Shown here: piece by piece, positions 1 through 41,306 of the stretch
Position numbering within the stretch: the first letter of the stretch is position 1
How the letters are laid out: every line of letters starts with the position of its first letter
Source of the DNA: a virus
Lineage: Duplodnaviria; Caudoviricetes
DNA length: 41,306 nt
Virus record (IMG/VR): IMGVR_UViG_3300032300_000179
Coordinates: 1-41,306 of that record
Strand: one strand, 5' to 3'
The notes under the pieces: model-generated
The model's database searches: none
What the model saw: only the letters and a program-made list of their open reading frames with translations
What the model was told of the DNA's origin: nothing
Position numbers and translations under genes: made by a program

Positions 1-123
1 AAGAATTAGATTCTTAATGAGGCGGCTGATTGTCTCTGTTTCGGCTGCGCCTAGGGCTGGGGATACTGCTTGCCATGTCTCGTAGTCATTGTGGACACGC
101 ACAGTGCCAGCCTTTGGTGCATA
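1..123. repeat. 123-bp direct repeat of the window end (circular assembly overlap)
   Basis: 1-123 is identical to 41184-41306, and the portal ORF reads in frame across the junction. Confidence 0.95.
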
Positions 124-900
124 AGAGTGCATTTTCGCCCATTCGCTCACTTGGTCAGCGTCGGCGCTCTTCAATGTTACATCCCAAATGAATGAGTTCA
201 TGAGCGAAGCGCGATCCAGTGCGTTAAACATTACTTGGTCGTAGCCGTCAATCCAGTCGGCAAGAGCCAATGAGTCTGGCGTGCCACGAGTTGCACCCAC
301 TGGGCGATTGATGAAGTAAGCAAAAACCTCACCCTCAAACTCTAAGCCAGCCTTTGTTGCGCGTGACTGAATAATCGGGATCTCCTCAACCCCACCAGCC
401 ATGCGCTTGCTAAAGAGTTCAATGGTCTGGTCAACAAATGCGTTCTCTGGGTCTTTTACCACGCCACGCACGCGGTCTGGGTCAATGTAGCCAAGCATGA
501 CCTTGCCGTTCTCGTCGTAGGCTCGCAAAAAGAGTTCGCCATTGACTGCAAGATCCACCACAAGGTCGCGATGTCGCAGATTCATCTTCATGGTCGGATC
601 GTTCCAGAATTCGTTAATGATCTCCTGCACATCTTCGTCCACGGCATTGAAAGTAAGCCCATCGCCCACCACGAAGTCGGCTGTCATTTCCACCAATCGG
701 CGTGCAAGTGGGTTCTGACGATGCAGGTAGCGTGCCACCGTGCGGGCGCGTTCCTGAGTAACTGGGCTAAGGTCTCGTGTTTCGCCAGTTAGTCGTCGGT
801 ACAGGTGGTCGTCTGTGTCAATGAGTCCAAGGATCGGCTCAGATACGCCCTCACGCAGAACCTTGATTGCCTTGCCTACGCGCTGCCTGAAACTTGCCAT
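1..900 (-). CDS. portal protein, N-terminal 300 codons (continues 41183->40599; about 494 aa in total)
   Basis: Not in the ORF track. ATG at 900 after AGGAG RBS; reads MASFRQRVGKAIKVLREG...ARYLHRQNPLARRLVEMTADFVVGDG; lies between terL and MuF; in frame with the 40599..41285 ORF. Confidence 0.85.
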   Translation of the reverse strand, partial: MASFRQRVGKAIKVLREGVSEPILGLIDTDDHLYRRLTGETRDLSPVTQERARTVARYLHRQNPLARRLVEMTADFVVGDGLTFNAVDEDVQEIINEFWNDPTMKMNLRHRDLVVDLAVNGELFLRAYDENGKVMLGYIDPDRVRGVVKDPENAFVDQTIELFSKRMAGGVEEIPIIQSRATKAGLEFEGEVFAYFINRPVGATRGTPDSLALADWIDGYDQVMFNALDRASLMNSFIWDVTLKSADADQVSEWAKMHSYAPKAGTVRVHNDYETWQAVSPALGAAETETISRLIKNLIL

Positions 901-907
901 CTTTCTC

Positions 908-2380
908 CTAACCACGCGCCAATAGGCGCGGTCTCTGATTCTCGTGGGTAGATCCTACCCTGTGTGAGCCTACTGTGGAAGGAACTGAAGCGGAACCAGC
1001 CACATACAAGCGAGCCAATTCGTTGACTGCGCCAGAAATCGCGTCTACTTGGTCGTCATGTGCGCCCTTTGGGAAAGAGTAGCACTCCGAAACCAAGGGG
1101 CTATTCCACAAACCACGCACAAGGTAGACATTGCCCTTGTTCGCTTGGGCTGCAAAAGCACGCGCTCGCACATCCTTAGCCCCTGTCACCCTAGCCCCCT
1201 TGAAATCGTACCCATAGAGAACCTTGCGTGCGTAGTGGTCAATTGCCATTACTCCTGATGCTCCGCCTTCCTGCTCCATGCGGATCGCTGTGCCACGCGG
1301 GTCTTCTGCGGCGCACTTGGCGATCAATGACTCAACCTTGTCTGGGCGCTCCCGTACTCGCTGCATGTCAGCAATCACCGTGAGACCCGTTTTCATGCTC
1401 CTGCCCACAAGCGCCCCTGCTGTGTAGTCGGGGTCTTTGCCCAGTTTTGCCTCTGTAGCAGCCAGATCCCAGTACCGTACCCAGCGATACTCCTCCCAAT
1501 CAAGGTCGTCTACATACTTGGTCAAGGATTCTGGGTTGAAGAAGTCGCCACTTGGCACGATTGTCCACGAACCATCCACCAACTGCGCCCGCATCACATC
1601 GTCCAATTCGTTCAGTGTGCGCATGTATTCGTCTTGATCTAGGTGTGGGTTGTCAGTAAGTTTGGCGGGAACAAACAAACGAGCCTCGCCAGTCTTATCG
1701 CGTGGAACAATCAACTTGCCAGTACGCTCGTCAACCTTTGGAATGAAGCGATTGTATACCCAATCATGCCCAAGACCCCCAGGATTTGACGCGGCACGCA
1801 TTCTTGGTGTAGCAGCAAAACTTTTAAGTCTGCGCAAACGGCTTGTAACGAACATGTACTGTGTTTCGCTGAACTGGGTCAACTCATCAAAGCCGATGTA
1901 TTGAAACGCTGCACCCTGATAGCGGTATTTGTCGTTTTCGTTCTCAAGGTGACCGAAGACCAATGTTGCGCCATTTGCCCAACGAAACTCTCTGCGCTCG
2001 CCGTTCCATTGCACGCCTTCTGCATTAGAAAGCCAACGCCTAGCACGATCCATGACTGCATCTGGCAGCGAAAGGTCTTTGTAGGTTCGGCGCAGCAGCA
2101 GGGCGCTGTAGTTCGGAATGTGGATGTGCTGAAGCGCAGCCATCAACAAAGCGTCGGATTTCCCACCACCAGCAGCCCCGCCGTACAGAGCCTCTCTGTT
2201 GCCTAGGCTAAGAAAGACCGCCTGTGGCACTTCTGGCTTGTGCGGCACACAATCAGGTAGTTTCGGGTTCAGTATCTCCAACAGAGAGGATCGTGCTGTC
2301 TGGTCTAGCGACGATACCCAATTGCTCCAGTAGTCCAAGGGCGGCTGAGAGTCTTCGCTGCTCTTCTTCTGGGTCTCCAA
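908..2380 (-). CDS. terL: terminase large subunit
   Basis: Walker A YGGAAGGGKS, Walker B IGFDE, ASNPGG, nuclease motifs WDLA and HDDQVDA. Confidence 0.97.
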   Translation of the reverse strand: METQKKSSEDSQPPLDYWSNWVSSLDQTARSSLLEILNPKLPDCVPHKPEVPQAVFLSLGNREALYGGAAGGGKSDALLMAALQHIHIPNYSALLLRRTYKDLSLPDAVMDRARRWLSNAEGVQWNGERREFRWANGATLVFGHLENENDKYRYQGAAFQYIGFDELTQFSETQYMFVTSRLRRLKSFAATPRMRAASNPGGLGHDWVYNRFIPKVDERTGKLIVPRDKTGEARLFVPAKLTDNPHLDQDEYMRTLNELDDVMRAQLVDGSWTIVPSGDFFNPESLTKYVDDLDWEEYRWVRYWDLAATEAKLGKDPDYTAGALVGRSMKTGLTVIADMQRVRERPDKVESLIAKCAAEDPRGTAIRMEQEGGASGVMAIDHYARKVLYGYDFKGARVTGAKDVRARAFAAQANKGNVYLVRGLWNSPLVSECYSFPKGAHDDQVDAISGAVNELARLYVAGSASVPSTVGSHRVGSTHENQRPRLLARG

Positions 2381-2750
2381 CAGTTTTCACCTCAATAGCC
2401 TTGCCATCTACGCCTGAGAACTCAATGCCCTCACGCTTGCGCCACTCATTCGGGAATCTACGCTCTAGAATCCAAGCGGCTGCCTGCCATGATCGCTCAT
2501 TCTCTGCTGCTGTGGCAACCCTAGACAGGAACCTCATTTCCGCAAACGCTTCTGCTTTTTCTATAGCGTCGGAAAATGCGGGATCTAGCCTCATCCACTC
2601 GTTCAATGTATCCCTATGAATTCCAGCCAATGCAGCAGATCTTTGGCGTGAAGCCCCAGCACGAAGCGACTGCAACAGAGCCTCTACGCGCTGTTCAGTC
2701 TTCTTGGTCGGTCTCCCCGCTTCTGAAGGAACAATGATCTCATCGCTCAT
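2253..2750 (-). CDS. terS: terminase small subunit
   Basis: GRPTK followed by an HTH (AALAGIHRDTLNEW), WQAAAWILERRFPNEW; directly upstream of terL, overlapping it by 128 nt. Confidence 0.85.
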   Translation of the reverse strand: MSDEIIVPSEAGRPTKKTEQRVEALLQSLRAGASRQRSAALAGIHRDTLNEWMRLDPAFSDAIEKAEAFAEMRFLSRVATAAENERSWQAAAWILERRFPNEWRKREGIEFSGVDGKAIEVKTVGDPEEEQRRLSAALGLLEQLGIVARPDSTILSVGDTEPETT

Positions 2751-2873
2751 ATCACCACTCTACACCCTAAACCTGAGTTTTGTTACAAATATGACCCCGT
2801 ATGCGCAACGGAGACAAGCGTTTGTAGCATTGACAATACCTAGACACCAGCCCGCGCAGCGCAAATCAGTTTT

Positions 2874-3056
2874 TTATTTTTGGCGAACTTCCTTGCGGTA
2901 GAAGGCAAGCGTCTGCCCATCCACAAACCAGTCTCGCCCGTGCTTCTTGCCCTTGATGCGCCCCTTGTGCAGTTGCACCCGAAGCGTGATTGGGCTGATG
3001 CCAAGCAACTCTGCTGCCTGACGGAGCGTGTATTCCTTAGTGCTGCTGTCTTTCAA
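2874..3056 (-). CDS. small HTH DNA-binding protein (excisionase/HTH_17-like)
   Basis: YTLRQAAELLGISPITLR...GRIKGKKHGRDWFV. Confidence 0.85.
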   Translation of the reverse strand: MKDSSTKEYTLRQAAELLGISPITLRVQLHKGRIKGKKHGRDWFVDGQTLAFYRKEVRQK

Positions 3057-3754
3057 TTGACTAGTCCTTTCTCACCTGTGCCTGTTGGAGCATCCTCGCC
3101 CCTTTTCTTTTTGTGTAACTCTGTGATCTTTGAGAGCGTCCGCATGATTTTGGTGGCAGTCTCTTCCGATACGCCCTTGGTGATCATGCCGTTTGCCAGA
3201 TCCTCCTCAAAAGTTGGCGAGATATACGCCTCAAGGAACATCTGGTCAAACTCTTCATCCCCGATATAGCGGCTGCCAACCAGTGAGAGCAGCGAAGCAA
3301 TGGCAATGTCGGTGCGGCGTTCGGAGAGCGCATACGGATTATTGTCTTCTGCGCCGTCTACGCCCATGACTACCACGCGACCAGCGACTGGGGCGACCGT
3401 GATCGGGTTGATATTTTGCTGTACGCCAACGGCTGCCCTGCGAATGATGGTTGCGAAGGAATTCAGGTGCGAAGCGGTTTTCTTGCCTGCCGCAATCTTG
3501 CCGTGGTCTGGCGCATCCTGATCAATCCAGAAGCCAACAGAAAACGAGCCAGTTTTGTCGTCGTCTAGCACCATGGAGCCAATTGCTTCTGCCTTAAGCA
3601 CGCGGGGATAGCGCGTGTCGGTTTCGGCAAGCAACTCACAAATCTGGGCATCAAGATCGTCGTCGTTCAGTTCGTGGCGCTCAAAGTCAAAGGAACTAAC
3701 CTCTGAAAAGGTCATCACTGGCTTAATGACAACGGCGTAATATTTCTTGCTCAC
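3053..3754 (-). CDS. hypothetical protein
   Basis: Long ORF; start moved to the GTG at 3754 (GTGA overlap with the upstream stop, GGAGG RBS). Confidence 0.7.
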   Translation of the reverse strand: MSKKYYAVVIKPVMTFSEVSSFDFERHELNDDDLDAQICELLAETDTRYPRVLKAEAIGSMVLDDDKTGSFSVGFWIDQDAPDHGKIAAGKKTASHLNSFATIIRRAAVGVQQNINPITVAPVAGRVVVMGVDGAEDNNPYALSERRTDIAIASLLSLVGSRYIGDEEFDQMFLEAYISPTFEEDLANGMITKGVSEETATKIMRTLSKITELHKKKRGEDAPTGTGEKGLVN

Positions 3755-3900
3755 TGTGCGCCCTCCACTGATCCCAACAAAATCCACAAGTAGGCTGCAA
3801 GAATAATTGACAATACCGCTAGCGCGCTCTCCACAAATTCCCTCCTGTTATGCTTCCAATCGGATGCAATTTCCGATATAAACTCTCTGATCTCTCCCAT
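3751..3900 (-). CDS. small single-pass membrane protein (49 aa)
   Basis: ATG at 3900; hydrophobic stretch ALAVLSIILAAYLWILLG. Confidence 0.6.
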   Translation of the reverse strand: MGEIREFISEIASDWKHNRREFVESALAVLSIILAAYLWILLGSVEGAQ

Positions 3901-3901
3901 G

Positions 3902-4222
3902 TCAGCCCCACGCCTTCGGGTCAAGCACGAGATCGTTGATCTTTGCCGCAACATCAATGACTTGTAGGCAATAAATTCCGTCGTCGCCGCCAATCGCCAT
4001 GCCCCGCGTTGCCATTGGGATCTGGTCAACATAAACATCGCCAAATTCCCACGAGCCGTAGGTGTGTGGCGACTTTACGGCGCACATCCATCGTGCGTAC
4101 TCATTTTTCTTTTCTGCGTCGCGGCTCTGGTATCGTTTTAGCACGCGCCACTCCCAGTTACCAGCCCTGAATACTGCATACGGCTTTTCAACATCCCGCG
4201 TTTTGTTTTGTAGATTCTTCAC
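3902..4222 (-). CDS. hypothetical phage protein
   Basis: GTG at 4222 after AAGGAGG, GTGA overlap; WEWRVLKRYQ...YARWMCAVKSPHTYGSWEFGDVY. Confidence 0.75.
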   Translation of the reverse strand: MKNLQNKTRDVEKPYAVFRAGNWEWRVLKRYQSRDAEKKNEYARWMCAVKSPHTYGSWEFGDVYVDQIPMATRGMAIGGDDGIYCLQVIDVAAKINDLVLDPKAWG

Positions 4223-4422
4223 TGTGATTCCTCCTTGTTTGTGATTTGATTGAGGACTGCGTTCCAGTCTGTCGTTCCCGTCGTCGGGTCTTTTGGCGCG
4301 CTTCCGACACAAGTTGGGCAGATGATGAATGCCCCGCTGTTGTGCTTTCCGCACTTTTCGCAAATTGGTAACTCGCTGGTTTTGTTAAGTTCCTGAATCG
4401 CCAGATCCTTGAACACACCCAT
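4219..4422 (-). CDS. small zinc-ribbon protein
   Basis: ATG at 4422 after GAGGAGG; CEKC...CPTC. Confidence 0.7.
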   Translation of the reverse strand: MGVFKDLAIQELNKTSELPICEKCGKHNSGAFIICPTCVGSAPKDPTTGTTDWNAVLNQITNKEESQ

Positions 4423-4465
4423 CGGTTTTCCTCCTCTTGCGGAGACAGCCCCCGCTTCCACAACA

Positions 4466-4494
4466 ATCATAAACCCTAGCGTTCCTGCCGTCAA
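4466..4494 (-). promoter_or_regulatory. sigma70-type early promoter
   Basis: TTGACG-17-TATGAT; spacer contains AACGCTAGGGTT. Confidence 0.8.
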
Positions 4495-5339
4495 CCCCCT
4501 ATTTCCAGCCGTTCCGCCAAGAACGATGGCAGCCCTGCCGACACAATATCCTGCTGCGCCCCCAGAATGTCGTACTCAACACGATGAATCTGGCGTGTAA
4601 CAATGCCGTCTGGGTTGGCTTGAAGCGAAAGCCATGCGGCTCGCTTGTCGTGATCCCGTGGCTGCCCCGCGCTTCCTGCGTTCATCCACGCCCCTGCCGC
4701 TGGAACTTCCAGCATATTTGGCTTGAGCGAGACCGTTGTGTACGGTGAATACATCCAGCCAAGGCTAATCTTGTCCGCAATGTCGTCTTCGCTCATGCCC
4801 TCCGTTGGGATTGGAGCAATAACAGATTCGCGGCGATAGATTTCTGCGGCTTGATGCGTGTGACCGTATAGACCAAAGTCTGCGTCAAATTCTTCAAGCG
4901 CCTTGAATGCGTCACCCGCAACTTGCGATGACATGTACTCCCACATTGGCGCTCGCGGGCTGCCGTGAACGAGAAGCGCATGCTCGCTGCCGATTGCCAT
5001 GCGAGCCATTGGGCGCAAACGGTACAAAAACTCCCGCGTCTTTTCATTAATGTTGTCTTTCGTCCACAAAATTGCAGCGCGTGCGTCCTCGCTAAAGTTA
5101 AGCGCCCTGCCCCAAGTGTTCAGCGCCTCTTCATCGTGGTTGCCCAAGATTCCGCGAGCGTTGACCTTTTGCAGCATGTCGCAGACCTCATTTGGTCGTG
5201 CGCCGTAGCCGACAAGATCGCCTGTGTGCCAGATTTGCTCTGGATTGAACTTAGCAATGTCTTCCAACACCGCGTCTAGCCCCTGAATATTTGCGTGAAC
5301 ATCGCTGATCACTGCAACCTTATTGATTTGTTCAGTCAT
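4491..5339 (-). CDS. calcineurin-like metallophosphoesterase (YfcE/MJ0912-like)
   Basis: SDVHAN, GDLVGYG, GNHD, VHGSP, GHTH, NAGSAGQPRD. Confidence 0.92.
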   Translation of the reverse strand: MTEQINKVAVISDVHANIQGLDAVLEDIAKFNPEQIWHTGDLVGYGARPNEVCDMLQKVNARGILGNHDEEALNTWGRALNFSEDARAAILWTKDNINEKTREFLYRLRPMARMAIGSEHALLVHGSPRAPMWEYMSSQVAGDAFKALEEFDADFGLYGHTHQAAEIYRRESVIAPIPTEGMSEDDIADKISLGWMYSPYTTVSLKPNMLEVPAAGAWMNAGSAGQPRDHDKRAAWLSLQANPDGIVTRQIHRVEYDILGAQQDIVSAGLPSFLAERLEIGG

Positions 5340-5580
5340 TTAGTTCCTCCAATCGTTCCCAATTGATTTCTCCGTCGCGGCTAATTACTCCATCTACGAT
5401 CATCTGGCGAGCCGCTCGCCCGTATGATCCTTGCAGCCTCCAAACCGTTCCTGTCTTAATCAGGTAGGCAAACATCTGCACCGTCTCCTCTGTCGGCAAA
5501 TTTCCTGTCTCGTAGCGGATGATGGCATCTACCATGTCAATTCCGCCAGTCGTTGCTCCAATTTCAGTTGTCATATTCAC
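5332..5580 (-). CDS. hypothetical phage protein
   Basis: Coupled ORF; IIRYETG...LIKTGTVWRLQGSYGRAA. Confidence 0.75.
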   Translation of the reverse strand: MNMTTEIGATTGGIDMVDAIIRYETGNLPTEETVQMFAYLIKTGTVWRLQGSYGRAARQMIVDGVISRDGEINWERLEELND

Positions 5581-5780
5581 TTGTCCTCCGCATATCCATC
5601 AAACCATTCGCCGTATTTTGCAAATATGGCTTTTGCCTTCTTGGTTTTGCATGTGCTGCTGCTAGTTTCTGGGTCTCTGCACCAAGCCTGAGCCTCCTCT
5701 AGCGTCAGTCCGCGCTTGATGATTTTGTCTGGATACCCCTCAAAAAACATTCGCACAATTTTGTACTTCTGCTCCGCCAT
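5577..5780 (-). CDS. hypothetical phage protein
   Basis: GGAGG RBS; YKIVR...GLTLEEAQAWCRDPETSS...WFDGY. Confidence 0.75.
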   Translation of the reverse strand: MAEQKYKIVRMFFEGYPDKIIKRGLTLEEAQAWCRDPETSSSTCKTKKAKAIFAKYGEWFDGYAEDK

Positions 5781-5782
5781 GA

Positions 5783-6022
5783 TTACTTCACCTCCTGCTT
5801 GAAGACAATGTTGCCCGCAAGGATTTCCCAGTCAATCTTGCCTGCGCCCAGCAGAATTGACTTTGGATCAATGTTGTAACTGTGAGCCACAAACTGAGCC
5901 ATGCCTTCGTCTTGCCCGCAACTGCTGCACACCTTGCTGGTGTTGTCGTAGCGGGAAAGCGCACCCTTGGTTGCGTCAAACGGATTGCTGCACCCGTTGC
6001 ACTCCTGAATTGCTGTTGTCAT
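5783..6022 (-). CDS. small zinc-ribbon protein
   Basis: AAGGAGG RBS; CNGC...ALSRYDN...CSSC. Confidence 0.75.
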   Translation of the reverse strand: MTTAIQECNGCSNPFDATKGALSRYDNTSKVCSSCGQDEGMAQFVAHSYNIDPKSILLGAGKIDWEILAGNIVFKQEVK

Positions 6023-6069
6023 GTTTCCTCCTTTATCCTGCTGGGTTTCCTCTCCCAGTCGCTAATGCG

Positions 6070-6098
6070 AGTATAAACGATAGCGTTTCCCGTGTCAA
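6070..6098 (-). promoter_or_regulatory. sigma70-type early promoter
   Basis: TTGACA-17-TATACT; spacer contains AACGCTATCGTT. Confidence 0.85.
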
Positions 6099-6316
6099 AC
6101 CCATCCTTCGGGGCTGGCAGCGTGGGCGTAGTCCGTGACTAGGCTGTCAATCTGCTTCAGCGCCTCTGGCGAGAGCAGCGCCTTGCAGTCAAGGCACGCA
6201 CAATTCCATGCGTTGTAACACTGCTCGCAGAGCCGCCCGATCTTTTGCTGCATTGTCTCCGCCCCGTCTGTGCCGCATGCGTCGCAGGGGATTGAGAACA
6301 TTCTTTCCTCAGCCAT
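6095..6316 (-). CDS. small Cys-rich protein
   Basis: Three CxxC motifs; overlaps the upstream gene by 8 nt. Confidence 0.6.
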   Translation of the reverse strand: MAEERMFSIPCDACGTDGAETMQQKIGRLCEQCYNAWNCACLDCKALLSPEALKQIDSLVTDYAHAASPEGWV

Positions 6317-6731
6317 AAATCAACTCCCCAAAGATCGCGTACTGGATGATGACTTCACCGCCAGTAGCGTCCATGTCAATCTCTCCGTCGCGTGCGTGAT
6401 ACAAGTGCGGGTGCTTGGCATATGCCAGCGCAAACCCGCGCTCAATATCAGCCTTGCGGATTGAGAACCAATCGTTGACCTCTCGTGTCGGCTCCCCGTT
6501 ATCTTCATCCTCCTTGACCTGCACATACACATAATCGTCAGGCAACTTTTTGAGTTTTTCTGCCTTGTACGATCCGTGCGGCGTGTCGTAAGACTTTTCT
6601 GGATCTGGCTCGTACCACTCCGTCCACTTGTAATTCTGGCACTCGCCCCAGTAATTGATTCCGCCTTCAATTGCGCAGTGCAAAATGTCGGCAATATCTT
6701 TTTGCTCTAGTTGTACCTGCAAAATCTTCAC
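6309..6731 (-). CDS. hypothetical phage protein
   Basis: GTGA overlap with GGAGG RBS; AIEGGINYWG...DATGGEVIIQYAIFGELIYG. Confidence 0.8.
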   Translation of the reverse strand: MKILQVQLEQKDIADILHCAIEGGINYWGECQNYKWTEWYEPDPEKSYDTPHGSYKAEKLKKLPDDYVYVQVKEDEDNGEPTREVNDWFSIRKADIERGFALAYAKHPHLYHARDGEIDMDATGGEVIIQYAIFGELIYG

Positions 6732-7342
6732 TTTGCTTCCTCCTTAATCTTTACATCCATTCCGCCAAGCGGATGGGTTTTTACTGGAGCCGTACCTGCG
6801 TACTGCTCATAAAATGCGTGCCAGACTTCCTCGTCTGACTTTCGCACCCAGATGCTGCACCCTGCGGCAAACACATTGCTGGTTGGATCTGCGACAAGCG
6901 CCACCTCAAAGGGGAGCGTTTCATTCTTGTGCATTTCCTGCAACTCTCCGCCAAGGCTGACGATTTGCGTCTGCTCTCCCCAGAGGAAGAGACCGTCAGC
7001 AGCCTCAAACCACTCGTCGCCAAGGGTTGTCACTGCGTGACCGCGCCATCCATCAGTCTGAATCCACTTGCGGGTAATCCCAGCGATCTCTTCCTTTTTG
7101 AGATCCTCGTAATACTCGCCATCCAGAATCCAATTGGCTGACACCTTTACTGCCGCTGGTTTCTCGCCATTGCGGAAATAGGTGATCGTGCTGGAGTGTT
7201 CAATGTCGGACTCAAAGCAGCGCCAGCAGAATTCGCCATTGGCGATGTCTGACCAGCGACCCCCATCCCCGTCATTGTCAATCTCTGATTCGCAACCCAC
7301 GCATTTCGTGATTGGCGAATCTACCGTTCCTACTTCTTCCAT
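6728..7342 (-). CDS. hypothetical protein with N-terminal zinc ribbon
   Basis: GAGGAGGAG RBS; CVGC...CWRC. Confidence 0.8.
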   Translation of the reverse strand: MEEVGTVDSPITKCVGCESEIDNDGDGGRWSDIANGEFCWRCFESDIEHSSTITYFRNGEKPAAVKVSANWILDGEYYEDLKKEEIAGITRKWIQTDGWRGHAVTTLGDEWFEAADGLFLWGEQTQIVSLGGELQEMHKNETLPFEVALVADPTSNVFAAGCSIWVRKSDEEVWHAFYEQYAGTAPVKTHPLGGMDVKIKEEAK

Positions 7343-7383
7343 GTTTGCTCCTCCTCTATACGGTTCCTCAACCGATTGATTGC

Positions 7384-7412
7384 ATCTTAAACTCTAGCGT
7401 TGCGGATGTCAA
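7384..7412 (-). promoter_or_regulatory. sigma70-type early promoter
   Basis: TTGACA-17-TAAGAT; spacer contains AACGCTAGAGTT. Confidence 0.8.
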
Positions 7413-7801
7413 TAGTCGTCGTCATCCCCATTGAAGAGCCGACTTGCCGCAGTGTAGTCACCGACTGCTTCAAGATCCTTAATGGTCTGAAGTTTGTGAG
7501 CGATCAGTTCCTGCTCGCCGATTCGGTTCAGCGCCGTGGCGTACTGATAGCCTTGCGGAAACTTCTCCAGCACCTTGTTAACTGCTGCCCAGCGAGCAGC
7601 GCCCGCCTTGCATGAGCCGCAGGGGTATCCCTCGCCGCACGCTTCGTGGTGCATGCAGTCATATGGGAAGCAGCATTCCTGCCGATCTTGCTGACTCTGG
7701 ACATGATCCATAAGTATGTCCGCTTCGGCTTCCGTGAGTTGCTTCCAGTTCTCAGTGAGTTCTGGGGTCTTGACGATTTCTCGTGCTTCGCTTGTCTGCA
7801 T
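7409..7801 (-). CDS. hypothetical Cys/His-rich protein
   Basis: GGAGG RBS; CCFPYDCMHHEAC...CGSC. Confidence 0.75.
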   Translation of the reverse strand: MQTSEAREIVKTPELTENWKQLTEAEADILMDHVQSQQDRQECCFPYDCMHHEACGEGYPCGSCKAGAARWAAVNKVLEKFPQGYQYATALNRIGEQELIAHKLQTIKDLEAVGDYTAASRLFNGDDDDY

Positions 7802-7811
7802 GATTCCTCCC

Positions 7812-7958
7812 TTATCCTTTGATTGTTGGTTCGTCGCTTAGTTTTGCCGTCATCAGCCAGCGATATGCGCACACTGCATATTCCCTGTCGGTGATCAGCC
7901 CTTGAATCCACTGGGCGTGCAACTTGTTCAATCCCTGAACTAGTTGTTCCATCGTCAT
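7812..7958 (-). CDS. small hypothetical protein (48 aa)
   Basis: Below the ORF-track cutoff; GAGGAGG RBS, MTMEQLVQGLNKLHAQWIQGLITDREY...IKG*; first gene after a promoter cassette. Confidence 0.7.
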   Translation of the reverse strand: MTMEQLVQGLNKLHAQWIQGLITDREYAVCAYRWLMTAKLSDEPTIKG

Positions 7959-8002
7959 CTTGTTTCCTCCTCTGGGCAGGTTTCCTCTCCTGCTCTGCTA
8001 CA

Positions 8003-8031
8003 ACTATAAACCCCAGCGTTGGCTGTGTCAA
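8003..8031 (-). promoter_or_regulatory. sigma70-type early promoter
   Basis: TTGACA-17-TATAGT; spacer contains AACGCTGGGGTT. Confidence 0.85.
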
Positions 8032-8034
8032 GAC

Positions 8035-8805
8035 TTATTTTTCGGGAAGTGTTACATCCTCTTCCTGAACCTTGATCCTCATTCGGCGGGCGGCAGCCTT
8101 GGCTCCGTTGGGCTTGTACAGGATCTCATCCTCAATCAGCCCGATCTGCTCGCTTGTGTCTAGCCACCGTTTGCCCAGTTTGAATAGGATCTTGTAGAAA
8201 TCCTTGTCGTGGTTGCTATTCCAAGCCAGACCGTGGGCGATCTCGTGGAGCAGAATCCTGCGCCCAGCCCCGCCCTTGCTTGGAACTGAAATGTGGCGTT
8301 TTGCCCAGCAAACCCCGCCGTCTGCTTTACGGAACTTAATGCTGGTCGGGTGGTAGCCTGTCGTCCTGTAAATTCCTCTGACAACCTTACCGACCCATTC
8401 CAAATGCTCGCTGGCGACATGTCCGCCGACCCAAGTTGTTGCGTCGCCTTTGACAAGGAAAATGCTCTGTCGGTGCTGGTCGCAGACCCGCTTGCCGTAC
8501 CGAAGCCGCCCGCGAGCGGCGCGGGTGCAGCGCGCTTGAAGCAGTCTCCATTGGCAGCGGGGGGCAATTGGCATGAGTCGGATCTTAGCCGCTTGCCGCG
8601 CCCGTTGTCGGATAAGTTTGCGGAACTTTTTGAGTCGGTTGTTGTGGATAGCGCAGAGTGCCAGTTTTTGATCTGAGTAGTCTGGGTATCCATAAATGCT
8701 AACCGTCTGGGTGAACTTAACGGATCGCTTGCAGCCGTTCTCCCCGTTGTGCAAGAGCCAGAACTGCGGGAGGGGGTGCGCCCCTCCCTGACAGTGGGCG
8801 GTCAG
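8035..8805 (-). CDS. basic protein with Cys/His clusters and a SprT-like HExxH zincin domain
   Basis: ILLHEIAHGL...NHDKDFY; start uncertain (CTG at 8805 proposed). Confidence 0.7.
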   Translation of the reverse strand: MTAHCQGGAHPLPQFWLLHNGENGCKRSVKFTQTVSIYGYPDYSDQKLALCAIHNNRLKKFRKLIRQRARQAAKIRLMPIAPRCQWRLLQARCTRAARGRLRYGKRVCDQHRQSIFLVKGDATTWVGGHVASEHLEWVGKVVRGIYRTTGYHPTSIKFRKADGGVCWAKRHISVPSKGGAGRRILLHEIAHGLAWNSNHDKDFYKILFKLGKRWLDTSEQIGLIEDEILYKPNGAKAAARRMRIKVQEEDVTLPEK

Positions 8806-8939
8806 TTTCGCGCCCTCTTCTTTCGTGGCTTGTAGCACTTCTCGCAATGGGCGAGAAGCCCACCCGCCTCGTTGCGGGTAACGATTAGGTATCCGTGGCG
8901 CTTGCCGCCTACTGGACACAGATTCCAGAAGTTAAACAT
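8802..8939 (-). CDS. small Zn-finger-like basic protein (45 aa)
   Basis: Not in the ORF track; GAGGAGG RBS, MFNFWNLCPVGGKRH...CEKCYKPRKKRARN*; first gene after a promoter. Confidence 0.7.
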   Translation of the reverse strand: MFNFWNLCPVGGKRHGYLIVTRNEAGGLLAHCEKCYKPRKKRARN

Positions 8940-8986
8940 CTGGTTTCCTCCTCTATTGGCGGGTTTCCTCTCCCGCGTCTGACATA

Positions 8987-9015
8987 AGTATAAAGCATGT
9001 CAATCCATTTGTCAA
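8987..9015 (-). promoter_or_regulatory. sigma70-type early promoter
   Basis: TTGACA-17-TATACT; a second TTGACA lies in the spacer; lacks the AACGCT spacer motif. Confidence 0.85.
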
Positions 9016-9045
9016 GTCGTGCGTAAACTGCTAAGATGGTCGGCA

Positions 9046-9081
9046 AAGTAAATCCCCCCCACGGGGCGACCGTGAGGGGGT
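9046..9081 (-). terminator. probable intrinsic terminator
   Basis: GC-rich hairpin CCCCCTCACGG-TCGCC-CCGTGGGGGG followed by ATTTACTTT, just upstream of the first early promoter. Confidence 0.6.
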
Positions 9082-9124
9082 GAAGCCTGTGGGGGAGGAA
9101 CGCCCACAAGCAAAGACAATGCCG

Positions 9125-9772
9125 TCAGGAAGGCTTGGATGCCCCCTTCTGTTCGGCTGATAGGGAGTGTAGCCCATCTCTTGTGAGTTGTGCGTGTTTC
9201 TCTTTGTTGGCTGGAATTGCAAAATACGCCTTGCTTCTGGCGGATGCGCTGGCTCGCGCCTCGTCGGTTTTCTGCGCTGTGTTGTGGCGTTCCGCAACAA
9301 TTAGTCCGCCCTTGATCATTGGGGTAAACGGTCTGAGCGAACAGGCTGGAACTCTGCACACGCCATCGTCTACGCACTCCCTGCAAAACGCGGTGATTGC
9401 TGCCTGCATGGAATTAACCTGCGCGTCTGGCTTTTTCTTTTTCCCGATTTTGCGCGACAGTCGGGCGCAATCGTAGGAGCAGTACGAGCGGCGAAGATTG
9501 CTGGCGACAAAAGTCTTCCTGCAATACGGATTGAGGCACATTCTAGTGCGCGCCCTTACCGTCAAGGACAGAAGTTTTGGCTCGTCGCACATCAGCGAGA
9601 GCAGCGAAGCATTTTCTGGGCTGGGCATGACTGACCCAAGTAGCCAGAAATTAATCGTGGTGCGGGTAACTTTTAATTGGCGCTCTAGCCGTCGCTTGGT
9701 AATGCCCCGCTTCCGCATGCTTTCGGAGAGCAGCGCGCCAAACTGTGTCTGGTGGTGGTTGGGTGCTGTCAT
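9125..9772 (-). CDS. XRE-family HTH protein with Cys-rich domain
   Basis: FGALLSESMRKRGITKRRLERQLKVTRTTINFW...PSPEN; C-x3-C, YCSYDC, FCREC...C-x4-CSL. Confidence 0.8.
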   Translation of the reverse strand: MTAPNHHQTQFGALLSESMRKRGITKRRLERQLKVTRTTINFWLLGSVMPSPENASLLSLMCDEPKLLSLTVRARTRMCLNPYCRKTFVASNLRRSYCSYDCARLSRKIGKKKKPDAQVNSMQAAITAFCRECVDDGVCRVPACSLRPFTPMIKGGLIVAERHNTAQKTDEARASASARSKAYFAIPANKEKHAQLTRDGLHSLSAEQKGASKPS

Positions 9773-10230
9773 CGCCCAAGCGTCTTCCTGATCTCTTTAA
9801 TGGTCACTTCAATTACGCCTTTGCCCATTGGAGCCAACTGGATGAAAGCGGCAGGGCTTAAATCAATTGCCCGTCGGCTGGTTTCTGACCACTTCTTTGC
9901 TTTCAGCGCACGCCATGCTCCGTGGCAATAATCGCGCACAAGCACAGTGACGCATTTTGTTGTGCCAACCCTGCACACCTCAACCCAGTAGGGCGCATCG
10001 TAATATTCAAAACTTCCCACTGCCGCGTACATGACTTTTTCCCCTTTGCTGTACGGATTGCACGAATTCTTGTAGCCACCGTAACAGAACTTTTTGCTTT
10101 GTGGGTGCGTGTTTCCATACCAAGTAGCCGTGCCGCTCGTCGGGATGCCGTGTTGCGTAAGGGGCGGAGCGTCGGGCGGCGGCACAATAATGCCTGTCGC
10201 GATGGACAGCGCAAGCAGCGCGGAGATCAA
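9769..10230 (-). CDS. secreted RlpA-like double-psi beta-barrel protein (putative lytic transglycosylase)
   Basis: N-terminal hydrophobic signal; GTATWYG, VTVLVRDYC, IDLSPAAFIQLA, GVIEVTI. Confidence 0.85.
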   Translation of the reverse strand: MISALLALSIATGIIVPPPDAPPLTQHGIPTSGTATWYGNTHPQSKKFCYGGYKNSCNPYSKGEKVMYAAVGSFEYYDAPYWVEVCRVGTTKCVTVLVRDYCHGAWRALKAKKWSETSRRAIDLSPAAFIQLAPMGKGVIEVTIKEIRKTLGR

Positions 10231-10625
10231 AACTCACCCAAATAGATGGTTGCACCTTCTGGATGTTCTTCGTCCGCGTACATTTTATGAGCCACTACGG
10301 TTAACACTTGTGCATCGTCGTTCCACACATGGGCGCTTGTCAAGGCATCAAGTACAGACCGCACCATTTTGTCCAAATCGGGCTTCACCGTGGGCTTCTC
10401 TCGCTTGACTGATTTTGGCTTGTGCAAATAAAACTCAATGACAATTGCGACTGCCCCAGCCATAGGCGGCTTACCGCCCCACTGATGCCGCGCCTCCCAC
10501 TCAACCAGCGCCCTCCAAGGCTTAAGGTTTTTATTGGCGCTCGTAATAATCGGCTTGCCATTAACGATGAAGGCACGCGATGAGCCTTGCGGCTCAGGCT
10601 TACCAAGAACTTTGATCTGGGGCAT
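10227..10625 (-). CDS. rusA: RusA-family Holliday junction resolvase
   Basis: GKPEPQGS, KPDLDKMVRSVLDALT, WNDDAQV. Confidence 0.95.
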   Translation of the reverse strand: MPQIKVLGKPEPQGSSRAFIVNGKPIITSANKNLKPWRALVEWEARHQWGGKPPMAGAVAIVIEFYLHKPKSVKREKPTVKPDLDKMVRSVLDALTSAHVWNDDAQVLTVVAHKMYADEEHPEGATIYLGEF

Positions 10626-10986
10626 AAGTCTCTACCGTTCCAGAAATATAGCGAACCCATTTCTGCCTGTACAAATCTATGATTTCTAGTTGGTCACCGT
10701 GAAACGAGACTGGCGCTGGTCGGATCGTCCTTGCTTTGCGCTCTGTCTTGACCAGCCAGCCACGATTAATCAGCACCAGCACCCTGCGCTGCGCCGCAGA
10801 AACAGTTATCTGCATCGCTTCTGCAATGTCGCGCACGCTGGGGCTGCTACCAAAAAACATACGATACGCACTAATGTATGCAAAAGTATTTTCGTAGCGA
10901 AACTGCTCATCTGCCCCAAGGTCAATCATTGCGTCAATCCCTTTCGGGGTCATCATTGTTGGCAAGTGACCGTCAATGATGTTCAC
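10600..10986 (-). CDS. LexA-like winged-helix DNA-binding protein (no peptidase domain)
   Basis: GSSPSVRDIAEAMQI...LINRGWL...KARTIR. Confidence 0.8.
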   Translation of the reverse strand: MNIIDGHLPTMMTPKGIDAMIDLGADEQFRYENTFAYISAYRMFFGSSPSVRDIAEAMQITVSAAQRRVLVLINRGWLVKTERKARTIRPAPVSFHGDQLEIIDLYRQKWVRYISGTVETYAPDQSSW

Positions 10987-11327
10987 AGCGAATCGGGAAA
11001 TGCCCGCACCAATTCTGTTTTTACAGGGTAGATGTCAAAGATGTTTTCTTCGCCGCTCTGCACACGCTTTGCCATCATTGCTGGCACTCCGCGATAGTGA
11101 ATATCTTGCATCTCATTGATTGTCCAGCGATACAAATTGCCAAACTCGTCTTCAACAATAAAATTGCCGCCAATTGCGTTTTGCTCGCCACTGATTACCC
11201 GCACTGCCAATCTGTGTGGCTGGCGCGGGTCAAATCGCCCGTCTTCCGTAAACTTACCGTGATCGCAACAACTTCCCTTGCTGCACGCTACGCATGCGCA
11301 CCAATCGCAAAACTGAACTACTGTCAT
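10983..11327 (-). CDS. hypothetical protein, Cys-rich N-terminus
   Basis: ATGA-coupled ORF; CDWCACVACSKGSCCDH. Confidence 0.7.
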   Translation of the reverse strand: MTVVQFCDWCACVACSKGSCCDHGKFTEDGRFDPRQPHRLAVRVISGEQNAIGGNFIVEDEFGNLYRWTINEMQDIHYRGVPAMMAKRVQSGEENIFDIYPVKTELVRAFPDSL

Positions 11328-11842
11328 GACTGAAGCCTCCGCAATACGCTCTGGACGCTCTCTGAAGAGCGATAACTCCCCTTGGTTTCCCCCTTTATAA
11401 CCATGGATGTTTGTTCGTCTGTCTGTCCGTCTGTTCGTTTGTCTGTAGCCACGCTTGAGTCACTTTTATCGGTGACGATTGCGTGACGCTTTCGTGACGC
11501 TGGCGTGATCGCATTCATTGGCGGCTGGTATTCATCCCAATTTGAGACAACCCAGCCCCCAGCCATGCCTTGAGAGACAACGCCAAGAGCCTTAAACCCG
11601 TCGGCGATCACATCAATCTCGTTCTGGGCAACATTGATGGCTGGTGAAGAAATCGCAACCCGCAAATCCATGTCGTCACCAATTACACCGTCATTCTGGC
11701 AAGCGCGAGCCAAGAGACTGAACCATGCGACTACGCCGTTCGCCCCAAACTCCATGCCAATCCTGCGGATTTTGGTGTTGCTATCCCAATCGCGGTCAAC
11801 CCGCATCCATTGCCTACTTGCTCTACTCACATCTTCCTCCAA
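11324..11842 (-). CDS. putative replication initiator
   Basis: WMRVDRDWDSNTKIRR...WFSLLA...VSNWDEYQ resembles phage initiator N-domains; contains internal repeats; sits in the replication block. Confidence 0.7.
   Translation of the reverse strand: MEEDVSRASRQWMRVDRDWDSNTKIRRIGMEFGANGVVAWFSLLARACQNDGVIGDDMDLRVAISSPAINVAQNEIDVIADGFKALGVVSQGMAGGWVVSNWDEYQPPMNAITPASRKRHAIVTDKSDSSVATDKRTDGQTDEQTSMVIKGETKGSYRSSESVQSVLRRLQS
11409..11510. repeat. iteron-like repeats (candidate replication origin)
   Basis: GTGACG at 11472, 11483, 11494 and GTGATC at 11505 (11-bp period); about nine tandem GTYY units at 11409-11446. Confidence 0.6.
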
Positions 11843-12195
11843 ATCGCTTGTTTCTTTTTACATGTGTGGCAGCCGCCAACCCGCAGATTTTCGGCTACCG
11901 TTCCCATCCCAATCTGCCCTTCGTGAACAGACTTGCAGCCCTGACATTGCCACAACTCCTTCGGCGGCGTTTTCTGCTCGCCCGTCAGAAGCCGATACTG
12001 CCAGAGAGCGTGGTTCGGGCGCGGGTCTGGTCGGGATTCAATGTGATTCCCAGCCTTCCGCAGTTCCTCAATCCGCGCTGAATAACGAGACCCCCCAACC
12101 TCTGGGCTGAGAAGTTCAGAGCCGAAGACCCACTGACCACCCGCCTCAAGCAAAAGGTCGTAAATCTTTTCGGCTCTGGTCTTCTCCCCCCTCAG
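11827..12195 (-). CDS. winged-HTH protein with C-terminal zinc ribbon
   Basis: KIYDLLLEAGG...RYSARIEELRKAGNHIES; CQGC...CHTC; start proposed at CTG 12195 (track gives TTG 12153). Confidence 0.75.
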   Translation of the reverse strand: MRGEKTRAEKIYDLLLEAGGQWVFGSELLSPEVGGSRYSARIEELRKAGNHIESRPDPRPNHALWQYRLLTGEQKTPPKELWQCQGCKSVHEGQIGMGTVAENLRVGGCHTCKKKQAIWRKM

Positions 12196-12578
12196 AACGG
12201 CAGGGTTGACAGGTCGGTGTCGTCGTCGTTACCGCCCTGCTGCGCCTGATCTTTCTTTCCCGAAGCAACCACAACATCAGTTGCAATTACCTGAATCTTG
12301 TGGCGCAAATTTCCGCTCTTGTCTGTGTAGGTCTGTGGCTCTGGCTTGCCCGTGACCAGCACCTTGCTGCCCTTCTGTGCAAACTTCTCCAAAGCCTCAG
12401 CGGTCTTGCCGAAGCAAACCACCTCATACCAGACTGTTTCTGGCTTGAATCCCTCATCGGTCTTGACCTGCTTATTAATCGCTACCGACAGGCGAGCAAA
12501 CTTGCTGCCCTGAGCAGAAACCTTAACCTCTGGGTCTCGCCCCAGATTTCCCATAATCGTAATGTGTGCGAAATCCAT
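12192..12578 (-). CDS. ssb: single-stranded DNA-binding protein
   Basis: GNLGRDPE, WYEVVCFGKTAE, KGSKVLVTG, acidic tail ending LPF. Confidence 0.96.
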   Translation of the reverse strand: MDFAHITIMGNLGRDPEVKVSAQGSKFARLSVAINKQVKTDEGFKPETVWYEVVCFGKTAEALEKFAQKGSKVLVTGKPEPQTYTDKSGNLRHKIQVIATDVVVASGKKDQAQQGGNDDDTDLSTLPF

Positions 12579-13516
12579 TAGATTCCTCCTTCTGCGCCCT
12601 TAGCGAGCGCCCACTTCAAGACTTCCTCAGCCTTTTGCTTTGGAATGTCTGTAAAAGATTCCCAGCCGCGAGACTTGAGCAGCGCATCGCTGTCAACCCC
12701 AGCAGCCACCAGCGCAATGCGAATGTCGTTAGCCAACGCTTCGTCAGCCAACTCCTCTTCCGCATCAATCGCAGCCGCAACCGCTTCGTCCATCTGGGCG
12801 CGCTTTACGCCGCCCTTGACACCAAGCGCCTTGGCAAAGACAGACTCAAAAGTCGGGTTGACGATCTCTGACTTAATGTCATTTGATCCTGTCCGATCCT
12901 TGATCACCGTCATCTTGCGTGCGCCGCCATCAACGAACATCCGCAAAACGGTGTCAAAGAAGTACGGCGTACCCTTTTCCGCATCTGGCTTGCTGCCAAT
13001 GCGAACCATTTGGTCTCCGCGCTTCTCTGTCTCGTCCTTCTCTCGCGCAATGACAATCGTGTGGATCGGCAAATTAATGATTGCCGTCAGCAGCGACTTG
13101 TACTGGCGCTTGATGCGACCCCAGTCCAGCATCTCAAGGTCAGTTTCCTCAACGATGCCTGTGCCGCGCCCCTTGGCAGCGTTTGCCGCAGCGCGCTTGA
13201 TCTGGGCTGAGTCCTGTAGCGTCTCCCAAATTACGGTCAGCGGGTCAATGACCAGCGTTCCGTATGCTTCTGGGTTTGCTGCGACAAACTCAACCGCCGC
13301 CTTGACATCCTTGTAGGTCTTGGTCGGCAGAACATCAAATTCCTGCAAACCATCACGCCCAGCGTAATGCGCTGTGCCGCCTTCGGTGTCAATAACTGCG
13401 ATCTTCCCCTTTCCCGAAAGCGCGAAGAAAGTCTTGCCAACTCCTGAAGCGCCGTACACCAGCACCTTCATCTTCGGCTCAACATTCTGCGCCTTCTTGA
13501 ATGGATTTCCTGCCAT
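12578..13516 (-). CDS. Sak4-like AAA/RecA-fold recombination ATPase
   Basis: YGASGVGKT, IDTEGG, TLVIDPLT; lies between a nuclease and ssb. Confidence 0.85.
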   Translation of the reverse strand: MAGNPFKKAQNVEPKMKVLVYGASGVGKTFFALSGKGKIAVIDTEGGTAHYAGRDGLQEFDVLPTKTYKDVKAAVEFVAANPEAYGTLVIDPLTVIWETLQDSAQIKRAAANAAKGRGTGIVEETDLEMLDWGRIKRQYKSLLTAIINLPIHTIVIAREKDETEKRGDQMVRIGSKPDAEKGTPYFFDTVLRMFVDGGARKMTVIKDRTGSNDIKSEIVNPTFESVFAKALGVKGGVKRAQMDEAVAAAIDAEEELADEALANDIRIALVAAGVDSDALLKSRGWESFTDIPKQKAEEVLKWALAKGAEGGI

Positions 13517-13525
13517 GTTGCCTCC

Positions 13526-14323
13526 TTATTCTTGGATGCCGCGCCAAGCGGGGCATTCACTCTTGAAAGCGCAGCCATTGCATGCAAACTGCGCGTTAAA
13601 CCCCTGAGTCAAGTGCATGTCCAACTCCTTGGCAACCTGACGCGACTTCTCGCGCTTTGCTGCCTCAATCCTGAACGACTCCACCGCCAGCGTTAGCCGT
13701 CGGCTGCGTTGCTTGTCATACCAAGGCTTCTTCGCCTTTGGGTTCCACTCCAACACATCCTTCGGCGGGTTCGCATAGATCAGACCGTCAAGCCCGACCA
13801 TTGGCGGAAGAGACCCGTAGACCTCATAAAGCCCCCAAGCGTAGTAAGTCAACTGGAAGTCTTTGTCGGCGCGGCGCTCTTCCAAGCGTCGCTCGCTGGT
13901 CTTCAAGTCAATTACTGAGCCATCAGACAAAATGATGTCTGGGTGGGCGTGGTATGTCACGCCTTCAAACTCCCAGTGCAGTTCAACTTGCGTGCCAAAC
14001 ACTTCTGGCATCGTTGGCTGCACCTCTTCCTGCCAGCATTGGACAAGCGCGCTTGCTTTCTCCTTCATTGCATCAAGCGCCCAGACCCGCGTTGCGGCTG
14101 GATCTTCCTCATGCACTGCGGATTCCACTTCCCGCTCAGTTTCGGCAGGTTGACCAGCGATCAATTTGCAGACCGCCGCGTCAACCGCCTTGCCGACCAT
14201 TGCTGCCTCCCCCATTTGCGGGCGCTTACCCGTGAGGGCGGCAGCGTTGGACTTCCACTGGCATTCATCCCAAAGTTTGTCGCCCGAATACGAGCGATGA
14301 CTTGGATCAAAGCAGCGAGACAT
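13526..14323 (-). CDS. PD-(D/E)XK exonuclease (Cas4/RecB-like)
   Basis: HPDII...VIDLKT, QLTYYA, C-terminal CNGC-x5-C. Confidence 0.88.
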   Translation of the reverse strand: MSRCFDPSHRSYSGDKLWDECQWKSNAAALTGKRPQMGEAAMVGKAVDAAVCKLIAGQPAETEREVESAVHEEDPAATRVWALDAMKEKASALVQCWQEEVQPTMPEVFGTQVELHWEFEGVTYHAHPDIILSDGSVIDLKTSERRLEERRADKDFQLTYYAWGLYEVYGSLPPMVGLDGLIYANPPKDVLEWNPKAKKPWYDKQRSRRLTLAVESFRIEAAKREKSRQVAKELDMHLTQGFNAQFACNGCAFKSECPAWRGIQE

Positions 14324-14616
14324 TAGACTTCCTCTCGCAACGCGACGATCACCTCATAAGTGCCATCGGCGTTTGGTACGCAACGAGACTTAACCGTTAC
14401 GCCAAGGTTCCTAAATGCCTGAAGCAGAGTTGCGCGCTTTCGCCACGACACTGCCTTGCTTTCTGCTGCAAGCCGAATCGCCTGACCGCTACGGAGCGCC
14501 ACAAGTGCCGCCTCATAATCAATCAACGCCGTCGTCTTGTTTGAGCGCCAACTAATGTCGCTCAGGTTGCTAATAGCCGTGAAGTCTTCCTGCACAGGCT
14601 TAAGCGCGAACGCCAT
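14323..14616 (-). CDS. hypothetical protein
   Basis: First ORF after the promoter at 14696-14724; GAGGGG RBS. Confidence 0.7.
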   Translation of the reverse strand: MAFALKPVQEDFTAISNLSDISWRSNKTTALIDYEAALVALRSGQAIRLAAESKAVSWRKRATLLQAFRNLGVTVKSRCVPNADGTYEVIVALREEV

Positions 14617-14695
14617 GTTCCCCTCTTTTCCCCTATCACGCTGTTGCGTGTGAGCCTTACCCCTAAGACTGCTGCGGCTCTACGGCAGTGGGTGG

Positions 14696-14724
14696 AGTAT
14701 AGAAGGTCTGTTCGCCTAAGTCAA
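14696..14724 (-). promoter_or_regulatory. sigma70-type promoter of the recombination/replication operon
   Basis: TTGACT-17-TATACT in an intergenic gap. Confidence 0.8.
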
Positions 14725-14739
14725 CACCTGTTCTTCTGC

Positions 14740-15807
14740 TTACCCTACCTGTGGCAATACAGGATTGTCCGTGTCAAGATAAACTACATACTCCGCTGTC
14801 ACTCCATGCTTGGGGTGGACGAAGCGTAGCCCTTGAGATGGGCGACCCACTGCTGCCAGCGCCTCTTGCGCAAAGGTGTTGTGGCTCTCTGGGCTGCCAT
14901 TGCAACGCGCAGTCACGCGGTTAAGCGTTACGCGGGTTGGCTGATGCCAGTGACCAAAGTCGGTATCGTGGAAAACCTCTGGAATGGCTCCCAGCGCCCA
15001 GCCGCCGACCTTCTTCATCAAGCCGTACCAAGGGAAGCCCGACCCGCCGCGCAGGTTGTAGCCGTGGAACAGCAGCACCCTGTAGTTCGGGAACACTTCG
15101 GCAACGGTGTACCAGTGTGACTCGCCCGAACCATCAGGAATGTTGAATGACACGCGCTTCTCATCCTTGAGCAGCAACTGCGTGATTCTGTACGCCATGC
15201 GGTCTGCGTTGCTTTCTGGGTTCATGCTCTGGCGGACTGCTCCGCCGATTGCACCGTGATTGCCGATGACCATGTGGACAGTGATCTTGCCGCTAAAGTT
15301 TGCCAGCATCTTGCGAATGAAATTGGTCAGGATGCGCGGCGCGTCAAGAACTGTCTGCTGGTAGAGCGAACTATCTAACTGCCACTGCTGGCTAGGGAAG
15401 ATCAACTCACCCTCAACGATGTCGCCAAGGACAAAAATTTGCAGGTCGTTAACTGGGTGATCTGCTCGCTGGATCTCTGTGAGTTTGATTACCTTGTCTG
15501 CGTAAATATCAATGCGCTCTTCGCAGATCTGCGAGTTGTACCCTGCGGTCAACTTGCCCAACTGGAAGTCGCCAAGCACCGCAATGGCAGTTTCTGCTTG
15601 CTTGTTGCGCTTGTCCGCTTTCGGCGCTTGCACTGGCGGAATAATCATTGCGCTTGCCGCTGACTTTGCGGCGCGGAAGATTGCTTCGGTGTATTCGTCA
15701 CGATCCCGCTTGAGCGAGTCGTACTTTTTGAGCGCAGCGTTTAACTGCGTTCGCAACTCGCCCTCAACTTGGGCGCGCAGGATTTCTTCCTCTATTGACA
15801 CGAGCAT
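14740..15807 (-). CDS. calcineurin-like metallophosphoesterase with N-terminal coiled coil
   Basis: GDFQLG, GDIVEG, GNHG, FHG, GHWH. Confidence 0.88.
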   Translation of the reverse strand: MLVSIEEEILRAQVEGELRTQLNAALKKYDSLKRDRDEYTEAIFRAAKSAASAMIIPPVQAPKADKRNKQAETAIAVLGDFQLGKLTAGYNSQICEERIDIYADKVIKLTEIQRADHPVNDLQIFVLGDIVEGELIFPSQQWQLDSSLYQQTVLDAPRILTNFIRKMLANFSGKITVHMVIGNHGAIGGAVRQSMNPESNADRMAYRITQLLLKDEKRVSFNIPDGSGESHWYTVAEVFPNYRVLLFHGYNLRGGSGFPWYGLMKKVGGWALGAIPEVFHDTDFGHWHQPTRVTLNRVTARCNGSPESHNTFAQEALAAVGRPSQGLRFVHPKHGVTAEYVVYLDTDNPVLPQVG

Positions 15808-16028
15808 TCCCCTTTCCTATGCCGCGCCACCGATGGTGCAGCAAGTTTTACGCCAAGAGCCGCAACAACGCCCTTGGCAATTGCTGTGGATTCAATGGCG
15901 GGATTGTCTAGCGCCGACTTAAAATCGGCTGCATCTGCTTCGCTTAGATCTAACAACACGCGGCGCACGCCGCAAATTGTCTTACTCACCGTCGGGCGAG
16001 CAGCATTAATTGCACCTAGTAAATCCAT
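15792..16028 (-). CDS. small hypothetical protein (possible HTH/Zn)
   Basis: CGV...VARHRKGECSC; coupled to the phosphoesterase gene. Confidence 0.7.
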   Translation of the reverse strand: MDLLGAINAARPTVSKTICGVRRVLLDLSEADAADFKSALDNPAIESTAIAKGVVAALGVKLAAPSVARHRKGECSCQ

Positions 16029-16051
16029 CCCCTAGTTCCCCCTTTTTTGCT

Positions 16052-16267
16052 TTACTTCTTGGCTCCGACTCCATATTCGCCGCCAGCCTGTAGATACCGT
16101 AGCAGAACCTGAATACCTGCTGCAATACCTGCCGCAGACAATGCCTTAAGTGCCTCAGTGTCAAGGCTCCAGACATCAATGCCCATCCCTAGCCAAAGAG
16201 CAAGGGTGGTTGAGAGTGCGGTGCGCAGTACATCCTGCAAGGCTGCTGTAATTTGCTTGGTGTTCAT
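16052..16267 (-). CDS. putative holin
   Basis: 71 aa with two hydrophobic segments, downstream of the endolysin candidate. Confidence 0.7.
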   Translation of the reverse strand: MNTKQITAALQDVLRTALSTTLALWLGMGIDVWSLDTEALKALSAAGIAAGIQVLLRYLQAGGEYGVGAKK

Positions 16268-16285
16268 AATGTTCCTTTCGTTTTG

Positions 16286-16336
16286 TTAATAGCCCTTTGG
16301 CTTTGGCTTTGGTTTTGGCATAGGTCGCTTGCCCAT
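16286..16336 (-). CDS. 16-aa basic micropeptide MGKRPMPKPKPKPKGY
   Basis: ATG at 16336, TAA at 16288-16286; fills the gap between endolysin and holin; AGAAAGG upstream. Confidence 0.5.
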   Translation of the reverse strand: MGKRPMPKPKPKPKGY

Positions 16337-16351
16337 TTTGTCCAGCCTTTC

Positions 16352-17164
16352 TTACTTCTTACGCAGTTTTGCTTGCAATTCAGAAACCCGCCTCCAAAGA
16401 ACGCGCTGCGCTGCCCCCCACGGCGTTCGCTTGATCTCTGTCAGCGTTGAAGCCAATTCTGCCTTAGTAGCCTGTGTTTGTGCGGTTTTGACCACAATCG
16501 GGGCTGTCTTTATAGGCGCTACGGGTTTGCTCGCCGCTACGGGCTTCTGGGGCGGCTTTACGGACGTTTTAGGGGCTGGTTTTACAGCGTAAACCGCGAT
16601 CCAGATAGGGGTCTTCTTGATCAGGGTTTTGGAGTGCGCAATGCCGTGCGCTTCCTTCTCCGAAATGCCCTTGCCGTAGACCTCTTTGCCCTTGCCGCTC
16701 ATCGTCGGATCAGCGTATTCCCACTCGCCACCGTCGCATGCCAAAACGCACCAGTGACCATAAGGCGGCTTGTCCTTTGCGCGCTTTTTCTGCCACTCCG
16801 ACCACACGCGCTCAGGAATACCAAGCGGGGCTTCTACATTCGTGACAATCGCAGCGCCAGCAATGGCGGCGCGCTTTGCGGCATCCCAAGTCTTTACCCA
16901 CTGGGCATGCCCGCCCAACTCTTTGACTGTGCCAACCAGTTCTTTGGCGCTGGTTCCCGTTCCCTGCCCATCAATGTCGTTGCGCCCTGCGCGCTTTCCT
17001 GCATCCCAAGATTGCTGCGGGGTCACCGTGATTGCGCCCTTGCTTGCATACTGCAGCGCCATTCCTGCGCTAGTTACGCCGCAATCGTCCATCCAGTTGT
17101 CGGTCGTAATTTTAGTGGTTTTGCCCTCAATGAGCGTCGTTTGCGTTACTACTTTGATTGGCAT
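16352..17164 (-). CDS. putative endolysin, C39-like cysteine peptidase with K/P/A-rich tail
   Basis: DDCGVTS (Cys), GHWCVL (His), YADP (Asp); flanked by two membrane-protein genes. Confidence 0.75.
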   Translation of the reverse strand: MPIKVVTQTTLIEGKTTKITTDNWMDDCGVTSAGMALQYASKGAITVTPQQSWDAGKRAGRNDIDGQGTGTSAKELVGTVKELGGHAQWVKTWDAAKRAAIAGAAIVTNVEAPLGIPERVWSEWQKKRAKDKPPYGHWCVLACDGGEWEYADPTMSGKGKEVYGKGISEKEAHGIAHSKTLIKKTPIWIAVYAVKPAPKTSVKPPQKPVAASKPVAPIKTAPIVVKTAQTQATKAELASTLTEIKRTPWGAAQRVLWRRVSELQAKLRKK

Positions 17165-17170
17165 TCGTTG

Positions 17171-17356
17171 CTACTTTCCCTGCCCGTTGACATATGCCAA
17201 AAATCCACCAAGCCCGCTGATGCCAAGCAAGGCAATAACAAACTTTGCAAGGCGATACGCGCCCCGCGTTTCCGCCATCTCCACCTTGATGTCGGCTAAA
17301 TCACGCTCAATGCGCTCTAGGCGTTTAAGAATTTCGGTGCTGTCTTTGGTTGTCAT
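17171..17356 (-). CDS. small coiled-coil + single-TM protein (lysis cassette)
   Basis: EILKRLERIERDLADIK followed by FVIALLGISGLGGFLAYV. Confidence 0.7.
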   Translation of the reverse strand: MTTKDSTEILKRLERIERDLADIKVEMAETRGAYRLAKFVIALLGISGLGGFLAYVNGQGK

Positions 17357-17380
17357 TTGCCAATGTTACCAGAAGATGAA

Positions 17381-20300
17381 TTAGGATTTGTTTTCTAGCG
17401 CCTCAAGGCGCTTTTCTAGATCGTTAACGCGGACAAACAGCGCAGCGATAAGCGCCGTCGGGTCTAGTGTTTCTACGCGACCCTCTTCGTCGTAGCCAAC
17501 TGCGTGCGACAAGCCCGCCTCCAGCACTTCTTCGGCAATAAATCCAAGGCGAACCGCGCCCTTTTCGTCTTCAATCTTGCTTGTGTAGTGGCGTGGCTTG
17601 ATCTTTTTGGCGGCTTCAAGCACGGCTTCGTCAGCGTCAACGATGTTCGTCTTGTATCGCGCCGACGAGGAGTTGCGCCGCAGGGTGTAGGTAGCACCGC
17701 TGCTCACCACATAGATCGCCGCGCTTGCTGTTTGCGTTGTCGTTGTGGGGGATGTAATTATTGGTGATCCCTGTACCGAAATGCTGCCGCCTACCTCTAA
17801 ACCCCCGCTGGTTGCGGTGCGAATTCCATCATCGTAGATGTAGCGGCTTGCTGTTGAGCCGTTCATAGGGTAAATGCGTTCCGCCCACAGTTGCGCGTAG
17901 TCTGTCGCGCTATCGCCGTTGAGAATTTGGATCACATTTGCTGCGCCCGATTTGACTGTTGCGAATGCAGTGCCGTTCTTGTTGTAAAAGCCAATGCGCG
18001 GATTAGTGCCATTAGCGACATTGGAGTCTTGGACGATCACCTCGCCGCTTGATGCTCGCAAGATCAAATCGCTGCTTGTAGTGCCTTCGCTCACATGGTA
18101 TTCAGCAAACAACGCAAGTGCGTTTACATGCTCGCTAACATTAATCCTTTCAAACTCTGATGTTCCCGAAGGGGCAGAGATTGCAATGCCCGCAATAGTT
18201 CCAATTCCGTTGTTGCGAACCTCAAGAGTTGGGAAGTTGTTAGTGTCATCCCATGTCTCAATCGTAGTTGATCCTTCGCTTTTAATTGAAATACCACCAC
18301 CTTGGACATAGACATAATCACCGCCGCCGCCAGTGGTTTCTGGGTTATAGATTGTTCCAATTGAGGTTCGCGGAGAAACGACAACAACTCCATCCTCCCC
18401 TTTAATTTGAATTCCAGCGCCAAGAATTTCGTCCTGCAAGGGAATGTTGTCTGGGCTTAGGTAAATGCTATTTGTTGCGTTTGCAATCGCGTTATCAACA
18501 GTAGTCGCGTTGTATCCAGAATAGAGAACAGCGTCATTGACTCCGCCAAACCCAGCATCAACGCCTACGCCATCGCCTTGGATAAGCAGCCCCACGCCAG
18601 CGGGGTCGTTAGTAATTCTTGAAGCAAGAACATCTACTGCGCTGATTGTTCCAGTCGTGATGTTGTTGGCATTTAGGTTGATAACATCAATAGAGCCAGC
18701 GTCAATCGTTCCAGCAAAGATTGAGTCCGCCGTGACAATTCCGTGTTGGAACTGCCCAATGTCTGTTGCGTCGGCAAGAATTGTTGCGGCGGTGGCGGCT
18801 GACCACGAAGAAACACCGTTGCTGCGGTACAGCGTGGGCTTGGTAATGTGCGGATCTCCGCCATCTGGCTTGAGCATGACCAGCGTGCCTTCTGGGAACT
18901 CTTCTGCATACACAGTAAGATCTGGCAAATTCTGAGCAACAGTTAGCGTGCTGTTCTTTTTAATAATTGAAATCGGCGTGTTGGCGGCTGGCATGGAGGA
19001 AGGAGCCTCAACTGTTGCCGCAACGCCAGTCACCTGTGGGTCACTAAGAAGCCGACCAGAGGCAACGAACTCGCTTTTCTGCAAGTTGTGTTCAAACGCT
19101 GTTGACCCTAGGCGCGGCTTTCCTGTGCCAATAAGCGCGGAGCCAACAGTTGCGAGTGCCGAAGCAAGGTTTCCTTTTTGCGAGCCAAACTGAATCTCGT
19201 AGACAATTTCGCCGTTGCCAAATGGCAGAATTGAAAGCCCTTCAATGCGGTTAATGGTAATTTGCCGTGCCGCTGGCATGCGCGATAGTTCAAAGATTTG
19301 GTAGGTTCCTGCCACTGGAACGGTGTAGCCAAGCCTGTCCGAAGAAATTGTGTAGGTTCCTTCGCGCACTGGCATCGCGGATTCAGAAAAGATTGCATCG
19401 GCTGCCCGATCCGCAGCCCCGATGGAAGTTACAGAAGAGTCGTCAGTAAAAGAGCCGTACACCCTGCCAAAATATGCAAGCGATGGGGCGTACTCGCGAT
19501 ACCAAGTTGTGTAGTTCTTGCTCCCCTTTTTTGTTTCCCCGCCCTTGATTGCTACCGCGTTAATAATGGCGCTTGCGTCAAGCGACTCTTCGTAATTCAT
19601 TGGGGCAAATGTAGTTGTGTTGTCTGGGTTGTCACTGATGCCAAACGATGCAGTTTCTGCAATCAGTTGCAGGTTGTCGTAGTACACGCTGCCGACCGTT
19701 GTTCCAGAATAGGCAAGGCGGATTTCAAGATGGGTAGCCGTCGCTGGGGCTGTTACAACCTGCTCTACGCGAACCCATGACCCGACAGTTGTTGTGGTAA
19801 TTGTTGTTGTCGGAGTAAGGAACGCTCCGCCAGAAGAAGCGCGGAATCGCAACAGAATTTGCGCCCTGTTTGCAGACAGATTTTTAATCGCCCCAGAAAA
19901 GTAATAACGCTTTCCAGCCGTTATTCCGCTGATCTCTTGCCACGCAGCCTCAGTGCTGTTGTCAACTTTTAGCCCATAATCTGGTTCAGAGCCGCTAATT
20001 GTCGCGCCAGATCCGTTGGTGTTTTGCCCAGCAATGCGCTCTCTTGTTGGGGTTCCCACATAAGTCCAACTTGTTGCTGTTGTTGCTGTGCCGACTGGAA
20101 GTTGAAACTCCCAGTTTGCAATCATGTTGATGTCTTTACCAACGCGGGAAATGTTTAGGTCGCCGCTTGTGTCTACCCAAAACTGCATCTTGGTGCTGTA
20201 AGCGTTCTTGCAGAAATGCTCAAGTGCTTCACGCAATGTTTTGCCGCTAAAATCTAGGTTGGTATTCCAAACTACAGCAGCGTTGTAGATTTTGGCGGCA

Positions 20301-20734
20301 TTGTAAGTAATTGGAGAAGCACCCTCTGAAGCGGTGCTGTTTGATAGCAGCCATTGAACATCGCTGCCGCGAGTTCTTCCATCTGTGGTTCGGTACGCAT
20401 CCTTGTTTCGGTACGCTTTCTGATCTAAAAGCGCGTTGACGCTCTGGCAATCAACAGTAATAAGGTTTGCAGCGCCATCAAACGCCCAGTCAATGTTTCC
20501 GACATATCCGCGCCAAATTACTGTCGCGACAGGGGCGCTTGGGGAGATAGTCACCGTCGCTGTGACAATTACAAGCGCGCCAGATTTAATGTCAATCGTC
20601 TTAGTTTCGTCTCGCAAGTCAAACGAGCAAGTGGTGATGGTGTCTCGCGAACCAACCTCCGCAGTGAAGGTCTCCATAATGATCTTGTTGGTTAGGTCAG
20701 TTCCGCCGACCGTAACCGACATTACTGCTGCCAT
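17381..20734 (-). CDS. tail tip/receptor-binding protein with CBM-like insert and C-terminal intramolecular chaperone (peptidase S74-like)
   Basis: Follows the tape measure; NWEF...GKRYYFS...VYYDNLQL jelly-roll; SSARYKTNI...LGFIAEEV...LEKRLEALE. Confidence 0.88.
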   Translation of the reverse strand: MAAVMSVTVGGTDLTNKIIMETFTAEVGSRDTITTCSFDLRDETKTIDIKSGALVIVTATVTISPSAPVATVIWRGYVGNIDWAFDGAANLITVDCQSVNALLDQKAYRNKDAYRTTDGRTRGSDVQWLLSNSTASEGASPITYNAAKIYNAAVVWNTNLDFSGKTLREALEHFCKNAYSTKMQFWVDTSGDLNISRVGKDINMIANWEFQLPVGTATTATSWTYVGTPTRERIAGQNTNGSGATISGSEPDYGLKVDNSTEAAWQEISGITAGKRYYFSGAIKNLSANRAQILLRFRASSGGAFLTPTTTITTTTVGSWVRVEQVVTAPATATHLEIRLAYSGTTVGSVYYDNLQLIAETASFGISDNPDNTTTFAPMNYEESLDASAIINAVAIKGGETKKGSKNYTTWYREYAPSLAYFGRVYGSFTDDSSVTSIGAADRAADAIFSESAMPVREGTYTISSDRLGYTVPVAGTYQIFELSRMPAARQITINRIEGLSILPFGNGEIVYEIQFGSQKGNLASALATVGSALIGTGKPRLGSTAFEHNLQKSEFVASGRLLSDPQVTGVAATVEAPSSMPAANTPISIIKKNSTLTVAQNLPDLTVYAEEFPEGTLVMLKPDGGDPHITKPTLYRSNGVSSWSAATAATILADATDIGQFQHGIVTADSIFAGTIDAGSIDVINLNANNITTGTISAVDVLASRITNDPAGVGLLIQGDGVGVDAGFGGVNDAVLYSGYNATTVDNAIANATNSIYLSPDNIPLQDEILGAGIQIKGEDGVVVVSPRTSIGTIYNPETTGGGGDYVYVQGGGISIKSEGSTTIETWDDTNNFPTLEVRNNGIGTIAGIAISAPSGTSEFERINVSEHVNALALFAEYHVSEGTTSSDLILRASSGEVIVQDSNVANGTNPRIGFYNKNGTAFATVKSGAANVIQILNGDSATDYAQLWAERIYPMNGSTASRYIYDDGIRTATSGGLEVGGSISVQGSPIITSPTTTTQTASAAIYVVSSGATYTLRRNSSSARYKTNIVDADEAVLEAAKKIKPRHYTSKIEDEKGAVRLGFIAEEVLEAGLSHAVGYDEEGRVETLDPTALIAALFVRVNDLEKRLEALENKS

Positions 20735-23200
20735 TTATGAAACCGTTGGCGTTGAGGAGCCGTTCCTGAGACCGCCGCGTAGCCGAACTTGGGTGCTAAG
20801 GCGCTCTGACAGCCGACGAATATCTTCGTCCTTCCTGATGCTTTGTGGCTGGAAGTTGTTGTTAATCACTACGGAGCCTGACTGCGAGCCAAATCCACCA
20901 ACGCCCATGCTTGGGGCTGCGTCAAATGCTGGTCTCGTAGAGGAAACCGCAACGGCGGCGCTTTGTCGTAGCGCAACGCTGGCTCGTCGCATACCGTCAC
21001 CAAAGGCATTGATCGTTCGCTCTCCCCACGAATCAATATTGTGCAGCGGCGAATATTGCGTTGGCGGAGACTTTGCCTCAACAATTGGCACAAGCCTGCT
21101 CATCACCCCCCTAAGAACTGTCCTAGCATAATCGCCGCCCGTATTTAACCCATCTGCGTAAGCGCCCATCGTGCGCTCGCCGTAGCGGAAGAAGTTCATT
21201 TCGGTTTGCTTCTGTGCAGCCTCAGCCGCAGCCTGTTGCGCCGCGTACATCTCGTTCATTGCGCCTTCGGCAACTAGTTTGTAAGCATCGCCGTATTCCA
21301 TTTCGCCCTCAACTGCGGTGTTGAGTACGCCGTTCTCAAGCGCAAAGAGTCGCTCTTCGGCAGTTCGCTTTGCTGCAATTGCCGCAGCGACAATTTCCTG
21401 ATTGTTGCTCTTCAGCGCGTCAGCAAGTTCCTTGCCGTTTAGGAATGACTTAATGTCCTTCTTTTCTTTGGCTGGGTCAACGGCATTTTTAATGGCTTCC
21501 TTCAAAAAGTCTCGCGCAGAAGTTACTGACTCGCGACCGTCACGCAGAGATTTTGCGACACCAGACATAATGCTGCTGGTCGCCATAAGTGTCTGTACTC
21601 GCGCAGACTCTGCGCCCTCTGGAAGCGCAGCGAAGTAATCCTTTGCAGTCTCTTCCATCTCTGGGAATGCCGCCTCAATAATGGCTCGCGACGACTCAAC
21701 GGTAGCCCTCACGCTGTCTTCCCCAGCCTTGCCAATGTCACCAACGCCCTTTGCCGCAGACTTTACTGTGTCTTTGATTGCCTCAGACATATCTTCGGTC
21801 TCTTGCGGCAATTCCACGCCAAGGAAGTCAAGGAACCACCCGACAGCATCAATTACTGGCTTGATAAAGCCCATGATTCCTTCAAAGATGCCCTTAAAGA
21901 TGCCGCCAACCACATCAATGATGGTTCCAAGGATGTTAAATTTTTCGTTAAGGTCAGCAATAAATGTAATAATTCCGCCAATAATCCCAGCGACAAACCC
22001 GATAATGGTTCCAAGAATCGCCCACCATGTCGGGAGCGGTGACTCAGCAATAAAAAGCAGGATGTTTACTGCTAGTTCCTGAATAAATCCAGCAAAACTT
22101 TGAATCGCCCCAGAAACTACATTTACCACTGAAGACACAAAGCCAAACTCTTCTTCCATTTTGATTAGAACAAATGTAATTGCTGCTCCAGCGGCAATAA
22201 ACGGAAGAAGAGGCGAAAGAGCAGCCCAAATTCCCGCAGCAAAATTCCACGCCATCATTGTTGCTGGAACAAGTCCTCCAGCAAGCCCGATAAGCACCAC
22301 AGTTGCGCCGACCATCACTGCTGGGAATTGAGTTCCTAGCAATTTAACCATTGGAACAAGGATTTCCATAAAACTTACGCCCAATTGTGTCAATGTCAAA
22401 AACACAGGAACGAGTGCTTCGCCAGCATCTCGCTGAAGGTCAGCCATTGCAGCCGCAGCAAATCGTTGCTGGTTTGCAAGCCCGTTTTGCGTTCTAGCAA
22501 GGTCGCCAATTGTCAGGTCAAGTTGCTCCGTCATTACCTTGAATCGCGCCATAACCTTGTCTTGCGCACTAATTTCTGATTTAGTCTCCGCAAGCCCCAT
22601 TTCAAGAGCCTTCTCCGCAACGATAAGTTCGTTCAACTGCACGCCGACAGTACGCATTGGCAAATACTCTCCAACGAGCGCGGAGCGCAATTTGCCAAGG
22701 GCATCGTCCATATCAATGTTGTTGAACGACGAAATGTCGGAGGCAAGTTGTAGAGTTGCGAGCGACATTTTTGCCGACTGTTCTTCGGTAAGTTTCATGG
22801 CGCGGAACAGGTTTGCGTACTCGGAACCCATCTTAAGAACCTGATTGCCAGACAAACCCATTGTGCGTGCGCTGATCTCTGCGGCATCTAAGAGAATGTA
22901 GGCATGCTCGCCAAGCACAATATTTGTTTTGGTTAGCGATTCCTGCCAGTCGCGGGCAGCGTTCACCATTGGACTAATCATTGCCGTGGCTGTTTGAATC
23001 GCCCACGCAACAGACTGGAGGTTTTGCAGCGCAAAGAATGCCTTCTGCGCCATGCCCATTTGTGCGCCAGCAAGGGCGTTTACTGGGGCAACTGCGGAGC
23101 CAGTGGACTTGGCAAGGTTAGTAACTGCGCCCTGTACCCGACCCAATTCCTTGGACGCTAGGTCACGCGCTGTTACATCAATGCCAATCTGTTCACGCAT
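20735..23200 (-). CDS. tape measure protein
   Basis: 821 aa, helical and Ala-rich with a hydrophobic central region; follows the frameshifting chaperone. Confidence 0.92.
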   Translation of the reverse strand: MREQIGIDVTARDLASKELGRVQGAVTNLAKSTGSAVAPVNALAGAQMGMAQKAFFALQNLQSVAWAIQTATAMISPMVNAARDWQESLTKTNIVLGEHAYILLDAAEISARTMGLSGNQVLKMGSEYANLFRAMKLTEEQSAKMSLATLQLASDISSFNNIDMDDALGKLRSALVGEYLPMRTVGVQLNELIVAEKALEMGLAETKSEISAQDKVMARFKVMTEQLDLTIGDLARTQNGLANQQRFAAAAMADLQRDAGEALVPVFLTLTQLGVSFMEILVPMVKLLGTQFPAVMVGATVVLIGLAGGLVPATMMAWNFAAGIWAALSPLLPFIAAGAAITFVLIKMEEEFGFVSSVVNVVSGAIQSFAGFIQELAVNILLFIAESPLPTWWAILGTIIGFVAGIIGGIITFIADLNEKFNILGTIIDVVGGIFKGIFEGIMGFIKPVIDAVGWFLDFLGVELPQETEDMSEAIKDTVKSAAKGVGDIGKAGEDSVRATVESSRAIIEAAFPEMEETAKDYFAALPEGAESARVQTLMATSSIMSGVAKSLRDGRESVTSARDFLKEAIKNAVDPAKEKKDIKSFLNGKELADALKSNNQEIVAAAIAAKRTAEERLFALENGVLNTAVEGEMEYGDAYKLVAEGAMNEMYAAQQAAAEAAQKQTEMNFFRYGERTMGAYADGLNTGGDYARTVLRGVMSRLVPIVEAKSPPTQYSPLHNIDSWGERTINAFGDGMRRASVALRQSAAVAVSSTRPAFDAAPSMGVGGFGSQSGSVVINNNFQPQSIRKDEDIRRLSERLSTQVRLRGGLRNGSSTPTVS

Positions 23201-23203
23201 TGA

Positions 23204-23413
23204 CTACTTACCAGCCTTTCTCGCCGCTTCGTTTTCGGCTTTTCTTTTTGCCGAAAGGTACGCGAGCGCACGCTCTACGAACCAGTGCGGCGCTTCGCTA
23301 ACATCGTCATACGACCAACCGAACTCTTCGCATAGTAAAACATCTGAGAACCAATGCGGCTGATTTGCAGTCTTCCCGTTGAAGATTGCCGCTAAATCGC
23401 GGCTTAGACTTCC
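23204..23413 (-). CDS. tail assembly chaperone -1 frameshift extension (gpGT-like)
   Basis: Open -1 frame GSLSRDLAAIFNG...LCEEFGWSYDDV...KAGK*, entered at G GGG GAA (23416-23410). Confidence 0.85.
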   Translation of the reverse strand, partial: GSLSRDLAAIFNGKTANQPHWFSDVLLCEEFGWSYDDVSEAPHWFVERALAYLSAKRKAENEAARKAGK

Positions 23414-23871
23414 CCCAGCGTTTCACCCTTTTTGCCCTTTTTACCGTCAGCCTCTGGGTTTACTTCTGAGAGCAACTTTGGCGATTCCTTGCCAATCTCG
23501 CCCATCAGGAACTGGTAGACAGGATTTGGAATGCCGTCTAGCAACTCTTCTCCGCTCTGCGGAGACCATGGAACAAGGTTGCCGACCTCATCAAAGATGC
23601 GCCAATCAACAATACCGCCGATAATTCGCGCCTTAAGCGCGGCGGCAGTATTCCATTCCATTTCGCCAAGCCCGCCGCCCTTATCAATGCGGGCATTGCT
23701 GCCTGCGGCGATCATGCCCTGAACGACACCGTGCGGCAGCACTCCCCAGAAGGTGATGCTTTCGCCCTCAGTAAGCCAGTCTTCTGGCTTTACTGCTTCT
23801 GGCTTGTCCGCCATCGTAATTGTCCTTGTGTCCGCCGAACGACGAACAGCAAGATTCCTAAACGATCCCAT
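23404..23871 (-). CDS. tail assembly chaperone (gpG-like)
   Basis: Between tail tube and tape measure; IVDW motif; ends in a slippery GGGGGAA. Confidence 0.85.
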   Translation of the reverse strand: MGSFRNLAVRRSADTRTITMADKPEAVKPEDWLTEGESITFWGVLPHGVVQGMIAAGSNARIDKGGGLGEMEWNTAAALKARIIGGIVDWRIFDEVGNLVPWSPQSGEELLDGIPNPVYQFLMGEIGKESPKLLSEVNPEADGKKGKKGETLGEV

Positions 23872-23891
23872 AAAACGCCCCTTTCCCTAGC

Positions 23892-23928
23892 GACTAGCCC
23901 CCAGCCCACATGGGCTGAGGCACTAGTC
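23892..23928 (-). terminator. stem-loop after the tail tube gene
   Basis: GACTAG..CCTCAGCCC-ATGT-GGGCTGGGG..CTAGTC; a T-run flanks it on the plus strand only. Confidence 0.55.
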
Positions 23929-23934
23929 TTTTTA

Positions 23935-24894
23935 TTAATCCGCTGTGGTGAAGTTTACCGCAGTGCGGAGCGTGACAACTGCCAACGACGCATCTGCTGC
24001 GTTGTACAGAGCCTTGCCCTTTACCGTGATCTCTGGAAGATCCGAACTCGTGTCAATCTCCGCGTCCTCAATAAACGCAGTGCCGATCTTCAGGCGAAGC
24101 GTTGGAGCGGTGGCTGAAGTGCCGATAACCGTTCCGTCGGTAAGCGTGAAGAGGATTTCCAGCGAGTCAGTCGCAGCGGTGCGGTACTTGTCGTACTCGC
24201 CCACGCTGGCAAAGTCGCAGGTGAGGTCAAACTCAACCATGCGCGAGCCAGTAGTAAAGGTGGCTGGGTCAACCGAATTGTTTACCGTGAACTGTGGCTT
24301 TCGGTTACGCGTAAAGTTAATTGAACCCTTCTTCAACTTGGCATAGGAGCCAAGAGCCGAACCGTTAAATGCAACCTGACCCTTCCAAGCAACGAATGAG
24401 TTGATTGAAGAACTGGTAAGCGTCGGGGCAGAGCCAAGCGCGGTGCGCGTTAGCCCAAAGCCGTTGACATTGTAGGTAAGCGTGCCTTCAGCCTCAAAGG
24501 TGAAGCCCATCTTGTCTACAACTGCGTCCTTAATCTGGTACGCCTCAGTTGCGCGGCGTGGCTGCGTTGTCTGTAGCGTCAGCGCGTTTGGCGCATCGGC
24601 AAACTTAAACACTGCGGTAAATGCGCTTCCGTCGGCGGTATTGGTTGGCGTTCCCATTGCGTTGGAAAGCCAGAAGCCAATTGTGTCGTGATAGATCGCG
24701 CTGTCTCCAACTGTCCACTCTTCGTAAGAAACGCCATCGCGCTTCGTGAAGTGGATGTCCTGACCACTGCGAACTTCCTCAAGGGCGACATTTGCCTTGA
24801 CGAGTTTGGACGAAAAGTCTGCTGGAACCGTGGTGGTGGTTGCCGCTGCTGTACCTACCGCAGCCTGACGACCAACCTTTACTGCAATGCTCAC
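23935..24894 (-). CDS. major tail tube protein
   Basis: 319 aa, beta-rich and Thr/Ala-rich; upstream of the chaperone and followed by a hairpin. Confidence 0.85.
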   Translation of the reverse strand: MSIAVKVGRQAAVGTAAATTTTVPADFSSKLVKANVALEEVRSGQDIHFTKRDGVSYEEWTVGDSAIYHDTIGFWLSNAMGTPTNTADGSAFTAVFKFADAPNALTLQTTQPRRATEAYQIKDAVVDKMGFTFEAEGTLTYNVNGFGLTRTALGSAPTLTSSSINSFVAWKGQVAFNGSALGSYAKLKKGSINFTRNRKPQFTVNNSVDPATFTTGSRMVEFDLTCDFASVGEYDKYRTAATDSLEILFTLTDGTVIGTSATAPTLRLKIGTAFIEDAEIDTSSDLPEITVKGKALYNAADASLAVVTLRTAVNFTTAD

Positions 24895-25082
24895 TTGACA
24901 CCTTCCTTCGCTGCATCAGCGACGATTGGAGCAGCCTTCAGCGGCTTCTCCTCTTCATAAAGACCAGTTGCGATCAGCGCATCCGCTTCTCGCTCAGTCA
25001 CAACAATAACACCAGCGGCTGGGTAGCCGACAACAAAGTCGCCCTTGCCGATATAACGCACGCTCTTTGATGCTTCAGACAT
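24891..25082 (-). CDS. small virion-region protein
   Basis: ATG at 25082 after AGGAG; VRYIGKG...EADALIATGLYE. Confidence 0.65.
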   Translation of the reverse strand: MSEASKSVRYIGKGDFVVGYPAAGVIVVTEREADALIATGLYEEEKPLKAAPIVADAAKEGVK

Positions 25083-25090
25083 GTTTACTC

Positions 25091-25579
25091 CTAAGTTGTT
25101 GTCAGGGATTGAACAACCTTTACGACGACCCTGATCTCGGCATAATGGCACATAATGTCGCCGATCATGACGGGCGACGCATCGTTTGGCAGATCAATAG
25201 TAATCGGGTCGTGATCAAGCGCCGTTCCGCCCAGCGATCTGGCGCTGTCAATTGCAGTTGCCGCCGATTCAATCAGGTCTCTAAAGGTTCCATCGCTGGA
25301 CGGGTGCGCCCAAGACATGTGGAATCGGATGATGTAGTTAATCCTTCGGATGGTTTTGACCGACCCGATCCCGATTGATTCGTACCTGCGATCTTCGCCT
25401 TCGTACTGGATTGTCCACGCTCGTACTTGTCGCTGCCCCCCAATAACCACCGTCAGCGTCGTCACAAACTGCGCCCAGTCATTCTTTGGGAATGGCTGGT
25501 AGTCGTAAACAACGCCAGAGTTAGTAACGCTTTCAATCGCTGTCTTTAGCGCGGAAGCCTGATCTGCAATGACGCTCAT
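25091..25579 (-). CDS. putative tail terminator/completion protein
   Basis: Size, position and the RSLGGTA motif. Confidence 0.65.
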   Translation of the reverse strand: MSVIADQASALKTAIESVTNSGVVYDYQPFPKNDWAQFVTTLTVVIGGQRQVRAWTIQYEGEDRRYESIGIGSVKTIRRINYIIRFHMSWAHPSSDGTFRDLIESAATAIDSARSLGGTALDHDPITIDLPNDASPVMIGDIMCHYAEIRVVVKVVQSLTTT

Positions 25580-25581
25580 AA

Positions 25582-26151
25582 TTACCCCTTCCTTGAAACT
25601 GTAGCCACTTGGTTCATTTCTGGGTTGCGAAGCACTCGCGCTGCGGCAGCCTTCATGTGCGTTTCCGCCATGGTTTGATGCAGCATCACTGTTTTCTTAT
25701 TGTACAGTTGTGCTTTCGTGCCGTTCTGGGCAATCTTTCGCCCAACAAGGTAGGCAACGCTGTTGATCTCTTTCGCGCCCTTGACTCGCAAAACCCTGCG
25801 AACCCAAGTCCGCATTGCCTCAACTGGCGGGAACTTTCCCGCTCCGCGCCCGTACTCAACAAACTGCGCGTAGAGCGAAGCGCCGCCAGTCGCACCCATC
25901 GTTGAAGTCACTTCCCAAGTAGTGCGACCGTGACTGTTGACAAAATTGAACCTTGGCGGCGTGAACAGCGTTGAGTTTCGGAGCAAAGCAGTTGATCCGA
26001 CTGGTGTGTTGCGAACAAGTTTTGGGTAAAGATAAACAACCCCAGCCTTGGCTGCTTCGTACTGCGCCGCTTGAATTAGTTGCGGAGTGTACTTCTTCCG
26101 AAAGCCAGTAATGTCGCGAAAAACAATCTGGACGCGACCAGCAAAACTCAT
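25582..26151 (-). CDS. HK97 gp10-like neck/tail-completion protein
   Basis: TPV..ALLRNS, YAQFVEYGRGAGKFPP, IAQNGTKA. Confidence 0.8.
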   Translation of the reverse strand: MSFAGRVQIVFRDITGFRKKYTPQLIQAAQYEAAKAGVVYLYPKLVRNTPVGSTALLRNSTLFTPPRFNFVNSHGRTTWEVTSTMGATGGASLYAQFVEYGRGAGKFPPVEAMRTWVRRVLRVKGAKEINSVAYLVGRKIAQNGTKAQLYNKKTVMLHQTMAETHMKAAAARVLRNPEMNQVATVSRKG

Positions 26152-26876
26152 CGGGTCATTTTTCGGTGGAAGAGATAGTCGCGGCTTGGGTCTGGCTGGG
26201 AATCCCAGTTAATCCAGTTGGATGCGTGCGGCTTCTCGCCCTCAACAATGCCTAAACCATCGCGGTATCGCTTCATGTACATATCGGCAATGTCCGCCCA
26301 TTCCTTGCTCTTGCTTCCGTAGTCTGTGGTGTCTGCGCCAAGGATTGGCTCATGCGCTCGTGCGTACTTGTTGCCAATATCCCCCGCGCACATAGAAACA
26401 ACCAGATCCACAACCGAAAAATGGTCGTGATCAAGAACGGTTGTGCTTGCGGCATTCACGGAATAAATCCTGTGCGTTGTATATGACAGGCGAAGGGTGT
26501 CGCCAGAAGTTGGCGCGACTCTCGTCCAGCGAAGCCGTAACGCAGAAGCGTTTCCAGTGCCCTGAACAATCAGGTAATCGCGGTCGTCAACCCACTGTGG
26601 CGGAATGTGATCAATTGGCGACTCAAGATTCACGATGCTGCTAAAGCCATCGGTGAAGTCGTTTGGCAGATTAAGGTAAATCGTGCCGTCAGCCGTGAGT
26701 GAAGTGATTTTCTCCATCGGGCGGTCGTGCGAATATCGGTAAGTTGCCTTGGTGATGTTCTCTGTGATCTCTGAGTCCGAAAGGAGCCGCGCATCTGCCG
26801 TAGCAGTCGTATCGCGGAGAACTGCCTTAGCAGAAGCCAAAACATTTGCCGTTGAATACGATCCCATGTGCGCCAT
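26148..26876 (-). CDS. putative head-tail adaptor
   Basis: First gene after the capsid gene; LLSDSEI motif; AAGGAG RBS. Confidence 0.65.
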   Translation of the reverse strand: MAHMGSYSTANVLASAKAVLRDTTATADARLLSDSEITENITKATYRYSHDRPMEKITSLTADGTIYLNLPNDFTDGFSSIVNLESPIDHIPPQWVDDRDYLIVQGTGNASALRLRWTRVAPTSGDTLRLSYTTHRIYSVNAASTTVLDHDHFSVVDLVVSMCAGDIGNKYARAHEPILGADTTDYGSKSKEWADIADMYMKRYRDGLGIVEGEKPHASNWINWDSQPDPSRDYLFHRKMTR

Positions 26877-26891
26877 ATTTTCTCCTTTGGA

Positions 26892-26986
26892 CTTCAGGCG
26901 ACGACAACGCTAGGGGTATCGTTGCCGCCGCCCGAAGATGAATGAGGGAGTCGGGTCTCGCCCGACTCCCTCATAGTTTACCCCTA
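26892..26986 (-). ncRNA. structured intergenic RNA element (two long hairpins, pseudoknot potential)
   Basis: 14-bp perfect stem 26942-26974; 18-bp stem 26892-26937 whose three DNA mismatches are all G.U on the minus strand; loop complementary to 26979-26986. Confidence 0.6.
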
Positions 26987-26998
26987 ACTCGTGCCTAA

Positions 26999-29134
26999 TT
27001 AGGCGACGACATTGCCCTGAAGACCACGGTAATCAAGGACTGCACCACCATAAATGTGGCGAACCTTGTAAGTGATCTTGTCGTTGCTGAACATTGAGCC
27101 ATTCGTTGGCTCGTCCTGCACGAACAGTTCAGGCTCTTCGCGTCCGTTGAGGAAGCCGATCTCAATTGTCGGAACATCCATTGGCGAAGCGGAGAGGAAC
27201 CAGTTGTTTGTGTCTGTCCAGTACGGAACGCTGACTACCTCAAGCCCGTAGGTTCGGGTGTAGTTTGCGTCCGACGGAGCAGCAACGCCAGCGCCCGAAG
27301 GCAGGACGATGCTGTTCAAGACAGTGAACACATCATGCTCAAGGTCAACTGGAACAATCAGGTAGCGTGGCGTAATGCCAAGGCGCTTGCTGTTGCTCAT
27401 GTCGGCTTGCTTCAGCATCTGAAGGCGAGCATTCTTGAGAGCGGAGGCGCTGAACGCCGTCGTTCCAAGGTTGTTGTGTCCAGCGACGAAGAGGGCAGTG
27501 CCGTCATAAATGTTGGCATTGTCCTTGTAGAAGTCAAACACAAACTCGTGAAGTGTCTGAGCGGCAGCCCGTCCAAGTCGGCGCGGAATGTCGCGGATTG
27601 CGCCAAGGTCGTCATTCACGATCATTTCCATCGTGATGACCTCAGTGCCACCCTTCTTGCTTGGCGCGTAGGTTGCCTCTTCGTCCGTTGGGCTGGTGAG
27701 TGCTGTGTAGGCGCTGCCCTCAGTCACCGTGGAGAGGTTGTTATACCCACCGAAGCGGATGCGGCGCTGGGTTCGCATGTCGTTAACCGAACCAACGGTT
27801 ACCAACTTGCGCCACTGGTCAAGGTTTGGCTGGTTGTAGAAGTCCAACAGGCGGCGGGTGATGGAGTCACCAAGGATCTCTGCGAACGATGAGGACGAAA
27901 GTGCCTCATTGAGTCGCGAGCCTTCCTGAATCTTGCCCGTGAAGGAGCGGTCGCCCGAAAGGTCAACATAGAGACCCTTAATGGACTGGTTGCTCTTGCC
28001 CGCAAGGATGTTATACACCCCTTCGGTCACGCGCTCCTGCTCGGACTTGACATCGGTCGCAACAGCGCCAGCGTCAACCACGGCAGGTGTGGTTAGGTCA
28101 GCAACATAGTCGGCTTCCGACTTAATCGCTGCATCAATCTGCTGCTCGTCAAGCACCTTGCCCTCAGTCGTCTCCCGAACGCGCTTCTTTGCGCTGTCTG
28201 GAAGGGTGACACCAGCAAGGCGAGCCTCAACGAGAGCCTTCGTCAAAATCGCGCCGACCTTTTCGGTCACGACCTCAACAGTAGGGGTCTCCGTCTGGTT
28301 CTCCACTGTTCCGTTCTCCTTCTGCGCATTTAGCGCATCAACTGCCTCTGCAAGCAACTGCTCGTAGAGATCTTGTCGCGCCCGCCTGAGTTCTTCAGGC
28401 AGGACGACACCTTCAGCGATAAAGCGAATTGCTTCATCTCTGTTCATAGTAACCCAATCAACTTGTGGCATTGCTTCTGCACTTGCTACCAAACGCATAG
28501 GCATGCCACCCGCAGCAGGGTTGACAACGACATCAACACTTTCAATCGTGTTGATCTTCGTTACATCAATAAATTGCTGGCGCGACTCTCGCACTACGGA
28601 TGTTTCACCGTCACCAACAATAGAAAAGCCCACAAGGTCTGGCTTTCCGCGCTTGATAGCGTCCGCCATCATTGATCGGAGCCATGGGGCTGCTTCTGAA
28701 ATATGGAAATTGGCGGCAACGCCAGAGACCTTTGCATTCTTCTTGGTTGGATGCGGGGCATCCTGCACCCAGCGAGCGCCTGTGTACCAGCCGACCAGCG
28801 ACTTTACGCCGCGCTCTTCTGGATTGTGGTCAACGCCCTTGCCAGCAAAGGCACGCGCTCCCTCAAAGAGTGGAACCGATTCTCGCAGAACTGCTTCTGA
28901 ATACCGCCGTCGGTTTTTGCTCATGCCAGCCTGAATCAACAAAACATCAATGACGCTTCCTGTTGGCTCAACTGATTCCATGATGAGACCTTCGGCTTCG
29001 TCGCCGTTTGGAATCTCAATTTCCGCCTCTACTTCGGCGACTGGCGCAACTTCTACCGCCTCTGGTGCGGCTTCTGGGGTCTCTGGCTGTGGCTCGCCCT
29101 CAACGGCAACCACCAACTCTTCAATTTCTGGCAT
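26999..29134 (-). CDS. prohead protease-scaffold-major capsid fusion
   Basis: N-domain GMSKNRRRY, DH, VGFS, SVDVVVNPAAGG (prohead protease-like); helical linker; HK97-fold capsid motifs VTEGSAY, NDDLGAI, PRYLIVP, KVRHIYG. Confidence 0.9.
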   Translation of the reverse strand: MPEIEELVVAVEGEPQPETPEAAPEAVEVAPVAEVEAEIEIPNGDEAEGLIMESVEPTGSVIDVLLIQAGMSKNRRRYSEAVLRESVPLFEGARAFAGKGVDHNPEERGVKSLVGWYTGARWVQDAPHPTKKNAKVSGVAANFHISEAAPWLRSMMADAIKRGKPDLVGFSIVGDGETSVVRESRQQFIDVTKINTIESVDVVVNPAAGGMPMRLVASAEAMPQVDWVTMNRDEAIRFIAEGVVLPEELRRARQDLYEQLLAEAVDALNAQKENGTVENQTETPTVEVVTEKVGAILTKALVEARLAGVTLPDSAKKRVRETTEGKVLDEQQIDAAIKSEADYVADLTTPAVVDAGAVATDVKSEQERVTEGVYNILAGKSNQSIKGLYVDLSGDRSFTGKIQEGSRLNEALSSSSFAEILGDSITRRLLDFYNQPNLDQWRKLVTVGSVNDMRTQRRIRFGGYNNLSTVTEGSAYTALTSPTDEEATYAPSKKGGTEVITMEMIVNDDLGAIRDIPRRLGRAAAQTLHEFVFDFYKDNANIYDGTALFVAGHNNLGTTAFSASALKNARLQMLKQADMSNSKRLGITPRYLIVPVDLEHDVFTVLNSIVLPSGAGVAAPSDANYTRTYGLEVVSVPYWTDTNNWFLSASPMDVPTIEIGFLNGREEPELFVQDEPTNGSMFSNDKITYKVRHIYGGAVLDYRGLQGNVVA

Positions 29135-29138
29135 TCAT

Positions 29139-31820
29139 TCAGTCCTTTTCTTCAGTCTCGGACTCTTTGATAGCAGCCCTGATGTTTAGTTTACATCCGC
29201 CTTGCGGTCTAATCACGCCCTCAACGATCTCGCAACCGTTTGGGCTGCGCCAGAACACGCAGGTTGAACACATGCGCCCTTCGTAGGCAAAAGGAGAAAC
29301 GGTCACATAATTTGCCCCGTCGCTGCCCTGCTGCGTCCACTTCCCTTGGCGCTTGGCAATGGTCTCGTAAGCGTCATACAAAGCGTTTGCCTTCGGCGGA
29401 AGCACCATGCTGGCTTCAGCCAAATTGATTTCGTTGTCTCCCATAGGGATTTCACCGTGAACGAAGTCCTCAACCCTTGTTGAGTACACGCTCTGAAGCG
29501 CCGCGCTCTTTTCTGATGGCTCCGCAGGGATGTCAATGGTTTCGTCCTCTGGCGTGTCGGCGACCTCAGCAACGATGTCATCCCAATACTGCGATGCCGC
29601 TGGATTTCGTTGCAGCACATCAGAGTTTTGCTTTTCGCACCCGCAAAGCACCTCAACCCACATGGCAATGAGGTCTTCATATGCGACTGGAGCGGTTGGG
29701 TTGCCAATTGACTCTTCGTCCACGGCTTCGTTGAGTGCCGCAACTTTTTCTGCGTTAGTCAACTCTCTAGGCTTGCCATTTTTATCAACCCTTCCGCGAC
29801 GCTGCACGCGGGCGAGAACACCTTTGCCCTCTGGTGTTTCTGTAAACTTTCCAGTCCTTGCATCCCAAGTGCCAGCCACTACATATTTAAACTTTGGCTG
29901 ATCTGGCTGCCCAGTTTCCCGATAAACAGCCTGTAGCCCTGTTCTTGAGTCAATGTCTGGCACTCGCTCAATGACCACCGCCCTATCCCACGCCTTTGGC
30001 TTTCCGTTAATGCCTTGAATAATCGCGGCATTAGACTTCACATGCCCGTCAGTGATTACTGCGTCGGGAACATTTCGGCGCATCTTTGCCGTAGTGCCGT
30101 CGGTTGTCTTTACCTCAATGTTTTTTGCGTTTCTCTGCTTGACTGTTCCGCGAATGCCGTCAGTTGGGCTTGTGCCAATTCTTGTTGTAATAAATACGCC
30201 CACGACTTCGTGGGTTCCTGAAGCGCCTTGGTAAATCCCAGCGCGCTTTTTGTCCGAACCGTCGCCAGTGCCGTCAAAAATAATGTCAGATTTCGTGTGG
30301 ATGCCGACCTCTAGGGCGCGCTGGGCAACGATGCTTGATTCCTCATGCACTCTTGCCGCCGCTGTAACCTTTGTTTTGCCGCCAGTAGTGCTTGGAACGA
30401 ATCGGTCGCCGCGAGCCTCTGCGTCTGCGCCCCAAATGCCATGCTTGGCGTGGTCTGAGTTAATAACTGCTGCCGTTCCCGTTGGTCGCAGCGTTGTCGT
30501 TCCGTCATCCTGTTGCTTTAGTGCTGGTGCTGGAACACGAATGCCAGCGTCTGCAAGGGCGCGACGCATTGCAAGCCCCTCTGGGTCGCTGTCTGCGCCC
30601 TCTAATTTCTTTAGAACCGTTGTTTTGCCAGAGCCGCCGCCGCCGCCCATAATGATTAGCGTTGGCTTGCCGTCTTCACGCGCAACTCCGCGTTCCTTTA
30701 CCAGCGCGGGCGAAAGAGTTTGCTGCGAAACAAGTTTTGTGTGCAGCCATTCTCGCTCTGGGGTCAGGCGACCTTCTGCGGTTGTGTGCATGCTAAGAGT
30801 GCCTTTTGGCTCTGTTGTCTTAAGGCTTGCAATTGTAGATGTTTTGCCTGCTGGCAACGCGCCTAGGTCAAGCGACTGAATTTGCCCAACACTGCTTGGG
30901 TCGGTAGAAACAATGTCAATCCTTTTGGCTTGAAATAGCGTTGGGTCGCGATACTCGCCAGCGCCGCCCCCGCCACCACCGCCACCACCCGTGCTGCTGC
31001 CGCCAGTGCTGCCAAATCGCCCCTTTTTGTCGCGCGGCTGACCTGCTGCGTACTCCAGCAGGATCTTGTCAACGACTGACTCCGCAGCCTCGCGAACCTT
31101 GTTGGTCATTTTGGGCGCTACGGCTTGAGCGCCTTGTCCAGTTCCTCCAACTGGGGGTCTCGCGGGCGCGGCTGTAGGCTGGCTGAGATTTGCTCCCAGA
31201 GCGCCTCCGCCACTGCTCGCCTTTGTTCTACCGTCATTTCCCCAATGTTCTCTGGAACCTTGAGAATGACTGGCTTCTCCGATTCGTCCATCACCACCTG
31301 TTGGGATCTCCTTCAATGTCCGAAGATTAAAAATGCTGATCTGGTTGCGATCTCGCCCTGCCTGTATTGCAACGCTCCTAGCGTTGGACGGGAAAACCTG
31401 CGTTACATCCAAGAATACACGACCACTTGAAACTTCGTGCCAAACGCCAAGGTGCATGTCTGGCTTAGCAAACACACTAGCGTTAGTTTCAAGGTATTTG
31501 TCAACTATTGCAACGCCTTTTTGCTTGTCAAAAAAATCGCTGGCTGGATGGATTTGACCAGCAATGCCAGTCGCAACCGCAAAGCCGCTTTTAGGCTGAT
31601 CGCCAGAAACGACGACCTTGCCATCGCCACTTGTTACTGTCGTTGGTAGGGTTGCCCCGCCAAACTCTGCGGTTTGGGCAATAACCTTTTCTGGGTCTAC
31701 CGCGCCGCCCCCGCCACCACCGCCGCCAGTACCAGAGAACCGCCCCTTTCGGTCTCTGGGCTGACCTGACGCATACTCCACAAGAAGATGATTAACAACG
31801 GCTTGTGCCATTTTTTGCAT
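29139..31820 (-). CDS. 893-aa multidomain head-region protein with a zeta-toxin-like P-loop kinase and HiPIP-like C-terminus
   Basis: Two EYAxGQPRDxKGRF + poly-Gly units; IMGGGGGSGKTT, VINSDHAK, VHEESS, IIFDGTG; CSTC...CEIVEGVIRPQGGC. Confidence 0.8.
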   Translation of the reverse strand: MQKMAQAVVNHLLVEYASGQPRDRKGRFSGTGGGGGGGGAVDPEKVIAQTAEFGGATLPTTVTSGDGKVVVSGDQPKSGFAVATGIAGQIHPASDFFDKQKGVAIVDKYLETNASVFAKPDMHLGVWHEVSSGRVFLDVTQVFPSNARSVAIQAGRDRNQISIFNLRTLKEIPTGGDGRIGEASHSQGSREHWGNDGRTKASSGGGALGANLSQPTAAPARPPVGGTGQGAQAVAPKMTNKVREAAESVVDKILLEYAAGQPRDKKGRFGSTGGSSTGGGGGGGGGAGEYRDPTLFQAKRIDIVSTDPSSVGQIQSLDLGALPAGKTSTIASLKTTEPKGTLSMHTTAEGRLTPEREWLHTKLVSQQTLSPALVKERGVAREDGKPTLIIMGGGGGSGKTTVLKKLEGADSDPEGLAMRRALADAGIRVPAPALKQQDDGTTTLRPTGTAAVINSDHAKHGIWGADAEARGDRFVPSTTGGKTKVTAAARVHEESSIVAQRALEVGIHTKSDIIFDGTGDGSDKKRAGIYQGASGTHEVVGVFITTRIGTSPTDGIRGTVKQRNAKNIEVKTTDGTTAKMRRNVPDAVITDGHVKSNAAIIQGINGKPKAWDRAVVIERVPDIDSRTGLQAVYRETGQPDQPKFKYVVAGTWDARTGKFTETPEGKGVLARVQRRGRVDKNGKPRELTNAEKVAALNEAVDEESIGNPTAPVAYEDLIAMWVEVLCGCEKQNSDVLQRNPAASQYWDDIVAEVADTPEDETIDIPAEPSEKSAALQSVYSTRVEDFVHGEIPMGDNEINLAEASMVLPPKANALYDAYETIAKRQGKWTQQGSDGANYVTVSPFAYEGRMCSTCVFWRSPNGCEIVEGVIRPQGGCKLNIRAAIKESETEEKD

Positions 31821-31825
31821 TTCGG

Positions 31826-31951
31826 TTATTCCTCAGACTCAGGCATCCGCTCATTCTTGCCGATAATCTCGCCAGTCTCTGCGTCTCGGACGATCTCGGT
31901 GAGCATACCAGTCTGCTCGTCTAGGTAGGCTGGTTCAGTGATGACTGGCAT
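31826..31951 (-). CDS. small acidic protein (41 aa)
   Basis: TAATG overlap with the upstream gene, GGAGG RBS; MPVITEPAYLDEQTGMLTEIVRDAETGEIIG... Confidence 0.65.
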   Translation of the reverse strand: MPVITEPAYLDEQTGMLTEIVRDAETGEIIGKNERMPESEE

Positions 31952-32856
31952 TAGGATACCTCCGCAAACAAACCGCCATTGTTCGCGCTGATTGTTCCTG
32001 TTGATGGTGTCACAAGGTCTGTTTCGCTAGAATCCGTGTAGTACTGCGCGCCTGTTGCGGCATTCGCTGCGGTAGATTGACGCGCCTGTGCGGTTAGAAG
32101 CGACGCAGAGTTTATACCAACAACTTGGATGACAGATACCCAGTACTCAGCCCCTGCAGTCATTGTGTAAGTTGCAGGGTAGCCACCTGTCGTATCAAGC
32201 GCACGAGTGTACTTGGTGTTGGTTGCGGCAAAGATTGATGTGTCTGATGCCGTGCGAGCGACGAGCGTGAAGGTTGTGCCGCTCCGCGTATAGATGCCGA
32301 AGCGAATAAGTGTTGCCGACCCTGCCGCTTGTGCAGTGCTAACAAAAGCAATGTTGGTGACCGTGAAAGTCCTATGAGGGATAATCTTGCTGTGGTAAAT
32401 CACACCTGTGTTAGTGCTAGTGGTACTCCCTAAAACAAAACGCGGCACAGTAGCAATAACTCCAGCCGTACCAAAGGTGTGCGCCTCCCACCCTGCCGTG
32501 GCAATGTCATACGCCGTCTTGACGGCAGTTGGCGTAGCGGCAAGCACGCTGCTTGTAGTGCTGACTGAGTCGCTCAACTGCACCACGCCAGAAGCGGAGG
32601 TTGATGCGGCGGTGATGCTGAGGTTGGCGCTGCTGCTAGTACCAGCATTAGTGAGCGGAGCATTGACTGCAATAATCCCAGACGATCCAGTCGCACCAGT
32701 CGCCCCTACCACACCCTGAATGCCCTGAATGCCTTGAATGCCCTGCGCGCCAATCGTGCTAACTGTTACTGATTGCGTAGTCGGGGAAACAACAACGGTT
32801 CCGCGCTGGTCAACGATTGTAACGGTTTGGGTGTTCTGGGTTACGGTGACGCTCAT
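31951..32856 (-). CDS. fibre protein with collagen-like and phage-fibre repeats (probable head fibre)
   Basis: GAQGIQGIQGIQG..GATGATG; ASTSASGVVQLSDSVSTTSSVLAATPTAVKTAYD. Confidence 0.8.
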   Translation of the reverse strand: MSVTVTQNTQTVTIVDQRGTVVVSPTTQSVTVSTIGAQGIQGIQGIQGVVGATGATGSSGIIAVNAPLTNAGTSSSANLSITAASTSASGVVQLSDSVSTTSSVLAATPTAVKTAYDIATAGWEAHTFGTAGVIATVPRFVLGSTTSTNTGVIYHSKIIPHRTFTVTNIAFVSTAQAAGSATLIRFGIYTRSGTTFTLVARTASDTSIFAATNTKYTRALDTTGGYPATYTMTAGAEYWVSVIQVVGINSASLLTAQARQSTAANAATGAQYYTDSSETDLVTPSTGTISANNGGLFAEVS

Positions 32857-33200
32857 CGCGTGACCTCTGGCGTGATGACTGCCCCTCCCTCAAGCAAGCG
32901 AGTCACTACCCCGCCAGAAGAAACCAATTCTAAATCGTAAACGCCGACCACTGGGGCGGAAAGCGCGGCTGTTTGCGCCGCCGTAGCCGTGATAGTGATT
33001 GTTCCAGCCGCGCCGCCAAGCGCAATGCCGCTGGCTGTAGTCAATGAAAGCAACTCGGTGGCGGAGGAATGATGCGTCCGAACCGATAGGCGCGCTGTGT
33101 AACCCGTTAGATTGATTGCCGTTCCCGACGAATCTTTCCAAGTGGCGACGAGTGAAAGCGTCGCCCCCTGCTCAATCGTAAGCGTGTATGCGCCTGCCAT
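32853..33200 (-). CDS. small beta-sandwich virion protein (fibre adaptor-like)
   Basis: LTIEQGAT...INLTGYTARLSVR...GVYDLEL...RLLEG...PEVTR; coupled to the fibre gene. Confidence 0.75.
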   Translation of the reverse strand: MAGAYTLTIEQGATLSLVATWKDSSGTAINLTGYTARLSVRTHHSSATELLSLTTASGIALGGAAGTITITATAAQTAALSAPVVGVYDLELVSSGGVVTRLLEGGAVITPEVTR

Positions 33201-33202
33201 TG

Positions 33203-33388
33203 TTACTTGCCCTGCAAAATAATCTTGCGTCCGTTAGAAGTTACAACGATGCGCGTGTCGCCATCCTTGCGCTCCGAAAGAACGACTTCGCCATCAGCCA
33301 AAACGAGTTCAGCCCTCTTGGACTGCTCCTTCACTGGCGCTACCTGTGGCTCCTGCGCCTCCGTCGGCACTACCTTGTCCTTGGACAT
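33203..33388 (-). CDS. small hypothetical protein
   Basis: ATG at 33388 after AAGGGAG; GEVVLSER...VVTSNGRK. Confidence 0.65.
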   Translation of the reverse strand: MSKDKVVPTEAQEPQVAPVKEQSKRAELVLADGEVVLSERKDGDTRIVVTSNGRKIILQGK

Positions 33389-33746
33389 TTCGGTTCTCCC
33401 TTTCTTTTTGCTTTCTATTTTCCCAATCTGGGTAAACGAGATCAATCAACTCCATGATGGAGACCATTTTCCCGTCTAGGACAATAATAGCCCCTCTTCG
33501 GTTGCGGAGGTAGAACAAGCCAAGGCTGGCAATGTAGCGATTTCCCGCCTCATGCGACAGCGGCTCCCTTGTAATCCAGTCTTTTACGCCGTACAGGTTC
33601 AGTTCTGCCACCAATGCGTTCAGCCGACCAGTTGCGCCAGCATGCAGGGTGCATTCTTCGCTGTCCTGCGAGCGCACCGTGCCTACCAACTCCCAGCCAG
33701 CGTCCAGTTTGTCGTTATCTTCGTAAATCTGAATTTCTAGTTGCAT
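33309..33746 (-). CDS. hypothetical protein, candidate immunity protein for the MuF kinase
   Basis: Starts 15 nt after the MuF stop with a GGAGAGG RBS; function inferred from position only. Confidence 0.55.
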   Translation of the reverse strand: MQLEIQIYEDNDKLDAGWELVGTVRSQDSEECTLHAGATGRLNALVAELNLYGVKDWITREPLSHEAGNRYIASLGLFYLRNRRGAIIVLDGKMVSIMELIDLVYPDWENRKQKERENRNVQGQGSADGGAGATGSASEGAVQEG

Positions 33747-33761
33747 TTGACCTCTCCTTCC

Positions 33762-36700
33762 TTACGGCTCGTCGCTTAGTGGAAGGGCAGGGATCTGCCC
33801 CTCCACCCTGTTTGGATCTTGTCGCACCCCGCCCCCTGTTGCTGGGGCAATATTTGCATCAAGCAAAGACTGACCGTCATCAAACGCGCCACGAATAACT
33901 TCGTCAGCGTTGCTGGATTGGGGGTTGTACCCTGCGTTGTCAAAAGTGCGATAGTCCATCTGCTCCCCAGAACGAAGCATCCAGATCAGGCGATAGAAAA
34001 AACCCCTTGTTCTGCTCGCGCCCATCTGAGCAGTAAGTCGCACATACAAATCGCTTCTATTAGACCAAAGGCGCACAAGCACCTCTCTTGCTCGCGGCGT
34101 AAGTTTCTCACCTCTTACCTGCGCCATAAATGGCGACAAGTTTACGAAGTGACCACCATCCAAATGCACATCTGGATCTGGGAACGCAAGCCCGTTGTCA
34201 ATCGGCACAATCTTGAATTCATCCCATCGTTCTCCAGTTTTTTGCCCAGTTACGGGATCAATTGGGTATCCCTCATCGTCAAACACTGGCTGCCTTGCTG
34301 TTGGAACAGGAGCAAATAGATAATTTCCACCGTGGCGGTCAAGATTTCCGATTAGCGTGTCAAAGAGACCCATTAGGTCTGCATTGACTGGCGACTTGCT
34401 TCGGGTCATCGCGCTGTGCGATCCTGAGTACCCAGTGAGCCAGTCCATGACCAAAGCCGCGCTTTCATCAAGAGTGTTGCCATTTGCGTCTTTGAGATAC
34501 GGCAAATCTCTGATGTACGCTTGCGCTTTGCGAATAAAAAGACCGCCCAACTCGTCAATAATTTGCGCCGCTGGTTCAGCCCAAAGGTCTGAGCGTTTAA
34601 AATCGCCGTATTCTCGTCTGATTGGCTTTGGATACATCTTTTCTACGGATTTAATAATAAATGGATGACCTTTCCACTTTCCCTTCCATGGCTCGTTAAT
34701 GCTCCCGCTGCCAAGAGACTTTGCGGTATCTGGCGCGTCAAGTTCCGTTGTTGTTACGCCCATAATTGTCTGCTCTACGCCCTTCATGATGTCGTCAAGG
34801 CGCTCGCGGTATTGTTCAATTTCGGCTTGAACTTGGGCATCCGTGACATCAAGGAATTTGTTTTTTGGGATAGCCTTAACCGCAGCCTCAAGATCCTTGT
34901 CCAAAGCCTCTAGTGTCTTTTCGTACAAGTCTTCTGAAACCACCACTGCTGGCTTTGATCGCGCCGCTCGCGCAAGCCTCTGGCGCTCTGCCTCAATCGC
35001 TGATCGCTTATCGCGGATTAATTTTCTTGCTTTTGCAGCCCACTCTGCGACCTTGATTTTTCCGCCAAGCAGCGCAGCGTTGTTTTCGTTAAGGACAGCA
35101 ACGATTTCTTTTCTTGTCAAAGACTGTCGCTCAAGTTGCAGGTTGACTAAGTGATCGCGCATTGCTTTTGCGACAAGGCGCAGTTTCTGCGGCGTGAGCG
35201 GGGATGCCTCTCTGTAGTCGCTTTCTGGGTTTCTTAGTCGCGCCAGCGACCTAAACCTTGCAGCAATTGCCATGCCAGCGCCTTCGGCTGCGATGTCGCT
35301 CATGCCGCGCTTGCCAAATCGCACAAGTTTGCTGTTCATCCCTGCAAGAATTGCAGGAATAAAAATGTCTGATGAACGATCATCCCCGCCAACTACTGTG
35401 CCAGTTCTGATTTCTGACAGCGCGTGCGCAGTGTAAATATCAATTAGGTCGTCGTATTCCTTGGTTCCGCGAGTGTAGCCAAGCGCCTCAACGATTGGCG
35501 CAACCCTTGCTGAAATCAGCGCAGATCGCTCCTCTGCATGCGTTTTTGCGGCAGCAAGCACCATATCGTAAGCCGCCTGAGCATCTGGGTTCCCGCGAAG
35601 ATCCCACTCGTATGCGTCAAGAAGTTGCGTCGCCTCCCAGAGTTCTGGGGTAAGTTTCACCGTGCCGTAAGCGTCTTCGGAAAACAGCGTTCCGTCGCTG
35701 CGACCTGCTGGCGCGTTTTTTGCTGCTTCGTCTGCAAGGATCTCTAGCAGCGTTGCCTCAAGTTCGTACCAAGCAATGTCCACTGGCTTGTCAACCCAAG
35801 CGTCGTCTTTCACCAGCATCTGCCCTTCGTGCGGCGCAAGCGAACCCATCAATTCCCGTTGCTGATCTTTTGTGTATGCGCGAGACAAAATTGCGCGCAA
35901 AATAAACGATGGGTCTTTGTACATGCGGCGCACAAATTCAGCGCGATTATCAACCGCTGATGCTCGCGCACTAATCCAAGCGCCTTGTGGCTCGCCTGCG
36001 GGCGGTGCGTCTGGCAAAGGAAACAATTCTGCCGCAAGAGCAGACAAATCTACCGCCTCAACTGGTCTGACACGCTTTGCCAGTGGCAGGATGCCCGTGA
36101 CCTTTGCGTAATGCGGGTTTCCGTCAAGATCTGGGTTGTTTCTGTATCGCAAGCCAGTGCTGCTATAGCCTCTTACATCAGACCAGAATGCCGAAGCGCC
36201 AACTTCTGCGCCGTCTTGAAGTCTTGGCAATGCAATAAACGCTGCGATCAATGGGTCGCTTGGGTTTGCTCCGCGCTCCACTGCCGCCTTTGCCACAGCA
36301 CGCAACACATCCTCAAACTGAATTGGGTCGTGCAGGGCATCTCGCCCAACACCGTCAGCAAGTCGCAATGCTGCCCTTCGCGCATCCCTTGTTGCAGCCT
36401 GCGCAAGTTTAAAGACTCCAAGTGTGGGGCTTTCTGCGCCAACATCTTTTGTGACATTAAGTTGACCGCCACTATTTCGTGGCGATGCAGTGCGCTGGTC
36501 AGTTTTGTAACTCGCCGACTTAAATAGACCAGTGTTTGCAAGACCAAGCAACTGATTCCCGACTGCGATACGCAAAAACTGCCTAAATCCTCCGTCACCA
36601 GAAAGATCTACCTCAACAAGCCCCCTAAACGGCTGGCTGGTATCCTGAATCAGAATTTCCCCTGATCCCATGGCTGCATTTGGATCGTAGAATTCAAATT

Positions 36701-39700
36701 TGTCTTCAACCATCACAATTGGTCGCTTTGTTAGTTGGTCGTAGGTTACGCCCGCTTCACCAAGGGGCGCTGGAACAAGAATTTTCCTGCTCATTGACAT
36801 TGGCAGTGGAATCCCAGAGTTTTCTGGAACAATTACTACCGCATTATTTCCAAGACCGTCACGCAGACCATTTGATGTTGTGTTGCGCGTGATCATAACT
36901 TTGAGCAAGTCTGCTTCGTACAGTTTCCTTAGCATTGCAACTCTCGGCTCTCCAAGGACTTGCTCTGGAGTAATTCCGCGCTCTTCCGCAAACTGCATAA
37001 GGTCAACAGCATCAGCGCCGTTTTGCTCTGCAAACACATCTAGCCTTTGGTATTGATATTCCGACTCTGAAATGCCAGCGCCGCTTAATCCCCTGATACC
37101 AAACAGCCGCCTAAGAATTACATCTCTTGGAATGTTCGGGTTTGCAGCAATAATCCGTTCCGCAATCTCTCCAAACACTGTGCCTTTTAGTTTTTCTGCG
37201 CGCCACAAACCAAAATCGTCTGAAAGGTCAAGACCAAGGCTTGTAAGCCTTTTGTGCAGCGCAGCGACTTCCACCGTGCTTCGCTCTGTGTTGTCTACAT
37301 CGTTGTACCCAGTCGCCCACTCAATAACCTCCGTGATTGCGTCTGAAGCCCTTCCGATTCTTCCAGTTGCTTGCTGATATGTTTCCTGCTCTTCAGGGGT
37401 CAACTGCTCGCCGCGACGCTTCTTGTTGGCAATCAAAATCAATTCTGGGAGTCTTGCCTCAAGATCCGCAACGGATGCTGGCGGCGTATCCCAAGTTACG
37501 AGCGGGTCTTGCCCTTCTCCTGCTGGTACTGAGACCTTGCCGTTCTCAATGAGTTCGCCAAGAAGGTTTAGTTCAATGTTTTCCATAGGCTTGTACCGTC
37601 CAGCGCGCCTCTCAAAAGGCAAGAACTTAGATGGCGAGCCTTCTGCGCCAGTGGCTACACGATAGGCAAGAAGTTTTTCTAGGTGAGCAAGGAACGGAAT
37701 AGCGGATTCCCTGCTGTTAATTGCTTGTGGCAACACCAGAATTGGCACTGGCTCGTTGCGCGCTAGTCTCCAGCCGCCAATTGCGTAGTGCGTTTTGAGC
37801 AGGGATGTGTCGTACATGCCTGTTTTGTTGTGCAGGAAATTGAAGATATTCTCTACTCCAACGATCTTACCGTCAGCAGGAATAACCACCTGTGGGCTTG
37901 GCGGATCAACAAGGTCGTGCATCTGGAAAATGCGCTTACCGCTTGGGTCAACAAGATCCTCAATCTCTTTGTTTCTTTGGGCATCAATGATTGACTCTCC
38001 CGTGTCGGCATTGTGCTTAAGAATAAATGCGCGAGCCTCTTCGTTGCCAATGTAACTGCTTAGGTCAAAAACGAGTTCTCCCTTATCGTTTGTGTACCAA
38101 ACTTGTTCGTTGAAAATGTCTCCCGCTAGGTCGGTTCTGTTTGCCCTTGGCAGCACAAAAAGTTCCGCAGGGCGTGCGTTGGTAATCAAGCCAGATGGCT
38201 GCAAGAGTGGACGATCTGGGTTGAGGTAGTTCATTAGGAAGTCGTAGCCGCTTACGCCAAGTCTTAGCGTTCCAGCAGCCCGATCCACCTGCCCCATGCT
38301 GATTACCCCTGCCTTTTCCATGTCGTCGTAAAACGCTGTTACTTCTGCTGGGTCAGTAGGAACTTGAATCCTCAGCACAACCTCTTTGTGCATGTCGGCA
38401 ACGCGAAGCGCCAAGTCCTGCACGGGGATGTACCGTGCGAACTTTTCAAATCGTGTTCCGTACAGGGCAAGCGAGACTGGGTTGAGCGTGGTGTAGCCAG
38501 ATCCCTGACCTTCATCTGGTGTTGCGATGCGAACCGTGATGGTCTGGTCTGATGGTGTCGTGCCAATATTGAGTCTCGCCGCCTCTGCGTTGATTAGTTC
38601 CAACATGTTTCTGAGCAGAACCGTCTTGCTTTGCCACTCAGCCTTTTCCTTAAGCATTCCTCCCCGCGAGTCCACTGCGTCGCCTAGGTCTGAAACAATG
38701 TCAGAGACAAGTTTTGCCGTTCTGTATCCGATTCTTTTTGCGTCAGCCATCAAGATGCCGCGAACGATAGATGCGCGCACAGCCTTTGGAATTGCCTTCC
38801 ATTTTTTTCGGTCAAGTTGCAGGTCGCCGTCGCCCCAGTTTGGTTTCAGGTTATTGTTTGCGCCAAAGCCAAACCCGCCTTCGTCTGTAAGCAGCAATTG
38901 CTTCCAATACTCACGCTGGCTTTCGCGATTATCTTTGTCCGTTGCAACCAATTTCTGCAACTGCTCTGCGGTCAACTTGGAAATAGACCCTTCTGTGGCA
39001 ATAATCAGCGGCGTAGGGAGTTCAACCAACTCAACCTCTTCTGGGTCAATCAATACCTTTTTCTTGTTTTTGAGTGGCTTTTTACGCTTTCCTTCGCCGC
39101 GCTGTTCGGCGAGCCACAATTGGAAATCCGCAGCATCAACAGACAGGCGCGGGTCGTGCGTTGCTAGGCTTGGAACTGGCTTGAGCAGTGCTTGGCGCTC
39201 TGCCGTGTTCAAAATCTTTGAGGCAAACCGCACGAACGACAGGACGCTAGATGGTCGCGACCTTGCAACCACATTCCCGCTCAAACCAAATTGCTGCTGA
39301 ATGCCAGCAATGACGGAAAGGGGCGTTACGCCACTTCTCACCGTGATCGGCTGCTGCGGGGCTGTAGGGTCTGGCGCTCCGCTTAGTGCTGGGGTTGTTG
39401 CGTTCTGATTAACAAAAAATGTCTCTAGCGCAGCGTCGGATGGGTCGTAGCCGATGTCATAACTAAAACCGTTTGGCGGAATATCGTCTGCGTAAGAAAA
39501 CGCTTCGCCACCACCACCCGATGCCGTTCCAACCATGCCGCCATCCTGCATCATCGCAAGCATGTCGCCGAATGTTCCATCGTCTGGCATTGCCCCAAGC
39601 CGATCTGCGATCTCTGGCGGGAAAGATGGAACAACCATGCAGCGGCAATTGACTGCGTGCTTGGCTGGGAGGCTTGGGTCTTTCGGGAACTGGGCTGTGT

Positions 39701-40592
39701 ACTCGCCAACCATAAACGATTCGTTAATCGGGATAATCGTTCCATCCAGCGCGGCGTGTTCTGGTCGCGTTCTGTGGTCGCCTACCGCAATCCACTCTTT
39801 GTACATGACTCCGTTTGCGTCCAGCATGTAGGAACGCTGGTCTCGCGACAGTCCATAAGGATTCGCTGCCAGCGCCTGAATGCCGCTCATGGCTGCGATG
39901 TTGCTGACGCGACCAAATTCTGTGCGCACAATGGCTTCGGCTCGCACCGCAGCAGTAGGGAATGCGCCAATCGGCGTTGCCACAGAAGTCAACCGTGCCA
40001 TGCTCTCTGCTGGCGTAGTCAATGCCAACGAGTTCCTGACGATTTCTGCCTGCACAGCCTTCTTCAGCGTTCCGACCTGATCAGCGATCAGTTCTGGCAC
40101 AAACGAAACGGCAATGTCTACTGAGCGAGCGTCAATCGCAACTAGCCCACGACCCTGCTCTGCGCTGCGACCAATTTCTGGGCGTGCGGAGTTTGTAGAC
40201 CTTGTTAGTTTGGAAACTGCCTTTGTGACCTCTGCGTTGATTTTGTCGGTTTGCTGCTGGGGCATGCCCTTGGACAGAATCTTGACTTCCTCTGCTGCCG
40301 CCCGCGCAATGGTGAGCAGTTTGCTGCGAAGTTCACCGTCAAGTCGCTCCAGTGCTGCAATTTGCTGCTGTGCGCGGCGAACGCGCCACTCAGGGGCTTG
40401 ATTTGCTTGAATGTCCACCAGAATGGCTGCGACCTCTGTTTGCGCTGCATTGATGGCTGTTTGGATCTTTGCGACTGCATCCGACTCAAGGGTGATTTGA
40501 TTCTGTGCGCGACGCAAAAGCGACTCTGCCCATCGGGAGCGAGCCTTAGATGTTTGCCAATTCTGGCGCTGGTCTTCAGTCTGGCTGGGCAA
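33762..40592 (-). CDS. MuF (gp7/Mu gpF-like) minor head protein, 2276 aa, with C-terminal PI3/PI4-kinase/HipA-like domain
   Basis: Follows the portal; IVRTE...KEWIAVGDHRTRPEHAALDG...FPKDP...NCRC; C-terminal GSGSIN, FIIK, LFDTLIGNLDRHGGNYL, IVPIDNGLAFP. Confidence 0.9.
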   Translation of the reverse strand: MPSQTEDQRQNWQTSKARSRWAESLLRRAQNQITLESDAVAKIQTAINAAQTEVAAILVDIQANQAPEWRVRRAQQQIAALERLDGELRSKLLTIARAAAEEVKILSKGMPQQQTDKINAEVTKAVSKLTRSTNSARPEIGRSAEQGRGLVAIDARSVDIAVSFVPELIADQVGTLKKAVQAEIVRNSLALTTPAESMARLTSVATPIGAFPTAAVRAEAIVRTEFGRVSNIAAMSGIQALAANPYGLSRDQRSYMLDANGVMYKEWIAVGDHRTRPEHAALDGTIIPINESFMVGEYTAQFPKDPSLPAKHAVNCRCMVVPSFPPEIADRLGAMPDDGTFGDMLAMMQDGGMVGTASGGGGEAFSYADDIPPNGFSYDIGYDPSDAALETFFVNQNATTPALSGAPDPTAPQQPITVRSGVTPLSVIAGIQQQFGLSGNVVARSRPSSVLSFVRFASKILNTAERQALLKPVPSLATHDPRLSVDAADFQLWLAEQRGEGKRKKPLKNKKKVLIDPEEVELVELPTPLIIATEGSISKLTAEQLQKLVATDKDNRESQREYWKQLLLTDEGGFGFGANNNLKPNWGDGDLQLDRKKWKAIPKAVRASIVRGILMADAKRIGYRTAKLVSDIVSDLGDAVDSRGGMLKEKAEWQSKTVLLRNMLELINAEAARLNIGTTPSDQTITVRIATPDEGQGSGYTTLNPVSLALYGTRFEKFARYIPVQDLALRVADMHKEVVLRIQVPTDPAEVTAFYDDMEKAGVISMGQVDRAAGTLRLGVSGYDFLMNYLNPDRPLLQPSGLITNARPAELFVLPRANRTDLAGDIFNEQVWYTNDKGELVFDLSSYIGNEEARAFILKHNADTGESIIDAQRNKEIEDLVDPSGKRIFQMHDLVDPPSPQVVIPADGKIVGVENIFNFLHNKTGMYDTSLLKTHYAIGGWRLARNEPVPILVLPQAINSRESAIPFLAHLEKLLAYRVATGAEGSPSKFLPFERRAGRYKPMENIELNLLGELIENGKVSVPAGEGQDPLVTWDTPPASVADLEARLPELILIANKKRRGEQLTPEEQETYQQATGRIGRASDAITEVIEWATGYNDVDNTERSTVEVAALHKRLTSLGLDLSDDFGLWRAEKLKGTVFGEIAERIIAANPNIPRDVILRRLFGIRGLSGAGISESEYQYQRLDVFAEQNGADAVDLMQFAEERGITPEQVLGEPRVAMLRKLYEADLLKVMITRNTTSNGLRDGLGNNAVVIVPENSGIPLPMSMSRKILVPAPLGEAGVTYDQLTKRPIVMVEDKFEFYDPNAAMGSGEILIQDTSQPFRGLVEVDLSGDGGFRQFLRIAVGNQLLGLANTGLFKSASYKTDQRTASPRNSGGQLNVTKDVGAESPTLGVFKLAQAATRDARRAALRLADGVGRDALHDPIQFEDVLRAVAKAAVERGANPSDPLIAAFIALPRLQDGAEVGASAFWSDVRGYSSTGLRYRNNPDLDGNPHYAKVTGILPLAKRVRPVEAVDLSALAAELFPLPDAPPAGEPQGAWISARASAVDNRAEFVRRMYKDPSFILRAILSRAYTKDQQRELMGSLAPHEGQMLVKDDAWVDKPVDIAWYELEATLLEILADEAAKNAPAGRSDGTLFSEDAYGTVKLTPELWEATQLLDAYEWDLRGNPDAQAAYDMVLAAAKTHAEERSALISARVAPIVEALGYTRGTKEYDDLIDIYTAHALSEIRTGTVVGGDDRSSDIFIPAILAGMNSKLVRFGKRGMSDIAAEGAGMAIAARFRSLARLRNPESDYREASPLTPQKLRLVAKAMRDHLVNLQLERQSLTRKEIVAVLNENNAALLGGKIKVAEWAAKARKLIRDKRSAIEAERQRLARAARSKPAVVVSEDLYEKTLEALDKDLEAAVKAIPKNKFLDVTDAQVQAEIEQYRERLDDIMKGVEQTIMGVTTTELDAPDTAKSLGSGSINEPWKGKWKGHPFIIKSVEKMYPKPIRREYGDFKRSDLWAEPAAQIIDELGGLFIRKAQAYIRDLPYLKDANGNTLDESAALVMDWLTGYSGSHSAMTRSKSPVNADLMGLFDTLIGNLDRHGGNYLFAPVPTARQPVFDDEGYPIDPVTGQKTGERWDEFKIVPIDNGLAFPDPDVHLDGGHFVNLSPFMAQVRGEKLTPRAREVLVRLWSNRSDLYVRLTAQMGASRTRGFFYRLIWMLRSGEQMDYRTFDNAGYNPQSSNADEVIRGAFDDGQSLLDANIAPATGGGVRQDPNRVEGQIPALPLSDEP

Positions 40593-40598
40593 AGGTGG

Positions 40599-41306
40599 TT
40601 ACTCCCCTTGCGGTTCTGGCGTTTCCTGTGTTTCTGGCTTTTCCATTGCGTCTGGCGAGCCGTCGTTCTGCGCTGGCTTCGCTGGCACACCCTTTTTAGC
40701 CTGCTGGGGCTGCGTTTGATTGAAAATGGTGGCTAGGCTTGGCTGGCTGTTTTCCGCCTCTGTAGCCGCCTTTTCAGCCTCCTCTTCAATCATCTCCAGT
40801 TCCTTGTCAGGCTCCAGTTCAATGCCCAACTGTCCAGTGATGCTGAGGAAGACCTTTCGTGCAGAATCTTCCGAAATAAACTTGGCATCCTTGGCTGCTG
40901 CAAGCGCGCCCATCAGTTGTGGCAGTGCGGCTGCAATTCCCTTGGTGTCTTCCACGCTTGGATCTGGCAGGATCACCGTCACTGTGCGATCTACGCCCTT
41001 GGAGAGTCGCCCTGCTGAAATCGCCTTGGAGATCACATACTGGGCGATGTCCTCAAACACTGAGCCAACAAGTCGCTGGCGTGCTGTGAGCATGCGGTAG
41101 GTCGGGTCGCCCTGCGCTGCGAGTGTGGCGCGGTTCGCTGAGTCGCCATCTGCAAACCAGCCCTCTGGCACGCCTGCGCCACCAAGAATTAGATTCTTAA
41201 TGAGGCGGCTGATTGTCTCTGTTTCGGCTGCGCCTAGGGCTGGGGATACTGCTTGCCATGTCTCGTAGTCATTGTGGACACGCACAGTGCCAGCCTTTGG
41301 TGCATA
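40599..41306 (-). CDS. portal protein, C-terminal part
   Basis: GVPEGWF-x4-SANRAT...RQ motif typical of portal C-terminal halves; joins 1..900. Confidence 0.85.
   Translation of the reverse strand, partial: YAPKAGTVRVHNDYETWQAVSPALGAAETETISRLIKNLILGGAGVPEGWFADGDSANRATLAAQGDPTYRMLTARQRLVGSVFEDIAQYVISKAISAGRLSKGVDRTVTVILPDPSVEDTKGIAAALPQLMGALAAAKDAKFISEDSARKVFLSITGQLGIELEPDKELEMIEEEAEKAATEAENSQPSLATIFNQTQPQQAKKGVPAKPAQNDGSPDAMEKPETQETPEPQGE
41184..41306. repeat. second copy of the 123-bp terminal overlap
   Basis: identical to 1-123. Confidence 0.95.

Follow-up and report, generated by a model that had tools for sequence, protein, structure and literature searches.

Several described systems resemble the locus reported here. 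In MuF polymorphic toxins, which belong to temperate phages and prophages, the MuF1 gene is located right behind the portal gene, the protein has a long C-terminal extension ending in an enzyme, tip domains are swapped, and a small ORF (<150 aa) follows (PMC5576092). Table S5 of that study (Jamet 2017) lists four deltaproteobacterial MuF1 proteins of 1,524-1,529 aa (Deba_1819, Dde_1907, GM18_2966, and Sfum_3803) with 'Kinase' under Other_domain, which were scored as non-toxins and whose kinase class is not stated; the main text does not mention 'Kinase' (0 occurrences). Polyvalent proteins are very large head-module proteins with several distinct effector domains per chain and with zeta-like and ART cargos nearby; in the polyvalent-protein kinase, the C-terminal subdomain is lost and an insert separates His from Asp, and the text contains none of the terms 'Phosphatidylinositol', 'PI3K', and 'lipid' (PMC5512222). 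In Gratiaviridae, a kinase called HipA-like is encoded between the portal and major capsid genes and was proposed to confer superinfection immunity (PMC8008677, with 0 occurrences of MuF). Finally, the T7 kinase gp0.7 and its homologues, characterized by a DPV motif and a shut-off domain, exemplify phage kinases that disable host defences (PMC13645617).

The locus described here lies in a window of 41,306 nt, the whole stretch of DNA that was analyzed from an uncultured phage, and comprises the following features:

40599-41183 plus 1-915: portal gene, joined across the 123-nt terminal repeat
33762..40592, minus strand: gene that directly follows the portal gene and encodes the giant MuF-kinase protein (2,276 aa) from a TTG start
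39600..40592, minus strand: N-terminal MuF1 region, aa 1-331 (Pfam core aa 258-320 = 39821-39633)
34740..39599, minus strand: cargo without recognized domain, about 1,620 aa, with a conserved patch at aa ~1400-1630
33843..34739, minus strand: PI4KII/Fam20-like kinase domain, aa 1952-2250
33309..33746, minus strand: 145-aa ORF, 15 nt behind the kinase stop codon
29400..39580, minus strand: variable island from the end of MuF to the capsid gene, from nucleotide identity comparison of related loci
29139..31820, minus strand: 893-aa ORF, part of the island, whose product has a zeta-toxin-like P-loop and carries the tag QPRDxKGRF twice

The arrangement of portal gene, MuF1 gene, long extension with a terminal enzyme, and small ORF is that of the MuF polymorphic toxins. 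With the polyvalent proteins, the locus shares a head-module protein of very large size that bears an effector domain, as well as zeta-like and ART cargos nearby; with the Gratiaviridae, which were compared by description only, it shares the location of the kinase gene between the portal and capsid genes. In contrast to the MuF toxins, no sign of a temperate phage was found in the window (38 of 128 ORFs, GTDB scan), and the clade of the window replaces its tips by alleles.

The giant protein is encoded in a single open frame (40592 to 33762), with GGGGAG 9 nt and the portal stop codon 7 nt before the TTG. The start site is the same or nearly so in 8 of 11 homologues; two others (P0006 and P0008) are annotated shorter. 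A frameshift or misassembly was ruled out, the homologous frames being open over 1,998-2,334 aa (n = 11). The ORF is identical (0 differences) in the single contig L001, which possibly derives from the same source and is not independent. With 6,831 of the 41,183 unique bases (16.6%), the gene indeed takes up the one sixth of the genome that an initial annotation, made from the DNA alone, had estimated. The MuF domain, described there as canonical, was recovered by Pfam Phage_Mu_F (E 7.9e-9, aa 258-320, above cutoff) and by PHROG 2468 (E 1e-28, aa 40-328). The MuF1 region is conserved along with the portal and the terminase (100% aa identity and dS of 0.10-0.13 versus locus L002). The middle region, aa 332-1950, had been described as about 1,600 aa lacking a known motif, and it remained blank in Pfam (E 0.1), in the PDB profile search, and in the Atlas; it also has no membrane helix and no internal repeat. 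The patch at aa ~1400-1630 is kept even in homologues of 28-31% identity. A FliG_C-like reading of aa 1395-1640 was dropped (best Atlas score 0.85, below 0.9, low recognition). Thus, MuF and the kinase are the only domains recognized in the whole chain by Pfam, PDB profile, and Atlas.

The catalytic elements reported in the initial annotation were all recovered: GSGSIN (34712-34695), FIIK (34661-34650, K1981), WAEP (34583-34572, E2006), DRHGGN (34340-34323, D2085), and IDNG (34202-34191, D2132). The pair N-x-DRH..N and [IVL]D[NH]G was found in 0 of 20,000 shuffles of the protein. Among the key residues of the domain (K1981, R1992, E2006, N2083, D2085, R2086, H2087, N2090, D2132, and R2201), six (K1981, E2006, D2085, H2087, N2090, and D2132) do not vary in any of the 12 full-length homologues. 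In the wider family, N2083, D2085, R2086, N2090, D2132, and R2201 are present in 69 of 69 members, K1981 in 63 of 63, and E2006 in 63 of 64. The Gly loop, counted among the expected elements, is present in the window but reads SSSS in 4 of the 12 full-length homologues and hence is not conserved; that of PI4KIIalpha is likewise Ser-rich. The variable Gly loop would fit a domain that binds ATP or a partner without catalysis, in a protein that is mainly a structural or ejection component, and so would the dN/dS of the kinase (about 0.17), which is no lower than that of the middle (0.16-0.28). However, all catalytic residues are invariant although the overall identity is only 20-30%. We consider such a non-catalytic role highly improbable, and the predicted kinase is very probably an active enzyme. 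Judged by this dN/dS, the kinase is under purifying selection.

Pfam PI3_PI4_kinase matched the domain below its cutoff (E 2e-4), as well as 8 of 8 aligned homologues, whereas HipA_C and HipA_2 gave no match to the window domain at E<=1. Of the three profiles named in the initial annotation, therefore, Phage_Mu_F stood, PI3_PI4_kinase was recovered at sub-cutoff strength, and HipA_C gave no match. HipA chains also accounted for 0 of 31 profile matches at E<=1. By tblastn, the window kinase had no match among 50,697 phage records; P0055 showed MuF matches only, among the matches listed (best 40 of 303). A thymidine kinase match (E 0.009) concerned a different fold and vanished with a deeper profile, and matches to PADLOC PDC-M03A and NCBIfam SCO1664/YjjJ covered the catalytic loop only, far under the cutoffs.

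Structure prediction from 69 sequences yielded the anticipated kinase fold for the C-terminal domain (pLDDT 92.2, pTM 0.91) and superseded a poor model from 8 sequences (pLDDT 54.8). The best Foldseek match in the PDB was PI4KIIalpha (E 1.5e-6). It aligned with a Z of 17.5 (236 residues, rmsd 3.6 A), and the next fold trailed it by 5.5 Z. Fam20, CtkA, and HipA followed at Z 12.0-9.4, a Fam20 xylosylkinase being the third match. Behind PI4KII, protein kinases make up most of the near structural neighbours (Fam20C, CtkA, actin-fragmin kinase, and CotH). Together with HipA and MavQ, they belong to the same atypical kinase superfamily (Z 12.0-9.1), all further away than PI4KII. The profile match was E 2.8e-18 for PI4KII versus E 2.5e-10 for Fam20. 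The domain is thus predicted to have a fold like that of the human type II phosphatidylinositol 4-kinase, and its closest solved relatives are the type II PI4-kinases and Fam20, rather than HipA. The initial designation as PI3/PI4-kinase/HipA-like holds for the PI3/PI4K-like part; because PI4KII outranks Fam20, CtkA, and HipA (Z 9.4), 'HipA-like' is true at the superfamily level only. In addition, HipA is preceded by a HipB-type regulator, whereas the upstream gene here is the portal gene. The model retains five C-lobe helices past the IDNG strand; unlike the polyvalent-protein kinase, the window kinase is predicted to keep a helical C-lobe, and its DRH is contiguous. Type II PI4-kinases have Gly after DR, whereas the phage kinase has His, and this DRH is common to CtkA and shared with Fam20.

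The type II PI4-kinases (PDB 4pla, 4hnd, 4wtv) share with the phage kinase the fold, the catalytic Lys, Glu, Asp, Asn, and Asp, and an identical IDNGLAFP, but they are not fused to a phage head domain. They further have a palmitoylation insertion (CCPCC, amphipathic helix) and an RK-rich insertion (PMC3974213), both of which are missing in the phage kinase and appear as inserts against its family profile. Accordingly, the Lys-to-Glu spacing is 25 in the phage kinase versus 41 in PI4KII, and the whole MuF-kinase protein has only two Cys, C316 and C318, with 0 in the kinase domain. Among the PI-pocket positions checked (E157, Y159, R181, L184, T307, D308, and L349 of PI4KII), the equivalents of R181 (R1992, 53/61), D308, and L349 (L2135, 61/69) are kept; the T307 position is Leu in the window kinase and Thr in 9 of 12 homologues. 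The fold and profile ranking, the retained pocket residues, and the Fam20 xylosylkinase match would be in line with a delivered enzyme whose target is a lipid head group, inositol, or sugar, as for PI4KII and Fam20B, and which alters the membrane or envelope at the entry site. Yet both membrane-binding insertions are absent, and the E157/Y159 equivalents are not conserved. Moreover, carriers of the family infect Halorubrum and Microbacterium, which are not known to contain phosphatidylinositol. A lipid or sugar target is therefore unlikely and, because the membrane-anchoring insertions are missing, we lean towards a protein as substrate. The predominance of protein kinases among the structural neighbours beyond PI4KII points the same way.

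The MuF-kinase architecture is widespread and not rare. At least 19 of 114 distant kinase relatives reside on MuF or portal domains (at least 14 MuF1, 2 MuF2, and 3 portal), and among 33 distant viral loci, 15 have MuF within the kinase ORF (12 among 29 once duplicates are removed); in some carriers the kinase is stand-alone or in tandem, with no head fusion. The initial annotation named no characterized MuF tip of this kinase class; MuF+'Kinase' giants had already been tabulated, with no class given (Table S5 of PMC5576092). Four cultured viruses carry the family: pMLP1, a 43-kb circular record from Micromonospora (terminase-portal-MuF2+kinase), Pumpernickel (gp82, two genes past the portal), HSTV-2 (at the N-terminus of gp16, in the head-tail block), and Mx1. 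Within the clade, swapped tips were not seen on near-identical MuF domains (small sample): the whole ORF was available at 5 of 12 loci found via MuF, the other 7 being cut, and all 5 carry the kinase, as do two further relatives from a separate search. Instead, the loci differ in the allele of the cargo that they carry, against a constant MuF, portal, and capsid. All sequence after MuF falls inside the variable island, which shows 60-90% nucleotide identity or unrelated genes, compared with 92-99% in the flanks of locus L019. A second effector associated with the head is likely encoded by the 893-aa ORF. Also present in the window is a gene for a NinI-like metallophosphoesterase, which is kept in the 5 related loci reaching that far.

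These data bear on when the kinase acts. It might act late in the producing cell, phosphorylating virion or host proteins in assembly or blocking superinfection, with MuF only localizing it to proheads. The gene sits in the presumed late operon, a kinase in the same genomic slot of Gratiaviridae was read as late-acting and not injected (PMC8008677), portal fusions and the fusion to the HSTV-2 gp16 N-terminus are hard to eject, and a metallophosphoesterase is at hand. However, the same anchors bear ART, zeta, and Nudix cargos that are read as injected, and the exchange of the cargo between fixed head genes is more in keeping with a conflict directed at the host than with a part in assembly. We regard late action as rather unlikely.

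All clade loci long enough to include it carry the 145-aa gene after the kinase, whereas short or non-kinase MuF relatives (n = 15) have neither kinase nor 145-aa gene. Of the ORFs behind distant kinases, 14 of 26 match a profile built from the others (P<0.01), and the 145-aa family matches these distant partners at E 0.0012 (0 of 300 column shuffles). The 145-aa protein alone matched the partner HMM weakly (51 of 1,000 shuffles; hhalign probability 19%), the genes behind the Mx1 and Pumpernickel kinases did not match the partner profile, and a direct likeness to the pMLP1 downstream ORF, seen by eye, failed (E 0.44). A complex prediction of kinase and 145-aa protein scored 0.19 (mark 0.32). 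By these profile comparisons, the 145-aa ORF is probably a member of a small, unannotated family with no Pfam entry that trails these kinases, and therefore its product is a candidate inhibitor. MuF, a C-terminal enzyme, and an ORF of <150 aa behind it are also the pattern of 89.4% of MuF toxin genes (PMC5576092), and pMLP1 is a circular record, as might be expected if a toxin and its immunity protein served a lysogen by arresting rivals or cells that have just been infected. Nevertheless, no different tip was found in the clade, no integrase among the 38 of 128 ORFs scanned, and no MuF-domain relative in the GTDB genome scan, although the latter two absences are weak evidence; such a classic toxin is very unlikely.

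Taken together, we favor a virion-delivered, protein-phosphorylating kinase that acts before phage gene expression, with a probability of roughly 40% for this reading as a whole. It is based on the gene order, the MuF domain, the invariant catalytic residues, purifying selection, the presence of family members on MuF as well as portal proteins, and the family of small genes that trails many of these kinases. The initial annotation had likewise proposed an intact kinase on a giant MuF protein, plausibly carried in the virion, but had overlooked the small downstream gene and the variable island. The protein would be expressed late, would dock through MuF, and would likely be packed in the head in few copies, for which head-packaged MuF effectors provide precedents (PMC5512222, PMC9503650); its presence in the virion is very likely. 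The 145-aa protein may keep the kinase off in the producing cell. The kinase would then likely be ejected into the next host along with the DNA, an entry that we consider fairly probable, and would likely phosphorylate host proteins on Ser/Thr before phage genes are expressed; a protein substrate is somewhat favored. By analogy with the T7 kinase, a broad anti-defence factor (PMC13645617), its role might be counter-defence or takeover. Against delivery as a protein kinase, the nearest structure is a lipid kinase, with three PI-pocket positions retained. Packaged enzymes of such kind are enriched in myoviruses (PMC9503650), while no tail sheath was found among the 38 ORFs scanned, and it is not established that a long non-contractile tail lets a 250-kDa protein through. 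The capsid has relatives on 5 MAG contigs from Pseudomonadota bins and in Microcystis phage Mae-JY22 (38.5%), all too remote to point to a host.

The recurrence of the family on the head proteins of many phages, often with a small partner gene, suggests that the PI4KII-like kinases form a putative class that likely reaches the next host cell inside the virus particle. The T7 kinase gp0.7 is made early from phage DNA and is not known to be virion-borne. While characterized T7-type kinases are made after entry, a particle-borne kinase could already be at work ahead of all phage gene expression, at the time when defences that sense DNA attack. A bolder version appears improbable, namely that the nearest prokaryotic relatives of eukaryotic PI4KII serve tailed bacterial and archaeal viruses as virion-delivered effectors with their own inhibitor family, and that their substrate where the DNA is injected is a membrane lipid or another target that is not a protein; if true, it would be a host preparation not described for any phage. 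The family is broad, occurs on several head anchors, and has a likely inhibitor family. With the cultured carriers pMLP1, Pumpernickel, Mx1, and HSTV-2, its packaging, delivery, and substrate are open to testing now, and the kinase could show directly if injection of long MuF cargos ever takes place. It may also represent a viral link to the PI4KII/Fam20 kinases.

The MuF-kinase, encoded by the giant MuF gene (40592 to 33762, minus strand; 2,276 aa, kinase at aa 1952–2250), is real and intact. Every kinase motif placed by the initial annotation was found at its position, and the motif pair did not recur in 20,000 shuffles. A search with the kinase region yielded 12 proteins of 1,998–2,334 aa, the window's own included, all of which contain MuF. 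Among the homologues, K1981, E2006, D2085, R2086, H2087, N2090 and D2132 are invariant. Of the catalytic elements originally listed, the Lys, the Glu, DRH..N and the Mg-binding Asp are thus conserved, but the Gly loop is variable. The dN/dS ratio over the kinase is about 0.17 (window versus the related loci L002 and L003), a rough value because dS exceeds 1. A non-catalytic role of the domain appears highly improbable.

A profile of eight close kinase domains, searched against 1.84 billion proteins, retrieved 119 proteins at the cut-off of E ≤ 0.001, just four of them at E ≤ 1e-30. Leaving out four close proteins and one 96-aa fragment, 114 distant relatives (P0044–P0157) were scanned, and Pfam PI3_PI4_kinase matched 107. 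The profile of a deeper alignment (69 sequences: close kinase domains and shorter relatives) matched the type II phosphatidylinositol 4-kinases PI4KIIalpha (E 2.8e-18) and PI4KIIbeta (E 4.5e-15), Fam20 proteins (E 2.5e-10 to 1.2e-6) and CtkA (E 0.04), with no HipA among its 31 matches at E ≤ 1. When the structure predicted from this alignment (pLDDT 92.2, pTM 0.91) was compared with 48,161 chains, PI4KIIalpha came out on top (Z 17.5, rmsd 3.6, 236 aligned), ahead of Hydra Fam20 (Z 12.0), CtkA (11.8), actin-fragmin kinase (11.1), CotH (10.8), HipA (9.4) and MavQ (9.1); the Foldseek ranking agreed. Because profile matches and structural ranking both put PI4KII and Fam20 first, the kinase is, as judged from sequence and model, of the PI4KII/Fam20 type and not a HipA. 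In the former label, PI3/PI4-kinase/HipA-like, the HipA part holds only at superfamily level.

The window kinase differs from PI4KII in that both membrane-binding insertions of the latter are missing: the domain contains no Cys, and the Lys-to-Glu spacing is 25 versus 41. Two features point the other way. Some of the PI4KII pocket residues, namely R181, D308 and L349, have conserved counterparts (R in 53/61, L in 61/69), and the insert between the two Asp motifs is long in the window clade (47 residues), compared with 38 in PI4KIIalpha and about 16–22 in most relatives. Some carriers of the family are viruses whose hosts, Halorubrum and Microbacterium, are not known to contain phosphatidylinositol. 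We lean towards a protein as the substrate of the predicted kinase; a lipid or small molecule, these two features notwithstanding, is rather unlikely.

Comparison of the window with L002/L019 revealed a boundary within the MuF-kinase: protein identity is 100% up to aa 331 (dS 0.10–0.13), at aa ~340–357 it falls to 62–79% (dS 1.2–1.5), and nucleotide identity is back to 89–99% at the capsid gene. The break lies at the same point after MuF in L008 and in one contig of sequencing run X12. Because dS and dN rise together past MuF, this pattern points to exchange of the whole MuF cargo by recombination. Within the island between MuF and the capsid gene (29400–39580), relatives swap ART and zeta-like genes with a common QPRDxxGRF tag, which may, at a guess, be a packaging signal. 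Seven of the 114 kinase relatives carry the tag, against a mean of 0.34 and at most 3 in shuffles, and so does gp84 (1,534 aa) of Microbacterium phage Pumpernickel. The island features are as follows.

35673–36410, minus strand: aa ~1400–1630 of the MuF-kinase, conserved even in the homologues that are most distant, probably a distinct uncharacterised domain
29139–31820, minus strand: 893-aa ORF before the capsid gene, with two QPRDxKGRF tags (aa 20 and 261)
L002:8437–9273 and L006:12265–13170: ORFs that bear the tag and resemble ADP-ribosyltransferases (Pfam E 3.5e-5 to 8.5e-5)

The 893-aa ORF combines a zeta-toxin-like P-loop (Pfam E 3e-9) with a Cys-rich C-terminus (weak iron-oxidase match, E 0.12), and is represented by two separate ORFs in L006. 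In L002, the ADP-ribosyltransferase-like ORF lies at the site of the window's tail-fibre-like genes. The survey of MuF homologues revealed no swapped tip on a window-type MuF: 12 loci were found by MuF, and all five with a whole ORF end in the kinase.

The window, a tailed-phage record, has a 123-nt direct terminal repeat, and its genome is probably whole, despite a CheckV completeness estimate of only 49%, because contigs bearing homologues reach 39.9–45.5 kb. Relatives turn up in X12 and X3, runs from lake water and freshwater. The genes run from the small and the large terminase through the portal, which the ends of the window cut in two, to the giant MuF gene, followed by the 145-aa ORF, two tail-fibre-like genes, 893-aa ORF, 711-aa capsid-domain protein, neck, tail tube and tape measure. 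A domain scan covered 38 of the 128 ORFs of at least 80 aa (a non-overlapping minus-strand set) and found no integrase or sheath among them; that the MuF-kinase is a lysogen's toxin seems very unlikely. Three further genes deserve mention.

26999–29134, minus strand: 711-aa protein whose C-terminal part is a capsid domain; it matches PHROGs of protease-capsid fusions, and among cultured phages its nearest match is Microcystis phage Mae-JY22 (38.5%)
4491–5339, minus strand: metallophosphoesterase of the calcineurin-like type, matching a PHROG of NinI-like Ser/Thr phosphatases at E 7e-10; it is 75–83% identical in five related loci and may be a counterpart to the MuF-kinase
8035–8919, minus strand: 294-aa ORF that contains HExxH and weakly matches WLM metalloproteases (E 4e-4)

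The 114 distant relatives include at least 14 with MuF1, at least two with MuF2, at least three with a portal domain, at least four with ART and at least two with zeta domains, and several have tandem kinases. A scan of viral contigs yielded 39 kinase loci, 33 of them outside the window clade; MuF lies within the kinase ORF in 15 of these 33 (12/29 after removing four duplicates). Cultured carriers, scored with our own kinase-family profile scaled to a million sequences, are HSTV-2 gp16 (E 6.6e-16), Myxococcus Mx1 (E 3e-18), Micromonospora pMLP1 (E 8e-17) and Pumpernickel gp82 (E 9e-11). In pMLP1 the kinase, with Asn in place of His, ends a 647-aa minor head protein encoded after terminase and portal. 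Pumpernickel gp82 (2,235 aa) also ends in the kinase; its gene is the second one past the portal, and MuF was not detected in the protein. Candidate carriers by fold match in BFVD are Mycobacterium phage Onyinye, Gordonia phage GodonK and HHTV-1. Some phage proteins in UniProt already bear automatic PI3K/PI4K domain labels.

L071:626–12558: Pumpernickel gp82–84, cultured analogue of the MuF-kinase
L079:892–6805, L088:2128–5320 and L091:2–7007: tandem kinase genes with partner-family members behind; in L079, a partner domain shares one reading frame with the next kinase
L046:5425–7287: 620-aa MuF from one of the distant capsid relatives; its tip weakly resembles zincins (ATLF, E 0.005)

The putative partner of the window kinase is a 145-aa ORF (33309–33746, minus strand), found directly behind the kinase in all clade loci that extend that far (100–38% identity). 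Fifteen capsid relatives at a greater distance lack both; 13 of them have a MuF of 257–328 aa, one has a MuF of 620 aa, and in one it is cut. Behind distant kinases, 26 non-redundant ORFs of 60–160 aa were analyzed, leaving out duplicates and other sizes. In leave-one-out profile tests, 10 of the 26 reached P<0.001 and 14 P<0.01, with no match at that level for the other 12. The 14 form one family, with no match in Pfam (13 scanned) or PDB. Searched against 13,463 ORFs of all loci, the partner profile gave matches at E<0.01 that were confined to kinase loci; six of these matches were outside the training set. The ORF behind the pMLP1 kinase matched it (0/1,000 shuffles), that behind HSTV-2 was marginal (9/1,000), and those behind Mx1 and Pumpernickel did not match. 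The window protein alone scored weakly (51/1,000); its family profile aligned with the partner profile over 58 collinear columns (E 0.0012, probability 19%) and outscored all 300 column shuffles. Membership of the 145-aa protein in the partner family is probable, not certain. It is a candidate kinase inhibitor, or possibly an activator or substrate instead.

A literature search largely confined to freely available papers turned up no work on PI4KII-like kinases of phage head proteins. Table S5 of PMC5576092 marks four MuF1 giants as 'Kinase', class unstated, and the main text does not mention a kinase. PMC5512222 describes a truncated kinase, unlike that of the window, and also a zeta kinase on MuF; PMC3482391 describes PVC systems with a lantibiotic-type kinase, and PMC8008677 a HipA-like kinase encoded between portal and capsid genes. 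Precedents exist for packaged enzymes (PMC9503650) and for an anti-defence role (PMC13645617).

In the model that we favor, at a probability of roughly 40%, the MuF-kinase would be made late in infection, docked near the portal by MuF, held inactive by the small partner and ejected together with the DNA, whereupon it would phosphorylate host proteins, probably blunting defences. Action of the kinase in the producing cell is a less likely alternative. The MuF-kinase belongs to a broad and apparently uncharacterised module of kinase and partner that recurs on phage head proteins.
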